NCBI GenBank assembly: GCA_977020255.1
Contig: CDROCS010000253.1
Span: forward strand, 2,976,001 to 3,040,000
DNA: 64,000 nucleotides
Direction: 5' to 3'
DNA from: Obrimoposthia wandeli
Lineage: Eukaryota
Part shown: piece by piece, positions 1 to 64,000 of the stretch
Position numbering within the stretch: position 1 is the first letter of the stretch
Layout: each line of letters starts with the position of its first letter
Made by a program: the position numbers and the translations under genes
Notes under the pieces: generated by a model
What the model was told of the DNA's origin: nothing
Seen by the model: the letters and a program-made list of their open reading frames with translations, nothing else
Databases searched by the model: none

Positions 1-3000
1 TTAGACATTGAAAACAGTCCAATGTATTTAAATAGCGAAACACGTCCTTGGATGGCACGTGAAGATGGTTTACCACGTCGCGCAGGTGTCAGTTCGTTTG
101 GTTTTGGTGGTACTAACTACCACATGGTATTAGAAGAATACTCGCCAAAAGCACAAGGCCAGTATCGCTTAAATGCAGTGCCACAAACACTTATAGTTAC
201 AGCGGCTAACGAACAAGCATTAGTGAGTTCATTAACGGATTGGAAAACTAAATTAAGTGTGAAAGCAGATGATCAACCCTATGCTTTTAACGCCTTAGTT
301 GTTGAAAACACGTTAACGACACCTGCAGTTGATTTAGCTCGCTGTGGTTTTGTTGCAAAAAATGCTGATGAAGCAATCAAAATGATTGAAGGTGCTTTGA
401 AGCAATTTCAAGCCAAATCAAGCAGTGCCGTTCCTTGTGAAGAATGGTCAGTGCCAACGGGTATTTATTACCGTAAGTCTGGCTTGTCAGTTAGCGGAAA
501 AGTGGTTGCGTTATTCTCTGGTCAAGGCTCACAATACGTAAATATGGGCCGCGAGCTTGCTTGTAACTTCCCAAGCGTAATGCAAGCTGCTGCAGATATG
601 GATAGTGAGTTTACACAAGCAGGTTTAGGTCAATTAACCCCGACAACGTATCCAATTCCTGTATTTAGTGATGATGCACGTAAAGCGCAAGATGAAGTTT
701 TACGTTTAACCCAACACGCACAACCTGCAATTGGCACTTTAAGTGTTGGTCTATATAAAGCGTTTACTAATGCCGGTTTTAAGGCAGACTTTACTGCGGG
801 GCATAGCTTTGGTGAATTAACCGCTCTTTGGGCTGCTGGTGTAGTAAGTGATAGTGACTATATGATGTTAGCACGTAGTCGTGGTCAAGCAATGGCAGCA
901 CCTACAGGTGAGGCTGCAGAAGGGTTCGATGCGGGCACTATGATTGCCGTTGTCGGTAGTCCAACTGATATTGCTAATGATATTAAAGACATCAAAGATA
1001 TCTCTATTGCAAACTACAACTCTAATAACCAAGTAGTTGTTGCTGGTGTAAGCACTCAAATAGCAATCGCTATCGATGAGCTAAAAGGCAAAGGCTATAA
1101 AGTCGTACCATTACCAGTGTCTGCCGCGTTCCATACGCCACTTGTGGGCCATGCTCAAAAACCATTTAGCGATGCTATCGATAACGCTAAATTTAATAAG
1201 CCTCTTGTACCTGTTTATTCAAATGGCACGGCAAAAGCGCATTCAAATAAAGCTGCGGATATTAAAAAATCACTGAAAAACCATATTTTGGAGTCAGTGC
1301 ACTTTAACGAAGAAATTGACAATATTTACGCTGATGGCGGACGAGTATTTGTTGAATTCGGTCCTAAAAATGTATTAACCAAGCTTGTTGAAAATATCTT
1401 AAAAGATAAAGAAGACGTTGTTGCTATTGCCGTAAATGCTAATCCCAAGAAATCGGCTGATATGCAAATGCGTCAAGCGGCAGTGCAAATGGCGGTACTT
1501 GGTTTAGAACTTACAGAGATTGACCCGTATTCAGCAGTTAAACGTCCATTATCTGCACCTAAAATGTCACCACTAGCAATGAAGCTAACTGGCGCATCTT
1601 ATGTTAGCCCTAAAACTAAAAAAGCATTTGATGATGCACTAAATGACGGATGGACAATTAAACAAGCAACGTCAGTACCTGTTGCTGTGCCTGAGCCACA
1701 TGTGGTTGAAAAAATTGTTGAGAGAATCGTTGAAGTAGAACGCATTGTTGAAGTTGAGAAAATTGTTTACCTCAACTCTGACGGAACCGCTGCAGATGGT
1801 AGTCAAGTTACTGCACCAATAACAAGTAATGCGAACGATGTAGCAAATAGTATTGAACGTAGCGTTAGTCAGTTTGTTGATCACCAACAGCAGTTATTAA
1901 ACGTACATGAGCAATATATGCAAGGTCCAAAAGACTACGCAAAAACCTTTGATGCAGTACTTAGTACTCAAGAAGCAGGTGAGTTACCTGAAAGCCTAGA
2001 CCGTACCTTAGGCATGTATCATGACTTCCAGTCAGAAACGTTGCGTGTTCATGAGCAATATTTGAATAACCAAACAGATAATATGGCAGCGATGTTATCT
2101 ACTTCTGAAAGTAATGCATCGGTGACTGCTAACGTAGTTAAAACATCACCAACAGCGCTTCAAGCTCCAGCTGTTAAAAGTGTAGTGACACAAGCGCCTG
2201 TTGTTAAATCAACCGCGTCAGTGGCACCTGCAACACAACCGTTACCTGCCGCCGTATCTTCTCCAGTAGTAAGTGCTCCGGTAGTCAATGCGCCTGCACA
2301 ATCAGTAGCAACAGCCGTTGCGATGGCGCCAGTAGCTGAAGTTTCTATCGCTGTTCCTGTACAGAAATCATCACTTGACCTTGAACGCATTCAAACAGTG
2401 ATGATGGAAGTGGTTGCTGAGAAGACTGGCTATCCAACAGAAATGTTAGAACTTGAAATGGATATGGAAGCCGATTTAGGCATTGATTCAATCAAGCGCG
2501 TTGAGATATTAGGCTCAGTACAAGAAATCATTGCTGATTTACCAGAGCTTAACCCTGAAGATTTAGCTGAATTACGCACCTTAGGCGAAATCGTTTCCTA
2601 TATGAAAGGGAAAATGAAGTCGAAAGCACAAGCTGCAGCTCCTAGTGCGTCAGCGAATGACAGTGCACCAGCACTTCATTTAGTTGATAGCTCAGTTGCG
2701 CCAAGCATCGATTTACAGCACATCCAAAATGTGATGATGGCAGTGGTTGCTGAGAAGACCGGTTACCCAACCGAAATGCTTGAGCTTGAAATGGACATGG
2801 AAGCTGACTTAGGAATTGATTCAATCAAACGTGTTGAAATCTTAGGTTCAGTACAAGAAATCATTAACGATTTACCAGAACTCAATCCAGAAGACTTAGC
2901 GGAACTGCGCACCTTAGGTGAAATTGTTAACTACATGCAATCTAAAGTATCAGCTGCTCCTGTAGCGAGTGTATCAAGTGCGTCAGCGAATGAAAGTGAA

Positions 3001-6000
3001 AGCAGCACGCCTGCAATCGATTTAATTCACATCCAAAATGTGATGATGGAAGTGGTTGCTGAGAAAACCGGCTACCCAACTGAAATGCTTGAGCTTGAAA
3101 TGGATATGGAAGCTGACTTAGGTATCGATTCAATCAAACGTGTTGAAATACTAGGTGCTGTTCAGGAAACTATCCCTGATTTACCAGAACTCAATCCAGA
3201 AGACTTAGCGGAACTGCGCACCTTAGGTGAAATTGTTAACTACATGCAATCTAAAGTATCAGTAGCGCCTGCAACAGCTTTAGCAAGTGTGCAAACTAAT
3301 GTAAGTAGCGCCCCTGCAATTGATTTAGATTACATTCAATCTGTAATGATGACAGTAGTGGCAGAGAAAACTGGCTACCCAACTGAAATGCTTGAACTTG
3401 AAATGGACATGGAAGCTGACTTAGGTATCGACTCAATCAAGCGAGTTGAAATACTTGGTGCTGTTCAGGAAACTATCCCCGATTTACCAGAACTTAATCC
3501 AGAAGATTTAGCTGAGCTACGTACCTTAGGTGAAATCGTAAGTTACATGCAAAGTAAAGTATCAGTAGCGCCTGTCGCTGTTGTTGATAGTGCTCCAGCC
3601 AATGAAAGTGTGCAAACTAATGTAAGTAGCGCCCCTGCAATTGACTTAGATTACATTCAATCTGTAATGATGACAGTAGTGGCAGAGAAAACTGGCTACC
3701 CAACTGAAATGCTTGAGTTAGCCATGGATATGGAAGCAGACTTAGGTATTGACTCAATCAAACGTGTTGAAATCTTAGGTGCTGTTCAGGAAACTATTCC
3801 TGACTTACCAGAGCTTAACCCAGAAGATTTAGCTGAGTTACGTACCTTAGGTGAAATCGTAAGTTATATGCAATCTAAAGTAGCACCCGTTGCAGATGTT
3901 ACGGTAGCTGCTGAAACAAATACGCTAGCGACTGAAAGTGCTCCAGCAATCGACTTAGATTACATTCAATCTGTAATGATGACAGTGGTGGCAGAGAAAA
4001 CTGGCTACCCAACTGAAATGCTTGAGTTAGCCATGGATATGGAAGCAGACTTAGGTATTGACTCAATCAAACGTGTTGAAATTTTAGGTGCTGTTCAGGA
4101 AACTATTCCTGACTTACCAGAGCTTAATCCAGAAGATTTAGCTGAGTTACGTACCTTAGGTGAAATCGTAAGTTACATGCAAAGTAAAGTATCGCCAACG
4201 GATCCGACTGACCCTAAGGGGACTGGTGCTAAAGCCACTGTTCCTTCAACTGATAAGTCAGTAGAAACAGCGGTTAACTTTCAAGGCGCACCGAGTGCAA
4301 CTGTTGAACTAACAGCATTATCTTCAGTGAACAAAATTGTTCAAGACGTCACCGGTGAAGGAAAACAATCAGGCGCTAACGCGTTAGTTGTTGATGATGG
4401 CAGTGGCGCAGCAGTAGCGTTAAGTGCTCAACTGATTAAAGCAGGTTGGCAAGTTACGGCATTAAAACCTAATTGGGTGGTTAGCGATTCGAAAAAAGCG
4501 TTTGCTAAAGTAGTAAATGTTGTTGAAATTGGTACTAATGATAAAACACTTGATGAAGCTCAAGTAAAAGACATCATCGATAAAACAGCACAATTAGACG
4601 CAGTTATTTACTTACAAGCCGCAAATACTGTTGATGCTATCGAATACCCAGAAGCGGCAAAACAAGGCTTAATGTTAGCCTTCGTATTAGCTAAATTGTC
4701 GAATGTTAAAAAGGCAGCCAAAGCACGTGCTTCCTTTGTTGTGGTAACGCGCCAAGGTGGCGCTTTAGGCTTTGCTAATGGCGATGCTGATAGTGGTACG
4801 CAACAAGTGAAGGCCGATGTTAAAGCAGACTTAGTTCAAGCAGGTTTAGCGGGCTTAGTTAAAACCCTATCTCATGAATGGAAAGGCCATGAGGGGAACG
4901 CTGGCGAAGGCAGTGTTTTCTGTCGAATTATCGATTTATCAAGTAAATTAGCAGCAGATAAAGCAGCCACTATCATCAATGATGAGTTACTTGATATTGA
5001 CGGTAGTATTGTTGAAGTCGCACATGATACCGATAACTTGAGCAATAACATTGGCTCACGTCTAACTCTATCAGGTGTTGCTACCGATAGTTATGCACTA
5101 GCGCCAATTGCTAAAGGGTCAAATACAGCAATTAACAGTGACTCGGTATTTTTGGTAAGCGGTGGCGCAAAAGGTGTTACAGCACATTGTGTTATCGAAA
5201 TTGCCAAACAGTACCAAGCTAAGTTTATTTTGTTAGGTCGTTCATCCTTTGATGCCAACGAGCCAAGCTGGGCACAAGGTATTAATGATGAAGTTGCTTT
5301 GAAAAAAGCAGCGATGCAAGCATTGATTGCAAGCGGTGAAAAACCAACACCGGTTAAAGTGACACAGTTTGTACGTCCGGTATTAGCTAATCGTGAAATT
5401 GCCCAAACATTAACGGCAATTAAAGCGGCAGGCGGGCAAGCACATTACGCTGCTGCCGACGTGACGAATAGTGAAAGTGTTAGCGCTGCGGTTCAACCGT
5501 TACTAAAAACCTTAGGTCAAGGCTCTCTACAAGTAAGTGGCATCATCCATGGTGCGGGCGTATTAGCGGACAAGTTTATTGAGCAAAAAACGCTTGAAGA
5601 ATTTAACGCAGTATACACAACGAAAATAGATGGTTTATTGTCTTTATTAGCAGCAACCAATGCAGAAAACATTAAGCACTTAGTGTTATTTTCATCAGCG
5701 GCCGGTTTTTACGGTAACCCAGGACAATCTGATTACTCCATCGCTAATGATATTTTAAATAAAACGGCATACCGTTTTAAAGCATTAAACCCAAGTGCTC
5801 AAGTATTAAGTTTCAACTGGGGACCTTGGGATGGTGGCATGGTAACACCAGAGCTTAAACGTATGTTTAACGACCGTGGTGTTTATATTATTCCACTTGA
5901 TGCAGGCGCTAAATTATTGGTAAGTGAACTTGTTGCAGATACTAACCGTTGTGCGCAAATCCTTGTTGGTAATGACCTCTCTAAAGATAAGACGAAGGAT

Positions 6001-6939
6001 ACAGCTAAGGATGCATCTGTAAAAAAGCCACAAGTTAGTCGCTTAACTACCCGTGTTAATAAAACACTTTTAGCGACTAACAATACCTTTTTAGCTGACC
6101 ACACCATTGGTGATGACAAAGTATTACCAACCGTGTGCGCCATTGCATGGATGAGTGATGCAGCAATGGTTGCTTATCCAGCATTTCATTATCAAGGACT
6201 AGTAAACTATAAGTTGTTTAAAGGCATCATCTTTGATGGCAGTGAAGCAACAGAATATTCAATCGATATGATTGCTCAATTTGAGGGTGAAAGCTTAGTA
6301 GTAGACACTAAAATCTCAAGTACTAATGAGCAGGGTAAACTAGTATTTCATTATGGCGCTCAGTTGACATTAGTCGCTAAAGCGCAAAGAAAAGAAGCGC
6401 CAACGGTTGAACTTATATTACCTGAAGCAGTACAAGCGAGCAGAGAAAATGCAAACGCTTTATATACTAATGGTACTTTATTCCACGGTGAAAGCCTGCA
6501 AGGTATTAAGGCAATACTTGAGTGTAATGAGCAAGGTCTATTATTGAGCTGTCAAGTACCAGCATTGGCAAGTCTTAAGCAAGGCGAATTCCCGATTAGC
6601 CCGTTAAATAGTGCAAGTGAACACTCGAACATCTTTGCCAATGATATCGCTTATCAAGCCATGTTAGTTTGGGCTAAAAAGCAGTTAGGTTTAGGTAGCT
6701 TACCGTCAAGTACACAAAGTTGGACGGTATACCGCGACGTCAGTCTTGGTGAAAACTTCTACCTTAAATTAACGGTAGTGAAAAGTTCAGGCAAAGGAAA
6801 GCAACGTGGCTCTTTAGTGGCTGACATCGAACTTATTGATGAAAATAATCAATTACTCAGTGAGATAAAATCCGCTAAGGTGACTGCTAGTGCTAACTTA
6901 AATGATTTATTTCTGCCTAAAAGTGAGGCCAGTGCGTAA
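1..6939 (+). CDS. pfaA: PUFA synthase PfaA (KS C-terminus, MAT, 6x ACP, KR, DH); 5' end lies outside the window
   Basis: Frame open from base 1; KS end [19 protein letters not shown] GHSFG, six [14 protein letters not shown] ACPs, KR GGAKGVT...YSIAN, [10 protein letters not shown]. Confidence 0.97.
   Translation, partial: [2312 protein letters not shown]
2380..4195 (+). repeat. Six tandem near-identical ACP-coding units with Ala/Pro/Val-rich linkers
   Basis: [33 protein letters not shown] occurs six times in PfaA. Confidence 0.95.
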
Positions 6940-9644
6940 TGGTTAACAATCATTATAAAACGGCCATTATTGGTTTAGATGCTCAGTTTGAAAACCAACA
7001 GGGTATTCAAACCGATATTGATTGTGTCGAACGCGCGCTATACCTTGGGAAAAGCTCAGAGAAAAGTGTAACCACGAGCAAAGCAGAGCAGATTAAGCCA
7101 AATACAACACTCAATATGAGCTGTTTAGCAGCGGTTGCACGTATGGCAAGTGCTAACAAAGTGAATAGCGCTGATATCAAAGCTGTTGTGTTAATGCACG
7201 ACAGTGAAAATACAGTCATTGATATTGAAAATGTTATTGTTGTTACTTCGTTAGCTAACGCACTTCAACAAATAGATGCGTTGATTGAGCAAAACTTCTT
7301 GGTAGCCTTGCTTGGTATTAATTTGCAAGGTACTAGTGCGTTTAGTTTCAGCGATAAGCAAAATAACAGTGATGTTTGTCAAGAGCTGGCGACCATTTCA
7401 TATGATCAAAACTTTAGCGCTTATCAAGCGTGTAGCGGTATTGCTGCATTATTATTTGCACCAGCGACGTTTGCACAAACTCATCACTGTTACGTGTATT
7501 CACGGGTAAAAGGTTTTGCCATAGGTAGTGATATAGCCAGTGTTACGGCTGCCGCGTTAGATAAAGCGCAAGTTAATGCAACAGATATTGGTTTGCTTGA
7601 AGTTTCTGCGTTATCAGATAAAGCAGATGCGCTTGCTGAAACACAAGGTTTATTGAGCCATTATTTAATAAATGAAGGTGCTAATGAAGCATTAAACACG
7701 GCTATCTCTTGTGCACGAAGTGTTACCGGCGAAGGTGCTGGATTTTCTGAGGTATTAGGATTGTTACGCAGCGTTATTGCGCTGCAACAACGTTATATTC
7801 CAGCCATCACTGATTGGCAACAACCTGAAGCCAGTGAACTTGAAAAATGGCAAATCTCAAGCTGTTATTTTCCAACAGAGGCACGCCCATGGTATCCACA
7901 GCCTAATGGTAATGCTCACCTTGGCGCCTACAGTTGTTTAAGCAAATCCGAAGGTAATTCAACAGCTAATTTAGAAGGTAACTCAGCAGTTAAGCATTAT
8001 TATTGTCACATCATTTTGCAAGAAGAGCAGGTTGGTCTTGTCGATGGTAAACATGCTGCAAGCGATATTCGCAGTAATGGTTTTATTGCCTGTAGTGATT
8101 TACAGCTAGTATTAATTGGCGCAAATGATCTACCCACTTTATTAACCCAGTTAATTGACCTTGAAGATGAACTTGAGCTTGAAAGTAAGTCTGTGCAGAG
8201 TAAAACACTCCTTAAAGATATTGCCTTAACTCGTTTTGAACAGTCAAAAGCCAATAGTAGTCGTTATACGATTGCCTTATTGTGTGAATCGATAGAAGAA
8301 TTAGCCAAAGAAATAAAACTCGCTAAAGCCGGTGTTCCTCTAACATTTTCTGATGTTAATTCTGATAAGAATAAACAGCAAGAATGGCGAACGCCAAAAG
8401 GCAGCTATTTTAGTGCTAGCCCTGTTAATGATATTGAGTCATTTACTCATTCAGCTACTCATTCAGGTAAGGATTCAACATCCACTAATAATGTTTCATT
8501 TCTATACCCAGGCATTGGTGCAACGTATGTCGGTTTAGGGCGTGATTTATTCCACCTTTTTCCTGAAATACACCAAGATGTTGCTAACTTAGCCGACGAT
8601 ATTGGTGCAAGTTTAAAAGATAAGTTATTAAATCCTCGCTCAATAATTCGTCCTGATTTTAAAGCATTAAAACAGCTGGATTTAAACCTCCGTGGTAAGT
8701 TGGCCGATATTGCTGAAGCTGGCGTTGGTTTTGCGTGTGTATTCACTAAAGTATTTGAAAACGTCTTTAAGGTAAAAGCAGACTTTGCTACAGGTTACAG
8801 CATGGGTGAAGTCAGTATGTATGCTGCATTGGGTGCATGGCAACAACCTGGCTTAATGAGCGCACGTTTGGCTAATTCAGATACCTTTAATCAACGTTTA
8901 TGTGGTGACTTGTTAACTTTGCGTGAGCATTGGGGCTTGCCTAGTCCTACTAATGATAGTGAACAAGGTGAATTAATTTGGGAAACCTACACCATTAAAG
9001 CAACGTTAGCTGAAGTTATCGCTGCCAGTGAAGGTGAAGAACGTGTTTATTGCACCATAATTAATACGCCAGACAGTTTATTATTAGGTGGTTATCCAGC
9101 CGATTGTCTACGCGTTATTAAAAAACTTGCTGTACGTGCTATGCCACTTAACATGGCAAATGCAATTCACAGTGCACCAGCAAAAATTGAATATGACGAC
9201 ATGGTTGAACTTTATACCATGGACGTTACTGCGCGCTTAAAAACTAAAATGTATTCAAGCTCTTGTTACTTACCCGTACCACAAATGAGCAAAGCGATTG
9301 CTCACAGTGTTGCTAAGTGTTTATGCGACCGAGTAGATTTCCCCCGTTTAATTAACACCATGCATGATAAAGGTGCGCGGGTATTTATTGAAATGGGACC
9401 AGGACGCTCGTTGTGCAGCTGGGTAGATAAAATTTTAGATTTTGACGATAACAGTAAAAATGGCCTCTCTAATACAGAACCTAATCAAGTTGCTCATAAA
9501 GCACGAGTATCAGTGCCAGTGAATGCAAAGGGCACAAGTGACGAGTTAACGTATGTGAGAGCCGTTGCAAAATTGGTTAGTCACGGGGTGAAACTAGATC
9601 TTCACCGCTTATTTAATGGCTCAATTATCGTTCATAAAACATAA
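6939..9644 (+). CDS. pfaB: PUFA synthase PfaB, long form (degenerate KS-like N-terminus + acyltransferase)
   Basis: Overlaps pfaA stop; AT motifs FLYPGIG, GYSMG, FIEMGP; 901 aa. Confidence 0.93.
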   Translation: MVNNHYKTAIIGLDAQFENQQGIQTDIDCVERALYLGKSSEKSVTTSKAEQIKPNTTLNMSCLAAVARMASANKVNSADIKAVVLMHDSENTVIDIENVIVVTSLANALQQIDALIEQNFLVALLGINLQGTSAFSFSDKQNNSDVCQELATISYDQNFSAYQACSGIAALLFAPATFAQTHHCYVYSRVKGFAIGSDIASVTAAALDKAQVNATDIGLLEVSALSDKADALAETQGLLSHYLINEGANEALNTAISCARSVTGEGAGFSEVLGLLRSVIALQQRYIPAITDWQQPEASELEKWQISSCYFPTEARPWYPQPNGNAHLGAYSCLSKSEGNSTANLEGNSAVKHYYCHIILQEEQVGLVDGKHAASDIRSNGFIACSDLQLVLIGANDLPTLLTQLIDLEDELELESKSVQSKTLLKDIALTRFEQSKANSSRYTIALLCESIEELAKEIKLAKAGVPLTFSDVNSDKNKQQEWRTPKGSYFSASPVNDIESFTHSATHSGKDSTSTNNVSFLYPGIGATYVGLGRDLFHLFPEIHQDVANLADDIGASLKDKLLNPRSIIRPDFKALKQLDLNLRGKLADIAEAGVGFACVFTKVFENVFKVKADFATGYSMGEVSMYAALGAWQQPGLMSARLANSDTFNQRLCGDLLTLREHWGLPSPTNDSEQGELIWETYTIKATLAEVIAASEGEERVYCTIINTPDSLLLGGYPADCLRVIKKLAVRAMPLNMANAIHSAPAKIEYDDMVELYTMDVTARLKTKMYSSSCYLPVPQMSKAIAHSVAKCLCDRVDFPRLINTMHDKGARVFIEMGPGRSLCSWVDKILDFDDNSKNGLSNTEPNQVAHKARVSVPVNAKGTSDELTYVRAVAKLVSHGVKLDLHRLFNGSIIVHKT

Positions 9645-9757
9645 AGCGAATAAACGCTTGAAAGAGTTCACATAGAAGAACTTGATTAAAAGCGTTTACT
9701 TTAAAAAATACATAAAAAGAACTCACTTTAAAAGAAAATAAACTTTTCGAGGAAAGT

Positions 9758-12700
9758 ATGGAAAATATTGCCGTAGTAGGTATTGCTAATTTATTCCCAG
9801 GATCTTCTGCACCAGAAGAATTTTGGCAGCAATTGCTGAAGAAACAGGATTGTCGCAGTAAAGCAACCAAAGAACAAATGGGTGTTGACCCTGAAAAATA
9901 CACCGGAAAAAAAGGCGACACAGATAAATTTTACTGTGTGCACGGTGGTTATATTCGAGATTTCAATTTTGATGCAATATCATTTATTCAGAACACTGCT
10001 GGTTTAACCGCACCGCTGAGTGAAGAGTACCTAAATCAACTAGATGATCTAAATAAGTGGGCTTTGTATGTTACCCAACAAGCATTAACCGATGCAGGTT
10101 ATTGGGGCAGTGATAAGCTTGAGCAATGTGGCGTTATTTTAGGAAACTTATCGTTTCCAACCAAATCGTCTAATCACTTATTTATGCCGTTGTATCACCA
10201 AGTTGTCGATAACGCATTAAAAGCCGGTATAGATAAAGATTTTCAGTTAAGTCATTTTTCTGATACTGACATAGCAAGCAACAATATTCATGCAGATAAT
10301 GCGCTGGTAGCGGGTTATCCTGCGGCGCTTTTAGCGAAAGCTGCAGGTCTTGGTGGTACACACTTTGCGCTTGACGCAGCCTGTGCATCAAGCTGTTATT
10401 CGGTTAAATTGGCTTGTGATTACTTGCATACCGGTAAAGCTGACATGATGTTAGCAGGCGCAGTGTCTGGCTCTGACCCTATGTTTGTTAATATGGGATT
10501 CTCTATTTTTCAAGCCTACCCAGCTAACAATATTCATGCCCCGTTTGATAAAAACTCTCAGGGCTTATTTGCTGGTGAAGGCGCTGGCATGATGGTCTTA
10601 AAACGCCATAGTGATGCGGTACGTGATGGCGATAAAATTCACGCCATTATCAAAGGCGGTGCTTTATCAAATGACGGTAAAGGTGAATTTGTCCTTAGTC
10701 CAAATACCAAAGGACAAGTGCTAGTTTATGAACGTGCTTATGAAGATGCGGCAGTTGACCCTCGTGATGTAGATTACATTGAATGTCATGCTACGGGCAC
10801 ACCAAAAGGCGATAACGTAGAGCTTGGCTCTATGGATACATTCTTTAGTCGCTTCCCAAGAGAAAACGGCAATAAGCCTTTGCTTGGCTCAGTAAAGTCT
10901 AACTTAGGCCACTTACTTACCGCAGCAGGTATGCCGGGTATGACTAAAGCTATTTGGGCACTCAATGAAGCAAAAATTCCCGCAACCATTAACTTAAACG
11001 AGCCATTAAGCTCTAAAAAAGGTTACTTAGGCGGCGCACAAATGCCAACAGACACTATCGATTGGCCCGTACCTTTAAAGAAAGCTAACACAGCTAATAA
11101 GCCAAGAACCGCTGGTGTCAGTGTATTTGGTTTTGGTGGCTCTAATGCCCACTTAGTTTTACAGCAGCCTACACAGCAACTTGAACCAATCACGGTAAAA
11201 GCCAAAAAACGTGAGCCACTTGCCATTATTGGTATGGATGCTCATTTTGGTGGTGCTGAAGACCTTGCTAGTTTTAAAACGCTTATCGAAACTAACGGTA
11301 ATACTTTTAGAGAATTACCGACGAATCGTTGGAAAGGCATTAATCACGATACTGATGTAATGAATGCCTTGCAGCTTAATAAAGCACCTCAAGGCGGCTA
11401 TGTTGAAAACTTTGATATTGATTTTTTACGTTTCAAAGTGCCACCTAACGAGCAAGACTGTTTAATTCCCCAGCAACTGATGATGATGAAAGTTGCTGAT
11501 AATGCAGCAAAAGATGCAGGGCTTAAAGAAGGTAGCAACGTTGCGGTACTTGTTGCTATGGGTATTGAACTAGAGCTGCATCAATACCGAGGTCGCGTTA
11601 ACTTAAGCACACAAATTGAAGAAAGTTTATTACAACAAGGCGTTACGCTTAACACAGAGCAACGTGAAACCTTAACCAATATCGCTAAAGATGGCGTTGC
11701 TCATGCGGCGCAGCTTAATCAATATACCTCGTTTATTGGCAATATTATGGCGTCACGTATTTCAGCCTTATGGGACTTTACGGGCCCAGCGATAACGCTT
11801 TCTGCGGAAGAAAACTCAGTCTATCGTTGTGTAGAATTGGCTGAAAACTTATTCCAAACATCAGACATCGATGCCGTGATCATTGCCTCGGTTGATTTAG
11901 CTGGTTCAGTAGAAAACATTACCTTAAGACAACACTTTGGTCCGGTAAATAAAGGCCCTGTAGAAAAGGGCCCAGTCTCAACAAATTCTGCAACCTCAGA
12001 AAATGTACTTGAACAAAATACATGGAAAGTAGGTGAAGGGGCAGGTGCATTTGTTGTTAAACCCCTGTCTAAAGTAATCCAAGTCGCTGAGCAAAGTATT
12101 TATGCGACCATAGACGGTGTTAGTTTTGCCAATGGTAAAGATGCTGCTGCCATCACTAAAGCGGCAATCGCTTCCCTGAACATTGCAGGGCTTAACAGCG
12201 CAGATATTACCAGTGTTGAAGCACATGCCAGTGGTTTTAGTGCTGAAAATACAGCAGAAGCTCAAGCATTACCTGCATTGTATGCAGGCAAAGCGATTAG
12301 CAGTGTTAAAAGCAATATTGGTCATACGTTTAATGCCAGTGGTGTTGCCAGTATTATTAAAACAGCACTTGTGCTGAATGAAGATCGCTCAACATCTCAT
12401 ATAGCCGTGAATGGCTTAGGTAAAGATGAAAGCTGTGCGCACCTTATTTTGTCATCGAGCAAGTTAGCCCATCAAGCAGCACCAGCGCCAACAGGCAAAC
12501 AACGCCCTAAATTAATAAAAAATATTAGCTTAGGTGGCAAGGCCATTTTTGCAGACATCATTGCCAACGTTAAAGCACCGGCAATGGCGGCGATTAAGCA
12601 AGCTTTTACTAAGCAACCATTACGTCAGGTTAAACAGACGGTTAATGTCATGAACATTAAACCTAAGCTTTCTGAAGTTAAGGTATCTGAAACAAAGCTA

Positions 12701-15700
12701 TCAGAAACCACTCAGCAAACTAATTTATCTAGTCAAGCTCATACACGATCAACGGTCGTTACTGGAGTACAAGTGAAGAAAGTTACTAATACCGCTATTG
12801 CAAATAAGCAAAGCAAAAGGCAAGTACCTGCAGGTGTTAAACATCAAGCAAGTAAAGAAATTTTCCAAGAAACAGCCACGCATCAAGCTTTTTTAAATAC
12901 TCGCCAAATGGCAGGTCAGCAGATTTCTAAATTGATTGAAATGCAAGCTAATGTCAGTGCAGGGTTGCCGACTTATGTTTCAACATCAACATCAAGCGCA
13001 GTTGAGCCGTTAAATGAACGTGCTCATGCACCTGAGCTTTCGGTTGTCTCTTCAAATGTACACGCAGCGAATGAAAGCTGGGCAAATGAATCAGGCTTTA
13101 AAATAAAAGGCCCAGCAGGATACAGCTACCCACCATTACAACTTGAAGAGCGCTTTAATAAACCCGAAGAGATTATTTGGGATACTGCTGATTTAGTTGA
13201 ATTTGCTGAAGGTGATATCGCGAAAGTGTTTGGTGATGAGTTTAAAATCATCGACAGTTATTCACGTCGTGTACGTTTACCGACCACAGATTATTTATTA
13301 GTTTCACGTGTTACCGAACTTGAAGCTACGGTAAATGAATATAAAAAATCATACATGTGCACTGAGTATGATATTCCCGTTGATGCGCCGTTCCTTATCG
13401 ATGGTCAAATTCCTTGGTCAGTATCGGTTGAATCAGGACAATGTGATTTATTATTAATTTCTTATATTGGTATTGATTTTCAAGCCAAAGGCGAACGTGT
13501 TTATCGTTTACTTGATTGTGAATTAACCTTCTTAGAAGAAATGGCCTTTGGTGGTGAAACACTGCGTTATGAAATTCATATCGACTCATATGCACGAAAC
13601 GGCGAGCAATTATTATTCTTCTTTCACTACGATTGTTATGTTGGTGATAAAAAAGTATTAATCATGCGTAATGGTTGTGCGGGTTTCTTCACTGATGAAG
13701 AACTTGCTGATGGCAAAGGCGTAATCTTAAATGATAAAGATAAAGCGGAATTAGCTAATGCAGTTAAAAGTGACTTCACGCCATTAATTACTAATGTAGA
13801 TGCCGCTAAACAAGCCAAACAGCATTTCGATTACGTTGACATGATGAAACTGGTTGATGGCGATGTAGCGGGTTGTTTTGGTGAAGAATATAACCAACAA
13901 GGTCGTAATCCGTCATTAAAGTTCTCGTCTAAGAAATTCTTAATGATAGAGCGCATTACTAAGATTGATGCAAAAGGCGGTCATTGGGGCTTAGGCTTGT
14001 TAGAAGGTCAAAAAGACTTAGACCCGCAGCATTGGTATTTCCCATGTCACTTTAAAGGTGACCAAGTGATGGCCGGCTCATTAATGAGTGAAGGTTGTGG
14101 TCAAATGGCGATGTTCTTAATGCTTAAATTAGGCATGCACGCTAATGTAAATAACGCACGTTTCCAGCCTATGCCAGGTGAGTCTCAAACCGTACGTTGT
14201 CGTGGCCAAGTATTGCCACAACACAATACGTTAACGTATCGTATGGAAGTAACCGCAATGGGCATGGAACCTTACCCATTCTTAAAAGCGAATATCGAAA
14301 TTATTCTTGATGGTAAAGCAGTTGTTGATTTTAAAAACTTATCAGTGATGATCACCGAGCAAGATGATAATTCTCCGTACCCGGTAACATTGCCTGATAA
14401 CGTTAAACTTGTTCAGGGAATAACTGAGCAAGTACCTAAGAATGAAGTATCAGAGTTAGAAGGTGAATTAGATGAGCGAGGTATTGCGCCATTTAAACAT
14501 GCACATCGCCCATTAATGAAAGTTGTGTCTGATTTATCTGCGCCAAAAGAGAAGGGCGTAACACCAATTCAACATTTTGAAGCGCCAATGGTCGTTGGTC
14601 AAAATCGTGTACCTAACCAAGCGCCGTTTACACCGTGGCATATGTTTGAATTTGCTACCGGTAATATCTCTAAATGTTTTGGTCCTGATTTTGACGTGTA
14701 TAAAGGTCGTATTCCTCCACGTACGCCATGTGGTGATTTACAAGTCGTGACGCAAGTTGTCGAAGTGCAAGGTGAGCGTTTAGATCTTAAAAAGACTTCT
14801 AGCTGTATCGCAGAATACTATGTGCCAAGTGATGCATGGTACTTCACAAAAAATAGTGTGAATAACTGGATGCCTTATTCACTCATCATGGAAATTGCCT
14901 TACAACCTAATGGCTTTATTTCGGGTTACATGGGCACCACGCTTAAATACCCAGAAAAAGATCTATTTTTCCGCAATCTTGATGGCAGCGGTGACTTAAT
15001 TAAACAGGTAGATTTACGTGATAAAACTATTGTTAATAAGTCGGTATTATTAAGCACTACCATGGCTGGCGGTATGATAGTACAAAGCTTCACTTTTGAG
15101 CTGTATGTTAAAAATGAAAGTGCTGCTGTGTCATTAGATAGTCATGACCTAGCTCAGCATGAACAGTTCTACAAAGGTACGGCCGTGTTTGGTTACTTTG
15201 GTGCAGATGCGTTAACTAACCAATTAGGTATCGATAACGGTAAAGTAACTCACCCTTGGTTTGTTGATAACAATACACCTAAGTCAGACATTAAGGTGAT
15301 CGATCTTAGTAATTCAAATCTGCCTCTATACCAAGCGCCATTGAACAAACCGCATTATAAATTAGCGGGTGGTCAAATGAACTTTATTGATACCGTTTCT
15401 ATTGTTGAAGGCGGCGGTAAAGCGGGTATTGCTTATGTACATGGTGAACGTACTATTGATGCGACAGATTGGTTCTTCCGTTATCACTTCCACCAAGACC
15501 CAGTAATGCCTGGCTCATTGGGTGTTGAAGCGGTTATCGAATTAATGCAAACCTATGCTTTAGAAAATGATTTAGGTAAGCAATTCACTAATCCAAGATT
15601 TATCGCACCAGCAACTTTGGTTAAATGGAAATATCGTGGTCAAATCACGCCGTTAAACAAACAAATGTCATTAGATGTGCATATTACGGATATCGTCAAA

Positions 15701-15817
15701 ACCGCCGGAGCTGACGGGAAAGGTGAAGTGAGATTAGTTGGCGATGCTAACTTATCGAAAGATGGGCTAAGAATCTACGAAGTGAAAGATATTGTCCTAT
15801 CGCTTGTTGAAGCCTAA
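9758..15817 (+). CDS. pfaC: PUFA synthase PfaC (KS, chain-length factor, FabA-like DH domains)
   Basis: KS DAACASS, HATGT, KSNLGH; DH motifs CHFKGDQVMAG and YHFHQDPVMPG. Confidence 0.96.
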   Translation: MENIAVVGIANLFPGSSAPEEFWQQLLKKQDCRSKATKEQMGVDPEKYTGKKGDTDKFYCVHGGYIRDFNFDAISFIQNTAGLTAPLSEEYLNQLDDLNKWALYVTQQALTDAGYWGSDKLEQCGVILGNLSFPTKSSNHLFMPLYHQVVDNALKAGIDKDFQLSHFSDTDIASNNIHADNALVAGYPAALLAKAAGLGGTHFALDAACASSCYSVKLACDYLHTGKADMMLAGAVSGSDPMFVNMGFSIFQAYPANNIHAPFDKNSQGLFAGEGAGMMVLKRHSDAVRDGDKIHAIIKGGALSNDGKGEFVLSPNTKGQVLVYERAYEDAAVDPRDVDYIECHATGTPKGDNVELGSMDTFFSRFPRENGNKPLLGSVKSNLGHLLTAAGMPGMTKAIWALNEAKIPATINLNEPLSSKKGYLGGAQMPTDTIDWPVPLKKANTANKPRTAGVSVFGFGGSNAHLVLQQPTQQLEPITVKAKKREPLAIIGMDAHFGGAEDLASFKTLIETNGNTFRELPTNRWKGINHDTDVMNALQLNKAPQGGYVENFDIDFLRFKVPPNEQDCLIPQQLMMMKVADNAAKDAGLKEGSNVAVLVAMGIELELHQYRGRVNLSTQIEESLLQQGVTLNTEQRETLTNIAKDGVAHAAQLNQYTSFIGNIMASRISALWDFTGPAITLSAEENSVYRCVELAENLFQTSDIDAVIIASVDLAGSVENITLRQHFGPVNKGPVEKGPVSTNSATSENVLEQNTWKVGEGAGAFVVKPLSKVIQVAEQSIYATIDGVSFANGKDAAAITKAAIASLNIAGLNSADITSVEAHASGFSAENTAEAQALPALYAGKAISSVKSNIGHTFNASGVASIIKTALVLNEDRSTSHIAVNGLGKDESCAHLILSSSKLAHQAAPAPTGKQRPKLIKNISLGGKAIFADIIANVKAPAMAAIKQAFTKQPLRQVKQTVNVMNIKPKLSEVKVSETKLSETTQQTNLSSQAHTRSTVVTGVQVKKVTNTAIANKQSKRQVPAGVKHQASKEIFQETATHQAFLNTRQMAGQQISKLIEMQANVSAGLPTYVSTSTSSAVEPLNERAHAPELSVVSSNVHAANESWANESGFKIKGPAGYSYPPLQLEERFNKPEEIIWDTADLVEFAEGDIAKVFGDEFKIIDSYSRRVRLPTTDYLLVSRVTELEATVNEYKKSYMCTEYDIPVDAPFLIDGQIPWSVSVESGQCDLLLISYIGIDFQAKGERVYRLLDCELTFLEEMAFGGETLRYEIHIDSYARNGEQLLFFFHYDCYVGDKKVLIMRNGCAGFFTDEELADGKGVILNDKDKAELANAVKSDFTPLITNVDAAKQAKQHFDYVDMMKLVDGDVAGCFGEEYNQQGRNPSLKFSSKKFLMIERITKIDAKGGHWGLGLLEGQKDLDPQHWYFPCHFKGDQVMAGSLMSEGCGQMAMFLMLKLGMHANVNNARFQPMPGESQTVRCRGQVLPQHNTLTYRMEVTAMGMEPYPFLKANIEIILDGKAVVDFKNLSVMITEQDDNSPYPVTLPDNVKLVQGITEQVPKNEVSELEGELDERGIAPFKHAHRPLMKVVSDLSAPKEKGVTPIQHFEAPMVVGQNRVPNQAPFTPWHMFEFATGNISKCFGPDFDVYKGRIPPRTPCGDLQVVTQVVEVQGERLDLKKTSSCIAEYYVPSDAWYFTKNSVNNWMPYSLIMEIALQPNGFISGYMGTTLKYPEKDLFFRNLDGSGDLIKQVDLRDKTIVNKSVLLSTTMAGGMIVQSFTFELYVKNESAAVSLDSHDLAQHEQFYKGTAVFGYFGADALTNQLGIDNGKVTHPWFVDNNTPKSDIKVIDLSNSNLPLYQAPLNKPHYKLAGGQMNFIDTVSIVEGGGKAGIAYVHGERTIDATDWFFRYHFHQDPVMPGSLGVEAVIELMQTYALENDLGKQFTNPRFIAPATLVKWKYRGQITPLNKQMSLDVHITDIVKTAGADGKGEVRLVGDANLSKDGLRIYEVKDIVLSLVEA

Positions 15818-16020
15818 CTAACAGCTAACCTCATTGCCATTTGGCACTGTTGCAGCATCAGAAATACTCATTGGTACTTACCTTAAGATAAGCCAATTCC
15901 ATGTTTCTTCTTTGCAACGTACCAACTGGCTTCGAGCTTAACTATTAGGATTAACACCATTACTTAGTCAGTCAAATAGATCTTAAAAAATAAGAACAAG
16001 TAAGATAAATAGGAACAAAG

Positions 16021-17619
16021 ATGTCAAATTTAAGTTATAGCAATGCCAATCCAATTGATTGGGCATGGAAAGTTAATAGCAGCGCTGTTAAAGGCAACGA
16101 TGTAGAAATAAAGTCAGCGTTAATGGACTTAACAAAGCCGGTTTATGTCGCAAAATCTGCTAATGGTTTTGGTGTGGTAAACACTACCGCAGCTACGGGT
16201 GATACGGATGTAGTCGCTTTTGCTCAAAAGCTTACTCCACAAGATTTAGGTGATGATGCTTTTAAAAAGCAGCATGGCGTTAAATACGCTTATCATGGCG
16301 GCGCTATGGCTAATGGTATTGCCTCAGTTGAGCTCGTTGTCGCTTTAGGCAAAGCCGGTTTTTTATGTTCATTCGGCGCAGCAGGTTTAGTACCTGATGC
16401 GGTGGAAGATGCGATTAAACGTATTCAAGCAGAATTACCAAACGGACCTTATGCGGTAAATTTAATACATGCACCAGCGGAAGAAGCATTAGAGCGTGGC
16501 GCCGTTGAGCGCTTTTTAAAGCTTGGCGTTAAAACAGTAGAAGCTTCAGCTTATTTAGGGTTAACCGAACATATCGTTTGGTATCGTTTAGCGGGTTTAT
16601 CTAAAAATAGCGATGGCAGCGTAAATATCGGTAATAAAGTTATTGCAAAGGTATCGCGAACTGAAGTTGGTCGTCGCTTTATGGAGCCTGCGCCGCAAAA
16701 ACTAATTGATAAGCTACTGGCTCAAGGTAAAGTCACCCAAGAGCAAGCTGAGCTGTCAAAGCTTGTACCTATGGCTGATGATATAACCGCTGAAGCAGAC
16801 TCTGGTGGCCATACCGATAATCGTCCTTTCTTAACCTTACTACCAACGATTATAGCGCTTCGTGATGAAGTTCAAGCACAATACAACTTCTCTCCAGCGC
16901 TACGTGTTGGCGCTGGTGGTGGTATTGGTACCCCTGAAGCGGCATTAGCTGCCTTTAATATGGGCTCAGCTTATATTGTTTTAGGCTCGGTAAACCAAGC
17001 CTGTGTTGAAGCGGGCGCTTCTGAATACACACGTAAGTTATTAGCCAGCGTTGAAATGGCTGATGTCACTATGGCACCAGCGGCAGATATGTTTGAAATG
17101 GGCGTGAAGTTGCAAGTAGTTAAGCGTGGTTCAATGTTCGCCATGCGAGCGAAGAAGCTTTACGAGCTATACATTAACTATGACTCCATTGAAGCTATTC
17201 CGGCTGATGAACGTCTTAAGATTGAAAAGCAGATATTTCGCTCTAATCTTGATGATGTTTGGGCAGGTACTGAAGCCTTTTTCACTGAACGTGATCCTGA
17301 AATGTTAGCGCGAGCACAATCTAGCCCTAAACGTAAAATGGCGCTAATTTTCCGTTGGTATTTAGGATTAAGCTCTCGCTGGTCAAATACTGGCGAAAAA
17401 GGCCGTGAAATGGATTACCAAATTTGGGCAGGTCCAAGTTTAGGTGCTTTTAATAGCTGGGTAAAAGGCACGTATTTAGAAGACTATACTCGCCGTTATG
17501 CAGTAGATGTAGCCTTGCATATGTTAAAAGGTGCTGCCTACTTACAACGAGTTAATCAGCTAAAACTACAAGGTGTTAGCTTAAGCACTAAGTTGGCTGG
17601 CTATCGTAGCGAAGACTAG
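16021..17619 (+). CDS. pfaD: PUFA synthase enoyl reductase PfaD
   Basis: GGAMANGIAS, EADSGGHTD, YQIWAGP motifs; position after pfaC. Confidence 0.96.
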   Translation: MSNLSYSNANPIDWAWKVNSSAVKGNDVEIKSALMDLTKPVYVAKSANGFGVVNTTAATGDTDVVAFAQKLTPQDLGDDAFKKQHGVKYAYHGGAMANGIASVELVVALGKAGFLCSFGAAGLVPDAVEDAIKRIQAELPNGPYAVNLIHAPAEEALERGAVERFLKLGVKTVEASAYLGLTEHIVWYRLAGLSKNSDGSVNIGNKVIAKVSRTEVGRRFMEPAPQKLIDKLLAQGKVTQEQAELSKLVPMADDITAEADSGGHTDNRPFLTLLPTIIALRDEVQAQYNFSPALRVGAGGGIGTPEAALAAFNMGSAYIVLGSVNQACVEAGASEYTRKLLASVEMADVTMAPAADMFEMGVKLQVVKRGSMFAMRAKKLYELYINYDSIEAIPADERLKIEKQIFRSNLDDVWAGTEAFFTERDPEMLARAQSSPKRKMALIFRWYLGLSSRWSNTGEKGREMDYQIWAGPSLGAFNSWVKGTYLEDYTRRYAVDVALHMLKGAAYLQRVNQLKLQGVSLSTKLAGYRSED

Positions 17620-17658
17620 TTTTACTGTATTAAAAGTTAAGGCTTAAGAGGAAATTAG

Positions 17659-17982
17659 ATGTCAACATGTACTGAATTTGCAGTTTTTGAGGTTGAAAAA
17701 GCGAACTTAGCGCGCGTGATCGCGTTAAGTGAGTCACTATTTATTGAAATAAATGCTGAGCAAGAAAATATTATTGCTCACGAAATATTAGTGAAAATCG
17801 ATAACTCAGATGAAGGCACGGAAGAAATATGTTGGCATCTTACTTGGGCAAATGTTGAAGCCGTAGAGGCAAGTTCAACTAAATGGTCAACCTACCCAAG
17901 TGCAGCAGGAATAGAGTCTTTGGTCGGTAAAAAACTCTATTATGGTCACTTTGTCGCAGTTGTTGCATCGACAAGAAAATAA
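17659..17982 (+). CDS. Hypothetical protein (possibly dimeric alpha-beta barrel)
   Basis: 107 aa ORF with RBS GAGG. Confidence 0.65.
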   Translation: MSTCTEFAVFEVEKANLARVIALSESLFIEINAEQENIIAHEILVKIDNSDEGTEEICWHLTWANVEAVEASSTKWSTYPSAAGIESLVGKKLYYGHFVAVVASTRK

Positions 17983-18042
17983 CCGCTAAGGCTGTCTTTT
18001 TGGCAGCAGCTTGTTATTCAACAATCGCGTGCTATTCATAAG

Positions 18043-18582
18043 TTAACGGCTGCCTTCTGCAACAATCACAGGTAAATCCATACAACCATAATTAATACCG
18101 GCCTGACTCAATACACAGGTTAATTGTCCTCGATGATGAGTTTGATGGTTAAAAATATGTTGAGTCACATCTGCAACCGCTTTGGTTATAACAACACCTT
18201 CAGTAGTGGTATAAGTAATAAAGCTATCGCAATCCTCTTCAGTTAAATTATCGCAATAGTGGACAATTAGCCTATCAACCTGTGCTCTTAACGAAGCAAT
18301 GTCTCGTAAGTTATGGTGATAAATATCTTGTGGCGAAACAGGCTTTGGAAATTCTGAGAAATCTAACGGCGATAGATTTGCTATATTATTTGACGCTAAA
18401 CGACCCATTAAAATCAAATCACCGAACAAAATATGATTCCAATAGCTGATGATATTGGGGAAAAAGGAGTGAGTGTCTTTTTCTAAGGTTTCACTTGGTA
18501 GCGTCAGACAATGTGCCATTAATTGGCTATTCATCCGTTGATTATATAGCGACATCATTTTAAAATTTTTCGATAAACTCAA
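18043..18582 (-). CDS. DinB family protein
   Basis: YNQRMN, NHILFGD and HIFNHQTHHRGQ motifs; TTG start. Confidence 0.85.
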   Translation of the reverse strand: MSLSKNFKMMSLYNQRMNSQLMAHCLTLPSETLEKDTHSFFPNIISYWNHILFGDLILMGRLASNNIANLSPLDFSEFPKPVSPQDIYHHNLRDIASLRAQVDRLIVHYCDNLTEEDCDSFITYTTTEGVVITKAVADVTQHIFNHQTHHRGQLTCVLSQAGINYGCMDLPVIVAEGSR

Positions 18583-18646
18583 TTCAATTTCCTCAAGTTA
18601 GTTACTTTATTCTTTATTATATTACTTACAAAGGGCATAAAATTAA

Positions 18647-19285
18647 TTAGATTGCCGACAGTAGCCAAATAGTTTCAGTCGCTTCACACTTACCCTTTAA
18701 ACCACCAGGTACGTCTATTTTTTTAAGAAGATTCAAGCTGTATTTATCGGAGTAATACTGCTTAACATCATCTGGACTAATGGAAAAAGGAGGACCTTCC
18801 ATCACTGTTTGGTCATATTCAAAGGTAAGTAGCAGTTGTGGCGCAATACGGGTGATTTCAAGTAAATGTGATCTATATTTTTTACGCATCTGATCTGGTA
18901 AGGCAACCAACGCAGCTCTATCATAAATGGCATCAACGCCACCTAATACCTCAGAAGATAGCTCAAAAATATCACCTACAAATATATCGATATTTTCTGC
19001 GCTATAGCAGTCTAAATTTCCTAATGTTGAAATCCTCGGCTCTACGCCAAGTTCACTGAATAACTGTTCTACGGCAGGTTTATTTAGCTCAGCTCCAGTA
19101 ACACGATAACCTTTAGAGAGTAACCAGGCAATATCAAGCGTTTTACCGCATAAGGGTAAAAATAGTCGGTCACCTTCAGCTAAAGAAAGGGTATTGATAT
19201 ATTCAGCTAATAACGGGTTAACGGCACGTTGATGAAAGCCTATTTCATTGCTTTCCCATAGTTGATGCCAAAAATTTGAATCCAT
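18647..19285 (-). CDS. tpm: Thiopurine S-methyltransferase family
   Basis: FWHQLW-IGFH, PLCGKTLD, YDRAALVALP motifs. Confidence 0.9.
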   Translation of the reverse strand: MDSNFWHQLWESNEIGFHQRAVNPLLAEYINTLSLAEGDRLFLPLCGKTLDIAWLLSKGYRVTGAELNKPAVEQLFSELGVEPRISTLGNLDCYSAENIDIFVGDIFELSSEVLGGVDAIYDRAALVALPDQMRKKYRSHLLEITRIAPQLLLTFEYDQTVMEGPPFSISPDDVKQYYSDKYSLNLLKKIDVPGGLKGKCEATETIWLLSAI

Positions 19286-19313
19286 TTTATATCCCTTAGT
19301 TATTTATTGAGTA

Positions 19314-19408
19314 TACCAACGCCCTAAGAGTGGGCAAATAATTGTAGCTAAAGCTGGGGAATGAAAACAGTAAACTGTTTTTTGTCATGTTTGATTGGAG
19401 AGTTTTAC
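19314..19408 (-). repeat. Degenerate attC
   Basis: taccaac gccct aagagtgggcaaa...tttgtcatgtttga...gtt matches the array attC pattern with substitutions. Confidence 0.6.
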
Positions 19409-19444
19409 GTTGTTTTACTTTATATGTAATAATTTTATTTTTTG

Positions 19445-19536
19445 ATATAACGCCTTGCGAAACGGAAAATGATAATTAGCTACTACCGTGAAGCGATGGC
19501 TAACTGTTATTTTTCCGTTTACGCAATTTGTTATGT
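19445..19536 (-). repeat. attC
   Basis: ATATAAC...cggaaaat...ttagct/ggctaa...atttttccg...GTTATGT. Confidence 0.85.
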
Positions 19537-19544
19537 GTTATGGA

Positions 19545-19751
19545 TTAAACCGCAACAACTTTATTAGCACATGGACCTTTTTGTCCTTGGCCTACTTCGA
19601 ATTCAACCGCTTGGCCGTCAGCTAATGTAGCATATTCGCCGCCTGATTGAATTTCTGAATGATGTACGAACAAATCTTTACTTCCGTCTTCTGGAGTAAT
19701 AAAACCGAAACCTTTATCCGCATTAAACCACTTAACTATACCTTTACTCAT
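19545..19751 (-). CDS. Cold-shock protein (CspA family)
   Basis: [15 protein letters not shown] (RNP1) and DLFVHHS (RNP2); 68 aa. Confidence 0.97.
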
Positions 19752-19884
19752 AATATTCTCTTTATTTTCGGTGAAAAATATAATTCTGATTTGCTATCAC
19801 CATTACAAAATCAGAAATTGAAACTAGTCACTAATGAGATGAAAGTCCGTTGTAGGAAGATCACCATCTATTCAACTTATTGTT

Positions 19885-19913
19885 ATTAAACGCTAACTAA
19901 TAGCGTATGGCAA
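19885..19913 (-). promoter_or_regulatory. Putative sigma70 promoter of the csp gene, giving a ~125 nt 5'UTR
   Basis: Minus strand TTGCCA-17 bp-TTTAAT. Confidence 0.55.
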
Positions 19914-20248
19914 GGGCTTATCATTGATTATTGCTCTGAAGGAAGCCGCTAGCCCTATTGTTGCAAAATAAGGTGAATTGATGAACAAAAACACCTTATG
20001 AGGCGTAGGCCGATAATCCCACAATAAGCATTGTGTTTTGATTTTAACACACAACCTTTTGAATTAATGACTTTCTAATATATTGATTTAAATAGTCATG
20101 ACCTGATAATGTGATATTACCTTGATTTGGAGCTGTTTAAATTAATATAGTCATTACCTCGTCAGTTGCTGTTTGGCTTACTTAAAAGGCTAAAATGAGC
20201 CCTAAAGCCCATAAAATAGCTATTATTCTGACAATAACACTAAAGTTA

Positions 20249-20647
20249 TTAGTCAGTGATTTCTAGCGAATAAGTAATCATAATTGTGGGTTGTAGCATT
20301 AAACAAACATGACAATATTTATTTATAGCTGCTTCTATTGCTGTTTTAATCTGAGATTTAATAACTTCTTTCGCTTCAATCGAAAAATGTAAATTCACCG
20401 ACTTATATAACCTCGGCTCATTCTCTGTTAATTGATAGGTTAAACAGTTATTTAGACTTTTAAGTTCAATATCATTATTTTTGAAATAAAGGGCAACATC
20501 GGTTGCACTACACGAACCTAATGCTGATAATAATATTTCCGTGGGGCAAGGAGCTGATTTACTATCAGCATCAATGAAAATTTCGAATCCATCTTCAGTA
20601 ACAACATTGAAGCGGAAATCTCCTTGCCAATTAACATTAATAGTCAT
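20249..20647 (-). CDS. OsmC/YhfA family protein
   Basis: PTEILLSALGSCS and KYCHV motifs. Confidence 0.85.
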   Translation of the reverse strand: MTINVNWQGDFRFNVVTEDGFEIFIDADSKSAPCPTEILLSALGSCSATDVALYFKNNDIELKSLNNCLTYQLTENEPRLYKSVNLHFSIEAKEVIKSQIKTAIEAAINKYCHVCLMLQPTIMITYSLEITD

Positions 20648-20683
20648 ATTTTCCCTATAAAATTATTCATCGAGCAAAATTAT

Positions 20684-20791
20684 ATTTAACGCCTGAAAAT
20701 GGGGCTAAATATTTTACTAAATTGTTTGTGAAAATGTTGAGAAATTAAAATCGAAAACAGTTGTTAGTCCCAATGTATTGGCTTATTAGGT
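20684..20791 (-). repeat. Degenerate attC (R'' GTT mutated to ATT)
   Basis: atttaac gcc...ggggctaaa...ttagtccc...gcttattagg. Confidence 0.55.
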
Positions 20792-21199
20792 GCCCGATAC
20801 CATTCTGATCCTTTCCGCCGGCACGCGTAATTGTACCATTAAATAAACTTTAAACGCTTCTTCATAAGGTTGTTCATCTACGGCTTTTTGCATACATAAT
20901 AGCCATGCTTCACTTTCCTCAACACCAACGGATAGATGTTTATGCGCGAACGGAATATTGATACTCCCGTAAGTCTGTGTATACAGTTTTGGTCCACCAA
21001 GCCAACCAGACAAAAAATAGCATAGTTTTTTTCTAGACTCTGACAAGTCATTTGAATGCATATCTCTTATTTTTTTTGATTCTGAAAAAACATTCATATT
21101 ATTGTAAAACTCATCAACGAGTTTAGTAATACCATCCAACTTTCCAGCCATAGTATAAGAGTTGTCTCCTACGCCATATTCACAACTTCTAAAACTCAT
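20786..21199 (-). CDS. Group II truncated hemoglobin
   Basis: LVDEFY, FLSGWLGGP-LY, H, WLLCM motifs; start codon uncertain. Confidence 0.88.
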   Translation of the reverse strand: MSFRSCEYGVGDNSYTMAGKLDGITKLVDEFYNNMNVFSESKKIRDMHSNDLSESRKKLCYFLSGWLGGPKLYTQTYGSINIPFAHKHLSVGVEESEAWLLCMQKAVDEQPYEEAFKVYLMVQLRVPAERIRMVSGT

Positions 21200-21284
21200 A
21201 AACGAACCAAACCTCATAGTGTACACAACGGCCCAAGTGAGATGCTAAAATATTTTTTGTTAAAATGAAACTTTTTTGTATTTA

Positions 21285-21482
21285 TTAAAACGTTTCATCT
21301 TCACTATAAACAGTCACGGCAAGCTCACCATTAACATTTTCAGAAACCAAGAAATTTATCGGCTGACAACATACTTGGCAATCTTCAATATACTGCTGTT
21401 CCAAATCGGATGCATCAAGGAGTACTTTAATCGTCTCACCGCAGTAAGGACATTCGATAGACTTCTCAGTTAATTGGTTCAA
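21285..21482 (-). CDS. CPXCG-motif cysteine-rich protein
   Basis: CPYCGE...YIEDCQVCCQPI. Confidence 0.88.
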   Translation of the reverse strand: MNQLTEKSIECPYCGETIKVLLDASDLEQQYIEDCQVCCQPINFLVSENVNGELAVTVYSEDETF

Positions 21483-21511
21483 TTCCTACGATCTCCCAGA
21501 TTTATTGAAAT

Positions 21512-21610
21512 ACATAACATGATTAATTAGCGCGCTAAACAACCGTTGGCTAAAATGCTGAAGAACGAAAACAGCCAACTGATTTTGTCTTATTAATTAG
21601 TTTGTTATAT
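21512..21610 (-). repeat. attC, partly degenerate
   Basis: ACATAAC...gttggctaaaat...cagccaact...GTTATAT. Confidence 0.8.
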
Positions 21611-21629
21611 ATTGCCGAAGACTAATTTT

Positions 21630-21773
21630 TTACTCGCTGTTTTCCGATGCAGGTTGGACGTCCTGTGGTTGATTATCGTCGACACCTAATTTTTTCAAGC
21701 GTTTCTCTTCTTTCTTCTTCTTTTTTGCTATTTCTTTCTGGCGCTTTTCGAAACTATAATTTTGCTTAGCCAT
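21630..21773 (-). CDS. 47-aa Lys-rich small protein (below ORF-track cutoff)
   Basis: Hand translation MAKQNYSFEKRQKEIAKKKKKEEKRLKKLGVDDNQPQDVQPASENSE; RBS AGAGG upstream; lies next to attC 21512-21610. Confidence 0.7.
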   Translation of the reverse strand: MAKQNYSFEKRQKEIAKKKKKEEKRLKKLGVDDNQPQDVQPASENSE

Positions 21774-21984
21774 TCGTATTTTCCTCTACATAACTTCAAG
21801 ATTGTAACCTTTAGGATACGGTATTTTTCAACTGATTGCGCCCTTCATCGTATCGATGACACCCTCAGTTACAAAAGGGTAAAGATTTAGACGCAATTTA
21901 GAAAGCTTATTAGCCATGTAACGCTCGCTTAATAAGCTTTCTGGCTATTTTTTATGCGGCTAAAATTAAAGTAGGTGCTTATTA

Positions 21985-22338
21985 TTACACTAATACTTGT
22001 CGAGTATTCCTGATGTAGTGATGGATCTGACCCTCAACTTTTATGTCAATCATTTCTTCTGGTCGACGATCATTAGGGCAGGGCATATTAGGTGTTGTGC
22101 CAAACACTCGGCAAATTAACGGTCGCTCCTCGTACACAGTGCAACCTTTAGGGCCAAGATGTACGCAGTTATACTCATTTAGCGCGGCATCATGTTCAGC
22201 GTCAGTTTTCACGGGCAGACGCGACATTTCCTCTGAAGAAGTCGTTACTGGACCACAACAATCATGACAGCCGGGTACGCATTTGAACGACGGAATACGT
22301 TCACGCAGATGCTCAACAATTTCTCTGTTATTATTCAT
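21985..22338 (-). CDS. YkgJ family cysteine-cluster protein
   Basis: FKCVPGCHDCCGP...C-HL-C-VYEERPLICRVFG. Confidence 0.88.
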   Translation of the reverse strand: MNNNREIVEHLRERIPSFKCVPGCHDCCGPVTTSSEEMSRLPVKTDAEHDAALNEYNCVHLGPKGCTVYEERPLICRVFGTTPNMPCPNDRRPEEMIDIKVEGQIHHYIRNTRQVLV

Positions 22339-22543
22339 TAATACCTAACTTTTTTGCAGTGCGTGATCATTATAATTAACTACCTTATTATGAGCCGGTA
22401 GCAGACGATGAAACGAGTTTAAGCCCTACAATCCCTGCAACAATCAAGAGTAGGGAAAATATTCTTTGGATATCTTTTGATTCATTGAATAATAACATAC
22501 CCACAGGTAGGGCTAGTTTTAAGTGTGAGATTTAATTGCCTCT

Positions 22544-23590
22544 TTAACACTTAGACATGAGAAGTAATGTTAACTCTCTTGCCGATATCTCTTTACACCC
22601 AGAGCTATTTTGCCCACACCATAAGGGTGAAAAATCATCTGAATCTAGTTTTTCTGTGTGACCACGCAATTGTGTTATTTCAATTGAAGCATAAGGAAAT
22701 GCAGGCGCAAGCGAACTTATATAGCCTAACTCTTTCATTGCACGGTTTACGATTCCACGAGCAGGGCGACCTGAGAATATATTGGTAAGTGCTGTATGCT
22801 CAGATTTAGCACTCTTTATTGCAGAACGGTGTAGTCTAGACGTTTTTGCCTCCGAACACAGTAAATAGGCCGTGCCAATTTGTACTGCACTAGCACCAAG
22901 CGCTAAAGCTGTTTGCACATCTTGATTATCACTAATACCACCGGCAGCAATAACGGGAACGTTTACCTTATTGACTATTTGAGTAACGAGGGAAGACATC
23001 CTTATTTGAGTAGATATATCATCTGACAAAAACATACCTCTATGCCCACCAGCTTCTAAACCTTGCGCAACTATTCCATCGACACCATTGGACTCTAACC
23101 ACATTGCCTCTGTAACTGTTGTGGCAGAAGAAACGACTTTTGTTCCCCACTGTTTTATACGTGCAAGCAATTCTTTATTGGGCAGACCAAAATGAAAACT
23201 AATAAACTCAGGTTTAAATGGCTCAATAGCATCAGCAATATCATGATTGAATGGCATTCTACTTGCGCTATTGGTGCGGCTTTCTATTTTTACATCTAAC
23301 TCAGCAAAGTATGGTTTTAATTTTTCTTGCCATATCAATTGCCTATTTTCATCATAAGAGGGCATTTCATGGCAGAAAAAATTAAGATTATAAGGTTTAC
23401 TGGTAGCTTCTTTAATTAATCTAATTTCACTGGTTATCTGCTCAATACTGAGCATTCCACAAGGTAAAGAGCCTAAACCTCCAGCCTTACAGACCGCAAT
23501 AGCCAAAGCACTATCTTGAACGCCCGCCATGGGAGACTGAATAATAGGAAGTTCAGTCTCAAACAAATATTTCACATTTTTTTTGTACAT
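22544..23590 (-). CDS. Nitronate monooxygenase family flavin oxidoreductase
   Basis: PIIQSPMAG, QGLEAGGHRG, PVIAAGGI, VQIGTAYL. Confidence 0.9.
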   Translation of the reverse strand: MYKKNVKYLFETELPIIQSPMAGVQDSALAIAVCKAGGLGSLPCGMLSIEQITSEIRLIKEATSKPYNLNFFCHEMPSYDENRQLIWQEKLKPYFAELDVKIESRTNSASRMPFNHDIADAIEPFKPEFISFHFGLPNKELLARIKQWGTKVVSSATTVTEAMWLESNGVDGIVAQGLEAGGHRGMFLSDDISTQIRMSSLVTQIVNKVNVPVIAAGGISDNQDVQTALALGASAVQIGTAYLLCSEAKTSRLHRSAIKSAKSEHTALTNIFSGRPARGIVNRAMKELGYISSLAPAFPYASIEITQLRGHTEKLDSDDFSPLWCGQNSSGCKEISARELTLLLMSKC

Positions 23591-23636
23591 GAATGTCCCC
23601 GTTAGTATTGAAACGCTTGTCAGTTTAATATTTTTG

Positions 23637-24062
23637 TTATAACTCTTTTATCATGCAGTATGTTGTATGACCTTTGGGATAGTCCGGCAATTCTCCAAAT
23701 ACGTTGAAACCCAATTTTTCATAAAAAGGTTTAGCTTGAAAGCTCAATGTTTCGGTACGGATATAATTAAAACCGTTTTCTTTTGCAAACTTTTCGGCTG
23801 CATTCATTAATTTGCTACCGACACCTAAACCTCTGCTATCTTTAGATAACCAAAGTAATTCGATAATACAATAATTCCAAAAGGCATTAGCTCTTATCCC
23901 TCCGAGTATTTTTCCGCTGTCATCTTTGGCAAAAACAGCAAATTTTGTATCTTTTTCAAATCCAACGTTATCAGGTAAGTAAGCTTGATTAAAGGAGCCA
24001 ATACCCTCGCTTAAAATTTTCAAATCATCTTTACTGGGGGATGTCGTTACTACAATATTCAT
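23637..24062 (-). CDS. GNAT acetyltransferase (paralog of 41387-41817)
   Basis: LWLSKDSRGLGVGSKLM...FQAKPFYEKLG. Confidence 0.9.
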   Translation of the reverse strand: MNIVVTTSPSKDDLKILSEGIGSFNQAYLPDNVGFEKDTKFAVFAKDDSGKILGGIRANAFWNYCIIELLWLSKDSRGLGVGSKLMNAAEKFAKENGFNYIRTETLSFQAKPFYEKLGFNVFGELPDYPKGHTTYCMIKEL

Positions 24063-24121
24063 ACTACTTCCGGTAGGCAGGTGAGAGTTAATGCCCCAAT
24101 AAGAGGCTAATCTTCGTTATC

Positions 24122-25213
24122 TTACTTAGATTCTAATAATTCACGTAATGATGTTGGTAATATATTTCGAGCTTTACTTGTAATACTTTGTTCATGTTTT
24201 TGCCAAAGAATACCTAGATAAATAACAAATAATCCAAGCAGCGTTAATGTGATGGGGAATAGCCAACTGTCTTTAAATAAATCGGATGCGAGATGACCAA
24301 TATAACCAGTACAGCCTATAGCGCCGAAAACAACAAAAACTCTTCGAACAAGTAATACACCAAAAGCGATCATGAGTAGATTTATACTGAAGTAAATAAA
24401 TTTAGATAATTCACTATCAGAATATTGAAAGGACATTCCACCCCAAAAAGCGACTACACCAAATAAATAGATCCAAAATGCATAATCAGCGTTGTTCCAA
24501 GATCTAATATCAAGCCAAAAGGCCAACGAAATCATGAGTAATCCGCTGTACATAGACACTAATGTTCTCAGCTCCCAATTATATTCGTCGGCAGAAATCA
24601 TTACTGCAATGTCCATTGTTAAATACCAGAGCGTCACAGCAATGGGCATTATTAAGAATGGATATTTGTATTTCCAAGCGATAATAACTCCTACGGCTAA
24701 AGTACTTAGCTCCATATATAACCAATGCCATTTGATATATCGATGGTAATCTCGGTAAACACTTTCATCAGGCCAAACGCCTAAAGCCTGTTGTGCTCCA
24801 TAAACAGCTAATGGCGTTAGAGCAATAACAAATGTTCCACATATTCCTGCAGGTATAGCTAAACCCTTAGCTTTAAATATATTGGTTAGTTTAAGCCCTA
24901 CAGCGCCATAAAATAATGCAATAAAAACAATCCCGACACCACCAAAAGACTCCCATCCTAAATTCATAAAAATAGTCATTGCACCTATCGCAATCATACC
25001 TCCCAAATAATAAAGAACATGAGTGAAATCAAACTTAGGCCCTGCATTGGGCTGAGTTTTAAAAAAGTGAATGAGTTTCTCAGACTGTTCAAAGGAAATA
25101 ATATTCTGCTTTACCGCATCTTCAATGTTCTTTTTAGTAAAGTTCAACCTAGACTCCTTTTTATGATGTGTGGCGAAATGAAACGCAGACGACTGTTGCG
25201 TGTTCTTATCCAT
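24122..25213 (-). CDS. Multi-TM membrane protein (DUF2157-like)
   Basis: N-terminal IIS-EQ and LYYLGGMIAIGA followed by many TM helices. Confidence 0.7.
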   Translation of the reverse strand: MDKNTQQSSAFHFATHHKKESRLNFTKKNIEDAVKQNIISFEQSEKLIHFFKTQPNAGPKFDFTHVLYYLGGMIAIGAMTIFMNLGWESFGGVGIVFIALFYGAVGLKLTNIFKAKGLAIPAGICGTFVIALTPLAVYGAQQALGVWPDESVYRDYHRYIKWHWLYMELSTLAVGVIIAWKYKYPFLIMPIAVTLWYLTMDIAVMISADEYNWELRTLVSMYSGLLMISLAFWLDIRSWNNADYAFWIYLFGVVAFWGGMSFQYSDSELSKFIYFSINLLMIAFGVLLVRRVFVVFGAIGCTGYIGHLASDLFKDSWLFPITLTLLGLFVIYLGILWQKHEQSITSKARNILPTSLRELLESK

Positions 25214-25461
25214 AGCTATTTCAGCGAAAAAACAGTGACCAAAAAATAAACTTTATAACGCATAAGTTACCACAATAAATAATGGAAACAAGTGTAAAAT
25301 CATTAAATTAGCAGGCTAAGTTAGAAAGAGTAATCATTCAAATAAGTGGCGATATATAACGCCTTACTGAATGATTTAAGATAGTAGCCTCAAATAGTAT
25401 AACCATGACTAATGGTTAATTTTATGTTTAATAAACTTGCCTTGTACCTGGCAAGGTTGAC

Positions 25462-25505
25462 TTAAGTGCAAATATAGTTACCATGGTAACTATATTTGCA
25501 CTTAA
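25462..25505. promoter_or_regulatory. Perfect 44-bp palindrome upstream of the ABM-marR operon (likely operator)
   Basis: TTAAGTGCAAATATAGTTACCATGGTAACTATATTTGCACTTAA equals its own reverse complement. Confidence 0.7.
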
Positions 25506-25515
25506 AGGATATATT

Positions 25516-25806
25516 ATGAATGAGCACACGTTTATTTTTGCCAAGGTAAGTCCGAAACCTGAATACTTTGACGTTTCAAAAGAAGCAATTAAGAACATTA
25601 TTTCACAAACTCGAAATGAATCTGGGTGCTTAGACTTTGTACTCCATGAAGATGGTGCAGGTAGTTTGTTCTTATACGAAGAGTGGGTTGATGACAAAGC
25701 CTTAGAACATCACCATGAAATGGAGTATACAAAAGCTGTTTTTGAAGCTTATACCGACTGGTTAGCGACTCCCCCGGAAATAACTAAGCTTATTAAACTA
25801 GCGTAA
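25516..25806 (+). CDS. Putative quinol monooxygenase (ABM domain)
   Basis: TRNESGCLDF-LH, LYEEW-D-ALE-H; RBS AAGGA. Confidence 0.88.
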   Translation: MNEHTFIFAKVSPKPEYFDVSKEAIKNIISQTRNESGCLDFVLHEDGAGSLFLYEEWVDDKALEHHHEMEYTKAVFEAYTDWLATPPEITKLIKLA

Positions 25807-25815
25807 AGGTAAAAT

Positions 25816-26247
25816 ATGTTTTTTCTAACAGAACTTCCAACTAAAGCTATGCTTGATAAGTACACAAGCGATTTATCAAGTCATGAGAAAAACTCGATAA
25901 CTGAAGCCCTTAGCATAATGCGCAAAGCAAGTCTGTTAGTTAGGAATATAGAAACCTATTTTTCTGCTAATGATCTTTCACAATTAAGATTCTTAATACT
26001 TATTGTTATTGACCGTGAGCCAGATAGAACTAGCCTCTATGCACATGAAATAGCATCGCGTTTAGACGTATCACGGCCAGTATTGACCCGAACATTAAAA
26101 AGGTTAATTGAAGATGGCTTACTAACGTCGAGCCATGATGAAATAGATAAAAGAGCAAAGAAAATAGCATTGACTGAAGAAGGGATGACCTGCTTATCAG
26201 AGGTTCTTCCTGGATACTTTAATGAAATTAATAAGTTAATGGATTAA
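25816..26247 (+). CDS. MarR family transcriptional regulator
   Basis: LSQLRF-IL, EIASRLDVSRP-LTR-L-RL, DKRAK-I-LT-EG. Confidence 0.9.
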   Translation: MFFLTELPTKAMLDKYTSDLSSHEKNSITEALSIMRKASLLVRNIETYFSANDLSQLRFLILIVIDREPDRTSLYAHEIASRLDVSRPVLTRTLKRLIEDGLLTSSHDEIDKRAKKIALTEEGMTCLSEVLPGYFNEINKLMD

Positions 26248-26651
26248 ATATGAAAAAATATATTGAGAATAACTTTCACTTGGCTATGCGCTTATTCTAC
26301 TATTAACTATTAGAGTTTAAATTGCCCCTATGGCAACAAACTTTAGCATTAACAATAACCTTGGTTCCGCTGATGGTTTTAATCATAGCTCCGAAAGTGA
26401 GTGTTGTGATAGAAGGTGTCGCGAAGCGAAACTGGGAAAACTGTTAGCAGTTCCACTTTATATTCTTACTATGTCTAAGTTGTAGATACGCGACTATAAA
26501 AAGCTAAGCAGTAATAATTAATAAAAAAGCTGATTGCTACAGGATAAGAGCGTCACATATTGCTAAAGCTATTATGACGTTCCGCTATTCCAGCGGGAAC
26601 TTAACTCTTGCACCAATCATCCTTAATTTTTAGTCCAGCTTGATTGGTTTG

Positions 26652-26984
26652 TTATATGCCATAGTTAGCATCTACAAGCTCACCCAGTGTAAACTCTGAA
26701 ACGATATTTTGGTCTTTCAACCAATTAGAGATACTTGATATATCAGACTCAGTGACTGAACCATAACGTTCATGAGAAGAAATAAACCCTGCAAATGAAG
26801 CCAGATCCCCACCACCGCCAATACACAAGTTTAGCGTGTCGACATAAGTAAAAAAGTCATCCATAATTGTTGCTAATTCAGACTCCTCCTTACAAGTTAA
26901 ATTACAATCTAATTCAACTCCCATTACAGCAAATTCATCTAAATAAAGCTTTTTTCTTAATCTACGAGATTTTCGAGCGTGCAT
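26652..26984 (-). CDS. yggL: YggL (DUF469) family protein
   Basis: SRRLRKKLYLDEF motif; stop abuts GTTATAT R'' box; start taken at MHARK. Confidence 0.8.
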   Translation of the reverse strand: MHARKSRRLRKKLYLDEFAVMGVELDCNLTCKEESELATIMDDFFTYVDTLNLCIGGGGDLASFAGFISSHERYGSVTESDISSISNWLKDQNIVSEFTLGELVDANYGI

Positions 26985-26993
26985 AATTTTTCC

Positions 26994-27060
26994 TTGGCTA
27001 AAATATTGAGGGACGAAAACAGCCAATTGAGTTTTGTCCTGCTTTAAAAGCTTGTATGGA
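26994..27060 (-). repeat. Truncated attC
   Basis: ttggctaaaatattgagggacgaaaacagccaa...ttttgtcc...agcttgt; R'-L' arm missing. Confidence 0.7.
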
Positions 27061-27159
27061 TAATACATCCATCTTTTTTATTCTTTTCAAACCCGTTTAG
27101 GTAAAGTGAGGCCCAAGATTTTGCTGTAACCAAAGCCTTTTATACAGTAGTTCGACTTA

Positions 27160-27348
27160 ACGTAGGCTCCTCTATTGAGAGACCAGTAACAAGAACGAAT
27201 GCCGTATAAAACGCCAAGTACTAAACTCTGATAGCCAACTGGGCCTCGAGCCCGAATAGCAAGGCGGGGTAAGCTTATTATGAATACACTAAATAATCAA
27301 AATGAAATTAACATCGGTGTCGATACAGGTAAAAATCCACTCGACATT
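27160..27348 (+). mobile_element. IS110-family remnant (non-coding left end + first ~23 codons of transposase)
   Basis: ATG 27280 gives MNTLNNQNEINIGVDTGKNPLDI, resembling the IS110 RuvC-like N-terminal GVD motif. Confidence 0.55.
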
Positions 27349-27874
27349 ATATCGCTGGTGAACACAGTCCATAAAGATAGTCATCAATATATTTACCATT
27401 AAGGATTGAGTTTTGTTTTAAACACCCCTCCCGTATAAAACCTGCCTTTTCAAGTACTTTATATGAACCAATATTATTTGATGAACATGATGCAACTAGT
27501 TTATTTAAATTAAGAGTTGTGAATGCGTAGTTCTTTATAAGCATCAACGCCTCTGAAGCAATGCCTTTACCTTGTGCTTCAGTTTTAAGTAAATAACCCA
27601 CCTCAGCTATATTTGCTTGATGGTTAGTAATCTTTAAACCAATGCTTCCAAGTTTATTACCTGAATTTATTTCATCAATAGCTAAACATAACCATTGGTC
27701 TGATTTATAACTCCATGGTTGAACACGTTCTTCAAACCTTTCCTTAGTTTCTTCTAGAGAAAATGGTTCGTAAACATGTTCCATAATTTGTGGGCAAGTA
27801 TTAAGTATTTTAAATAACTCCCAATCAGACTTATCTAGGAGACGAAGATTGATTTTAATGCCCGATATTTTCAT
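27347..27874 (-). CDS. GNAT N-acetyltransferase (RimJ/RimL-like)
   Basis: AEVGYLL-QGKGIASEAL, NIGSYKVLEKAGF-REG. Confidence 0.9.
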   Translation of the reverse strand: MKISGIKINLRLLDKSDWELFKILNTCPQIMEHVYEPFSLEETKERFEERVQPWSYKSDQWLCLAIDEINSGNKLGSIGLKITNHQANIAEVGYLLKTEAQGKGIASEALMLIKNYAFTTLNLNKLVASCSSNNIGSYKVLEKAGFIREGCLKQNSILNGKYIDDYLYGLCSPAI

Positions 27875-28078
27875 AAAAATTCCTTAGCCTTTATTAGATG
27901 TGGGGTAATGTCACAACATGCCGTTTACTATAAAATGCGCGGTCAAGCTGTTAGCAGATCAAGTCCCGTTTTAAATTCTTGTTGAACGAAGCCGCTCTGC
28001 GGCAGAGTAGATTTAAAACAACCTTCCATACTCAATAACAGCATTGTCACTTCGATGATGCGTTATTGGAGTATACCC

Positions 28079-28966
28079 ATGAATACATCACAAGCACAAC
28101 ATTACAATTATCTTTATGAACAACACCTTATCAACCTATCCTTACAAGGTAAACGTCCTTCAACAATTGATGCTTACGCCCGTGCGGTTCGCCGTATAAC
28201 TGCCTTTTTTGATAAAGCACCTGATACCTTAACCACCGCTGACTTAAAACAATATTTCAACAGCCTCATTCAAACACATTCTTGGAGCACCATTAAGCTT
28301 GACCGTAATGGTTTACAGTTCTTTTACCGCTACACTCTCGATAAACAATGGGAGTGGCTCTCTATCGTTAAACCACCACAAGTAAAGCGCATCCCTGATA
28401 TTTTAACGGTCAAGCAAGTCAGTGATGTGATCAATCAAACCAAGCAACTTCGCTATCAAGTATTTTTTATAACGCTTTATTCTCTGGGACTGCGCTTAAG
28501 TGAAGGACTTAATTTAACCATACATGATATCGATAAATCGACAATGCTGGTACATGTTCGTGATGGTAAAGGAGGAAAAGACCGCATGGTGCCTCTGCCT
28601 GAGCAGACTCTGTTAGCGCTGAGGAATTATTGGAAAATACATCGCCACGCCCGTTTGATTTTTCCTGGCCTTCAGGTAAATACGAAAAACCATATGGATA
28701 AAGGCGGTGTTCAAAAAGCCTTAAAAAAGGTACTGCATGATTGTCGAATTAAAAAATTCATCAGCCCACATTCTCTTCGTCATTGTTATGCTACCCACCT
28801 GCTTGAACAAGGGCTTGATTTGCGTTCTTTGCAGCAATTACTTGGACACGCCAGTCTCAACACCACTGCACGTTACACACAGCTCACAAAAGTGAAACAA
28901 CGTGATATGTCACGCGCTGTAAACAAATTAACCGATAAACTCGACATTATATGGTCTATAAAATGA
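28079..28966 (+). CDS. Tyrosine recombinase (phage integrase family, N-terminal SAM-like domain), intact
   Basis: LGLRLSE (R), GKGGKDR (K), HSLRH, LGH, TARY catalytic set; no IntI-specific insertion. Confidence 0.93.
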   Translation: MNTSQAQHYNYLYEQHLINLSLQGKRPSTIDAYARAVRRITAFFDKAPDTLTTADLKQYFNSLIQTHSWSTIKLDRNGLQFFYRYTLDKQWEWLSIVKPPQVKRIPDILTVKQVSDVINQTKQLRYQVFFITLYSLGLRLSEGLNLTIHDIDKSTMLVHVRDGKGGKDRMVPLPEQTLLALRNYWKIHRHARLIFPGLQVNTKNHMDKGGVQKALKKVLHDCRIKKFISPHSLRHCYATHLLEQGLDLRSLQQLLGHASLNTTARYTQLTKVKQRDMSRAVNKLTDKLDIIWSIK

Positions 28967-30028
28967 GTACCTTTATTGAGTTACTTCGTCAACATCACCA
29001 AGCCCTTGAAATTCAGTATAGCGTGAAATTAACACCTGACATGCGTAAAGCGATTTATGCCATGCTTATGTGCAAAACACCACAGCAACGCCAATCACTT
29101 TGGGCTTGTGACCATTGCGAGCATCATGACCGTATGCCACTTTCTTGTGGCCATAGAAACTGCCCGCAGTGCCAACAAAACACAACATCACAATGGCTCG
29201 CTAGACAAAAAGCAAAACGCTTACCTGTTGAGTATTTCATGGCGACTTTTACCTTACCCTTTGAGTTAAGGCCTTTAGCTAAAAGCCGTCCTAAAGCATT
29301 ATATCAATTGATGTTTTCAGTCACATCTTCAATATTGAAAGACTTTGCCACACGCCAAGGCTTAGGCGACATTGGCTTTACCTCGGTACTACATACCCAC
29401 AGCAGAAGGCGTGAACTACATCCCCATTTACATATTATTGTGCCAAATGGCGGTTACGACTCTAAACGAAAACAATGGCGTAAAGGCAAGAAAGGCTATT
29501 TGTTTAACGAGTTCGCACTCGCTAAAGTCTGGAGAGCACGCGTGTTTGAAGCTATAAAAAAACATCCTGAGCTGTCACTGACTACTATCAAAAAACTGCC
29601 AACAAAATGGGTGGTCGATTGCAAAAAAATAGGTCATGGCTTACCGGCGTTAAAATATCTGTCTCGGTATTTATATCGTGGGGTATTGCCCGATAAAGAC
29701 ATTATTCATTATGACCAACACAACGTCACCTTTCGTTATAAAGACAGTGCAAATTCCAAACAAAAATAACACCCCCGTACGTTGCCAACACTCAAATTCT
29801 ACGCTGATACTGCAACATGTTTTGCCCAAAGGCTTGCAGCGGGTACGTGATTATGGGCTGTTATCCTCAGGCGCTAAAAAGCTTAGGTTAATAATTCAAT
29901 TGCTGTTATTACCCATTCACGACTGGCTTAAACCCAAAAAGGAAGAAACCACACCCACGCGGGCCACGAGAATATGCCCTTGCTGCAAGCATAAAATGCA
30001 TTGCACGGGAGTGACACGAACGCCCTAG
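28963..30028 (+). pseudogene. IS91-family HUH/Y2 transposase, frameshifted near 29755-29805
   Basis: CDHC/SCGHRNCPQC zinc finger, HPHLH, YLSRY; split into two ORFs relative to copy 2. Confidence 0.85.
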
Positions 30029-30244
30029 CCGAAAGGCGAATACAATAAGGATAATGGCTAAGGTAAGTAATTAATCTAGGGGGGAATAAAGAAAGGCAAC
30101 ATGGTTCGCTAAAACATAAACTGATGAAAAAGCATTGCCTTTTTGTCTAATCTCGTGTAATGTCTTAAGATTATCTGGCAATTGATAGCAAAGCCCCTTC
30201 AAGAAAGAAATCGCTATTTCCTATATAAAGCAGACATCGGGCTT

Positions 30245-30301
30245 GTCCAACACCCGAATAAGGTGTTTAGCCGCCGTTAGCCTATTCTTGGTTTGTTATG
30301 T
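30245..30301 (+). other. attC-like terminal hairpin carried by element copy 1
   Basis: GTCCAAC accc gaataagg...cctattc ttggttt GTT. Confidence 0.6.
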
Positions 30302-30542
30302 GCTTCTGGATTTATTGACCAAATACATGATTAGCTGACGCTAAAGGTTAACAAATCTATAAACCTGAAACAACCACAACCCGCCTAACTATCGCACCAA
30401 CTTTAATTTGAGCCAATGAATGAAAAACTAATAGATTTTTACTCAATACCAATGGCGAAAACTGGAAGGCAACAAATACAAATTTGATGATACACGCCTT
30501 ACTTTTAGCAAAAATCACCTAAGGAAGAAGGCGGCACATAAC
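30296..30542. other. Non-coding cassette, family A (copy 1)
   Basis: Complementary ends GTTATGTGC/GCACATAAC, no ORF of 60 aa or more, TTTGAGCC...GGCGAAAACTG motif. Confidence 0.75.
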
Positions 30543-30611
30543 CTTGGGTAAAAGTTGCTAAGGGCACGTTTGGAACAAACTGTACGTGTCAAATTATTGC
30601 CGTTGTTATGT
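30536..30611 (-). repeat. Degenerate, shortened attC
   Basis: ACATAAC...aaactgtacgtgtc...GTTATGT. Confidence 0.55.
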
Positions 30612-30639
30612 TACCACCACTGAAATTAAGGAAATATAT

Positions 30640-30864
30640 ATGAATGAATTTGATGAAGTATTACCAGTATTAACAAGTGACCAAGTTTTTGTTTGTGAAG
30701 ACGGTTGCGGGGATTGTAGAGCTATTGAGTTTGATTTTTGTTACAGCCGGTCTGAAAATACAAATACTGGAGAAGTTACAGAACTCACGCATAAAGCTTA
30801 CAAGTCTAGCTGTTGCGGTGCAAAAGTTAACGTTTGGGATGAGTCGATAGAAGACTTGGTTTAG
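30640..30864 (+). CDS. 74-aa Cys-rich protein, antisense to the array inside a cassette
   Basis: RBS AAGGA; CEDGCGDC...SSCCG; cassette ends GTTATGTTA/TAACATAAC. Confidence 0.7.
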   Translation: MNEFDEVLPVLTSDQVFVCEDGCGDCRAIEFDFCYSRSENTNTGEVTELTHKAYKSSCCGAKVNVWDESIEDLV

Positions 30865-30866
30865 TA

Positions 30867-30967
30867 ACATAACGCCCCATTAAGAGGCAAATAATTGTTG
30901 GCTAAAATAAGCGACGAAGGAGCAAATAGCCAACTGTTATTTGTCCTGCTTGAATGGCTTGTTATAT
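30867..30967 (-). repeat. attC
   Basis: ACATAAC gcccc attaagaggcaaa...gttggct...agccaact...tttgtcctgcttgaat ggctt GTTATAT. Confidence 0.92.
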
Positions 30968-30969
30968 TT

Positions 30970-31544
30970 TTATTTAAACCGGGAAGGATCAATTAATTTG
31001 ATTTCTGTCATTCGGTTGAAAATTTTTGAATACTTGTGCCATTCATCAGTTGGACTACCAGCAACAGTAATTCCGACAGAGTCTTTTTCATTATCCCAGA
31101 GCAGTGAATGTAAAATTGTGAAATTTATTGGAATACCATTCCTCATTTGCACTTGTGTCACTTCTATACATGTGCGAATAAAGTCCCCAATTCTATTTGT
31201 ACCACAACGTTTGATTAGAGCTGATGTTTTTATTATGTGTTCAATATATCCTTGAACATACTCTTCCGGCGTTAACTCTGTCCCCTTATATATCCCCATC
31301 ATAAATTGAATAGATAAACCTGTTTCATATCCATTAATTGGATCTTCTTTAGATATTATCCAATTTAGAGAATTAGCAGCCTTGTGCCTTTCCGCATAAA
31401 ACCAACTTTTGGGTTTTGGAACTTCGCCACCAGTAGGTTCTAAAATCTGTTTTACAAATTCGACTGGCTGGTTTTTTGTATTATTTTCTGTAGACGCGCA
31501 TGAATGACCAAACTAAATAAGTACATTAGTAAAAATATTTTCAT
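30970..31544 (-). pseudogene. Putative lipoprotein, one frameshift near the lipobox
   Basis: MKIFLLMYLFSLVI, then a shifted frame SCASTENN that runs in frame into ORF 30970-31302. Confidence 0.6.
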
Positions 31545-31575
31545 AATTTTAATTGACTCAATAGATAATTTAAAA

Positions 31576-31667
31576 ATATAACGCCTTGCTAAGGGGAAAA
31601 TTATGGTTGGCTATAATGCGCGAAGCGCAGCCAACTGTAATTTTTCCGTTTGAGCAACTTGTTATAT
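31576..31667 (-). repeat. attC
   Basis: ATATAAC...GTTATAT with gttggct/agccaac arms. Confidence 0.92.
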
Positions 31668-31895
31668 GCAACGCTGGTAAAACCAAGCTTTGCACGAATT
31701 TAAGAAGCCCGTAATATATAACCTAACCGTGAACTTTTACGCTACACGCGAAAGGTTGAACAAAATTAATAGCGTTGCCACCTTTGAAAAAGGTAAAAGA
31801 GGCAATGCTTATTAATGCTGACGCGAACCAGTTTTAGCGAAAAACTATTAACTAGAAAGCACTTTATTTAAAGCTAATTTTTAATAGCATATAAC
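31662..31895. other. Non-coding cassette, family B (copy 1)
   Basis: Bounded by GTTATATGC/GCATATAAC; 102-bp core identical to 38924-39025. Confidence 0.8.
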
Positions 31896-31985
31896 GCCCC
31901 AATAAGAGGCTAAAAATTGTTGGCTAAAATAGCGAGGCACGAGCACGGCCAACTGTTTTTAGTCCTTTTGATTGCCTTGTTAGTT
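31889..31985 (-). repeat. attC
   Basis: ATATAAC...GTTAGTT. Confidence 0.92.
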
Positions 31986-32276
31986 GCTTTGGACTTGGGG
32001 TGCCACAACAGAAGCTAATAAGTTACCATGCGTTTACTTTACAGTTTGACTCAAAAAGCATCTCCGCACTACACAATCAAACATGAATTTTGAGCCTTAA
32101 AAACTAAAGCTAATTGAATCATTAAACTGAGTAAGGCGAAAACTGGGGAGGGCAAAAAGGAAGATACTATTTGAAGGCACTTCCATTGCCAAACCAAAGA
32201 TTGAACCAAACGCAAAAAACTAAGTTAAGAACCAAACTAGCAAATAAATTTAACTAATTTAGAGCGGACAACTAAC
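31980..32276. other. Non-coding cassette, family A (copy 2)
   Basis: Ends GTTAGTTG/CAACTAAC; no ORF of 60 aa or more; shared motif. Confidence 0.78.
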
Positions 32277-32370
32277 GCCCTCGTTAATGGGCAAATGATA
32301 GTTGGTTAAAATAAGCGACGCAGGAGCAAAAACCAACTGTAATTTGTCCTGATTTAACAGCTTGTTATAT
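32270..32370 (-). repeat. attC
   Basis: AACTAAC...GTTATAT. Confidence 0.92.
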
Positions 32371-32628
32371 TTATTTATGACTTGCGTCATTAATGTGTTT
32401 TTTTACAGCCTCAACTTGTGCATCACATTGCCTTTTACTGTCACCAGACATCTCAGAGCACTTTTGAGATGAACCTCCGCTATTTGTTGCAGCATCAGTA
32501 GCAGCCGCTAAAGCTAAACAGACAGGCGTCGCTGAGCCACAATTTGCAGCTTTATCGTAGTTTGGGCTCGAGCTGCAACCGCTTAGCACTATAGAAATTA
32601 ATGCAGTGAGTAATTTGATAAATGACAT
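32371..32628 (-). CDS. Small lipoprotein cassette
   Basis: Signal peptide with LSGC lipobox; four further Cys. Confidence 0.75.
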   Translation of the reverse strand: MSFIKLLTALISIVLSGCSSSPNYDKAANCGSATPVCLALAAATDAATNSGGSSQKCSEMSGDSKRQCDAQVEAVKKHINDASHK

Positions 32629-32646
32629 ATCCGTATACACCTATAA

Positions 32647-32745
32647 ATATAACGCCCACATTAACGGGCTAAGTAATAGTTGGCTAAAATAGCGAAGAAT
32701 GAGCACGGCCAACTGTTGCGTGTCACGTTGATTTACTTGTTATAT
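32647..32745 (-). repeat. attC
   Basis: ATATAAC...GTTATAT. Confidence 0.9.
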
Positions 32746-32749
32746 GCAA

Positions 32750-32965
32750 TTAGTTATTACAAGCACAAGCTAGTTTTCCATTACTTTGATGCCACTCTTG
32801 ATAATTACCACTAGAACAATTACGCCTAACATCAGGACAACTTGCACCAACGTAACTAATTTCGGTATCAGTAGCTTTTTCAAACGCTGATTCGGCAATG
32901 GCTCCTACGAGAGAAGAACAACCTGAAAGTAGAACAAGTATAAATGTGACGGGTAGGTATTTCAT
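32750..32965 (-). CDS. Small lipoprotein cassette
   Basis: LLSGC lipobox; C-terminal Cys cluster. Confidence 0.75.
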   Translation of the reverse strand: MKYLPVTFILVLLSGCSSLVGAIAESAFEKATDTEISYVGASCPDVRRNCSSGNYQEWHQSNGKLACACNN

Positions 32966-32979
32966 GCGTGATCCTTATT

Positions 32980-33084
32980 GGCTAACGCCCTGCTTTAAGG
33001 CAAATTCAGGTTGGCTAAATGTGAAGTGGAGCGGAATCCGCCAATCGTAGTTTCGCTGGTCCCAATTTGAACAGCTTGTTGAAC
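32980..33084 (-). repeat. attC whose R'' box is interrupted by IS91-like copy 2
   Basis: GGCTAAC gccct...ttgaacagcttG|TTGAAC. Confidence 0.8.
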
Positions 33085-33171
33085 GCCGCTCTGCGCAGAG
33101 TGATTTAAAATGAATCTCCATACTCAATAACAGCACATTATCACTTCGATGATGCGTTATTGAGTATACCC

Positions 33172-34003
33172 ATGAATACATCACAAGCACAACATTTACA
33201 TAATTATCTTTTATGAACAACACCTTATCAACCTTATCCTTACAAGTAAACGTCCTTCAACAATTGATGTTCTTAACCACCGCTGACTTAAAACAATATT
33301 TTCAACAGCCCTTTTATTCATTATTCTTGAGCACCATTAAGCTTGACCGTAATGGATTGCAGTTCTTTTACCGCTATACACTCAATAAGCAATGGGAATG
33401 GCTCGCTATCGTTAAACCACCGCTGCAAAGCGCATCCCCTGATATTTTAACGGTCAAGCAAGTCACAAGTGAGGTAATTAATCAAACCAAGCAACTGCTA
33501 TCAAGTATTTTTTATAACGCTTATTCTCTGGGACTGCGCTTTAAGTGAAGGGCTTAATTTAACCCTACATGATATTGATAAATCGACAAGCGCGGCATGC
33601 CTCGTGATGAAAGCAGTGAAAAAGACCGCATGGTGCCTCAAGTTGCCTGAGCAGACTCCTGTTAGCGCTGAGGAATTATTGAAAATACACGCCATGCCTG
33701 TTTGATTTTTCCTTACTTTCAGGTAAATACGAAAACCATATGGATAAAGGCAGTGCTCAAAAAGCCTTAAAGGTACTGCATGATTGTCGACCAAAAATCC
33801 AAGCACATTCTTCTTGTCATTGTTATGCTACCCACCTGCTTGAACAAGCGCTTGATTTGCGTTCTTGCGGGTAAATTACTTGGACACGCCAGTTCAACAC
33901 CACTGCATCGTTACACCACAGTCACAAAGTGAAACAACGTGATATGTCACGCGCCGTAAACGACTTAACAGATAAACTCGACATTACATGGACTGTAAAA
34001 TGA
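33172..34003 (+). pseudogene. Tyrosine recombinase with many frameshifts
   Basis: Colinear with 28079-28966 but with numerous indels (possibly assembly error). Confidence 0.8.
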
Positions 34004-35067
34004 GTACCTTTATCGATTTACTACGTCAACATCATCAAGCCCTTGAAACTCAGTATAGCGCTAAATTAACACAAGACATGCGTAAAGCGATTTATGCCAT
34101 GCTTAGGTGCAAAACACCACAGCAACGCCAATCACTTTGGGCTTGTGACCATTGTGAACATCATGACCGTATGCCACTTTCTTGTGGTCATCGAAACTGC
34201 CCACAGTGCCAACAAAACACCACCTCACAATGGCTAGCTAGGCAAAAAGCAAAGCGCTTACCTGTTGAGTATTTCATGGTGACCTTCACCTTACCCTTCT
34301 CTTTTGAGTTAAGGCCTTTAGCTAAAAGCCGTCCTAAAGCATTATATCAATTGATGTTTTCAGTCACATCTTCAATATTGAAAGACTTTGCCACACGCCA
34401 AGGCTTAGGCGACATTGGCTTTACCTCGGTACTACATACCCACAGCAGAAGGCGTGAACTACATCCCCATTTACATATTATTGTGCCAAATGGCGGTTAC
34501 GACTCTAAACGAAAACAATGGCGTAAAGGCAAGAAAGGCTATTTGTTTAACGAGTTCGCACTCGCTAAAGTCTGGAGAGCACGCGTGTTTGAAGCTATAA
34601 AAAAACATCCTGAGCTGTCACTGACTACTATCAAAAAACTGCCAACAAAATGGGTGGTCGATTGCAAAAAAATAGGTCATGGCTTACCGGCGTTAAAATA
34701 TCTGTCTCGGTATTTATATCGTGGGGTATTGCCCGATAAAGACATTATTCATTATGACCAACACAACGTCACCTTTCGTTATAAAGACAGTGCAACGAAC
34801 AAAATAACACCCCGTACGTTGCCAACACTCAAATTCTTAATGCTGATACTGCAACATGTTTTGCCCAAAGGATTGCAGCGGGTACGTGATTATGGGCTGT
34901 TATCCTCAGGCGCTAAAAAGCTTAGGTTAATAATTCAATTGCTGTTATTACCCATTCACGACTGGCTTAAACCCAAAAAGGAAGAAACCACACCCACGCG
35001 GGCCACGAGAATATGCCCTTGCTGCAAGCATAAAATGCATTGCACGGGAGTGACACGAACGCCCTAG
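34000..35067 (+). CDS. IS91-family HUH/Y2 transposase, open frame
   Basis: Zinc finger, HPHLH, YLSRY, RVRDYG, C-terminal CPCC. Confidence 0.92.
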   Translation: MSTFIDLLRQHHQALETQYSAKLTQDMRKAIYAMLRCKTPQQRQSLWACDHCEHHDRMPLSCGHRNCPQCQQNTTSQWLARQKAKRLPVEYFMVTFTLPFSFELRPLAKSRPKALYQLMFSVTSSILKDFATRQGLGDIGFTSVLHTHSRRRELHPHLHIIVPNGGYDSKRKQWRKGKKGYLFNEFALAKVWRARVFEAIKKHPELSLTTIKKLPTKWVVDCKKIGHGLPALKYLSRYLYRGVLPDKDIIHYDQHNVTFRYKDSATNKITPRTLPTLKFLMLILQHVLPKGLQRVRDYGLLSSGAKKLRLIIQLLLLPIHDWLKPKKEETTPTRATRICPCCKHKMHCTGVTRTP

Positions 35068-35277
35068 CCGAAAGGCGAATACAATAAGGATAATGGCTAA
35101 GGTAAGTAATTAATCTAGGGGGGAATAAAGAAAGGCAACATGGTTCGCTAAAACATAAACTGATGAAAAAGCATTGCCTTTTTCGTCTTAACTTCGTACG
35201 TCTTGCGATCTGGCAATTGATAGCAAGCCCTTCAAAAAACAAATCGCTATTTACTATATAAAGCAGACTACGGGCTT

Positions 35278-35332
35278 GTCCAACACCCGAATAAGGTGTC
35301 GGCTACGCGACACCTATTCTTATTTGTTATAA
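35278..35332 (+). other. attC-like terminal hairpin carried by element copy 2
   Basis: GTCCAAC accc GAATA(A)GGTGTCG gctacg CGACACCTATTC ttattt GTTATAA. Confidence 0.65.
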
Positions 35333-35662
35333 GGTATTTTCACCAGGTCGATAATCATAGTTTTTTCGCTCTTCAACCGATATTACATTCTCAACCATTT
35401 TCGATTCGGAAGCACCATACTTTTGGAAGTTTTCTCGACCTTCTATGATAGATAAACCATGATTAGCACCAGAAGGTTCATCTAATTCCCAACCTGTGCC
35501 TTCATCTTCCCAAAAGCAAATTGGACAAATTAAATAGTTTCCGCTTTCAGCAATACTTATGTATTCACAACATTCGCATTTAACTCTAGGTGTAAGATCA
35601 TCAGGAGAATACCAAATAAGCTTACGCTTAAATAAATTGCGGATTATGCTGAACATCGTCAT
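35327..35662 (-). CDS. CPCC-family cysteine-rich protein cassette
   Basis: CECC...ICPICFWED...SGANHGLS-EGRENF. Confidence 0.85.
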   Translation of the reverse strand: MTMFSIIRNLFKRKLIWYSPDDLTPRVKCECCEYISIAESGNYLICPICFWEDEGTGWELDEPSGANHGLSIIEGRENFQKYGASESKMVENVISVEERKNYDYRPGENTL

Positions 35663-35672
35663 ACCTTATAAC

Positions 35673-37561
35673 GAGGCTGTAGAATTACTCGTTTTTATAT
35701 TATTTTTAATCGTAATACTCTAACTGGATTATTTTCTGTTAACAATCAAAAACGTTTACGTTTTTGGCGATTTTTATTTTTACATCGTTGATAGTTTAAT
35801 AATGATTAGTTTTTACTTGTTTTGTCTTTGAGGTTACTTAGTGGGGGAAACAAGGGGTTTCTCCCCTTAGTGCAGGTTATTTCTTAACTTTTCTATATTA
35901 TGCACTAAACAATACATTTGCCATTGGCTATTTACTTTTTCTTGTCCGCGCAAGGTGAATTTATTCATGCCTTTATTCACCGTGATGTGCCAAACAATGG
36001 CTCGATTGTGCCTAATCGCTTACTGTATTGTCAAATGTCGTCCAGCGCTACTGGTTCATTTTTATCTTCATTTTGTCAGTGTAACTGTGATGACATTATC
36101 TGAGCTGGCAGTCGTTAAAAACTGCACCTGACGCCCTGTTTTGGTCGGCTTTACGCATGCATTGTTGAAATGCAGTAGCAGACCTTACAGTCTTTAAATA
36201 GCCGGTGAAACGGGTGTAACTTTTTCCAGCAACATTGATGATATGATTACCTTGTAGCTACATGTCCTGCTCCGGCTGGGCAACGGCAGGCAGGTTTCAG
36301 TGTCTTTATCAAAGTAAAAATCATCTCGACTAAATTGTTTAGGTTTATCTTTTTACTGCGCTTCTTTAATCGTGCCGTTTTTTCTTTTTTCTGTTGCATA
36401 GTTTCACTTATTTGAAACAGCGGGTTACGACTCTCTAAAAAGCATTATCAGCCATAACCAGTCATCAAGCCTTATAGTTTGCCATATACGCTAAATTAAC
36501 TTCACTATGAAAACCACTGTCGGCGGTAAACTTGGCTGTGGAAAAGGTATCGGGGGTGCCAAGATTATTGAGTTGTTGCTTGAGTTGCTCTACCGCGGGT
36601 TTTAATGTTTGTTGCTCGCCAACACTGCCCCAGGTTTGGGCTTGAAGAATGACTTGGTGTTTATCATCGTTAATTGCAATACCGTTGTAGCCTTGAATGG
36701 TACCTTTACTGGTGGTCATTTTAGCGCTGTCAGGGTCGGTAATATTACTCTTAATTGGCTTGCCTTGGCTACCCCGCTTATCTTCATTGTTAGTGAGGAA
36801 TTCTTTATTTCTTTATCGCGCTATTATCGAGTTTGGGCTTGTGCTTTAGGTCATGTTCTAGTTCATCTTGATTCAAGGCATCTTGGGCTTGATGCATAGC
36901 TAAAATTCGTTGACTGGCTCGACGCAGTTTCGCTTCTTTACGAGTGAGCTCTTCAATGGTGCCGCTCCATTCTTTACTGGCATTTGACTTGATTTTACAG
37001 CCATCGATTGAAAACATCTGCCGACCAATCAAACCTTCTTTATCACATATCATCATCAAGATTTGGGTGAACAGTGGGTTCTATTTGGTCTTTTCATACG
37101 GGCAACAAACAGGCGATAGCCGTAAAATGGGGTTGTACGTCACCCGATAAACTCATGAAGGTAATGTTAGTTTCACAGGCATTCGCAATACGACGACTAG
37201 TGATATACCCGCGAGAGTAGGCAAATAATATGATTTTTAACATCACGGCTGGAGAATAGGCGGCTGCGCCGCCTTTGTCATTATTGAACCACGCATCAAA
37301 CCCTGACAAATCAAGGTGATTATCAATAATATGCGCGAGCGCATATTCAAACGTACTATAACACTTGAACTGAAAATCAATGGGAATGAACTTACTTTGA
37401 CAGGATAAATCGGGTTTGTAGTTCGCCATAAGGTTTTACGGTGGGGGAATAATATCTATTAGATCACAGAAAAGATCGGGATTCAAGCTTAAAAATCGAC
37501 CTATTAACAAAATATAAAAAAAGACATAAAAACGTCTTTTTTGGAGAAATTCTACAGCCTC
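35673..37561 (-). mobile_element. IS1182-type insertion sequence inside an attC R' box
   Basis: 14-bp terminal IRs GAGGCTGTAGAATT / AATTCTACAGCCTC, flanked by duplicated AAC. Confidence 0.85.
35867..37429 (-). pseudogene. IS1182-family transposase, heavily frameshifted
   Basis: AYSPAVMLKIILFAY-TSRRIA-C, DGCKIKSNASK, IEPLFG...YCLVHNIEKL fragments. Confidence 0.82.
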
Positions 37562-37655
37562 AACGCCACGTTAAGCGGCAAAAAATTGTTGGCTAAAATT
37601 GTGAACGGAGTGAAACAGCCAACTGTTTTTTGTCCGTTTGAACGCCTTGTTAGGT
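37562..37655 (-). repeat. attC (R' box at 35666-35672 separated by the IS)
   Basis: AAC gccac gttaagcggcaaaa...tttgtccgtttgaac gcctt GTTAGGT. Confidence 0.88.
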
Positions 37656-37994
37656 TTAAGACCAGATTAGGTCACCGTAACCCCATATGATTGTGCCCGT
37701 AACCAGTAATATATGAGCCGCAAACGAAACATTGCGCCTTGGTTTAGTTGGTTTTGCTTTAAGCGGAATAGACATATTTATTTTTGATTGCATAAATTGA
37801 GCTCGTTGGATGTCTTCGTAAATGTGTGATGAGACCTTAAACTCAACAAGTGCAGCCAAAAGAACAACTACAGAACCTGAACGAGCAAACCAATTATAAT
37901 CAGTTGAATAGTAATCTGCGATTACAGAGATAACAGCAACTAATATAGCTACTCCAATAAGAGACCATTCAATCGTATACTTCCGACGCTTCAT
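37656..37994 (-). CDS. Hypothetical membrane protein cassette
   Basis: 112 aa, ~3 TM segments, bounded by attC sites. Confidence 0.75.
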   Translation of the reverse strand: MKRRKYTIEWSLIGVAILVAVISVIADYYSTDYNWFARSGSVVVLLAALVEFKVSSHIYEDIQRAQFMQSKINMSIPLKAKPTKPRRNVSFAAHILLVTGTIIWGYGDLIWS

Positions 37995-38004
37995 ATATAA
38001 GGAA

Positions 38005-38107
38005 ACCTAACGCCCAATTAACAGGCAAAAAATGGTTGGCTAAAATAAGTGAACGTAGTGAACAAAAAGCCAACTGTTTTTTGTCCTTGTTGAATTGCTT
38101 GTTAGGT
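38005..38107 (-). repeat. attC
   Basis: ACCTAAC...GTTAGGT. Confidence 0.93.
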
Positions 38108-38110
38108 GAA

Positions 38111-38422
38111 TTATATCGCCAAACTAGCAGCTAGATTGTGTAACGGGCTTACCAACATTACAAGAGATATTAAAAATGCGATTAATAGCCCACATTGTTT
38201 TTTAATTTTGGAATCTTTTTTAACAATTAGGTAAAGCGATATAACTATTGAGACTAAAACTACAAATATAAAACAATAACCTAATAATAACTCGATGATA
38301 TCTGAAATACCGTAAGGGTCATTTGGAGCTTTATACATTGAGCTATAAAAGAAATAACGAAATGAAGGCATTAACATAAAAAATATAAGATTAAGCCACA
38401 CCAATATTTTAATGATTCGCAT
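38111..38422 (-). CDS. Hypothetical membrane protein cassette
   Basis: 103 aa, ~3 TM segments. Confidence 0.75.
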   Translation of the reverse strand: MRIIKILVWLNLIFFMLMPSFRYFFYSSMYKAPNDPYGISDIIELLLGYCFIFVVLVSIVISLYLIVKKDSKIKKQCGLLIAFLISLVMLVSPLHNLAASLAI

Positions 38423-38443
38423 CCTGCTGACTCTTCCTTATTC

Positions 38444-38542
38444 ACCTAACGCCCTCGTTAAGGGGCAAAATTTAGTTGGCTAAAATGTTGAGGGACGAAA
38501 ACAGCCAACTGTATTTTGTCCTTCTTTAACAGCTTGTTATAT
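38444..38542 (-). repeat. attC
   Basis: ACCTAAC...GTTATAT. Confidence 0.93.
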
Positions 38543-38545
38543 GAA

Positions 38546-38743
38546 TTATGATTTATTAGGCTCATTGTCATTGGTTGGGTTGCCAGAAGGAAGCTTTATT
38601 AATATTTCAGATAAGCTTGCTGCGATTTTAGCCTGTGATATTGCAATATCTTTGTTAGATTGAACTAAACCGTAGAACCAGTAAATGACAAATATAGTTA
38701 AGATAAAGCCTAATATAGGGAATAACATTGTAAATAATAACAT
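38546..38743 (-). CDS. Small single-TM protein cassette
   Basis: 65 aa, hydrophobic N-terminus, RBS GGAG. Confidence 0.65.
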   Translation of the reverse strand: MLLFTMLFPILGFILTIFVIYWFYGLVQSNKDIAISQAKIAASLSEILIKLPSGNPTNDNEPNKS

Positions 38744-38777
38744 GATATAAAACTCCTTTTTTGATTATGATACTTTC

Positions 38778-38869
38778 ATATAACGCTTTGCTAAGGGGCA
38801 AATGACCGTTGGCTATAATGCGCGAAGCGCAGCCGACTGTTATTTGTCCGTTTGAGCAACTTGTTATAT
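38778..38869 (-). repeat. attC (near-identical to 31576-31667)
   Basis: ATATAAC...GTTATAT. Confidence 0.93.
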
Positions 38870-39099
38870 GCAGCGGTGGTTGTAGCCAAACACTGCACGA
38901 ACTTAAGTCACCCGTAATATAAAAACCTAACCGTGAACTTTTACGCTACACGCGAAAGGTTGAACAAAATTAATAGCGTTGCCACCTTTGAAAAAGGTAA
39001 AAGAGGCAATGCTTATTAATGCTGATGCAATCTAGTTTTAGCGAAAAACTATGCACTAGAAAGCACTTTATCTAAAGCTAATTTTTAATAGCATATAAC
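38864..39099. other. Non-coding cassette, family B (copy 2)
   Basis: Homologous to 31662-31895. Confidence 0.8.
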
Positions 39100-39190
39100 G
39101 CCCTGTTAAGGGGCAAATTGTAGTTGGCTATAATGTGAGCGGAGCGAAACAGCCAACTGTACTTTGTCCCGCTTGAACAGCTTGTTATAT
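39093..39190 (-). repeat. attC
   Basis: ATATAAC gccct GTTAAGG...GCTTGAAC agctt GTTATAT; extra bases on the minus-strand R''-L'' arm. Confidence 0.95.
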
Positions 39191-39195
39191 GCTGC

Positions 39196-39567
39196 TTACT
39201 CTTCTACTAAACCTTGCTTTTTGAGTTCAGAGTTAATTGAACCACTTGTACGCCCAAACTCACCAGCAAGAACCGAGACTAATTTACCACTTTTAAATTG
39301 CTCTGCCACATCATTTTTTTGCTCTTCAGTCCAAGGTAAACCAGCATTTTCAGGTAAACCACTTTCAAGGTTTTCTGCTTGCTTTTGCTCGATAGTTTTT
39401 TTGACTTTAGCTTGCTTTTTAGGGGGATGTTTTATTAAGTCCAATGTAGCAAATAAAGCTCTGATAATTTCAGGACTATTGTAAGGGGATTCTTCAGGTA
39501 AAACTTCACCTGTTAGTGGATTTATACCATTAGCTAAAGCTTCAATAATTTTTAAGTTTGCATCCAT
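39196..39567 (-). CDS. Hypothetical protein with C-terminal HTH/Myb-like motif
   Basis: ALANGINPLTGEVL...PWTEEQ...LAGEFGRTSGSI-SEL-K-GL. Confidence 0.75.
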   Translation of the reverse strand: MDANLKIIEALANGINPLTGEVLPEESPYNSPEIIRALFATLDLIKHPPKKQAKVKKTIEQKQAENLESGLPENAGLPWTEEQKNDVAEQFKSGKLVSVLAGEFGRTSGSINSELKKQGLVEE

Positions 39568-39600
39568 ACTATTTTAAAACCCATGATCTGAAAAGTTATT

Positions 39601-39696
39601 ATATAACGCAATAAGCGGTGGAAAATTACTGTTACAAATGTTTGAGGAACGAAAAACAGCCAACTGTAAATTTTCCGTTTAATTGCCTTGTTAGGG
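39601..39696 (-). repeat. attC
   Basis: ATATAAC...GTTAGGG. Confidence 0.88.
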
Positions 39697-40232
39697 TTAC
39701 TTACCAACCGTAGCAACTAAGTCCCCATTTTGTTTTCTAGTGAATGTTGAGCTACTCGGGTAGTCCCTACCAACAATTCGAAATATGTTTAATATTACTT
39801 TTAGAGGTACAAAGTACACTTTTTGATTTTTTTGCCGATCAGTAGAAACATATACACCTTCTAGTTTGCCATCACCTGAAACAACGAAAACATAGCTATG
39901 AACAAATTACAGATAAAACCCGAATATCTCTTCTTTGTTCTTCGGTTATGAGATTTAAAGTTAAACTCATAGTTTTCATCTATAAAAGCATGATTTAACC
40001 AATTAACTCTTTTTGTGTTTTTATACCACTGGATATCAAATTTAATTTTTTTCGTGGAGTCGGATATTTTAATAGTTTCAATCAATTTCCTGACAGAGTA
40101 AAAGACCAACATCAGCTCTTTTTCTAGCTTAACATAAGTACTTTCTCGAGTATTTTCGCTAAGCCTTAGTCCACTTAACCAATCTTGCAGATTTCAAAGC
40201 GGTTCTTTCCAATAGTGAGACTCGTAAATCAT
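39697..40232 (-). pseudogene. Frameshifted hypothetical cassette gene (MIYESHYWKEP...)
   Basis: ATG 40232 and TAA 39697 fill the cassette; track ORF 39861-40112 is the middle fragment. Confidence 0.6.
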
Positions 40233-40243
40233 ACTTGCGGTAA

Positions 40244-40343
40244 CCCTAACGCCCTGTTAATGGGCAAAATATTGTTGGCTAGAATAAGCGACGAAGGAGC
40301 AAAAGCCAACTGTATTTTGTCCTTGTTAAACAGCTTGTTAGTT
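40244..40343 (-). repeat. attC
   Basis: CCCTAAC...GTTAGTT. Confidence 0.93.
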
Positions 40344-40683
40344 GCCAAACAACACAAAACTAATTATTGAATATAAAACAAAGGCAATAACGGCAAAAAA
40401 TATAATAAAGATATCACTCTTATTTAGCCACAGAATTGCTAGCCAAAAATTTGTATTAAAACCGGCTAACTCACGTTTATCAATGTTAAGTAATTTGGTC
40501 GATGAGTTAATACTAAAAAATGCTGAAATGATGAACATAGGTGCGATTCCTGTTCCCCAAAAAAGGAAACCTGCGGGACTAGCCATAATCTCAGTAATGA
40601 ATAAAGTATTCAGTAATAGCGCTATTGCTCCTAAACTACAGCAAGTATTTGAGAAATTTTCACCACTATCCCTTTTATAAATC
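40338..40683 (-). pseudogene. Membrane protein cassette with 5' end/R' box apparently deleted
   Basis: Track start at 40706 lies inside the next attC; expected AACTAAC core absent. Confidence 0.5.
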
Positions 40684-40787
40684 TCAATCGCCTCGTTAAG
40701 AGGCAAATAATATGTTGGCTAAAATAAGCGACGAAGGAGTAAACAGCCAAATCAAAGCGGCTTCGTCCTTTGAACGACTTGCTATGG
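40684..40787 (-). repeat. Degenerate attC (both R boxes damaged)
   Basis: gttaagaggcaaa...gttggct...cagccaa...ttgaacgactt GCTATGG. Confidence 0.75.
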
Positions 40788-40819
40788 CTGATACTTGACT
40801 TCCTACCGCATCAAAGTTT

Positions 40820-41272
40820 TCAACGTTGGCCATTAATTTTACAACCTAAATAAATAACCACTTCACGAGCACCTGCACCCATTGCTAACTCACGTAAAAC
40901 TCTTTCCTCTATGTCTGTCAGCCCACCATCAGTTTTTTCTAATTGGTGAACGATGACTCTAGGTGATGGTCTAATTTTTGAATTGTGCATCGTATAAATA
41001 CCATGCTGCAATATTTTCTCTGCACACATAAAGTCTGCGACAAAAGACCTGTTATGTTTAAAAGGGTTTAGAATTCTAATGTTTGGAGCAGATAGGGATT
41101 TAGCATTTTTTCCGATTGCTTTTATGACTTCCCCTTTTTTAGTGTTTTCTATAGCAATATAAGGCTCTTCTTCAAATAACATATCTGAAGAAAAAGCTTT
41201 AATTGAAACTTTATTTTCGCTTAATTCGAAAAGCAAATCATTGGAGAAAAGGCTTCTAATGAATGTGAACAA
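40820..41272 (-). CDS. Short MreB/actin-like (YjaA-like) cassette protein
   Basis: NPFKH-DF-AE-IL and EKTDGGLTDIEERVLRELAMGAGAREV; TTG start behind GGAGG. Confidence 0.65.
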   Translation of the reverse strand: MFTFIRSLFSNDLLFELSENKVSIKAFSSDMLFEEEPYIAIENTKKGEVIKAIGKNAKSLSAPNIRILNPFKHNRSFVADFMCAEKILQHGIYTMHNSKIRPSPRVIVHQLEKTDGGLTDIEERVLRELAMGAGAREVVIYLGCKINGQR

Positions 41273-41292
41273 TACTCTCGGCCTCCGAGCTA

Positions 41293-41392
41293 CTTTAACG
41301 TTTTCGCAATAAGCGGAAATTAATGTTGGCTGTATTGCCGAGGAAACCAAAACAGCCAACTGTAATTTTTCCGTTTAATTGCCTTGTTATAA
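41293..41392 (-). repeat. attC
   Basis: CTTTAAC...gttggct/agccaact...GTTATAA. Confidence 0.85.
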
Positions 41393-41817
41393 CTCTTTTA
41401 TTAAACAATATGTTGTATGACCTTTTGGATAATCAGGTAATTCACCAAATACTTTGTAACCTAGCTTTTCATTAAAAAGGCTTTGCTTGGAAGCTCAGTG
41501 TTTCCGTGCGCATGTACTCCAAACCCTTTTATCTTTAAAGCAATTTTTTCAGCTGCTTCCATTAAATTACTACCGAGCCCTAAACCTCTCGTTTCTTTAG
41601 ATAACCAAAGCAGTTCAATAGTACAGTAGTTCCAGAATGCATTTGCTCTAATACCTCCTAGAACTTTTCCATTTTCATCTTTGGCAAGGACAGCAAATTT
41701 GGTGTCTTTTTCAAAGCCAACGTCATCCGGTAGATAGTCTTTATTATAGGAGCCAATACCGACACTTAATGCCTTAAGATCTTCCTGAGTAGGTGAAGTT
41801 GTTACTACGAGATTCAT
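41387..41817 (-). pseudogene. GNAT acetyltransferase, frameshifted (second cassette)
   Basis: Colinear with 23637-24062 with small insertions near 41500-41550. Confidence 0.75.
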
Positions 41818-41838
41818 ATATACCGACATCCGACAGAG

Positions 41839-41933
41839 TTATAACGCTTATATTAAGCGGCTAAGTACAATTTGCTATAATGCGCGGAGCGCGAGCAAAC
41901 TGTACGTGTCCGACTTGAATTATCTTGTTATTT
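41839..41933 (-). repeat. attC of the first cassette
   Basis: TTATAAC...GTTATTT. Confidence 0.85.
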
Positions 41934-42223
41934 GATGGTAGCGGAAAACTACTAACGATAACAAGAACTTTACTGGTTTTGGCAGCCCGACCGTAGAACT
42001 AAAAAGTGCCCAGCGCCACGACTAACCAAACAGTGATTTTTGAGCCAAAAACGAAAGCTCGTTTAGTTAATGGCTTTACGACAATAATGTCTAAAATAGT
42101 AAAGTCTATTAGCGGCTATAACTAAACCGATCAGGCGAAAACTGAGGCGTAACCCACCAAAATAATTTGGGGAATACCGCTTTTACAAATAAAACTTTAG
42201 CTGATTTCGTGGTGCCAAATAAC
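41928..42223. other. Non-coding cassette, family A (copy 3), first position in the array
   Basis: GTTATTT / AAATAAC complementary ends; no ORF of 60 aa or more; shared motif. Confidence 0.78.
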
Positions 42224-42245
42224 AGTTTATTATGAGGCAAAATTC
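42217..42245 (-). other. attI site (core GTTATTT on the minus strand at 42217-42223)
   Basis: Core matches the R'' of the first cassette; no attC hairpin follows; lies in front of divergent intI. Confidence 0.7.
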
Positions 42246-42397
42246 CTTCTTTCTACAAGAGGGGATAAATCGTCCATAATTTATAATGGAAAGAGATTAC
42301 TTGATTGTTATCGATAGATCAATGAGTTAAAAATAAAGCTATGAGTGGTTGATGTGTGAAAGGAGGCAATTTGCGCGCTTTCTTGTAGAAAGAAGGA
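42244..42397. repeat. 17-bp perfect inverted repeat enclosing the 120-bp Pc/Pint region
   Basis: TCCTTCTTTCTACAAGA (42244-42260) / TCTTGTAGAAAGAAGGA (42381-42397). Confidence 0.85.
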
Positions 42398-42408
42398 TTT
42401 AAGCTAAA

Positions 42409-42424
42409 CTGTATGGGTGTACAG
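42409..42424 (+). promoter_or_regulatory. LexA (SOS) box upstream of intI
   Basis: CTGTatgggtgtACAG = CTGT-N8-ACAG, 16 bp before ATG 42441. Confidence 0.85.
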
Positions 42425-42440
42425 TTACCTTGAGGTTTTT

Positions 42441-43200
42441 ATGTCTTCTCCTTTTTTGCAGCACATTACGGAACAAATGCGTTTAAAACGTTATGCTAAA
42501 AGAACGATAGAAAGCTATGTCTATTGGATAAAGGCGTTTATAAACTTTAATGGCCAGCGTCATCCAATAAAATGTCATGATGTGGGAGTTGAAAATTTTC
42601 TTTCTCATTTAACAAACAAACTTAATGTCGCACCTAGAACCCAAGGTGTGGCATTAAATGCTTTAGTCTTCTTGTATAGAGGGATCCTGTTAAAGCCCTT
42701 AACGCTTGAGCTTAACTTCAATAAGTCTAAGCAGGTTACTAAGTTACCTGTCGTGTTAACCCAAGAAGAGGTAATTGCGTTACGTTTAATGGAGGTTGTT
42801 CGCTTAAGAGTACAGGACATTGATTTTGACTTTCATGCTATTCAAGTGTGGCAAGGGAAGGGCGGTAAAAATCGGCGTGTTACCTTAGTAAAGGAGTTGT
42901 GCGAGTCGTTTAAGTGAAGATCCCGAAACAGGTTTTGTTCGTCGACATCATATTGATGAAACAACATTAAGAAAATCAGTGAAAATGGCTGCATGCAATG
43001 CAGAGATAGAAAAAAATGTGACTTGTCATACGTTAAGGCATTCATTTGCCAACATTTATTGCAACGAGGGGCCGATATAAGAACCAGTACGCGAGGGAAC
43101 GAATTAAAGTCATACTGATATTCGTACTACGCAAATATACACTCATGTCATTGAACAGGGTGCGAATGGTGTTCGCAGCCCATTATCAGATTTACTCTAA
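42441..43200 (+). pseudogene. intI: Integron integrase, with internal deletions and frameshifts
   Basis: MRLKRYAKRTIESY-WI, LRLME-LRVQDIDF, GKGGKNR, DPETG-RRHH, CHTLRHSFA, TTQIYTHV, GVRSPL; 760 bp, most of the IntI-specific insertion missing. Confidence 0.9.
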
Positions 43201-43313
43201 AGTAGGCACTTTGAGAATAATAAAACCGCGCGATACAGCGCGATTTTATTTAAAAAAGGGGGTGTAAAGTCGTTAATACAAAGTGTTTAACACCTTGCAT
43301 TAACAAACCTCAA

Positions 43314-45167
43314 CTAGGCTTTTTTAGTTTTTATGTAGTCATTAACTAAGTCGGCTAAAACGTTAAGTGGTACAGGACCATTTTTTAATACTACGTCATG
43401 AAATTCACGAATATCAAACTTATCACCTAATTGAACTCTAGCTTGTTCACGTAATTCAATAATTTTGTTCATGCCAACTTTGTAAGCAGTCGCTTGTGAT
43501 GGCATAACGACATGACGTTCAACCATTTTTACTGCATCAGATAAGGCATTAGGCGTATTAGCTGCGTAGTACTCTATGCCTTGCTTACGTGTCCACTGTT
43601 TAGTGTGAATACCAGTATCAACCACTAAACGACATGCACGCCATAATTCCATAGCTAAGCGACCAAAGTCAGAATATGGGTCTTGGTATAAGCCAATTTC
43701 TTTAGGGATCATTTCACTGTAAAGACCCCAGCCTTCAGTATGGGCGGTATAACCACCAAATTTACGGAACATGGGAATGCCCGTTAATTCTTGTTTGATT
43801 GCTAATTGCATGTGATGACCCGGAATACCTTCGTGATACGCTAAAGCTGCCATTTGATAAGTAGGCATCGCTTCCATATCATAAAGGTTGGCGTAATAAG
43901 TACCCGGGCGTGAGCCGTCTGGAGCAGGGCTTTCATAAAAGGCTTTTCCGGCAGACTTTTCTCTAAAGCCTTCAACCGCTTTAACTTTTAATGCCGCTTT
44001 TGGTTTGGTTAAAAATAAGCTGTCTAAACGACCTTCCATCTCATCGATAAGTGCTATGGCTTCAGTTAAGTAACGTTTTTTTCCTTCATCGGTAGCTGGA
44101 TAGTAAAATTGTTGGTCGGTACGCATGAAGTTGAAAAAGTCGTTAAGGCTGCCGTCAAAGTCAACTTGTTTCATAATCACACGCATTTCATTATGTATAC
44201 GTGTTACTTCACTTAAGCCAAGGGTATGAATTTGCGCTGAGGTTAAGTCAGTGGTGGTAGTACGTTTTAACGCGTTATTGTAAAAGGCTTCACCGTCAGG
44301 AAATTTCCAAGCGCCGTCACGGTTGTCTGCTTTTTTCTCAAGCGCGGTTAAGTAAGTGATTAATTGTTGGTAACCAGGTTTTAAGTTGTCAATTAGTGCT
44401 GCTTTTACGTCAGTAATTAAGACAGATTTTTCTGCATCACTAATGCTTAGCTTATTAATTTTACGAGTGAAGTCGGAAAAAATTGTGCTGTTAGACGTAT
44501 CGTCAAATGGAGCACCTACTAGAATATTTTTTGAGTCTCTAATAACATGTGGAAAAACAAATTTAGGGGCAATGATGCCTTTTGCTTCACGCAATTTAAG
44601 CTGTTCAACGAGTTGCCCTAGTAATTTTTGCGCGCCGCGAACACGAGCAATATAATCTTGTGCTTCTTTAACGTTACTGATTGAGTGCTGGTTAATTAAA
44701 AAGGCAGGTATTTGCGCGTGCGTGCCATGCATTTGATTAACGGGGTAACTATGAAAGCGCCATTTATAATCTGCGATATGATTTTCTAAGTTTTGAATGA
44801 ATAAATTAAGGCTTAATGTAGTTTGTACATCAAGGCTGTTGACGTCAATAGCTTTCACTCGCACAAGATTTGCTTTAGCAATCGCCAGCTCATTTGCTGC
44901 ATTTTCTTCTGAAAGATCATTCCATTGGTCGTAATCTTTTTTAATACCTAAATAGGTTTGTTTTACTGGGTTACGGTCAACACCTTCTTTAAAAATAGTG
45001 TCAAATAATGCATTAGCTTGCTCTGAGGCTGTTGTTGCTTTAACGGTAGCTTCATTAGCAGTGATAGCTGATTGTTTGTTATCTTGAGATGAAACGATTT
45101 GCTCTGAACAAGCACTGAGTAAAGCCGCGGTTATGGCAACGACTAACAGGGATTTTTTAAATATCAT
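43314..45167 (-). CDS. DUF885 family lipoprotein
   Basis: LLSAC lipobox; LAYHEGIPGHH, EGWGLYSE, PSQATAYKVG. Confidence 0.9.
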   Translation of the reverse strand: MIFKKSLLVVAITAALLSACSEQIVSSQDNKQSAITANEATVKATTASEQANALFDTIFKEGVDRNPVKQTYLGIKKDYDQWNDLSEENAANELAIAKANLVRVKAIDVNSLDVQTTLSLNLFIQNLENHIADYKWRFHSYPVNQMHGTHAQIPAFLINQHSISNVKEAQDYIARVRGAQKLLGQLVEQLKLREAKGIIAPKFVFPHVIRDSKNILVGAPFDDTSNSTIFSDFTRKINKLSISDAEKSVLITDVKAALIDNLKPGYQQLITYLTALEKKADNRDGAWKFPDGEAFYNNALKRTTTTDLTSAQIHTLGLSEVTRIHNEMRVIMKQVDFDGSLNDFFNFMRTDQQFYYPATDEGKKRYLTEAIALIDEMEGRLDSLFLTKPKAALKVKAVEGFREKSAGKAFYESPAPDGSRPGTYYANLYDMEAMPTYQMAALAYHEGIPGHHMQLAIKQELTGIPMFRKFGGYTAHTEGWGLYSEMIPKEIGLYQDPYSDFGRLAMELWRACRLVVDTGIHTKQWTRKQGIEYYAANTPNALSDAVKMVERHVVMPSQATAYKVGMNKIIELREQARVQLGDKFDIREFHDVVLKNGPVPLNVLADLVNDYIKTKKA

Positions 45168-45338
45168 TCTATTTAGATTTCACTTATATGTTATGCATTT
45201 TCATTAGTGTGCCTTAAGATAGGTGGCTAATTCAATGAAAGCTCGACAGAACGCTCTAAAATTACGACCAACAGGTGTTGTGCACTGATGAAAAGAAGTA
45301 AACTTAACGGTAACATTATGTACATGGAAACCCAGTAA

Positions 45339-45806
45339 ATGAAATTTACCGTTGGCTTTCGAAAAGTGAAACATGAAGATATAGATTTCTTGTTGGAGTT
45401 ACGTAGAAAAACGATGACTCAACATTTGTTAGCGGCAGGTATTCGTATGACAGATGAGCAACATTTAGTCCAAATAAGAGAACATATTGCTGAAAGCCAT
45501 ATTATTTTAGCTGATCGAAAATCTATCGGGCTATTGAAAATGGGCGTGCTCTCACTGAATAATACTGGTAAAAGTTTACACATTAGGCAGATACAAATTA
45601 TGCCTAAATATCAAGGTAAGGGCATTGGCAGTAAGGTACTGACGGTGGTAAAAAAGCGTGCGTTACAGTTGTGCTTACCGATCACCTTAAATGTTTTATT
45701 GAAAAATCCGGCACGAGGTTTGTACTTGCGTCATGGTTTTCAAGTTGAGAAGAAAACCCGTTTAGAGTTTCAATTACGTTGTCCATTAGAAGTGATTGCC
45801 GCTTAG
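45339..45806 (+). CDS. GNAT acetyltransferase
   Basis: IQIMPKYQGKGIGS, NPARGLYLRHGF. Confidence 0.88.
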   Translation: MKFTVGFRKVKHEDIDFLLELRRKTMTQHLLAAGIRMTDEQHLVQIREHIAESHIILADRKSIGLLKMGVLSLNNTGKSLHIRQIQIMPKYQGKGIGSKVLTVVKKRALQLCLPITLNVLLKNPARGLYLRHGFQVEKKTRLEFQLRCPLEVIAA

Positions 45807-45869
45807 CTTGTTTATTTAAGCTTGCCAGCGACAATCATTATTTTCGAGTTTACTTACCTAGCACTGTAC

Positions 45870-47354
45870 TTAATAAATAAGTCCATTGCGTTTTACTTTA
45901 TTCGGGTCAATACGTGAGGGCGTAATAGAGCCATCAACCAATGGTGTAGTGGCAATTGCCAGCATTTTAATTACTTGTAACATTGAGGGTAAGTTCAAGC
46001 TATTAATGTCATCAGTGACTTGATGATAATGTTGGTCTTTATCAAGCTGCGTACTGCTGAAACTATGGGCAGGCACACCTAGCCTGGCTAAGGTTGCATT
46101 ATCTGAACGATAGAATAAGTTTTGCTTAGGGTAGGGATCAGCATAAATGGTTAGGTTTTTTGGTGCTAACGCTTGGTTTAGTTGTTCACCTAGGTTTGAG
46201 CGATCCATACCTGTCATCCACACAGTGCCATCACCAAAAACCGCAGGTTTACCAATCATTTCAATGTTTATCATGGCTGTTATTGTGGTTGGCTCTACGT
46301 GGGTAGAAAAGTGTTTTGAGCCAAAACCACCAATTTCTTCGGCGCTAAAAGCAGCAAATATTAACGTTCTTTCGTTATTACCCAATTTAGTAAAGTAATT
46401 TGCTAAATTGATAATGGCAGACACACCAGAAGCATCATCATCGGCACCATTAAAAATCTCACTACTTTGTTGTGTTTTACTGTTCGGTGTTGCATCAATG
46501 CTAGGTTTAACACCTAAGTGATCATAATGAGCTGAGTAAAGTACAATTTCGTTAGCTTTGCTTTTACCGGGTAAAATACCCACCACATTACTTAAGGCGG
46601 TGTCGGTAACGTTAGCATTGCCTTTGATGCTAAATTGCTTCACTTTACTGATATCAGTTAATGCGATAACGATAACGCCACCTTGCTCAGTGGCGTTTTT
46701 GTCAACGAGTTTAGTTAAGCCTTGAGCAAAGTAACTTTGATAGCGTTTAAAGCTTTCTTCATGTTTTGGGTGCAATAATACTAAATGCTGACCGCCTTGG
46801 TTATTTAACTTCCGCAGTGATTTACGCATATTGTCGTCTTCACCAATCATTACCGTGTTTACTGGTCGATTGTTTTTTTCAGCATTACTGTTCCATTGAA
46901 AAGCAGTTACCGTTGTGACCATTGATAATGATTCGCTAGCAATGTCTTGGCCGTTAATTTCAACAGTAAGCATATCAGGCGTTATTTTCTGTACCAAGTA
47001 TTGCTGTTTAAATTTTGGCGCGCTTGGTGCTGGTGTAAGACCTACTTCGTTAAAACGTTTAGCAATAAAGTCGGCAGCTTGGCGAATATTAAGGCTAAAG
47101 TTGTTTCTGCCTTTAAGCTCATCACTTGCTAAGTAACTAACATCTTTGGTGATGTTTTCTAAAGTAATAGTGTCATCTAAGCGAGTAAGAACATTTTTAT
47201 TTGTCTCTTCACCCAGCCCTAAGTTTATATTGCTACAACCGGTCAATGATAAGCCAACGAGTGATATTAGTGTTAGAGAGGTAGTTAATACCATTCGCGG
47301 TAAACGTTTTTTAGTCATTATTGTCGTCATTTTTTTAGTTTTTTCTATTATCAT
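45870..47354 (-). CDS. M28 family metallopeptidase lipoprotein (start uncertain)
   Basis: SAHYDHLG, NGADDDASG, FSAEEIG, NIEMIG, RSDN, YHQVTD. Confidence 0.9.
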   Translation of the reverse strand: MIIEKTKKMTTIMTKKRLPRMVLTTSLTLISLVGLSLTGCSNINLGLGEETNKNVLTRLDDTITLENITKDVSYLASDELKGRNNFSLNIRQAADFIAKRFNEVGLTPAPSAPKFKQQYLVQKITPDMLTVEINGQDIASESLSMVTTVTAFQWNSNAEKNNRPVNTVMIGEDDNMRKSLRKLNNQGGQHLVLLHPKHEESFKRYQSYFAQGLTKLVDKNATEQGGVIVIALTDISKVKQFSIKGNANVTDTALSNVVGILPGKSKANEIVLYSAHYDHLGVKPSIDATPNSKTQQSSEIFNGADDDASGVSAIINLANYFTKLGNNERTLIFAAFSAEEIGGFGSKHFSTHVEPTTITAMINIEMIGKPAVFGDGTVWMTGMDRSNLGEQLNQALAPKNLTIYADPYPKQNLFYRSDNATLARLGVPAHSFSSTQLDKDQHYHQVTDDINSLNLPSMLQVIKMLAIATTPLVDGSITPSRIDPNKVKRNGLIY

Positions 47355-47367
47355 GAATGGCTATCTC

Positions 47368-47901
47368 TTATTGGAGTTTTATTGTTTCAACCAATAGGGT
47401 TTCTTCACCTGAAGTTAACCACAGTTGACCATCTTGAATGCTACATTGAAATTCCATATTGCGGCTAAGAAGCTTTACTAATGCTTCACAAGTACTTTGC
47501 TCGAACTGCTCAATGGTTAAACGTTCAAATTTACTTAGGTTTTGCTCAGCTTGAGACCACCAGGTATTTACGCTGCTGCCATAGCAATAAAGTTTTACCG
47601 CTTTTGCTTGGTTACAGGCTTTTTTAAGACGCTTTTCATCTAGCTGACCCAGCTCAATCCATAGGTTGATTTCGCTGCTGTAATTAATTTGCCAAAGGGC
47701 CGCTTCACTTTCATCACTAAGACCTTTACCAAACTGCAAATCTTCGTGGGCATTAAGGATGTAGGCAATGAGACGCACCATTAATCTTTGTGGTGTTTCT
47801 GAAGGGTGTTGAGCAACGGTAAGTTGCAAGCTGTCGTAATAATTACGATCCATATCGGCGAGTTCGATATTGGCTTTATATATAGTTGCTTTAAGGGCCA
47901 T
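47368..47901 (-). CDS. yaeQ: YaeQ family protein
   Basis: MALKATIYKA-I-DMDR-YY, AQHPSET-RLM-R, LWIELG. Confidence 0.92.
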   Translation of the reverse strand: MALKATIYKANIELADMDRNYYDSLQLTVAQHPSETPQRLMVRLIAYILNAHEDLQFGKGLSDESEAALWQINYSSEINLWIELGQLDEKRLKKACNQAKAVKLYCYGSSVNTWWSQAEQNLSKFERLTIEQFEQSTCEALVKLLSRNMEFQCSIQDGQLWLTSGEETLLVETIKLQ

Positions 47902-48181
47902 GTTTGCTTAGAGGTGATAAATAGTGGCGGTATCATAACAGCATGATGCTCACTTGCAAAAGCTTGCCAAGATAAAGTTATTTGGGTGGTATACCCTTCC
48001 ACTTGAAGATGCATGATTCAGCTGGAATTAGAAACGCCTTTAGGCAAGGTATTGATTGAAGAGAATGGTTGTTCAGGAGAATACATTTCTTGCATTCACT
48101 AGTAAGCTACATCCATGTAGCGTCCTTTACGGACTGAAAGTCCTGTAGTGATCGTTGTATTCATATACATTCAAGGTAAAT

Positions 48182-48414
48182 TGTCGGGCCTCGCTACGCT
48201 CGTGCCGACCTACAAAAACTAAGCAGGTTTATTGCGTAGGTCGATGCTTGCCTCGACAAAAAGAATCATACCAGGACTTTCGCCTAGCAATTTTTCATTG
48301 ACGGTATAAATGCTTAGCTACAAAAGCTAAGCTGGTTTATTACGTAGGTCGATGCTTGCCTCGACAAAAAGAATCATACTAGGACTTTGCCTAGCAATTT
48401 TTCATTGACGGTAT
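48182..48414. repeat. GTAG-type REP cluster: one inverted REP plus two ~108-bp tandem units
   Basis: GTAGGTCGATGCTTGCCTCGACAA at 48236 and 48344; inverted gccgacctac ending at 48213. Confidence 0.75.
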
Positions 48415-48558
48415 ATATATCGACCGTAAAATAGGCAGTATTTATCAAATGAATAACTAGGATAATATTAATTAATTCTACTTATGGTGAGATTTAAAGC
48501 ATGATAAAGTCATAGAAATAATTCTACTTATACCACCCTTAACTCTTTAGAGGCTCAC

Positions 48559-49680
48559 ATGACAATTCAATCTTTTTTTCCGCCAGAACGTACTTTGATG
48601 GGACCGGGTCCATCAGATGTTAGCCCACGTGTTCTATCTGCCTTAGCAAGACCAACCATAGGGCATCTTGATCCTTGTTTTGTTGCCATGATGGATGAAG
48701 TAAAAGAATTACTGCAATATGCTTTTCAAACTAAAAACAAGTTCACCATGGCAGTATCGGCGCCAGGCTCTGCGGGTATGGAAGCTTGTTTTGTTAACTT
48801 AATCACCCCAGATGATACTGTGGTTGTTTGTGTTAATGGCGTATTTGGCATGCGTATGATTGAAAATGTTAAACGTATTGGTGCTAAATTAGTTGTTGTT
48901 GAAGGTGAGTGGGGCAGAGCCGTTGACCCGCAAGCATTAGAGGCTTCACTTAACGAAAATCCACAAGCGAATTTTGTTGCATTTGTTCATGCGGAAACAT
49001 CAACAGGGGCGTTATCCGATGCAAAAACTTTGTGTGCGATTGCCAAAAACCACGATTGTTTAACCATTGTTGATGCTGTAACGTCTTTAGGTGGTGTTGA
49101 ACTGCGTGTTGATGATTGGGGCATTGATGCCGTTTATTCTGGCAGTCAAAAATGTCTATCTTGTGTACCTGGTTTATCACCGGTAAGTTTTAGTGATAAA
49201 GCGGCTGAGGTTATTCAAAACCGTGGCATTGCGGTACAAAGTTGGTTTCTTGATCAATCACTTGTCATGGGATATTGGTCGGGAGAAGGTAAACGCAGTT
49301 ATCATCATACTGCGCCTGTTAACTCTTTATATGCATTACATGAATCTTTAGTCATGTTACAAAATGAAGGGTTAGAAAATAGCTGGGCTAGACATAAGAC
49401 TATGCATGATAAGTTAAGTACAGGCTTAGCTGAATTAGGTTTAGATTTTATTGTGCCAGCTGACGAACGATTACCACAGTTAAATGCCGTCTATATTCCA
49501 GAGGGTATTGATGACGCTAAAGTAAGAAATTTTTTACTGAATGAATATAACCTAGAGATTGGCGCTGGTTTAGGTGCTTTTGCTGGTAAAGCATGGCGTA
49601 TAGGCTTAATGGGTTATGCTGCACGAAATGAAAATGTTACTTTATGTTTAGCTGCATTAAAAGAAGCTTTGAAGCAATAG
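48559..49680 (+). CDS. Class V PLP aminotransferase (alanine-glyoxylate/serine-pyruvate family)
   Basis: LMGPGPS, VHAETSTG, DAVTSLGG, SGSQKCL, WRIGLMG. Confidence 0.92.
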   Translation: MTIQSFFPPERTLMGPGPSDVSPRVLSALARPTIGHLDPCFVAMMDEVKELLQYAFQTKNKFTMAVSAPGSAGMEACFVNLITPDDTVVVCVNGVFGMRMIENVKRIGAKLVVVEGEWGRAVDPQALEASLNENPQANFVAFVHAETSTGALSDAKTLCAIAKNHDCLTIVDAVTSLGGVELRVDDWGIDAVYSGSQKCLSCVPGLSPVSFSDKAAEVIQNRGIAVQSWFLDQSLVMGYWSGEGKRSYHHTAPVNSLYALHESLVMLQNEGLENSWARHKTMHDKLSTGLAELGLDFIVPADERLPQLNAVYIPEGIDDAKVRNFLLNEYNLEIGAGLGAFAGKAWRIGLMGYAARNENVTLCLAALKEALKQ

Positions 49681-49703
49681 AGACAATCAAAGTCATAAAT
49701 AAA

Positions 49704-49852
49704 CATGCCTATGTAGATCAATCAGGAAAGAGACAATACCGTCATTCCCGAGATATCTTGTCGGGAATCTAAAACGCCAGACAATGGATCTTCGACTAGA
49801 CACTTCGAAGATGACGAAATTAATGCACTCCTGAGTCAACTACATAGGCATG
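49704..49852. repeat. MITE/REP-like element with ~24-bp terminal IRs and internal ATTCCCGA..TCGGGAAT hairpin
   Basis: CATGCCTATGTAG...CTACATAGGCATG ends. Confidence 0.65.
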
Positions 49853-49883
49853 CAAATAAAAGACGTATATAAAAGTTAAAGAT

Positions 49884-49924
49884 AAAAAAGCCCTGTACTG
49901 ATATTTGTCGGTACAGGGCTTTTT
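49884..49924. terminator. Bidirectional rho-independent terminator
   Basis: AAAAAAGCCCTGTAC...GTACAGGGCTTTTT between convergent genes. Confidence 0.88.
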
Positions 49925-49964
49925 ATTAATCGTTTATTTACGGTTACCGATCGGTTACTGGTTT

Positions 49965-50384
49965 TTACCAACTACCGCTATTTTCCATACTTAACCATGG
50001 CTCTTGTGGCGCTAAGGAACCATCTTTTTGCAATAACTCTATCGCTATACCATCAGGTGAGTTAACAAAGGCCATATGACCACAACGAGGCGGTCTATTA
50101 ATGGTTATACCGGCATCTTGTAACGTTTGACACGTTTGATAAATATTATCAACTTCAAACGCTAAATGACCGAAGCTACGCCCAGCAGAGTAATCTTCAG
50201 TCGAGCCCCAGTTGTGAGTCAGTTCAACTTCAGGTCCACCTATTTCAGTTGCTAAGTAAACTAAGGTAAATTTACCTGCGGGTACTTCACTACGTCTTGT
50301 TTCAATCAAGCCCAGTTTATTGATATAAAAATCAAGCGATTGCTCTAAATCACGTACACGTACCATGGTATGTAAAAATTTCAT
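49965..50384 (-). CDS. gloA: Lactoylglutathione lyase (glyoxalase I)
   Basis: FLHTMVRV-DL-SLDFY, ELTHNW, FGHLAF, PDG-IELLQ. Confidence 0.88.
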   Translation of the reverse strand: MKFLHTMVRVRDLEQSLDFYINKLGLIETRRSEVPAGKFTLVYLATEIGGPEVELTHNWGSTEDYSAGRSFGHLAFEVDNIYQTCQTLQDAGITINRPPRCGHMAFVNSPDGIAIELLQKDGSLAPQEPWLSMENSGSW

Positions 50385-50487
50385 AAGGCGCTCATTTTGT
50401 TAAAGTAAGATTGATATAGGATAGTCATTTTATCAGCGGAGTTAGTGTTATACCAAACGGATCAATAAATTAGTCCGATTGGTATTA

Positions 50488-51147
50488 CTATTCTTCTTTG
50501 GAACCGTATTCACACAAATCTTCAATGATACAGGAACCACATTTTGGTTTTTTGGCTGTGCAGGTATAACGCCCATGCAATATGAACCAATGGTGTAAGT
50601 TAAACATAAACTCTGTTTTTCTAGGTGTTAGTTTTATTATGTTTGCTTCAACCTGATCTACCGTTTTACCAGGCGCATATTTAGTGCGGTTAGCAAGCCG
50701 ATATATATGGGTATCCACCGCTAAAAAATAGTTACCTTCATCATCTTTTAGCCAGCCAAAAGAAGTATTTAAAACCACATTAGCGGTTTTACGTCCAACG
50801 CCAGGAAGAGCTTCTAGCGAGGCTCTGTTCTCTGGTACTTCACCGCCATGTAAATCGACTAACATTTGACACGTTTTAATGGTGTTTTGTGCTTTGGTAT
50901 TAAATAAACCAATGGTTTTGATATAGCTTTTTAAGCCATCCAGACCCAGGTCTAAAATAGCTTGGGGTGTATTGGCAACAGGGTAGAGTTTGTCCGTTGC
51001 TTTATTAACGCCAACATCGGTTGCTTGGGCAGAGAGTAGCACAGCAATAAGCAATTCGAACGGGCTAGAAAAGTTTAATTCTGTGGTTGGCTGTGGATTT
51101 TCGTCTCGAAGCCGAGTTAACATTTCTAAGCGTTTTTCTTTATTCAT
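50488..51147 (-). CDS. nth: Endonuclease III
   Basis: HhH LPGVGRKTANVV, VDTH, CTAKKPKCGSCIIEDLC. Confidence 0.96.
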   Translation of the reverse strand: MNKEKRLEMLTRLRDENPQPTTELNFSSPFELLIAVLLSAQATDVGVNKATDKLYPVANTPQAILDLGLDGLKSYIKTIGLFNTKAQNTIKTCQMLVDLHGGEVPENRASLEALPGVGRKTANVVLNTSFGWLKDDEGNYFLAVDTHIYRLANRTKYAPGKTVDQVEANIIKLTPRKTEFMFNLHHWFILHGRYTCTAKKPKCGSCIIEDLCEYGSKEE

Positions 51148-51232
51148 TGTTCTACTCTTTTATTCCATGTTGGGGCATGATTTACTGTTATTAGTAGTAA
51201 ACTATTTAGTCATTTATCATTAAACATAGCGG

Positions 51233-52033
51233 TTAAGAATCAAAGTTAACGCGCACTCTTTCAATAACTTTCTCGGTATCGACTATTTCTTTGGATTTTA
51301 TATGACTATCGATGGCATTTTTAAGGGCAATTAAAATACCCATGGCGATAAAGGCACCAGGTGGCAAAATAGCTAATAAGAATTGACTATCGAGTTGCAT
51401 CACTTCAATTCTAAGGACACTAGCCCACTCACCAAGTAATAAATTAGCACCATCAAAAAGTGTTCCTTGCCCAAGTATTTCTCTTATTACGCCGAGTAAA
51501 ATTAAGATAATGGCAAAACCTGATCCCATCATTAATCCATCAAAGGCTGATTGTTTAATTGGATTTTTTGAAGCATAGGCTTCAGCTCGGCCAATAATGG
51601 CGCAGTTAGTCACGATTAAAGGCAGGAAAATGCCTAATGATTGATAAATACCGTAGGTAAAAGCATTCATCAACAGTTGTACGCAGGTGACGAAAGATGC
51701 AATGATTAAAACAAAAATAGGTATACGAATTTCTTTAGGTACCCAATGACGGATTGCCGATACGGTAACATTGGAACAGATGAGTACCAACATGGTTGCA
51801 AGACCAAGACCTAAAGCATTGGTCACGGTTGACGTTACGGCGAGTAAAGGACACAAACCAAGCAGTTGCACTAAGCCTGGGTTATTTTTCCATAAGCCTT
51901 GTATAGCTAACTCTTTATATTCTGCCTTAAGCGCTGCAGCAGTTTGCAACTTTTCAGCTGCTTTATCCTGCTCTTCAATGTTATCAGTAATATCAGCGTC
52001 ATTACTACTTTGTGGTGCTATTTCATTGCTCAT
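51233..52033 (-). CDS. rsxE: Rnf/Rsx complex subunit E
   Basis: [22 protein letters not shown]. Confidence 0.95.
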
Positions 52034-52784
52034 TAGCAGCCTCGTTAATTTGTGGTGTTGTCGATGTTGGTGTAGCTATTGATGTCAGTTTAGGCGTAGC
52101 CTTAAGCGTAGTTAAGGCTTCACCACAGGCATTAGGACGAGGTATTAAACTGCCTTTGTGCTCATTAAAGTAATTCAGTGTGCTTTTAACACCTTTTACT
52201 ACTGCACGCGGCGTAATGGTCGCCCCAGTAAATTGATCAAACATGCCGCCATCTTTACTTACTGCCCAGCGTCTATCATCGTCTGAAAGTATGCGTTTAC
52301 CGGTAAAACTAGTGATCCAATCACTTTTCCGCATTTCTATTTTGTCACCTAAACCAGGTGTTTCTTGGTGTTTGAGCACTCGAACACCACTGACAGAGCC
52401 GTCATTGTTGATAGCCATAATAAAATCAATATTACCATTATAGCCTTGTGGCGCGGTACTGGTTATGGCGACGGCAATGACTTGTCCTGCTTTTCTTGCA
52501 ATATAGGCCGTTTTAACTTTATTTGAACCCAACTCGGGCGAACTCATCATAATACAATCATTGGCGATGTCGTTGTCATAACGACTTGGTTCTATAATGC
52601 TATGTAATGTTCTTAGTAGTTGTTGTTGTTCTTGAACTTTTATTCGATCTTTAGTGAGTTCACTCACTAAACTAACAGCAAAAGTACAAGCAATAGCAAA
52701 AAGCGCAAGGATTTTGGTGTTTTTAGAGATGGCAATAGTTAGTGGTGACTTGCCTTGTGTAGAGTCAATTTTATCAGTCATCAC
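52023..52784 (-). CDS. rsxG: Rnf/Rsx complex subunit G
   Basis: [23 protein letters not shown] (FMN site). Confidence 0.95.
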
Positions 52785-53842
52785 TTATCTCCCTTTTGGT
52801 GGCCATAGGTGCGAGGGCGAGTATATTGATCTATCAACGGGGCAGACATATTACAGAGTAAAATAGCAAAAGCGACACCATCAGGGTAACCACCGGCCGT
52901 GCGGATTAAATAAACTAATAAGCCTGCTAACAAGCCAACAATGACTCGACCTTTATTACTGGTCGCACCGGTTACCGGGTCTGTTAGAATAAAAAAGGCA
53001 CCGAGCATAGTTGCACCAGAAAACCAGTGGAACATAGTTGAAGCGCTGCTATCTGGGCTGATGCTATAGCCGATAAAAGAGCAGATAAATAAGCTTAATA
53101 AAAAGCTTATTGGTGTTTGCCAAGCAATGGCTTTTCTTGAAATGAGAAATAGTCCACCTAATAAAAACCCAGCATTTACCCACTCCCAACCTAAAGCAAG
53201 GTTTTCACCAAAAACAGGGCTTTTTATACTTTCAAGCACAGTTAAACCTAAGCTGGTGTTCGTTTTTAGGGTATCAAGCGGCGTTGCCATAGTGAATCCG
53301 TCAATACTGGTACGTATTTGTTCTACTGAATAACCTTCAACGCTAAAGCCCGTTAAAATGGTTGTTAAGGTATTGGTGAAATTTAGATCTACAGCGACTA
53401 ATGTTAGTGGTGGTTGCCAGAGTGTCATTTGCAAAGGAAAAGACACTAATAACATGACATAGCCAGCCATAGCAGGATTAAATGGGTTATGACCTAGTCC
53501 ACCATAAAGTTGCTTAACAATGACAATGGCAAACATTGTGCCAATAACCGAGATCCACCAAGGAGCTAATGCCGGTAAACATATGCCGAGTAACAGCGCG
53601 GTTAACAATGCACTACCGTCAAATAATTCATGGGAAATGGGTTTTTTACGCAATGACAGTACGGTAAATTCACAAATAATTGCGGTTGTCATGGCTAAGC
53701 CAATGTGAATTAAATTTCCCCAACCAAAAAAATACCACTGGGCTAAAACGCCGGGCAAGGTTGCGTAGATCACCAAACGCATTAAGTTAGGTGTTTTCGT
53801 GTGGTTATGGTTATGTGGTGAACTTGCTATCCAAAATGCCAT
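52781..53842 (-). CDS. rsxD: Rnf/Rsx complex subunit D
   Basis: SSPH, GGLGHNPFNPA, TMATPLD, TDPVT. Confidence 0.95.
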   Translation of the reverse strand: MAFWIASSPHNHNHTKTPNLMRLVIYATLPGVLAQWYFFGWGNLIHIGLAMTTAIICEFTVLSLRKKPISHELFDGSALLTALLLGICLPALAPWWISVIGTMFAIVIVKQLYGGLGHNPFNPAMAGYVMLLVSFPLQMTLWQPPLTLVAVDLNFTNTLTTILTGFSVEGYSVEQIRTSIDGFTMATPLDTLKTNTSLGLTVLESIKSPVFGENLALGWEWVNAGFLLGGLFLISRKAIAWQTPISFLLSLFICSFIGYSISPDSSASTMFHWFSGATMLGAFFILTDPVTGATSNKGRVIVGLLAGLLVYLIRTAGGYPDGVAFAILLCNMSAPLIDQYTRPRTYGHQKGDK

Positions 53843-53914
53843 TATTTATATCGACTCGTCGGGTTGTTTCGCTGATAAATGTCTATTCGAGTTTGTTTTT
53901 CTTTACTCATGCTT

Positions 53915-56086
53915 TTACACGCTGTCTTGGTCATTTTGTTCAACCATACTGGCTTCTTTTAGTTTCTTCTTTGCTTTGGCCTTAGCAATGGCGGCAGCTA
54001 TTTTTGCTTTTTTATCATCAGCACTTACTGTCTTTTCAGTGGAAGCGTCGTCGGGCGATTTTTCTACGTCAGGCGCTTCAGCTAATTTACTGAGTTTCTT
54101 TGCTTTGGCCTTAGCAATGGCGGCAGCTATTTTTGCTTTTTTATCATCAGCACTTACTGTCTTTTCAGTGGAAGCGTCGTCGGGCGATTTTTCTACGTCA
54201 TTCGCTTCAGTTAATTTACTGAGTTTCTTTGCTTTGGCTTTAGCGATGGCGGCAGCTATTTTTGCTTTTTTATCATCAACATTAGCTTGCTGAGTTGAAG
54301 CCGACTTGTTTTCAACTACTTTGTCTTCTACTGACCTATCGACAATATCATCACTACTTGCCGGTTGTTGAGCCGCTTCTGTTTTAAGCTTCTTCTTTGC
54401 TTTGGCTCGAGCAATTGCAGCTGCAACTTGAGATTTCTGGTCATCGGCAATATCGGCAGACAAATTAACTTGTGGCTCAGGTGTATTGGCTTGGCCTTGA
54501 CTTTGCTCTTGATCTTTTGAGGCTTTTTTAGCTTTTACACGCGCAAGTGCAGCGGCAACGGCAGATTTAGCACCCGTGGCTTCAGGCGTCGCTTTATTCA
54601 TGGCTGCTTTACGGGCAGCAGCCGCTTTTTTGTGTTTCTCTTGACGAGCTATTTTTTCTTTTTCTAAGCGTAATTTACGTGCTTCAAAGCGAATTTTGGC
54701 TTTTTCAGCTTTTACATCTAACTGTTGCTGCTCACGTATTTCAGCTTTAGCAATGCGGTAATAATGCACTAGAGGAATTTGGCTCGGGCAAACATAGGCG
54801 CAGGCGCCACAATCGATACAATCACTTAAATTAAGCTTTTTTAATTGTGCGTGATCTTTAGCTTTTGCACTCCATTGCAATTCTTGCGGGAGTAATTGGC
54901 TAGGACATACATCGCTACATTGACCACAACGAATACATTCAACTTCATTACTTTCTTTTTCAAAAGCACTCGGCATTTCTGTTTTACTGGGTACTAAAAT
55001 ACAGTTACTGGTTTTAACAATAGGGACTAGCTCACTAAATACACTAAAGCCCATCATAGGACCGCCCATGATCACCGGCTGCTTTTGATTGCCAATGTCT
55101 TGCACACTACATTGTTCAAGCAAGAAATTAATTGGCGTGCCAAGTAATGCCCAAACATTTTGTGGTTTATTTAACGCTTGTCCAGTTACTGTCACAACAC
55201 GACGAATAAGGGGAGTGTCGTGTCTAACTGCTTCATTAATAGCAAAACAAGTAGCAACGTTTTGCATGACAATACCATCATGAATGGGCAGTCTACCTGA
55301 AGTGACCTCTTGACCTGTTAAAATTTGAATCAGCTGCCTCTCACCACCGGTAGGATACTTGGTAGGCACGATGCAAACTTTGATTTTTTCAATAGCTGCA
55401 GTGGCTTGTTGCAGCGCCTTAATTGCTTTAGGTTTATTGTCTTCTATGCCAATTAAAATAAAGGAAGGTGTTAACAGCTTATCAAGGATCTTTATGCCAT
55501 CAACAATAGCGTTACTTTGCTCCATCATTAACAAGTCATCAGCGGTGATGTAGGGCTCACATTCTGCGCCGTTAATGATAAGAAAGTTAATATTAGGCTT
55601 GCTGCTTACTTTTATATGGGTAGGAAAACCAGCGCCGCCCATGCCAGCAATACCAGCATCAGCAATTTTTTCAATTATTTCACTGTTAGATAGCTGTTCG
55701 ATATCGTGACAAACATCTCTTTTACGCCAAGTGTCCTCGCCATCTACATCGAGGAATATACACAATTGACTCAAACCTGAAGGATGGGCAATTATCGATG
55801 TTTTGATCGCACTGATAGTACCACTAGTCGGTGCATGAATTGGCACTACCATAGGGTTTGTACTTAACGTTAGCGCTTGCCCTTTTAATACGTGTTCACC
55901 GATGCTTATCAGTAAATCACCTTCTCGGCCGATATGCTGTTGCAGAGGGATAATTAATTGTTTTGGTAAAACAAGCTGTTTGATAGGCTTGTTTGAAGTA
56001 AGAAACTTTTGTTCAGGGGGATGAATGCCGCCATGAAAATCCCAAAAGTGCCCACGCGTGATACGTTCTACTACTGATTCCACCAT
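53915..56086 (-). CDS. rsxC: Rnf/Rsx complex subunit C
   Basis: FHGGIHPP, GMGGAGFPT, NGAECEPY, two 4Fe-4S motifs, Ala/Lys-rich tail. Confidence 0.96.
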   Translation of the reverse strand: MVESVVERITRGHFWDFHGGIHPPEQKFLTSNKPIKQLVLPKQLIIPLQQHIGREGDLLISIGEHVLKGQALTLSTNPMVVPIHAPTSGTISAIKTSIIAHPSGLSQLCIFLDVDGEDTWRKRDVCHDIEQLSNSEIIEKIADAGIAGMGGAGFPTHIKVSSKPNINFLIINGAECEPYITADDLLMMEQSNAIVDGIKILDKLLTPSFILIGIEDNKPKAIKALQQATAAIEKIKVCIVPTKYPTGGERQLIQILTGQEVTSGRLPIHDGIVMQNVATCFAINEAVRHDTPLIRRVVTVTGQALNKPQNVWALLGTPINFLLEQCSVQDIGNQKQPVIMGGPMMGFSVFSELVPIVKTSNCILVPSKTEMPSAFEKESNEVECIRCGQCSDVCPSQLLPQELQWSAKAKDHAQLKKLNLSDCIDCGACAYVCPSQIPLVHYYRIAKAEIREQQQLDVKAEKAKIRFEARKLRLEKEKIARQEKHKKAAAARKAAMNKATPEATGAKSAVAAALARVKAKKASKDQEQSQGQANTPEPQVNLSADIADDQKSQVAAAIARAKAKKKLKTEAAQQPASSDDIVDRSVEDKVVENKSASTQQANVDDKKAKIAAAIAKAKAKKLSKLTEANDVEKSPDDASTEKTVSADDKKAKIAAAIAKAKAKKLSKLAEAPDVEKSPDDASTEKTVSADDKKAKIAAAIAKAKAKKKLKEASMVEQNDQDSV
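53966..54278 (-). repeat. 120-bp tandem repeat in the RsxC tail (KKAKIAAAIAKAKAKK units)
   Basis: About 2.5 near-identical units. Confidence 0.9.
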
Positions 56087-56092
56087 ATTCTC

Positions 56093-56662
56093 CTAATCCA
56101 GTTGCTTTACTGGAATACTGGTTAAATCCCATTGCCAATTATGAATAGTATCTGGCAATTCACGCATTTCAATACAATCTACTGGGCAGGGAGCAACGCA
56201 TAAGTCACAACCCGTACACTCATCTATGATAATGGTATGCATTTGCTTTGCTGCGCCGATAATGGCATCAACAGGGCAAGCCTGTATACATTTAGTACAA
56301 CCGATACAATCTTCTTCAATAACAAAAGCAACTTTAGGGCGGTTACTTTTTGGGGCATCACCGCTAACATGACTATCATCAATAGGTTGTACTTCAACGC
56401 CCATTAAGTCTGCTATTTTCTTGATAGTATCTTCACCACCCGGCGCACATTTATTAATAGCCTCGCCATCGGCAACGGCTTGCGCGTATGGCTTACAACC
56501 TGGGTAGCCACATTGGCCACATTGAGTTTGAGGAAGTAGTGCATCAAGCTGATCAACTATGGGGTCGGCATCAACTTTAAAACGTACAGAGGCAAAACCT
56601 AATAGGGCACCAAAAATGGCAGCAATACTACCTAGAACAAGGATGGCAATAAGGATGTTCAT
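56093..56662 (-). CDS. rsxB: Rnf/Rsx complex subunit B
   Basis: [28 protein letters not shown]. Confidence 0.96.
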
Positions 56663-56663
56663 G

Positions 56664-57245
56664 TTAAATTTTCACCAGACCGGTAAAACCAAGGAAAGCT
56701 AATGACATTAAACCAGCGGTTATCATCGCAATAGCAGTACCTTTAAAAGGTGCAGGTACATCAGCATTCGCTAACTTTTCACGCATGGCAGAAAACATGA
56801 TTAATACTAAGGAGAAACCTAGCGCAGCACCAAAGCCATAAATAATGGACTCAAAAAAGCCATGCTGTAATCGTAAATTAAGTAAGGCTACACCCAGTAC
56901 CGCACAGTTCGTGGTGATCAGCGGTAAGAAAATACCTAATAACCGATAAAGGCTGGCACTGGTTTTATGAACAACCATTTCAGTAAATTGCACCACGACG
57001 GCAATCACCAAAATAAAGCTCATGGTGGTAAGGTATTCAAGGTTGAGGGGGACAAGCAGGTATGTGGTCACTAAATAACTCAGCAGCGACGCTAAAGTCA
57101 TCACAAAAACAGTGGCGAATGACATGCCGATAGCTGTTTCAGTGCGTGAAGAAACACCCATAAATGGGCATAAGCCAAGAAATTGTACTAAAACAAAATT
57201 GTTTACGAGTACAGTGCCAACGAGTAGTAACAGGTAATCAGTCAT
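56664..57245 (-). CDS. rsxA: Rnf/Rsx complex subunit A
   Basis: [27 protein letters not shown]. Confidence 0.96.
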
Positions 57246-57493
57246 TTACTTTAAAGGTCATTAGGTTATTTATGATAATAATGCCGCTATTATCCGTGTT
57301 TTTACATTATTTAACAACACACCGGCAGTAGGGGTATTACGCTTTTATTCATTTTATTTGCTTTGAAATAACAAATGGTGCTTCTGTAAAAGCGGAATGA
57401 TAGTTTACACCCATTATCAATCAAGAGGTATGTTCCTGAACTTTGAATAGTAACGGGTACATCTGGTTTTATATCTTAGCAAGGGAGGGCTAA

Positions 57494-59398
57494 TTATAAT
57501 CGCGTGGGTTTTCCAACATAATAGCCCTGACAACCATCGATAAATAGTTTTTCTAATGTGTGTTTCTCTTCTTGGCTTTCAACACTTTCAGCTAATACGC
57601 TAATGCCAAGTCTATGGGCTAAATCAACCATCAAACGTAAGAAGTATTGGTTGTTCTTATCCTCATCAATATCTCGCGTGTAAGAACTGTCCATTTTAAT
57701 GTAGTCAGGTGTCAAATCTCTGAAGAACTTAAATGAAGTTAAACCAACGCCAAATCGCTCTACCGTAACTCTTGAACCGACACGGTGTAACATGTCAACT
57801 AAGCGTTTAGCCGTTTTAATATTTTGTTGCAGGCCTAGCTCTGATATTTCAAAGACTAATCGAGAGGCTGCAACAGGTTCGCGCAGTAATTTACGTTCTA
57901 GCCAGATCATAAAATGCTCATTGTTAATACTACGAGGACTAATATTGATACCATAACTACTTTCTAGCATGTTTTTGTTGGTTATCTCTTTAATGGCAGT
58001 GTCTATGATGAGTCGATCTATTTCGGTTATTTTGTCGAGCTTTTCGGCCATAGCAATAAAGGTGGTTGTAGGTAACATGTCATTGTTGGCATTAAGAAAG
58101 CGCGCTAATATTTCTCCGTATACGCGACTATTACGACCACTTGGTTGGATGGGTTGTAATAATAAGCTAATACGACCAGCCTCTAAGACGCTATCTATCT
58201 CTTGTCGCCAGTTTTGATTGCCAAAGCTCGCGCTAGTATCGGTTAAAATATCAATGTCTTTTTGCGAATACCATGAGTTTACTTTTTGTGTTTGCGCAAC
58301 ACTTACGCCAGTATCGGCTAACGCTAATAGTTCTCCTAACGGCTTTGACTTATCAAAATAAACTAAACCAGTAAAGGCTATAGAGTCTAAGTCATTAATT
58401 TGCTGGTAGTCATTAAACTTAAGCGTTAACTCGCTTGCATAGTCTTCAGCTACTTTTAGTTTCACGTTAGGCAATATAGTGGCAAAGTCAGAACTGTTTA
58501 AACGGAAAATTTTTCCACTAGGTCTTGTTGCTAAAGCATCTTTTACTATCTCAGCAATCTTTAAAATGTAGTTGTCACCTGAGTTATAACCATGGACCTG
58601 ATTAATGGTCTGTAGTTCAGAACAACGAGTGATAAGCAGAACACCAAAATTAACAGGACTGTCATTTACAATTTCATTTTCATAAAACTGCACAAATCGA
58701 TTACGGTTATCAATGCCCGTTAAACTATCAACATGTGCTTCTATTTCTAAACGGGTCGTATTTTTAAATTGCTCTGTCATCATCGACTTGATTTCAGCAA
58801 TCCCTTCTTCTAAAGCAGGAATTTGCAGTAGTTGTTCATTATCACTTTCTTTAGTAATGAAATCTGAATGATTAATTTGTGCTAGTTCTTTACTAATTTG
58901 TTTGCTAATGACACTAAAAATAGTCAATTGTAATTTATAATTATTTCTTGCTGAAATAAAAATAAATATAGTTGATAACGCAATAACACCGATAAATAGT
59001 TGCGTTAGCAGATTAAGTATTCCACTAAAATTTAATTGATATTGCACTTGTAAATTAAGTGCTTCTAGCGAAATTGTGGTGGGTATTGCTAAAAAAGAAT
59101 CAAGTGGGTGAATTTGATTTTTTTGATCATTAACCAGTATTAGCGCATCACGTTTAATCATTAATGTTTGGTAATCGTCGCTGGCATTTAAAAGAGTGGC
59201 TAACTTAGTAGCCATTTTTTGCACAGAACTATCATTTTCAACAAATTGCTGACTTAGCGTTTGAATATTTTGTTGTTGTGTTAGTGTTTGCTGATTCGCA
59301 TAGGTACTTAGCAAAAAAAATGCAATGCTCCCTAAAGCGATTATAAAAACTAACGCAAATAATGTACTTTTGAGAAATAACTTAGAAAACTTATACAT
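57494..59398 (-). CDS. Membrane-anchored degenerate GGDEF-EAL protein (CsrD/LapD-like)
   Basis: RLNSSDF replaces GGDEF; EIL and ERFG replace EAL and DDFG. Confidence 0.8.
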   Translation of the reverse strand: MYKFSKLFLKSTLFALVFIIALGSIAFFLLSTYANQQTLTQQQNIQTLSQQFVENDSSVQKMATKLATLLNASDDYQTLMIKRDALILVNDQKNQIHPLDSFLAIPTTISLEALNLQVQYQLNFSGILNLLTQLFIGVIALSTIFIFISARNNYKLQLTIFSVISKQISKELAQINHSDFITKESDNEQLLQIPALEEGIAEIKSMMTEQFKNTTRLEIEAHVDSLTGIDNRNRFVQFYENEIVNDSPVNFGVLLITRCSELQTINQVHGYNSGDNYILKIAEIVKDALATRPSGKIFRLNSSDFATILPNVKLKVAEDYASELTLKFNDYQQINDLDSIAFTGLVYFDKSKPLGELLALADTGVSVAQTQKVNSWYSQKDIDILTDTSASFGNQNWRQEIDSVLEAGRISLLLQPIQPSGRNSRVYGEILARFLNANNDMLPTTTFIAMAEKLDKITEIDRLIIDTAIKEITNKNMLESSYGINISPRSINNEHFMIWLERKLLREPVAASRLVFEISELGLQQNIKTAKRLVDMLHRVGSRVTVERFGVGLTSFKFFRDLTPDYIKMDSSYTRDIDEDKNNQYFLRLMVDLAHRLGISVLAESVESQEEKHTLEKLFIDGCQGYYVGKPTRL

Positions 59399-59624
59399 GA
59401 TAAAATTGAATGCTCCGTTTGAAACCTATCAAGGGGTAAAGACATACTGTATATATCAGTGCTAGTTTTCGTATGAAATGATAGGAATATTAATAGCTAT
59501 ATTATAAGGTCAATACTAACATATTGTAAAATATAAATTAATTTTAGCTATTATTTCCTCGTTATTATTAAGGTTGATATTGTAAAAATAAATTACTTTT
59601 CTAATCGATAATGCTTAATCCCTC

Positions 59625-59653
59625 TTGCGCTTGTTGGCGAGCCACTATATAAT
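59625..59653 (+). promoter_or_regulatory. sigma70 promoter upstream of the rimP operon
   Basis: TTGCGC-17 bp-TATAAT followed by a GC-richer discriminator. Confidence 0.75.
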
Positions 59654-59891
59654 TTGCCACAATAGAACTTAGTAAGATGTCACTGAATAAACTCACGTAC
59701 ACAATCACGTAGATAGTACTGTTTATATTCTTACTAATATTATTGATAGCTTCGCTATTAATAACCGGATTAAATTGCTTTTTTTGTTTAATCTAGGGGG
59801 AAAACAGTGAAATAAGCCCCTAACTTGGGGTTTTTTGTTTTTTAAAGCGTATAAATTACGCAATTAAAGACAAATACAGCAAATTTTCGCT

Positions 59892-59911
59892 GGGCTATAT
59901 GCCCTTTTTTT
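59892..59911 (+). promoter_or_regulatory. rimP-leader attenuator hairpin
   Basis: GGGCtatatGCCC + T tract upstream of rimP (the described GGGc..gCCC leader motif). Confidence 0.7.
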
Positions 59912-59977
59912 ATATCTAAAATTTATATTGTACTGCTTATGTATTTATCATAAGCGTAGAGTAACAGGAGAACACGC

Positions 59978-60433
59978 TTGGCTAAATTTGAGCAAAAACT
60001 AACTGAATTATTAAGACCTGCAGTTGAAGAAACTGGCAAAACTTTGCGAGGCATTGAATATCTCAGTGCGGGCAACAACTCAGTTTTACGTTTGTTTATT
60101 GACCATGAAAATGGCATTAATGTTGACGACTGTGCAGAAGTGAGCCGTCAAGTTGGTGCAATATTAGATGTAGAAGACCCCATTAGCAGTGAATATAGCT
60201 TAGAAGTTTCATCACCAGGTGTTGATTGTCCATTATTTGAATTAGCACATTTTCAAGAAGTTATTGGTGAAACGATTAATCTAAGACTATCGATGCCTTT
60301 AAACGGTCGTCGTAAGTTTAAAGGGCCATTAGTTGCCATCGAAAATGATACGTTAATAGTACAAGTAGATAGCATCGATTATGAACTTGCTATCAGTAAC
60401 GTAGATAAAGCGAACCTTGTCGCAAAATTATAA
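59978..60433 (+). CDS. rimP: Ribosome maturation factor RimP
   Basis: LRLFID, DDCAEVSRQV-LDVEDPI-Y-LEVSSPG; TTG start. Confidence 0.95.
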   Translation: MAKFEQKLTELLRPAVEETGKTLRGIEYLSAGNNSVLRLFIDHENGINVDDCAEVSRQVGAILDVEDPISSEYSLEVSSPGVDCPLFELAHFQEVIGETINLRLSMPLNGRRKFKGPLVAIENDTLIVQVDSIDYELAISNVDKANLVAKL

Positions 60434-60536
60434 ACTTTAAATAGATGTACCCAAACCACATGAGTATGCCTGAAATACGCAGCTTCAAGTGCTTTGGGTA
60501 TATAAAACAGTTAACATAAATTAAAGGCTAAGTAGC

Positions 60537-62030
60537 ATGAGTAAGGAAATATTACTGGTTGTTGATGCTGTTTCTAATGAAAAAGCATTACCAAGAGAAA
60601 GCATTTTTGAGGCGATGGAAACCGCTTTAGAAACAGCTACCAAGAAAAAATACGAAGGAGACATTATTGTACGTGTCAGCATTGACCGTATAAGTGGCGA
60701 ATTTGAAACTTTCCGTCGTTGGTTAATCATTGAAGATGGCGTACCGATGGAAAACCCATATGCTGAAATTGGTTTAGCTGCTGCACAATATGATGCCCCT
60801 GAATTAAATGTCGGCGATTATTCTGAAGATCAAATTGAGTCAGTAACATTTGACCGTGTGACTACACAAACAGCTAAACAAGTTATCGTTCAAAAGATAC
60901 GTGAAGCTGAACGTGCTTTAGTGACTGAAGCTTATCAAGAGCACTTAGGTGAGATTGTTACCGGTGTTGTTAAAAAAGCTAGCCGTGAGAGTGTCATTGT
61001 TGATTTAGGTAATAACGCTGAAGCCGTTATTTATCGCGATGATATGTTGCCACGCGAAACATTTCGTCCAGGTGATCGTGTTCGTGGTTTATTGTATGAA
61101 ATTAAACCAGAAGCACGTGGAGCACAATTATTTTTAAGCCGTACTAAGCCTGAAATGTTAATTGAGCTTTTCCGTGTTGAGGTGCCTGAAATTGGCGAAG
61201 AAATGCTAGAAATTAAGGGTGCAGCTCGCGATCCTGGTTCTCGTGCTAAAATCTCCGTTAAAAGTAATGATAAACGTATTGACCCTGTTGGTGCTTGTGT
61301 TGGTATGCGTGGTTCACGTGTACAAGCCGTCTCTAGCGAGTTAGGTGGAGAACGTGTTGATATCGTATTATATGATGACAACGTTGCTCAATATGTCATT
61401 AATGCTATGTCACCTGCTGAAGTCGCTTCAATTATTGTTGATGAAGACAAAGGCACGATGGATATTGCTGTTGAAGAAGCAAATTTAGCTATGGCCATTG
61501 GCCGTAGTGGTCAAAATATTCGTTTAGCGAGCCAGTTAACTGGTTGGGAACTGAATGTTATGACTGTTGCTGACATGAAAGAGAAGCATCAGGCAGAAAA
61601 TGATAAAGTATTAAACTTGTTCATTGATAAGTTAGACCTTGATGAAGATTTTGCCGCATTACTAGCAGAAGAAGGCTTCACTTCATTAGAAGAGATTGCT
61701 TATGTACCTACAGCTGAAATGCTAGATATTGAAGGCCTGAATGAAGAAATCATTGAAGCGCTTCGTGAACGTGCTAAAGAAGCGTTAACCACACAAGCGC
61801 TAGCTAGCGAAGAAACTTTAGAAGGTTCAGAGCCAGCACAAGACCTACTTGACCTTGAAGGTTTAGAGCGTCACTTAGCCTTTGTTTTAGCAAGTCGAGG
61901 TGTTCGTACACTTGAAGACTTAGCTGAACAAGGTATCGATGAAATTAGCGATATTGAAGAATTAGATGAAACCAAAGCGGGTGAGCTAATCATGGCGGCG
62001 CGTAACATTTGTTGGTTTAACGAAGAATAA
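60537..62030 (+). CDS. nusA: Transcription factor NusA
   Basis: [22 protein letters not shown]-like [25 protein letters not shown]. Confidence 0.98.
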
Positions 62031-62051
62031 TAACACCGGAGAATAATATAG

Positions 62052-64000
62052 ATGGCAGATATAACTGTAGCAGAACTTGCCAAAGAAATCGGAACACCGG
62101 TGGATCGCTTAGTCACTCAATTAGCTGACTCAGGCGTGAATAAATCGGCTACCGATGCTATTTCGCAAGATGAAAAAGAAGCCTTACTAGGTCACCTTAA
62201 AAAGCAACATGGTGACGAGTCGGAAGCAAAACCTAATAAACTTACTTTAAACCGTAAGACTAAGTCTACTCTGACCATGGGTCACGGTAGTAAAGCTAAG
62301 TCGGTTAATGTTGAAGTTCGCAAAAAACGCACTTACGTGAAACGTAGTGAAGTTGAAGATGAAAAAATTGCTGAAGAAGCAGCGAAAGCAGAAGCTGAAG
62401 CAGCTATTTTAGCCGAAGCAGACGTTAAAGCTAAAGCAGAAGCTGCAGCGAAAGAAGCTGAAAACGAAAAAGGCGTAGCAGCAGCTAAAGCTGAAGTTGA
62501 AGCCGAGCGTAAAGCTGAAGCGAAAGTTGAAGCAGCAGCGAAAGCAAAAACTGCCGCGGTAGAAAAAGCTAAAAATGTTGAACAAGTACCTGAAAAAATT
62601 GCTGAGACTGAAGAAGCGAAAAAACTTCGTTTAGCACAAGAAAAAGAAGCGGCAGCAAAAGTTGAAGCAGAAGCGGCAGAAGCGGCAGCAGCGGCTAAAA
62701 AACTTGCTGAAGAAAATGAAGGTCGTTGGAAAGAGCAAGAAGCTGAACGTAAAGCAAAAGAAAAAGAAGTAGTACATTTAACTTCTTCGGTCTATGCACA
62801 AGAAGCTGAAGATAAAAGTGATACGGCTGATGAAAGTGGCCGTCGACGTAAGAAGAAAAAGCCAGCTGATCGTAATGCTCGTGGTCGTAATAGTGGCCGT
62901 GGTAAAGGTAAAACGTTATCTTCACCACAAAGTTTAAAACATGGTTTTACTAAACCTGTTGAAACTAAATTACAAGACATTCGTATCGGTGAAACAATTT
63001 CTGTTGCAGAACTTGCTAACAAAATGTCTAAGAAAGGCGCTGAAGTTGTTAAGGCAATGTTTAAATTGGGTGCTATGGCAACCATTAACCAAGTAATTGA
63101 CCAAGAAACCGCAGCACTTGTTGCTGAAGATATGGGCTTTGAAGTCGTACTTGTTAAAGAAAATGCTTTAGAAGAAGCGGTACTTGCTGATCGTAATGAT
63201 TCTGGTGAAGAGATTACTCGTGCGCCAGTTGTTACTATTATGGGTCACGTTGATCATGGTAAAACATCACTACTTGATCATATTCGTGAAGCGAAAGTAG
63301 CTGACGGTGAAGCCGGTGGTATTACTCAGCATATCGGTGCTTATCACGTAGAAACGGGTCATGGTATGATCACTTTCTTAGATACTCCTGGTCATGCTGC
63401 CTTTACTGCTATGCGCTCTCGTGGAGCAAAAGCAACAGATATTGTTGTTATTGTTGTTGCTGGTGATGATGGTGTTATGCCACAGACGATCGAAGCAATT
63501 CAACATGCTAAAGCCTCTGATGTGCCTATTATCATTGCTGTTAACAAAATGGATAAAGAAGGTGTTGATCCAGAGCGTGTTAAAAGTGAATTGTCACAAC
63601 ACGATGTACTTTCAGAAGAGTGGGGCGGTGAAGTTCAATTCTGTCACGTTTCAGCTAAAACTGGTTTAGGTATTGAAGAGCTTCTTGACTCTATATTGTT
63701 ACAATCTGAAGTATTAGAATTAACAGCTGTTGTCGATAAAATGGCAAGTGGTGTTGTGGTTGAGTCTAAATTAGATAAAGGCCGTGGCCCAGTAGCTACC
63801 GTACTCGTGCAAGAAGGTACTTTAAAGCAAGGTGATATTGTCCTTTGTGGTTTAGAATATGGCCGTGTTCGTGCAATGCGCGACGAAAATGGCAAAACTA
63901 TTCAATCAGCGGGTCCATCTATTCCAGTTGAAATTATCGGCTTAAGCGGTGTTCCAATTTCAGGCGATGAAGCGACTGTTGTTAAAGATGAAAAGAAAGC
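62052..64000 (+). CDS. infB: Translation initiation factor IF-2 (3' end outside the window; absent from the ORF track)
   Basis: [10 protein letters not shown] start; [29 protein letters not shown]. Confidence 0.97.

Follow-up and report, generated by a model that had tools for sequence, protein, structure and literature searches.

IS91-family elements carrying a tyrosine recombinase gene that appear to target the R'' box of integron attC sites

In the window (the whole stretch of 64,000 nucleotides analysed), two copies of an IS91-family element with a tyrosine recombinase gene upstream of its transposase gene each interrupt an integron cassette at the G|TT of the R'' box of its attC, and most insertions of their relatives share this position and polarity. 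Judged from their sequences and sites, the clade looks like a group of integron attC-specific IS91-family insertion sequences of marine gammaproteobacteria. To our knowledge, attC-specialised elements have so far been of two kinds only, the IS1111-attC elements and the group IIC-attC introns. The present element looks like a third kind of integron-site-specific parasite, apparently undescribed, and its combination of a rolling-circle transposase with the closest known relatives of IntI would be new for an integron parasite. In the literature searched, we found no paper describing attC targeting by the IS91-recombinase subgroup or the R'' G|TT insertion point. The features of both copies and their surroundings are listed below.

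27875-27981, no strand assigned: residual attC to the left of copy A, with an atypical body, ending ...ttcttG
27982-30295, forward strand: element copy A (2314 bp); recombinase intact, transposase broken, right-end hairpin degenerate
27982-28007, forward strand: left end of copy A, with TTGAAC, GAA and a small GC hairpin (GCCGC-TCT-GCGGC)
28055-28966, forward strand: tyrosine recombinase of copy A, 303 aa, catalytic motifs HxxR, LLGH and Y all there
28951-30028, forward strand: IS91-family HUH-Y2 transposase of copy A, a pseudogene in two ORFs (28951-29769 and 29678-30028)
30245-30295, forward strand: right end of copy A, with GTCCAAC box (30245-30251), degenerate hairpin and terminal TTGGTTTG
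30295-30304, forward strand: R'' box of the cassette that copy A interrupts (GTTATGTGCT), which pairs at 9/10 positions with the start of the cassette (30533-30542)
32980-33078, forward strand: attC body that copy B interrupts (GGCTAACGCCC...agcttG), Colwellia attC family, degenerate
33079-35326, forward strand: element copy B (2248 bp); transposase intact, right end canonical, recombinase region decayed
33988-35067, forward strand: intact IS91-family transposase of copy B, 359 aa, with Zn_Tnp_IS91 and Y2_Tnp domains and the HUH (HPHLH) and YxxxY motifs
35278-35326, forward strand: right end of copy B, with GTCCAAC box (35278-35284), hairpin (35289-35319) and TTATTTG (35320-35326)
35326-35335, forward strand: R'' box of the cassette that copy B interrupts (GTTATAAGGT), which pairs at 10/10 positions with the start of the cassette (35663-35672)
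42417-43300, forward strand: integron integrase (intI) pseudogene, with a 166-aa N-terminal ORF and catalytic-domain fragments in other frames

An earlier reading of the window, made from the sequence alone, had placed both copies and their junctions at these positions and had assumed the polarity of the array; both hold. The intI remnant lies on the forward strand and the cassette ORFs on the reverse strand, so that the forward-strand GTTA box is an R'' box. Copy A is flanked by ...ttcttG|TTGAAC... on the left and ...ggtttG|TTATGTGC on the right, copy B by ...agcttG|TTGAAC... and ...tatttG|TTATAAGG, and both are inserted at the G|TT of an R'' box, antisense to the cassettes and without target duplication. 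Because the decamer at each right junction pairs with the start of the interrupted cassette, the right flanks are true R'' boxes; the stop codon of the cassette ORF at 35327-35662 (reverse strand) falls within the box interrupted by copy B. The attC body to the left of copy A folds poorly and gave no match to the attC covariance model. TTGTT is found at the left and the right junction of each copy, which leaves the crossover point ambiguous within 5 nt.

Both window copies are fossils. Compared with one another they form a mosaic, with ~100% identity over 29250-30110 and ~83% over the recombinase region. The tnpA of copy A has an in-frame stop (29767-29769) downstream of small indels that are missing from other copies in sequencing runs, and its right-end hairpin has lost the upper stem (30260-30279 diverged). 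Copy B has many indels in the recombinase gene and a left-end hairpin that is one base short. Since copy A retains only a working recombinase gene and copy B only a working transposase gene, complementation is the most that this pair could offer. In most copies of the clade both genes are intact, the recombinase gene being translationally coupled to, and upstream of, the HUH-Y2 transposase gene.

The element encodes these two proteins only. The transposase matches Pfam Y2_Tnp and Zn_Tnp_IS91 (E-values 2.6e-45 and 1.4e-25, respectively) and scores 360 bits with NCBIfam transpos_IS91, against a cutoff of 125. The recombinase is of the XerA/IntI-like type and stays below the cutoff of NCBIfam integrase_gron (161.8 versus 265). 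In copy A it lacks the IntI-specific insert of ~40 aa: in the alignment to VchIntIA (2a3v), 17 query residues stand opposite 57 chain residues, and the IntI-specific extra helices of the catalytic domain are absent. It falls in a published "integron-like" subgroup, and IS91-borne recombinases are the closest homologues of IntI (bioRxiv 10.1101/542381). The pair of recombinase and transposase is retained from Clostridia to Proteobacteria.

The ends of the element are conserved as well. Subterminal palindromes are present at both ends, and neither terminal inverted repeats nor target duplications were seen at ~29 loci. The left-end motif (TTGRAC-nAA-GC hairpin) is kept out to int-IS91 elements of Clostridium, Rhizobium and Aromatoleum, distant relatives that lie outside integrons. 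At the right end of the clade, a subterminal hairpin is preceded by a GTYCAAC box whose pairing partner is the TTGAAC of the left end; in copy B this hairpin consists of 12 bp with one bulged A. The conservation of this hairpin, foreseen by the sequence-only reading, is borne out by compensatory changes: five pairs are altered on both sides, a value reached in 0 of 500 shuffles and far above that of slid controls. The bulged base lies on opposite arms in different lineages. Pairing between right box and left end takes the form GTTCAAC/GTTGAAC in L003, L032, L033 and L037 and GTCCAAC/TTGGAC in ISAzo26. As that reading had also proposed, the joined ends are predicted to fold like an attC, into a two-helix stem-loop resembling a minimal attC in all lineages; in the Colwellia type the outer helix is longer on the antisense strand (G.T in place of C.A).

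The survey of relatives comprised 29 independent insertions, with protein identities of 60-97%. They come from Colwellia, Shewanella, Pseudoalteromonas, Photobacterium and Salinivibrio, and in one case from an IncC plasmid of E. coli. The targeting of the G|TT of R'' that had been proposed from the window recurs in a single orientation in 24 of the 29, and the attCs hit represent at least four families unrelated in sequence, among them the 60-nt class 1 site. Sixteen of these 24 are confirmed by a covariance-model match abutting the left end and one by annotation (attC_aadA1, between aadA1 and qacEdelta1, NZ_LT985243), and the remainder were called from complementarity of R'' to the cassette start or from folding. 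All strong covariance-model attC matches lie on the sense strand of the element (36 sources, ~125 attC matches in all), and the element genes are antisense to the cassettes in every attC insertion. A derivative reduced to 404 bp by deletion, with both ends retained, likewise lies in an attC (L036:1938-2341). The insertions share the core TTG|TT(A/G) at both junctions, as read on the bottom strand of the array; the equivalent top-strand position is AA|C of R''. In the array-rich window, 8% of the TTGTTR sites are attC R'' boxes, and with a generous null of 14% the observed 83% of insertions has a binomial P < 1e-15, so that chance is excluded. The flanks of the homologs thus uphold the attC R'' preference, but not as an exclusive one, and insertion of homologs outside attCs, which the sequence-only reading had said would count against it, does occur in part. 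The remaining five insertions (L003, L037, L048, L050 and L053) lie outside attCs or in places of unclear type. TTGTTR sites that are not attCs are occupied by L003, within the transposase gene of an IS66, and by L053, and probably also by L037 and L048. A folded attC is therefore not obligatory.

The explanation we favour, with confidence at about the midpoint, is that of an IS91-family clade which inserts site- and orientation-specifically at attC R'' boxes by a single-stranded circle route. By analogy with IS91, in which insertion is limited to the single-stranded circle of the bottom strand (PMC13181058), the transposase would copy the antisense strand out as a single-stranded circle. Its joined ends would, according to the folding model, take an attC-like shape: an R-like helix of 8 bp, then an internal loop and a second helix, of 12 bp, that carries a bulged base. 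The circle strand would then be joined into the top strand of the array at AA|C of R'', and replication would resolve the product. Strand exchange may be carried out by the element's own recombinase in a single-strand reaction like that of CTX phage and IntI, a role to which we give slightly less than even confidence; against it, the helices with which IntI reads extrahelical bases are missing from the recombinase. Exchange by the transposase, with the recombinase as a targeting or termination accessory, is a more tentative option. The complete two-enzyme single-strand pathway, in which a HUH-made circle mimics an attC and an IntI-like recombinase integrates it into a top-strand attC fold, is rather doubtful. 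Several observations speak against the favoured explanation: some insertions are not in attCs, the distant int-IS91 relatives lie outside integrons, the bulged hairpin base changes arms between lineages, and the conserved NTTG flank is on the upstream side of the genes, versus the downstream end in IS91. This flank would match the IS91 side if the cut were set at the opposite limit of the 5-nt ambiguous stretch, and the junctions are also compatible with AACAA, on the antisense strand, abutting the downstream end.

The strongest competitor, to which we assign a substantial but clearly smaller share of belief, is plain IS91 rolling-circle transposition with the short target AACAA/TTGTT and no part for the recombinase in integration, which could instead be a resolvase or a regulator or termination factor in the position of IS91 orf121. 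The attC bias would then arise from the motif in R'' boxes, from attC DNA being often single-stranded and from arrays tolerating insertions. TTGTT stands at both junctions with an otherwise variable left flank (C/A/T/G), some insertions are at non-attC TTGTTR sites, and the motif alone accounts for the choice of R'' (cTTGTTA) over R' (gcGTTA) and for the single orientation. Moreover, in IS91, TnpA alone inserts a bottom-strand circle and orf121 is placed, overlap included, just where the recombinase gene is found here (PMC13181058); together with TTGTT at both junctions, this means that the recombinase need not be required. What this account explains less well is the excess of attC sites, since R'' boxes make up far fewer of the TTGTTR sites genome-wide than even in the array-rich window, and the spread of the targets over unrelated attC families. 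It also leaves an intact recombinase gene coupled to tnpA in most copies, and a GTYCAAC box and hairpin geometry conserved more than a nick site requires.

That the recombinase alone moves a double-stranded circle with a TTGTT core, the transposase being a passenger or relic, is improbable: an identical 5-bp core at both junctions is a classical signature of site-specific recombination and the catalytic residues are intact, but so is the transposase (HUH, YxxxY), kept with the recombinase over the range from Clostridia to Proteobacteria, and the core lacks inverted binding arms, the only structures being subterminal hairpins typical of HUH substrates, and empty or excised sites were not seen. 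Least probable is an odd gene cassette moved by the host integrase, since the canonical core boxes (GTCCAAC ... G|TTGAAC) that the joined ends form around a hairpin downstream of the genes, and the ability of IntI to use secondary GTT sites, stand against insertions that are all at R'' and inverted (24/24) where a cassette would be expected at R' or attI in array orientation, an array intI that is a pseudogene, relatives outside integrons and two DNA enzymes of the element's own.

No circle, nick or product of recombination was seen, and no circle joints were found in Logan contigs (contigs only). A single head-to-tail junction of the element, in a metagenome contig, indicates that the right junction can itself serve as target. 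The sequence-only reading had supposed that the element can leave the array as a cassette; this is unsupported, as no solo right end beginning at the predicted R' boundary was found and the solo right ends observed, two in number, represent truncations. Its idea that the element repairs the attC it breaks by providing a functional substitute is a conjecture from geometry alone.

By separating a cassette gene from its attC, the element should block excision of that cassette by IntI, and it brings outward-facing DNA into arrays. It has already reached a clinical-type class 1 integron on the E. coli IncC plasmid, in the order aadA2-cmlA1-aadA1-element-qacEdelta1. The clade offers a tractable system for the origin of attC-type single-strand recombination and for the role of the recombinase in the IS91 "integrase" subgroup. 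If the two-enzyme pathway were true, these elements would be extant kin of the system that gave rise to integron integrases and attC recombination, and the top-strand attC fold used would be the strand exposed in sedentary integrons, where attC top strands are on the lagging-strand template (PMC11023631).

Compared with known systems, the element resembles the IS91 family (IS91, IS801 and IS1294) in its HUH-Y2 transposase with zinc-binding N-terminus, its subterminal hairpins, and the lack of inverted-repeat termini and target duplication, and also in having a short motif common to the target and one element end and an upstream ORF overlapping the start of tnpA. It differs in that this ORF is a tyrosine recombinase of 295-303 aa instead of orf121, in the concentration of its insertions in attC, and apparently in its flank: IS91-family members have CTTG/GTTC next to the end downstream of tnpA (oriIS), whereas here NTTG|TT lies upstream, with A in attC_aadA1, T in VCR-like sites and G in L004, and TTGTT is at both junctions. 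ISAzo26, an IS91 member with an extra 'phage integrase' ORF annotated on an Aromatoleum plasmid, has the same gene pair and left-end motif; ISSde12, ISShvi3 and ISSod25 (ISfinder) are presumably further members of this type. A paper on Shewanella reports that no IS was found interrupting attC sites. A copy in Shewanella denitrificans OS217 (L043) lies within an attC.

The target of group IIC-attC introns also includes TTGTT. With these introns the element shares the bottom-strand polarity, the antisense orientation to the cassettes and the parting of a gene from its attC (PMC3001079). Unlike it, they are retroelements with a ribozyme and a reverse transcriptase and have neither HUH enzyme nor recombinase. 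The IS1111-attC group of the IS110 family consists of attC-specialised insertion sequences that insert orientation-specifically and without duplication. It differs from the present element in its DEDD transposase, its position within attC and its chemistry. Assignment of the element to either group was rejected, as its only ORFs are those of the recombinase and the HUH transposase. The IS1111-attC group is mentioned in PMC9229058.

The likeness to the integron integrase/attC system and to CTX-phage XerCD integration lies in the predicted folded single strand with R-box pairing, internal loop and bulged base, and, at the sequence level, in the putative AA|C / G|TT crossover and the Xer/IntI-like recombinase. 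The single strand of CTX phage is the product of a HUH protein, and its integration is the work of a tyrosine recombinase. Unlike IntI, the recombinase of the element lacks the IntI insert, and unlike in IntI/attC recombination, the array strand used would be the top strand at R'' instead of the bottom strand at R'.

The two insertions of the IS91-family element, copy A (27982-30295) and copy B (33079-35326), can be aligned end to end, and in both the 3' end of a tyrosine recombinase gene (domains Phage_integrase and SAM_4) and the 5' end of an IS91-family transposase gene (domains Zn_Tnp_IS91 and Y2_Tnp; NCBIfam transpos_IS91, 360 bits) overlap. Copy A has kept its recombinase (303 aa), its transposase being stopped after small indels and its right-end hairpin being without the upper stem. 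Copy B has kept its transposase (359 aa, HPHLH and YxxxY present), and many indels are found in its recombinase region. Their identity is mosaic, at about 100% for 29250-30110 and about 83% for the recombinase, suggestive of conversion between the copies. At the left junction of both, ...cttG is followed by TTGAAC and at the right junction ...tttG is followed by TTA; TTGTT is present at all four junctions without duplication, so that the exchange can be placed only to within 5 nt. The bases behind each copy had been taken, from the sequence alone, for the R'' box of the interrupted cassette, and this was borne out by a right-junction decamer that pairs with the first bases of that cassette at 9/10 positions in copy A and 10/10 in copy B.

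The window was assigned to a Colwellia-like genome, and the nearest copies of the element are found in Colwellia hornerae and relatives. The cassette array lies left of the integron integrase gene. Since the intI remnant is on the plus strand and the cassette ORFs are on the minus strand, the top strand of the array is the minus strand of the window, and R'' is the GTTA box found to the right of every attC when the plus strand is read. With a covariance model trained on 13 attCs of the window, 19 attCs were identified there, all of the same polarity. The surroundings of the two copies comprise:

22-17619: pfaABCD genes
19314-19408, 19445-19536, 21512-21610 and 26959-27060: covariance-model attC matches far left of the main array
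22544-23590: FabK-like gene, flanked by left-hand attC matches
24122-25213: 363-aa ORF, flanked by left-hand attC matches
42417-43300, plus strand: degenerate integron integrase gene, with a 166-aa N-terminal ORF carrying an internal deletion and catalytic-domain motifs scattered over two other frames

Judged by these matches, the array, or a CALIN, appears to extend to the pfa cluster. As the integrase gene is a pseudogene, the array is probably not mobile through its own integrase. GC skew across the 64 kb tracks gene orientation and gives no replication direction.

Loci carrying relatives of the element were collected by a scan of species-representative genomes, twelve exact-protein look-ups, plasmid records and a metagenome pattern scan, and the element ends were located by blastn-short. 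Several loci share a genome (five come from Colwellia maritima), each with a different attC and cassette. In this sample, which was reached via protein similarity and favours long contigs, 24 of the 29 independent insertions with a readable left junction are at an attC. For 16 of these the covariance-model match stops precisely at the element's first bases. Three others, on Photobacterium plasmids, occupy VCR-like sites of 125-140 nt, one is in a 75-nt site of Salinivibrio (-20.7 kcal/mol), one is in the attC_aadA1 site of the class 1 integron carried by the E. coli IncC plasmid NZ_LT985243 (gene order aadA2, cmlA1, aadA1, element, attC body, qacEdelta1, sul1), and one (locus L004) has lost the attC body and has a right flank that pairs at 10/10 positions with the first bases of a 340-nt cassette; copies A and B are the last two. 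The attC assignment relied on the covariance model and on complementarity between R'' and the cassette start, the three VCR-like sites and the attC of copy A being assigned outside the model by R-box complementarity and reading by eye. This procedure replaced a constrained-fold energy classifier, which gave no separation from control TTGTTR sites (control mean -7.7, minimum -19.8 kcal/mol). A nearest-complement box search for attC boundaries in situ was likewise abandoned: it mis-assigned them, because R' belongs to the next cassette.

Where a downstream attC is present, the right-junction decamer is complementary to its 5' box at 9-10 of 10 positions in 13 of 16 loci. All strong attC-model matches in element-oriented loci are on the plus strand without exception, which makes the element invariably antisense to the array. 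The left flank reads NTTG, its variable base being C at Colwellia-type sites, A at aadA1, T at the VCR-like ones and G at L004. It thus differs from the IS91 tetranucleotide CTTG/GTTC, and the invariant part is TTG|TT(A/G). Further attC-like left flanks were seen in Logan contigs of four related sequencing runs.

The expectation that homologs insert at the R'' of attC sites thus holds for most insertions and not for all. One copy (L003) has landed within a gene for an IS66-type transposase (gcttG|TTGtgc), another (L053) is inserted at ttattG|TTAtat outside any array, and the sites of the other three (L037, L048 and L050) are ambiguous. Because of exceptions such as L003 and L053, a folded attC does not appear to be obligatory for insertion; the motif is nevertheless kept. 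R'' boxes make up only 8% of the TTGTTR sites in the array-rich window, and 24 of 29 has P < 1e-15 whether it is set against this share or a generous 14%. The motif alone would account for the use of R'' (cTTGTTA) over R' (gcGTTA) and for the single orientation, and not for the enrichment at attC. A broken recombinase as the cause of non-attC insertion was rejected, as L004 is frameshifted yet sits at a true R'' (10/10) and the genes of L037, L048 and L053 are intact. Loci L003 (5091-6010) and L004 (5071-6007) both have an intact transposase gene and a frameshift that splits the recombinase gene; as only L003 of the two is outside attC, no link to target choice could be made.

Both ends are strongly conserved across loci, the left as TTGAACGAAGCCGC-loop-GCGGC and the right as GGGCTTGTYCAAC, a 12-bp hairpin with one bulged base, and TTATTTG. 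The terminal hairpin proved conserved among homologs: over 17 distinct right ends both sides have changed in 5 of 12 pairs and 89.7% of cells are paired, compared to 36-49% in slid controls, and none of 500 shuffles reached the observed value in four of five measures, one shuffle doing so for pair types. The GTYCAAC box upstream of this hairpin pairs with the G + TTGAAC of the joined ends, perfectly so in L003, L032, L033 and L037, and in ISAzo26, an IS91-family relative, the pair is GTCCAAC with TTGGAC, that is, changed on both sides. In every lineage the joined ends are predicted to fold into an outer R-like helix and the 12-bp helix with an asymmetric internal loop between them, the outer helix of the Colwellia type having 8 bp on the antisense strand versus 5 bp on the sense strand. 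As geometry, the sequence-only reading of the circle junction as attC-like is therefore sound.

We infer every step of the mechanism. According to a 2026 study of IS91, the terminus with the cleavage tetranucleotide lies upstream of tnpA, the target tetranucleotide adjoins the downstream end, and a single-stranded circle of the bottom strand is the only one inserted, TnpA alone being sufficient (PMC13181058). By homology with IS91, the transferred strand would be the antisense strand of the element, which has the polarity of the array top strand. In sedentary integrons the attC top strands are on the lagging-strand template and able to fold there, and IntI uses bottom strands only (PMC11023631). 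With a transferred strand of top-strand polarity and IntI restricted to bottom strands, the element would use the attC strand left idle by the integron.

The strand joining may be the work of either enzyme, and we lean only slightly towards the recombinase, for which the attC-like fold, the position at the canonical AA|C, the enrichment at attC and the kinship of this protein to IntI speak. Somewhat less probable is joining by the transposase, which has the IS91 precedent, the insertions at non-attC sites and the missing IntI insert in its favour. The recombinase is closest to XerA (4a8e, 1e-36) and next to VchIntIA; it has 17 residues where IntI has 57 in the alignment, so that the IntI-specific helices are absent. 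The shared TTGTT is compatible with an IS91-type shared motif and with a recombinase core alike.

After insertion, the array top strand reads gene, R'' (its last C from the element), right-end hairpin and GTTGGAC, and at the other end GTTCAAC and the resident attC body; both hybrid ends are the simple outcome of reciprocal exchange at AA|C of two hairpins. It had further been proposed that the element repairs the attC and is excisable as a cassette. Among the loci collected, we found no sign of IntI using either hybrid site. Nor did any solo right end there begin at the predicted R' boundary, as a footprint of IntI resolving an element cassette would; the two that were seen (L028:2700-2827 and L038:3001-3250) are truncations of the element and no clean footprints. 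The joined-end pattern had no match in viral contigs, and the Logan contigs of the four runs held no circle back-joints, only alternative attC-like left flanks. Its single match in metagenome contigs (L042, OJFP01002730.1, reverse strand 704-3310) is a head-to-tail arrangement in which the last 307 bp of one copy are directly joined (…TTATTTG|TTGAAC…) to a full copy. Read as an insertion, this tandem would show that the right junction, where TTTG|TTA is recreated behind the hairpin, can be targeted again; alternatively, rolling-circle read-through may have produced it. On a Photobacterium toruni plasmid, a 404-bp internal-deletion derivative (L036:1938-2341), consisting of the left end, about 110 recombinase codons and the right end, sits in a canonical attC 1.6 kb from a full copy, which suggests mobilisation in trans.

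The element in attC_aadA1 of the E. coli IncC plasmid (L032, NZ_LT985243.1 10952-13287) is a relative of 63% identity with both genes intact. A truncated tail carried by a plasmid of Shewanella sp. ANA-3 matches its right end at 95% identity, suggesting a Shewanella origin. None of 5,426 complete genomes of E. coli contains this element, and that truncated tail is its only further occurrence on plasmids. On the Photobacterium damselae plasmid pPHDD1, a group II intron reverse-transcriptase gene (L035:1682-3154) lies 850 nt left of the element in cassette orientation and adjoins the same VCR-like attC. IS110-family transposase genes (DEDD_Tnp_IS110 / Transposase_20) occur in three element-bearing cassette arrays (L015:7101-7475, L021:2348-3136 and L043:6139-6891) and are possibly IS1111-attC-type neighbours.

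On Clostridium estertheticum plasmids (L040, L054, L055 and L056), the conserved left end of distant elements with such a gene pair starts at TTGAACTAAACCGC and has before it a copy-specific 6-9 nt and then AATGTCGTGAAA, the reverse complement of AATGTCGTGAAA being at the right flank. These would be either 12-bp terminal repeats that enclose a variable insert or the result of insertion into a hairpin-forming repeat; no empty copy of the flank palindrome was present in the loci retrieved.

A full-text literature search, with most subscription journals and ISfinder/TnPedia beyond its reach, returned no account of IS91-family elements that target attC; a Shewanella integron survey came nearest, and an earlier description may exist elsewhere. 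The recombinases of IS91 elements have been placed in an "integron-like" subgroup as the closest IntI homologues, and the missing IntI insert has likewise been remarked for them (10.1101/542381). The int-tnpA pair and the left-end motif are also found on plasmids of Aromatoleum (under the annotation ISAzo26), Rhizobium and Clostridium, in each case outside integrons, so that attC targeting looks like a specialisation of the marine gammaproteobacterial clade.

Follow-up and report, generated by a model that had tools for sequence, protein, structure and literature searches.

Vibrio superintegrons contain gene-less cassettes, which are attC-bounded, paralogous and lack an open reading frame (ORF), as described by Boucher et al. 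2006 (PMC1382264) and Blanco et al. 2024 (PMC11014356). The former puts them at 6-49% of Vibrio arrays, and the roles proposed for them are those of a selfish element, a promoter or a regulatory RNA. Term searches in the text of both papers found no word on a structured RNA or a secondary structure of these cassettes. A further point of comparison is the attC site, to which Weinberg et al. 2017 related the DUF1874 and Transposase-resistance motifs (PMC5737381).

Here we describe family A, represented by three cassettes (c1, c2 and c3) in a window of 64,000 nucleotides, the whole stretch of DNA analysed, with positions counted from its first letter. Like the Vibrio gene-less cassettes, family A is highly paralogous within arrays, conserved in full length among related species and restricted to one bacterial group. 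It differs in its hosts, which are Colwellia and relatives, with no sequence relation to the Vibrio cassettes seen, and in having a covariation-supported fold, an invariant tandem G-A and an antisense location. Like attC it lies in an integron on the bottom strand and has two helices separated by a small unpaired spacer and ending in a variable terminal structure, and like the attC-related motifs it poses the question of RNA versus single-stranded DNA (ssDNA). Unlike attC it forms a multi-helix domain of ~200 nt between attC sites, the flanking attC sites being normal and separate. An identity as an attC site was rejected, since the boxes of its P2 hairpin are not R/L boxes (GTTRRRY/RYYYAAC) and true attC sites flank it.

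A family of gene-less integron cassettes

The motif has two halves of 8 and 9 nt with a tandem G-A, and both lie exactly where the original prediction had placed them: TTTGAGCC at 30407, 32089 and 42039, and GGCGAAAACTG at 30454, 32135 and 42134, all on the plus strand, to which the coordinates below also refer. Singly, the halves are not rarer than chance, the count observed in the window being reached in 25 of 100 and 14 of 100 shuffles; their co-occurrence is far above chance. A metagenome scan with the bipartite pattern returned at least 120 loci, with 2-4 motif copies on several single contigs and a gap between the halves whose length has a sharp maximum at 38-40 nt (72 of 148 among the matches listed). 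Marine metagenomes and genomes of Colwellia, Thalassotalea, Litorilituus and Pseudocolwellia contain more than 200 copies of family A. It occurs in 11 of 121 genomes sampled from the GTDB family, and at least 8 copies lie on this bacterial chromosome. The motif is the hallmark of this ORF-less family.

Every copy is flanked by attC repeats and an integrase gene fragment lies beside the array; family A thus consists of integron gene cassettes of the gene-less class. Cassette length is conserved at ~285-305 nt between attC boxes, and a full-length alignment of 67 copies shows the whole cassette to be conserved among paralogues. In agreement with the absence of a long ORF noted earlier, neither strand of the family-A cassettes carries a conserved ORF, the longest stop-free frames of 139 members having a median of 51 aa against 53 aa in shuffled sequence. 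A search of Rfam 15 at the gathering score gave no match in the whole window, and for the three cassettes there was none even at E <=10. Family A is a large, previously undescribed cassette family from Colwellia-like marine bacteria, and its members are probably structured RNA or folded ssDNA.

The three cassettes had been described as otherwise dissimilar; they are instead divergent homologues of one family with one architecture. The c1 cassette, of the c1-type subfamily, spans 30295-30542 from R' GTTATGTG to R'' CACATAAC (R1 55 bits, E 3.5e-11), and its left attC is broken by an IS91-like element ending near 30270. The c2 cassette, of the commonest subfamily A1, spans 31979-32276 from GTTAGTTGC to CAACTAAC (R1 85.5 bits, E 7e-19). 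The c3 cassette, of subfamily A5, occupies 41927-42223 (27 bits, E 5e-4); two paralogues lie at G000:C253:3522400 and 3526243, and a different genome contains a homologue (L261). The remnant of a family-A 3' half lies at the far array end (25222-25360); it contains GCGAAAAAAC and GTTACCAC and ends in ATATAAC (nhmmer match at 25193-25308, E 1e-5).

The motif lies on the antisense strand

The truncated integron integrase gene (intI) at 42417-42917 was identified with Pfam and TIGR02249 (E 1.4e-50) and covers positions 1-109 of 315 of the latter, which is the N-terminal part and about the first third. From its orientation it follows that the cassettes run leftward, with the minus strand as sense strand. 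The left attC, located for c2 at 31888-31985, belongs to the family-A cassette because the minus strand reads body and then attC, and its identity climbs with that of the body from 0.77 to 0.84 while that of the right attC is flat at 0.71. The direction of intI and the co-inherited left attC therefore show that the motif is carried by the bottom strand, the antisense one, and this holds for every copy. That the plus strand is the antisense strand of the cassettes had been missed in the original prediction, which also held that one copy occupies the first and most recently integrated position. The c3 cassette does adjoin attI; with only the N-terminal part of intI left, it does not follow that c3 integrated most recently.

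The motif is part of a larger fold

All three cassettes have a domain of ~200 nt that is closed by the long-range helix P1 and contains the P2 hairpin. P1 has 8-10 bp and strands ~200 nt apart. In c2 it pairs CCGCACTA (32064-32071) with TAGAGCGG (32260-32267) with one A-A mismatch, and in c3 GCGCCACGA (42013-42021) with TCGTGGTGC (42207-42215) with one G-U. The c1 helix, read from the sequence, pairs CCGCCT (30381-30386) with AGGCGG (30529-30534), the latter immediately 5' of the R'' box, and takes the position of the covarying P1 of other subfamilies. The strands change from subfamily to subfamily with complementarity preserved (CCGCACUA/UAGUGCGG, CCGCAACUU/AAGUUGCGG, GCACAACUU/AAGUUGUGC, CCACCACUA/UAGUGGUGG, CGCCACGA/UCGUGGUG and CCGCCU/AGGCGG). 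Within subfamilies P1 has 30 both-sided cells against 6.5 when shuffled (0/300) and 7 against 1.3 (0/300), and the P5 hairpin has 27 against 10.2 and 18 against 6.0 (0/300 each), these controls being 300 column shuffles that ignore kinship between copies and are not tree-aware. P1 and P5 therefore show the compensatory base-pair changes expected of a structured RNA. Subfamily A1 has 17 G-U cells and 0 A-C in P1, and in A4b and A5 one G-U of P1 is fixed. The original prediction had missed that the motif is one part of a bigger fold with a covarying long-range closing helix.

P2 occupies 30407-30464 in c1 (TTT-GA-GCC(A)...(T)GGC-GA-AAA followed by CTG, with a 39-nt interior), 32089-32145 in c2 (TTT-GA-GCCTTA...TAAGGC-GA-AAA followed by CTG, 38-nt interior) and 42039-42144 in c3 (87-nt interior with an inserted 14-bp helix). 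Its base, UUU-GA-GCC/GGC-GA-AAA, contains two tandem G-A pairs in a symmetric 2x2 loop, and the same UUU..GCC/GGC..AAA helix, as first proposed, was returned exactly by RNAalifold unaided. The tandem G-A exists on the plus strand only, the minus strand giving U-C/C-U mismatches as had been predicted. Conservation of the motif is strong: it is unchanged in 123 of the 128 covariance-model matches covering it, UUU/AAA and GCC/GGC directly flank GA/GA on both sides in 128/128, and the motif is kept between subfamilies that are ~50-65% identical elsewhere and occur in different genera with different attC types.

Covariation is present in long-range P1 and in P5, by column shuffles, and absent from the P2 base, which shows 0 both-sided changes among the motif-spanning covariance-model matches; there the test is uninformative because the motif is nearly invariant. 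The case for P2 is one of conservation and not of covariation because its base pairs never covary. It is helped by one natural copy in which both G-A pairs become U-A/A-U (a GA/GA to UA/UA double change), by the 4 transition-type departures in its six Watson-Crick pairs, which are all G-U on the plus strand with 0 A-C, and by insertions of 45-50 nt at its tip. The tip is sequence-variable with a length of 36-41 or 83-88 nt, this length being either tightly held or changed by a discrete insertion, much as in RNA arms. The extensions proposed for the helix are present as GCCA/TGGC in c1, GCCTTA/TAAGGC in c2 and the inner CTTTAC/GTAAAG in c3. The last lies within the 14-bp helix (42066-42079 with 42099-42113), in which two pairs are G-U in c3 but G-C/C-G in the paralogues; the proposed outer GTTTAGTTA/TAACTAAAC helix of c3 is overlapped by it and is not retained in two close paralogues.

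In c2 a long hairpin, P3/P4, follows at 32146-32195 (GGCAA..GGAAG/CTTCC..TTGCC) with its 3' strand in a ~33-nt block that is the most conserved of subfamily A1. It has 93% and 90% canonical pairs without covariation. Taken over all predicted helices, G-U variants are about as frequent as A-C variants, and in P3/P4 A-C dominates.

Such a family might also have no function of its own, its members being hitch-hikers or relics in decay whose similarity is maintained by gene conversion among paralogues, with the motif as the piece that decays slowest. Gene conversion has been proposed for paralogous non-coding cassettes (PMC1382264), many copies carry unpaired A-C changes, and truncated copies and remnants exist (L003 and 25222-25360 of the window). 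We consider this very improbable given the compensatory changes in P1 and P5, the conserved cassette and P2 arm lengths, and a motif that stays invariant over such divergent subfamilies, genera and attC types.

The core of the hammerhead ribozyme extends stem II by tandem sheared G-A and runs GA, stem II, GAAA, stem III. The local pattern of family A (GA, hairpin, GAAA, second hairpin, three-way junction) resembles it. A hammerhead was rejected, as the CUGA box is absent (UGAAYUUUGA is found instead), there is no CUGA-N-GA spacing and no Rfam ribozyme matches at E <=10. P2 also resembles a kink-turn in having two consecutive G-A/A-G pairs between Watson-Crick helices; this assignment was rejected because a kink-turn requires a 3-nt bulge on one strand 5' of the G-A pairs and the P2 loop is symmetric (2x2).

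Promoter signals and transcription

Neither a sigma-70-type promoter nor an intrinsic terminator is conserved on the plus strand of the cassette bodies, and on neither strand do most members share a promoter-like site at the same place. Family A thus differs from the Vibrio promoter cassettes in lacking a detectable conserved promoter, with the reservation that measured activity does not follow prediction (PMC11014356). In metatranscriptomes, which are assembled contigs that carry no strand information, matches are mostly to attC sequence. A single 151-nt contig from one library overlaps the motif-proximal 3' half of c2, and a second contig covers the left attC and the first ~50 nt of the c2 body, both likewise without strand.

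These signals bear on whether the cassettes act through the sense (minus) strand or as duplex DNA, as a promoter or a terminator/insulator of which the motif would be part. Gene-less cassettes of Vibrionaceae have sense and antisense promoters that are missed in silico (PMC11014356). The c2 minus strand has a -35-like TTGGCA (17-nt spacer, 9/12 match) inside the most conserved A1 block; the -10 element beside it is not conserved, and a sigma-54-like GG-N10-GC, read from the sequences, fits two subfamilies only. Reading the minus strand of every subfamily one finds a hairpin directly followed by UUUU, and the P3 hairpin abuts a U-tract, GUUUUC, which however has only 4-5 U. The excess of A-C over G-U in P3/P4 also suits this explanation. 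We nevertheless find it unlikely, as a promoter or terminator leaves the 200-nt-range covarying P1 and P5 unexplained, and on the minus strand G-A turns into U-C/C-U and the G-U of P1 and P2 into A-C.

Antisense RNA or single-stranded DNA

The reading we prefer, with a probability of roughly 0.4, is a new antisense structured RNA. The functional product of family A would be a folded single strand from the bottom strand, most likely RNA, in which P2 sits at the P1 junction with an invariant base and a tip free to vary, followed by a hairpin starting at the CUG behind GAAAAC, conserved A-rich linkers and the covarying P5. This strand may be made from weak or non-canonical promoters or by the antisense transcription known in cassette arrays, the invariant G-A junction could be a tertiary or protein contact, and the RNA might influence the expression of the array or the integrase, or the maintenance of the cassette. 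Speaking for RNA are the large real family, the invariant motif, the covariation of P1 and P5, the plus-strand G-U and G-A pairs, the P2 helix returned by RNAalifold, the P2 tip length, the GA/GA to UA/UA double change and the lack of coding potential. Against it stand the lack of a promoter or terminator, public RNA contigs made up mostly of attC sequence, weak single-strand thermodynamic z-scores on the plus strand (-1.8 to +0.7), the lack of P2 covariation and the A-C variants of P3/P4. The proposal of a conserved RNA fold holds as to conservation and folding, with RNA indistinguishable from ssDNA on these data, and the protein binding suggested for it is conjectural.

The main rival, possible if less probable, is that the bottom strand folds as ssDNA and takes part in cassette recombination. 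The ~300-nt body would be compacted by P1 and the inner hairpins, which would pull the attC hairpins on either side towards each other, a protein would contact the invariant G-A motif, and a selfish gene-less cassette would be excised and re-inserted more often. This is favoured by the folded strand being, in every copy, the very strand that integrons use as ssDNA. It makes a promoter unnecessary, and none was found. DNA too can form G-T wobbles and, in a 5'-Y-GA-R context, sheared tandem G-A, which also counts for ssDNA. The motif strand is A/C-rich (A 0.39, T 0.25, C 0.19, G 0.17), a bias likewise reported for SCI attC bottom strands, and in the same paper excision frequency falls as attC-attC distance rises with bottom strands on the lagging-strand template (PMC5371416), which again speaks for ssDNA. 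So does the statement of Weinberg et al. that comparative analysis cannot separate ssDNA from RNA motifs (PMC5737381). High paralogy and runs of 2-4 adjacent copies fit the selfish-element option (PMC1382264), but the copies within a genome are old and divergent and not recent bursts. Moreover compaction alone needs pairing and not invariant unpaired nucleotides, nor does it need the P2 arm to keep its length in subfamilies whose attC types differ, and in the integron literature searched we found no functional ssDNA fold described beyond attC hairpins.

A tentative idea compatible with either ssDNA or a cis antisense RNA is that a cassette without a product is a working integron part, its bottom-strand fold perhaps controlling, through a G-A junction bound by integrase or a host factor, the excision, insertion or expression of itself or its neighbours.

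Conclusions

The role of gene-less cassettes has been a question since 2006, and promoters account for only part of it. Family A offers a testable object with more than 200 natural variants, a defined fold, a covarying closing helix, an invariant tandem G-A motif and a known strand, and natural mutants are at hand in tip insertions and in the copy with the GA/GA to UA/UA change. If it is RNA, antisense structured RNA from these cassettes would be a new integron-tied class of bacterial non-coding RNA; as ssDNA it would count as a rare complex functional DNA fold, and cassette content would be able to tune integron recombination. Should the cassette itself turn out to work as a component of the integron, it would represent a cassette-borne element of recombination or array regulation and the first complex functional integron fold beyond attC.

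Integron array and host genome

The window is bacterial DNA on a 4.68-Mb contig (CDROCS010000253.1, here C253) within a 1.35-Gb eukaryote assembly and therefore derives from a symbiont or contaminant genome; judging by its relatives, the bacterium would be a Colwellia-like gammaproteobacterium. A chromosomal integron array with attC repeats of 100-120 nt extends from ~25.2 kb to 42.2 kb and is followed by an integron integrase gene (intI, 42417-42917, plus strand) with Pfam SAM-like and catalytic domains and a match to TIGR02249 (E 1.4e-50). The match spans 1-109 of the 315 model positions, about the first third, and the next frame (43046-43267) is without any family match; intI is truncated and probably no longer serves its own array. 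Since the right end carries intI on the plus strand, the cassettes extend to the left with the minus strand as their sense strand, and almost all cassette ORFs are on the minus strand. The array is interrupted twice by the same element, whose genes are a tyrosine recombinase with Phage_integrase and SAM-like domains and, after it, an IS91-type transposase (Zn_Tnp_IS91, Y2_Tnp). One copy, at 27981-30270, abuts cassette c1, the other is inserted at about 33200-35330, and the repeated blocks are 87-100% identical.

Family A cassettes are divergent homologues

A bipartite motif (UUU-GA-GCC / GGC-GA-AAA) had been predicted in three ORF-less cassettes, c1 (30295-30542), c2 (31979-32276) and c3 (41927-42223), which we call family A. 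Both halves are present exactly as predicted in 3/3 cassettes, all on the plus strand, although single halves are unremarkable in a window of 64 kb. The cassettes are indeed ORF-less, with no ORF common to the three on either strand and no more open frame in the family bodies than in shuffled sequence. A small conserved peptide was rejected as a product: two of the three copies encode QFSP on the minus strand and some copies of subfamily A1 have an ATG-led frame, but frames and stops are not kept. Rfam 15 returned no match at gathering score or at E up to 10.

The original prediction treated the three cassettes as otherwise dissimilar. Instead, family copies align over their whole length, 295-305 nt starting at the R' box, mostly GTTAGTTG, and ending at the R'' box (CAACTAAC), with the motif ~107-109 nt after the cassette start, and fall into the subfamilies A1 (including c2), A2a, A2b, A3, A4 (from a genome with another attC type), A5 (including c3) and a c1 type; c1, c2 and c3 are therefore divergent homologues.

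Scanning metagenome contigs with the bipartite pattern gave at least 120 loci. Among the loci listed, the spacing of the halves peaks at 38-40 nt, a value shown by 72 of 148 matches, and some contigs have two to four copies, one having four in 2 kb. Contig Ga0209081_1037526 (2047 nt) carries four family A cassettes, three of them adjacent, at a spacing of ~385 nt; repeated runs of one gene-less cassette exist in nature. The same scan on one genome per species gave at least 120 loci, and nhmmer accepted 66 of the 120 listed as true members. Among matches listed with a taxon the true members are nearly all Colwellia, with some Thalassotalea, Litorilituus and Pseudocolwellia; outliers among the true members listed are a single contig from a Shewanella isolate and three MAG contigs whose taxa are different or unassigned, Aliivibrio being the label of one. 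When genomes of the GTDB family were sampled, at least 11 of 121 contained matches to R1, a covariance model built on the motif region. Viral contigs gave five bipartite matches, and the two with family-like spacing that were inspected both lack the family flanking features.

The chromosome carries eight or more members, including c1, c2 and c3 on the plus strand. Additional copies lie in extra cassette arrays at distances of ~0.5 and ~0.65 Mb: three at 3.518-3.526 Mb (array C253:3517650-3526600), two of which are close c3 paralogues, and a truncated copy at 3.658 Mb (array C253:3656511-3659564) whose deletion runs into an attC. A family A remnant is present at 25222-25360 of the window. Conserved paralogous non-coding cassettes have been known from Vibrio since 2006 (PMC1382264), and promoters were reported in them in 2024 (PMC11014356); the integron literature that we searched contains no description of family A or of a covariation-supported cassette fold.

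A conserved hairpin within a larger predicted fold

RNAalifold on 46 aligned sequences (A1, A2a and A2b plus c1) gives exactly the predicted helix, UUU/GCC with GGC/AAA around a GA/GA loop, which forms the base of a hairpin (P2). Mixed-subfamily or long A1 alignments gave a poor consensus, and the rival local pairings CUUUG/UAAAG and GGCGA/UUGCC fail across subfamilies. Across 129 model matches, which comprise 126 distinct rows, the six base pairs are 99.7% canonical. Covariation, to which the original prediction had looked, is not found in this helix: no pair changes on both sides in the 129 matches, and the support for the helix is therefore conservation. Six one-sided departures comprise four of transition type, all G-U on the plus strand and none A-C, and two non-standard pairs. 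The fourth pair varies yet stays paired, being U-A in A1 and G-C in two A4 copies, and one locus (L104) carries TTTTAGCC with GGCTAAAAC, converting both G-A pairs to U-A/A-U and giving eight contiguous Watson-Crick pairs. Compensatory changes read by eye occur in A2b, in an inner helix formed by UUUGCUAA and UUAGCAAA or variants of them.

In 123 copies the interior of P2 measures 36-41 nt, and in another five 83-88 nt, so that variation is limited to the tip, which is the pattern of genuine hairpins. The tip insertion of c3 is a 14-bp helix that is intact and perfect in two close c3 paralogues; the outer helix originally proposed for c3 overlaps and competes with it and is broken in both paralogues. 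Single-copy thermodynamic folding gave weak and uninformative z-scores. Several known elements were considered for P2 and rejected: it has no bulge for a k-turn and no CUGA box for a hammerhead, and a defining feature is absent in each case for a group II intron domain V and for an attC site or its mimic.

Family B, an ORF-less cassette duplicated at 31662-31890 and 38866-39099 (copies 92% identical), shares with family A a stretch beginning CCGTGAACTTTT (31727-31742) and one ending in GCGAAAAACT (31836-31846), having CCGTGAACTTTTACGC and GCGAAAAACT in common with the family A junction. It contains a long stable hairpin, is not detected by R1 and has relatives in two metatranscriptome assemblies. 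Its junction would be a doubly compensated P2 if CGC/GCG replaces GCC/GGC.

Beyond P2, a long-range closing helix (P1) pairs bases that precede the motif by 15-30 nt with the segment immediately before the R'' box. Within subfamilies P1 covaries, with 30 both-sided cells where shuffles give 6.5, and 7 where they give 1.3, neither value being reached in any of 300 shuffles; the shuffle controls for P1 and for P5, a small hairpin that covaries too, ignore phylogeny. The P1 strands differ between all subfamilies yet remain complementary (c1 CCGCCU/AGGCGG, c3 GCGCCACGA/UCGUGGUGC), as judged by direct reading, since an RNAduplex self-versus-cross test in wide windows was too noisy (diagonal mean -14.5 against -13.0 off the diagonal). 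The hairpins after GAAAAC-CUG (P3/P4) are well paired and conserved without covariation, and in A1 their 3' strand lies within a nearly invariant block of ~33 nt. The motif is one part of this larger predicted fold. That the cassettes are functionless relics we regard as very unlikely.

Strand of the fold

Two independent lines place the motif on the bottom (antisense) strand of the cassettes. One is where intI lies in the window and which way it points; the other is that the left attC, the cassette's own, is co-inherited with the body while the right attC is not, left attC identity over 380 copy pairs being 0.77, 0.82 and 0.84 with rising body identity and right attC identity 0.71 throughout. 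P1 of A1 has 17 G-U cells and no A-C, one G-U pair is fixed in P1 of A4b and A5, the c3 insertion contains G-U pairs on the plus strand, and the tandem G-A pairs form on the plus strand only. P1 and P2 thus make a good case for the plus strand as the probable folded strand, which is not airtight because the G-U/A-C balance is ambiguous over all predicted helices together, where the counts are about equal and P3/P4 is dominated by A-C.

RNA or single-stranded DNA

Neither strand has a sigma-70-like promoter that recurs at one position in the majority of members, and a sigma-54 promoter was rejected as a family feature, since the GG-N10-GC pattern on the minus strand of the conserved A1/A2a block is absent from A2b and A3; promoter prediction is known to fail for gene-less cassettes (PMC11014356). 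On the minus strand, which is the sense strand, the most conserved A1 block (32164-32192) contains TTGGCA, resembling a -35 element; its GG-N10-GC spacing recalls sigma-54, and the -10/-12 parts vary across subfamilies. No plus-strand terminator was found in family bodies.

Promoter-like sites (TTGTCC, 16 nt with TG, TATATT) occur on the plus strand at 30941-30968 and 32344-32371; they are the 3' ends of attC sites with R' box GTTATAT, directed rightward toward intI and antisense to the cassettes. The antisense transcription that would be required for family A could originate at such a site. Four metatranscriptome assemblies yielded mostly attC sequence, in contigs without strand information; one strandless contig of 151 nt overlaps the motif-proximal 3' half of c2 and a second, also strandless, covers the left attC and the first ~50 nt of the body.

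The main rival is that the bottom strand folds as single-stranded DNA and promotes the cassette's own recombination, which is possible, the folded strand being the same one that integrons process as ssDNA. The motif strand is rich in A and C, which would fit unpaired regions of structured RNAs and would equally fit the A/C-rich bottom strands of chromosomal-integron attC sites described by Loot et al. (PMC5371416); comparison alone cannot assign such motifs to RNA or ssDNA (Weinberg et al., PMC5737381). Regulatory signals acting on the sense strand or as duplex are an unlikely reading. What stands of the original proposal of a conserved, probably protein-binding RNA fold is the fold itself with its invariant tandem G-A base, whose motif helix does not covary; that it is RNA and binds protein is putative. 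Sequence comparison points to a conserved fold that lies antisense to the array within a larger domain, and an antisense structured RNA is tentatively its likeliest reading, at a probability of about 0.4.

What the first reader, a model, noticed from the sequence alone, without database searches (positions are those of the whole stretch)
31662..39099. Family B non-coding cassettes: duplicated candidate antisense structured RNA
Seen: two ~235-bp cassettes with no long ORF (31662-31895, 38864-39099) have near-identical attC sites and an identical 102-bp core (31720-31821 = 38924-39025), while their flanks diverge. The core folds on the plus strand: TTAATAGCGTTGCC (31766-31779) pairs with GGCAATGCTTATTAA (31801-31815) using a G-U pair, around an ACCTTT-GAA-AAAGGT hairpin. 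The divergent 5' flank keeps a hairpin by compensatory change (GCAA/TTGC to GCAG/CTGC; TGGT/ACCA to TGGT/GCCA). A 3' AGTTTT..AAAACT hairpin is also kept. A plus-strand (T/C)TGCAC-N16-TAATAT promoter-like motif sits just before the identical core in both copies. Inference: a ~150-170 nt RNA is transcribed antisense to the array and packaged as a mobile cassette, for example as a regulator, protein sponge or defence RNA.
Basis: partly seen in the sequence, partly recalled or inferred. Interest (0 to 1): 0.78.

Follow-up and report, generated by a model that had tools for sequence, protein, structure and literature searches.

The report
Structured gene-less integron cassette family
Two gene-less integron cassettes in a Colwellia chromosome belong to a widespread, multi-copy cassette family that carries a conserved folded nucleic-acid element instead of a gene; it folds on the strand opposite the cassette genes, and whether it acts as RNA or as single-stranded DNA is still open.

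Summary
The cassette contents 31666-31891 and 38868-39095 share an exactly identical 102-nt core. Each cassette has its own 87-nt attC on its left.

This is not a recent duplication. The family has at least 75 copies in Colwellia (24 or more in one genome). It also occurs in Shewanella, Pseudocolwellia, Cycloclasticus and Pseudoalteromonas, and on an Aliivibrio salmonicida plasmid integron next to dfrA1.

There is no conserved ORF, and core indels are 1-2 nt. The long hairpin is 98% paired, and 7 of its 14 pairs show compensatory double changes. It has 84 G.U cells and no A.C cells, so it folds on the + strand, antisense to the array.

One control limits the reading: 254 neighbouring attC sites show the same + strand wobble bias. 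The strand signal therefore cannot separate RNA from bottom-strand ssDNA.

The -35 motif and the 3' hairpin are not conserved. RNA contigs were uninformative, and Rfam has no match.

Best reading is a cassette-borne antisense small RNA (about 0.45). The main rival is a single-stranded DNA element (about 0.27).

The parts
31579..31665 (.). attC site belonging to cassette copy A. It sits downstream of the content on the - (sense) strand.
   Evidence: Regex and fold. It is 79/87 identical to the attC of copy B. 54 of 55 full-length family members have an attC in this position.
31666..31891 (+). Family B cassette content, copy A (226 nt, gene-less).
   Evidence: (nhmmer 224 bits).
31668..31693 (+). 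5' hairpin H1 (GCAA..TGGT/ACCA..TTGC), directly next to the cassette's own attC.
   Evidence: 78% paired family-wide and 5 pairs with double changes. It is broken in the GATACAAT sub-lineages.
31690..31717 (+). Promoter-like stretch TTGCAC-N-TAATAT. Only the CCGTAATAT box (31709-31717) is conserved across the superfamily, as CCGTWA.
   Evidence: It was not listed by the standard promoter scan. The same AT-rich box scores as a -10 on either strand.
31735..31744 (+). P1 5' strand (TTTT-A-CGCTA). Other families have TTTT-GA-GCC here.
   Evidence: 95.5% paired on the unfitted alignment, but nearly invariant.
31766..31815 (+). P2: a 14-bp helix with a bulged U on the 3' arm, plus a distal 6-bp hairpin.
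   Evidence: (98.8% paired; 7/14 pairs compensatory), and 83 (84 G.U versus 0 A.C).
31816..31825 (+). P3: a short 3-bp hairpin (TGC..GCG here; GTG..CAC, GTA..TAC or GC..GC elsewhere).
   Evidence: Read by eye. The MAFFT columns are not in structural register (72% paired).
31835..31844 (+). P1 3' strand (TAGCG-A-AAAA).
38781..38867 (.). attC site belonging to cassette copy B.
38868..39095 (+). Family B cassette content, copy B (228 nt). P1 is at 38939-38948 and 39039-39048, P2 at 38970-39019, P3 at 39020-39029, and the CCGTAATAT box at 38912-38920.
   Evidence: 229 bits; 143.1 bits.
42030..42146 (+). Distant relative ('x' family) with the same P1/P2 architecture. It is the first cassette, lying beside the attI-like junction.
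   Evidence: cmsearch gives 45.8 bits, E 8.6e-09 with filters off. Sequence; coordinates.
42221..42238 (.). attI-like junction (AAC|AGTTTATTATGAGGC) that ends the array.
   Evidence: The same junction follows Family B copies in L003, L006, L018 and L053.
42417..42917 (+). Truncated integron integrase gene (166 aa). It fixes the polarity of the array.
   Evidence: Pfam PF13495 (5.9e-24) and the first part of PF00589. tblastn finds homologues beside the arrays in other loci.
32088..32143 (+). P1 is TTTTGAGCCTTA / TAAGGCGAAAAC and encloses only about 32 nt. A second copy lies at 30408-30460.

Best explanation
Family B is a mobile, gene-less integron cassette. Its payload is a conserved folded element of about 125 nt.

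Shown:
- It lies in a Colwellia chromosomal integron array.
- It carries its own attC.
- It has no conserved reading frame.
- It contains a long bulged hairpin (P2) under strong selection to pair on the + strand. That strand is opposite the cassette genes and runs in the same direction as intI.
- It shares a scaffold with several other gene-less cassette families. The scaffold is a closing helix P1 of the form UUUU-GA-GCC...GGC-GA-AAAC, plus a hairpin with a UUAAU/AUUAA base and a bulged U.

Inferred:
- The element is transcribed from the + strand as a small structured RNA of roughly 130-240 nt.
- Transcription starts just after the conserved CCGTWA (-10-like) box.
- It has no terminator of its own, so it probably ends in or after the next attC hairpin.
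- The conserved junction and loop nucleotides then bind a protein or a target, while the variable inserts differ between families.
- The element points towards intI, and members often sit first beside attI. An effect on the integron itself is therefore a plausible target, for example on intI expression or by antisense interference with array transcription.
For: Cassette nature and orientation:
- attC sites are mapped.
- 54 of 55 full-length copies have their own attC and 48 of 55 have the next one.
- Genes are on the - strand, and an intI remnant is on the + strand at the right end.

Family size and spread:
- 41 pattern matches in 33 loci from about 17 genomes.
- 24 BLAST matches in one genome.
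- 28 of 401 genomes in that family.
- 95 CM hits at E<=1e-6 in the loci held.
- Also on an Aliivibrio plasmid integron.

Non-coding:
- No conserved ORF.
- Core indels are 1-2 nt in 35 sequences, plus one 45-nt insert and no 3-nt indels. There is no codon periodicity.

Structure:
- P2 is 98.8% paired with 7 of 14 compensatory pairs on a MAFFT alignment.
- The whole model is 96.1% paired, with 13 of 27 pairs showing double changes. The covariation score is 0.177, against 0.088 when shuffled and 0.008-0.040 when slid.
- The distal part of P2 varies in length, with a 45-nt insert that forms its own hairpin.

Strand:
- 84 G.U versus 0 A.C cells in P2.
- The helix is found only under the + strand wobble rule.
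- The CM scores about 140 bits forward and about 25 bits reversed.
- Fold z is -4.77 on + and -2.65 on -.

RNA-like features:
- A multi-helix architecture with conserved junction nucleotides and a conserved tandem G.A.
- Conserved GNRA-type loops (GCAA, GUAA, GAAA) in the x family.
- A conserved -10-like box upstream.

Precedent:
- sRNA-Xcc1 is cassette-borne and oriented against Pc (PMC12444791).
- Antisense promoters exist in gene-less cassettes (PMC11014356; PMC8876359).
- Relatives of the core occur in contigs of marine metatranscriptome libraries.
Against: - No transcript has been shown. The RNA-library contigs are at low depth (2.6-7.9), carry no strand information and could be carried-over DNA.
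- The -35 hexamer is not conserved, and the best promoter scores are no better on + than on -.
- No intrinsic terminator was found.
- The strand signal is not specific to RNA. 254 attC sites in the same loci act as single-stranded DNA, and they show the same bias on the same strand. They have 1067 versus 335 G.T pairs, and the + strand folds better in 243 of 254.
- Tandem G.A pairs and GNRA/GNA loops are also stable in DNA.
- P1 is conserved but nearly invariant within Family B, so it is not proven by covariation there.
Confidence: 0.45

Rival explanations
1. The element works as folded single-stranded DNA on the bottom (recombinogenic) strand, the same strand on which attC sites fold. It would act in cis on the cassette's own excision or integration. 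For example, it could help the neighbouring attC fold, or bind IntI or another ssDNA-binding protein. That would let these gene-less cassettes multiply as selfish passengers.
For: - The wobble bias on the same strand matches that of 254 attC sites.
- P2 resembles an attC arm pair: an AT-rich palindromic base (TAAT/ATTA against the attC TAAC/GTTA) and an extra-helical T on the 3' arm, which is the arm that carries the extra bases in these attC sites (read).
- Copy number is very high: 24 or more in one genome.
- About 45% of cassettes in the sampled array pieces carry the P1-type motif (the sample is biased).
- Members often occupy the newest position, beside attI. Family B is first in L003, L006, L018 and L053, and the x family is first in the window.
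- There is no convincing promoter or terminator.
- Weinberg et al. 2017 note that ssDNA and RNA motifs cannot be told apart bioinformatically (PMC5737381).
Against: - Known ssDNA signals are mostly simple hairpins with few conserved unpaired bases. This element has about 125 nt, three helices and strongly conserved junction sequences.
- P2 lacks the AAC/GTT triplets that IntI cleaves.
- The position near attI may simply reflect abundance.
- No experimental precedent for such an element inside a cassette turned up in the literature searches.
Confidence: 0.27
2. It is a regulatory 'promoter cassette' of the kind described in Vibrio. The double-stranded DNA would supply a promoter, either sense to drive downstream cassettes or antisense towards intI. 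The hairpin would be a secondary feature of the transcript, such as a stabiliser or an insulator.
For: - Most gene-less cassettes tested in Vibrionaceae have sense promoter activity and some have antisense activity (PMC11014356).
- ORF-less cassettes with antisense promoters have been proposed to raise integrase expression when they sit first in the array (PMC8876359, citing Tansirichaiya 2019).
- The AT-rich CCGTAATATATAAC box scores as a -10 on both strands.
- Superfamily members sit first beside intI in five arrays.
Against: - A promoter alone does not explain about 125 nt of conserved sequence, compensatory changes in 7 of 14 pairs, or a strict + strand wobble rule.
- Promoter hexamers are the less conserved part, and no site on either strand exceeds what shuffled sequence gives.
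- The paper itself states that such promoters cannot be identified in silico.
Confidence: 0.15
3. It is a decayed or very small protein-coding cassette. Candidates are the 22-aa - strand frame across the hairpin, or a 40-60-aa - strand frame that is open in some divergent members.
For: - A - strand frame reading ..LISIA..FFKGGNAIN.. is open for 39-61 aa in about 13 divergent members.
- One of these starts with ATG.
Against: - The frame is not kept across the family.
- 1-2-nt indels occur in 35 sequences inside the conserved core, with no 3-nt indels and no third-position periodicity.
- Start codons are mostly TTG or GTG, and neither window copy has an ATG-started frame of 20 aa or more.
- Substitutions follow base-pairing rules, not the codon table.
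Confidence: 0.03
4. The identity is a recent duplication, gene conversion or assembly collapse with no functional meaning.
For: The 102-nt block is exactly identical within one genome.
Against: - The same core is nearly invariant across about 17 genomes from several genera.
- Each copy is closer to copies in other species than to the other window copy.
- The flanks and attC sites differ.
- The two copies are 7.2 kb apart, with unrelated cassettes between them.
Confidence: 0.01

Closest known systems
Gene-less (ORF-less) integron cassettes with promoter activity (Blanco et al. 2024, PMC11014356; Tansirichaiya et al. 2019 as cited in PMC8876359)
   Same: - Cassettes with a normal attC and no ORF.
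- They sit in large sedentary chromosomal integrons of marine gamma-proteobacteria.
- A role in cis on neighbouring cassettes or on intI is possible.
- Antisense activity has precedent.
   Different: - Here the cassette content is a conserved, covarying folded element shared by dozens of copies and several families.
- No such structure is described in those papers (no mention of sRNA or secondary structure in PMC11014356).
- Promoter activity is untested here.
sRNA-Xcc1, the integron-encoded trans-acting sRNA of Xanthomonas (Chen et al. 2011, as described in PMC8876359 and PMC12444791)
   Same: - A non-coding RNA carried in an integron cassette.
- It is oriented against the Pc direction.
- It is conserved and horizontally transferred between species.
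- It also occurs on plasmids.
   Different: - No sequence or model similarity: no Rfam family reaches threshold in the window.
- sRNA-Xcc1 travels with a symE toxin gene, whereas Family B cassettes have no gene.
- Family B is multi-copy within arrays.
- Transcription of Family B has not been shown.
attC recombination sites (folded bottom-strand ssDNA hairpins)
   Same: - The same folded strand and the same G.T wobble bias.
- An imperfect hairpin with an extra-helical base on the 3' arm.
- An AT-rich palindromic base.
   Different: - P2 lacks the AAC/GTT core triplets.
- It is embedded in a larger conserved multi-helix element.
- It lies inside the cassette, in addition to a normal attC.
- Its sequence is far more conserved than attC sites usually are.
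DUF1874 motif (Weinberg et al. 2017, PMC5737381)
   Same: - A multi-stem conserved motif that recurs in consecutive intergenic regions of an integron-like arrangement.
- Its authors could not decide between RNA and ssDNA.
   Different: - The DUF1874 motif sits between ORFs, where an attC would be.
- Family B fills a whole gene-less cassette and coexists with ordinary attC sites.
- No Rfam family reached its gathering score anywhere in the window. I did not confirm that a DUF1874 model is among the 4227 Rfam families searched.

Membership tests
Integron gene cassette | Bounded by attC sites, with its own attC at the 3' end on the sense strand. | tested here: met
   Own attC sites at 31579-31665 and 38781-38867, and the next attC at 31892-31983 and 39096-39188. 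54 of 55 family copies have their own attC and 48 of 55 have the next one. Most of the rest end at an attI-like junction.
Integron gene cassette | Lies in an array next to attI and an integron integrase, with uniform attC polarity. | tested here: met
   Truncated intI at 42417-42917. The attI-like junction is at 42221-42238. All attC sites fold better on the + strand.
Gene-less (ORF-less) cassette | No conserved open reading frame. | tested here: met
Promoter-carrying gene-less cassette (Blanco 2024 type) | Measurable promoter activity on the sense or antisense strand. | not testable with these tools
   Consensus scans are no better than shuffled sequence and are equivocal between strands.
Bacterial small RNA gene | A discrete transcript with a defined 5' and 3' end. 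| tested here: inconclusive
   Only contigs of metatranscriptome libraries were available. The core appears at depth 2.6-7.9 with no strand or end information.
Structured non-coding element (RNA or ssDNA) | Base pairs kept through compensatory changes, beyond what controls give. | tested here: met
   7 of 14 P2 pairs are compensatory and P2 is 98.8% paired. For the full model, 13 of 27 pairs are compensatory and no shuffle out of 500 reaches the observed values. Slid controls give 0.008-0.04 against 0.177.
sRNA-Xcc1 or any other Rfam family | Match to the family covariance model at its gathering score. | tested here: not met
   No match in the 64-kb window at gathering thresholds. Only chance-level hits at E>1 over 31500-32000.
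attC site | R-box core triplets (AAC...GTT) at the base of the hairpin, where IntI cleaves. | tested here: not met
   The base of P2 reads TTAAT...ATTAA/G in all 81 distinct sequences. The resemblance is only in shape.
Small protein or type I toxin cassette | A reading frame conserved across homologues, with indels in multiples of three. | tested here: not met

The most novel reading that the evidence does not exclude
The scaffold (the P1 tandem-G.A helix plus the bulged hairpin) works as folded single-stranded DNA on the attC bottom strand. It would be a cis-acting mobility or IntI-binding module. With it, gene-less cassettes could proliferate as selfish passengers of the integron and fill a large share of Colwellia arrays. 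That would be a second class of structured ssDNA signal in integrons, beside attC.
Probability: 0.25. Interest if true: 0.85.

Novelty: new variant of a known kind. Interest (0 to 1): 0.66.

Why it matters
Gene-less cassettes make up a sizeable and poorly explained share of chromosomal integron arrays. The only tested explanation so far is that they carry promoters.

This finding gives a sharply defined alternative cargo:
- It is a folded element of about 125 nt with clear covariation.
- Dozens of copies can occur in one genome.
- Several sister families are built on the same scaffold.
- It spreads across genera.
- One copy sits in a plasmid integron next to a trimethoprim-resistance cassette.

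The finding makes two questions directly testable in culturable strains. First, do integron arrays carry libraries of antisense small RNAs? Second, can cassettes carry single-stranded DNA signals other than attC that affect their own mobility or integrase expression?

The attC wobble control is also a useful caution for anyone who calls RNA motifs inside integrons.

Tried and rejected
- **Rfam.** Gathering thresholds on the whole window gave nothing. E-value mode on 31500-32000 gave only chance-level snoRNA and miRNA hits.
- **Coding readings.** The + strand 28-41-aa frame, the - strand 22-aa frame and the longer - strand frame in divergent members were rejected. The grounds are non-3n indels, shifting frames and no periodicity.
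- **Promoter and terminator scans.** They were no better than shuffles. My own hexamer scan across 61 members puts the best site on + at the CCGTAATAT box in 21 members. The same AT-rich box read on the - strand is best in 22 members.
- **RNA evidence.** The one run search and the one read-laying run gave only Logan contigs. These were dominated by attC repeats, with weak and unstranded hits to the core.
It is 70% paired and not conserved in sister families, so I rejected it in favour of P1.
- **The local hairpin CGTGA/TTACG.** RNAalifold proposed it. It competes with P1 for the same bases and is absent from sister families. I left it open.
- **P1 covariation within Family B.** Not significant, because the helix is invariant.
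- **P2 as a double-stranded palindromic operator.** Rejected, because mismatches are all G.T on one strand.
- **Hammerhead-like reading of the GAAAC/CUGAG segments.** Rejected, because the order of elements does not fit and Rfam has no hit.
- **Phage records.** No match.
- **Reading the sRNA-Xcc1 paper directly.** The paper is not held.

Full report
**Setting.** The window is G000:C253:2976001-3040000, a bacterial stretch inside a 1.35-Gb assembly. A flanking chromosomal gene (DUF885, 43314-45167) is 88% identical in protein to that of Colwellia demingiae and 84% to that of Colwellia sp. TT2012. The host is therefore a Colwellia species, present as a contaminant or an associate of the sequenced eukaryote.
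- From about 19.4 kb to 41.9 kb the window holds an integron cassette array, with attC sites mapped.
- The cassette ORFs lie almost all on the - strand.
- At the right end, on the + strand, sits a truncated tyrosine recombinase (42417-42917). It has the SAM-like N-domain and the first part of the catalytic domain.
- It is preceded by an attI-like junction at 42221-42238.
- The array is therefore read on the - strand, and the + strand is the attC bottom strand.

**Observation.**
- 31720-31821 and 38924-39025 are identical over exactly 102 nt, and the identity stops at both ends.
- The complete contents (31666-31891 and 38868-39095) are 89.5% identical.
- The two 87-nt attC sites to their left (31579-31665, 38781-38867) agree at 79 of 87 positions.
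- Because the array runs on the - strand, these left-hand attC sites are each cassette's own attC. This fits their co-variation with the content across the family.
- There is no ATG-started ORF of 20 aa or more in either copy.
- The genome holds only these two copies.

**Not a duplication: a family.**
- An exact-pattern scan of one genome per species, using the two hairpin arms, found 41 matches in 33 stretches. Nearly all are Colwellia, plus Shewanella phaeophyticola, Pseudocolwellia and a Cycloclasticus MAG.
- A profile search of those stretches raised this to 53 strong hits. It also found many weaker full-length relatives, all on the same strand as the strong hits in each locus.
- Colwellia sp. 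TT2012 alone gives 24 BLAST matches.
- 28 of 401 genomes of that family have a match. An order-wide sample gave 3 of 151.
- Each window copy has closer kin in other species than its partner in the window. Copy A is 92.9% identical to the C. demingiae copy, and copy B is 95.6% identical to a Colwellia sp. RSH04 copy.
- Of 55 full-length copies with enough flank, 54 have their own attC and 48 have the next attC.
- The family also sits in a plasmid integron of Aliivibrio salmonicida (pRVS1-224, 87% identity). There the cassette genes are again on the opposite strand, a dfrA1 cassette lies nearby and an intI-like gene lies beyond it.
- It also occurs on a 792-kb Pseudoalteromonas replicon. No phage record matches.

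**Non-coding.**
- No frame is kept across the family.
- Inside the conserved core, indels are 1 nt in 27 sequences and 2 nt in 8. A single 45-nt insertion occurs in 2 sequences. None is 3 nt long, and there is no codon periodicity.

**Structure.**
- On a plain MAFFT alignment of 61 distinct copies, the long hairpin (P2; window 31766-31815) is 98.8% paired. Seven of its 14 pairs keep pairing through changes on both sides, for example G.U / U-A / A-U / G-C at one position.
- A covariance model built from 48 copies finds 95 sites at E<=1e-6 in the sequence held.
- On the 81 distinct sequences, 96.1% of cells pair and 13 of 27 pairs show double changes.
- The covariation score is 0.177, against 0.088 for shuffles (0 of 500 reach it) and 0.008-0.040 for slid partners. 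That alignment is fitted to the model, so it leans towards the structure.
- The distal part of P2 varies in length. One lineage, with 15 or more copies in genome G007, carries a 45-nt insert that forms its own stem.
- The 124-nt core of copy A folds at -35.6 kcal/mol on the + strand, z -4.77.

**Which strand.**
- P2 has 84 G.U cells and no A.C cell.
- A blind scan of all column pairs recovers the helix only under the + strand wobble rule.
- The model scores about 140 bits forward and about 25 bits on the reverse strand of the same sites.

**A control that limits this inference.** I folded 254 distinct attC sites from the same loci.
- They too have many more G.T pairs on the + strand (1067 of 8466 pairs) than on the - strand (335 of 7191).
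- They fold better on the + strand in 243 of 254 cases.
- attC sites act as folded bottom-strand DNA (established integron biology, also stated in PMC5737381).
- The control confirms the polarity of the array. It also shows that the wobble signal cannot tell an RNA from a bottom-strand ssDNA structure.

**A wider scaffold.** Sister gene-less cassettes in the same arrays share an architecture. Reading along the + strand it runs:
- a CCGTWA box;
- a 5' strand UUUU-GA-GCC;
- a junction that ends in UAGAAC-like letters;
- a hairpin with a UUAAU/AUUAA base and a bulged U on the 3' arm;
- a short third hairpin;
- a 3' strand GGC-GA-AAAC.

The two outer strands can form a closing helix, P1, with a conserved tandem G.A.
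- In Family B this helix reads UUUU-A-CGCUA / UAGCG-A-AAAA (31735-31744 with 31835-31844).
- Within Family B, P1 is 95.5% paired but almost invariant, so covariation does not prove it there.
- Between families its inner end changes in a compensatory way: GCUA/UAGC, GCCAA/UUGGC, GCCUUA/UAAGGC and GCCAUU/AAU(U)GGU. I read this. It is not a formal test.
Its AAAAC arm is better explained as the P1 3' strand.
- The x family closes the distal part of P2 with GCAA, GUAA or GAAA loops.
- The window itself holds an x-family member at 42030-42146 (45.8 bits).
- It also holds two minimal members at 30408-30460 and 32088-32143. Family A and Family B are therefore branches of one superfamily.

**Position and abundance.**
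- The x-family element is the first cassette of the window's array, directly beside the attI-like junction and the intI remnant.
- Family B is the first cassette, with the same AAC|AGYTTAWTA.GAGG junction, in four other genomes (L003, L006, L018, L053).
- It lies within about 2 kb of intI in four more (L025, L035, L021, L022).
- In the TT2012 array pieces fetched, 58 of 127 cassettes carry the P1-type motif on the + strand. That sample is biased, because the pieces were chosen around Family B copies.
- This pattern fits very active cassettes. It also fits a function exerted towards intI, which lies downstream on the same strand.

**Transcription.**
- Consensus scans find no promoter above the shuffle level and no terminator.
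The CCGTWA box is kept, but it scores as a -10 on either strand.
- Six marine metatranscriptome libraries hold about 5% of the words of 30500-33500.
- When laid on the window, their contigs fall overwhelmingly on the attC repeats. Only a few low-depth contigs cover the core: X17 records 21 and 22, and X15 records 4 and 5, at depths 2.6-7.9.
- Their substitutions again respect + strand pairing (31774 G>A, 31808 C>T). However, contigs give no strand information and DNA carry-over cannot be excluded.

**What is known.**
- Gene-less cassettes are documented and mostly carry promoters, some of them antisense (PMC11014356). Those authors state that such promoters cannot be called in silico.
- One cassette-borne sRNA, sRNA-Xcc1, is known. 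It is oriented against Pc and travels with symE (PMC8876359, PMC12444791).
- Weinberg et al. describe a multi-stem motif in an integron-like arrangement and stress that ssDNA and RNA motifs look alike (PMC5737381).
- No Rfam family matches.
- My literature searches found no description of a conserved structure in gene-less cassettes.

**Verdict.** The feature is real, conserved and undescribed. The best reading is a cassette-borne antisense small RNA (about 0.45). The main rival is a bottom-strand ssDNA element that acts on cassette mobility (about 0.27). A plain promoter cassette is third (about 0.15). Coding and artefact readings are essentially excluded.

Noticed in passing
window 42030-42146 with 42221-42238 and 42417-42917: The first cassette beside the attI-like junction and the truncated intI is itself a gene-less structured cassette (x family). 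It points towards intI. Family B occupies the same first position in four other genomes.
   Followed up: partly
L068 (Aliivibrio salmonicida plasmid pRVS1-224, NZ_CP034238.1) 4335-4561; dfrA1 at 6512-6937; intI-like at 7636-8156: A Family B cassette (87% identical, 132.5 bits) sits in a plasmid-borne integron array of a fish pathogen. The array also holds a dfrA1 trimethoprim-resistance cassette. This shows transfer of the family into Vibrionaceae on a mobilizable plasmid.
   Followed up: partly
254 attC sites in the window and loci L003-L055: attC sites carry about three times more G.T pairs on the bottom strand than on the top strand, and fold better on the bottom strand in 243 of 254 cases. 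This is a simple sequence-only way to orient arrays, and a caution for RNA-motif calls in integrons.
   Followed up: yes
L004, L008, L013, L015, L019, L031, L033 (Colwellia sp. TT2012): In these array pieces 58 of 127 cassettes carry the P1-type tandem-G.A motif on the bottom strand, and about two thirds have contents under 330 bp. These arrays are largely made of gene-less structured cassettes. The sample is biased towards Family B neighbourhoods.
   Followed up: partly
window 30408-30460 and 32088-32143: Minimal members of the same scaffold: TTGAGCC, then 38-39 nt, then GGCGAAA.
   Followed up: partly
window 28055-29769 and 33988-35067: There is a tyrosine recombinase (PF00589 and PF13495) and two IS91-type Y2 transposase genes (PF04986 and PF14319) on the + strand inside the array. 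The one at 28951-29769 looks truncated. They flank the region that holds Family B copy A.
   Followed up: no
window 30803-31004, 31510-31711, 31813-32014, 32217-32418: In four marine metatranscriptome libraries, contigs pile up on the attC repeats (summed word depth in the thousands). The cassette contents between them are mostly uncovered. This could be transcription of related arrays or a repeat effect of assembly.
   Followed up: no
L047, L048, L058-L066 (genome G007): One lineage, with 15 or more copies in one genome, carries a 45-nt insertion in the distal loop of the hairpin. The insertion forms its own stem (TTATTTCT/AGAAATAA).
   Followed up: no
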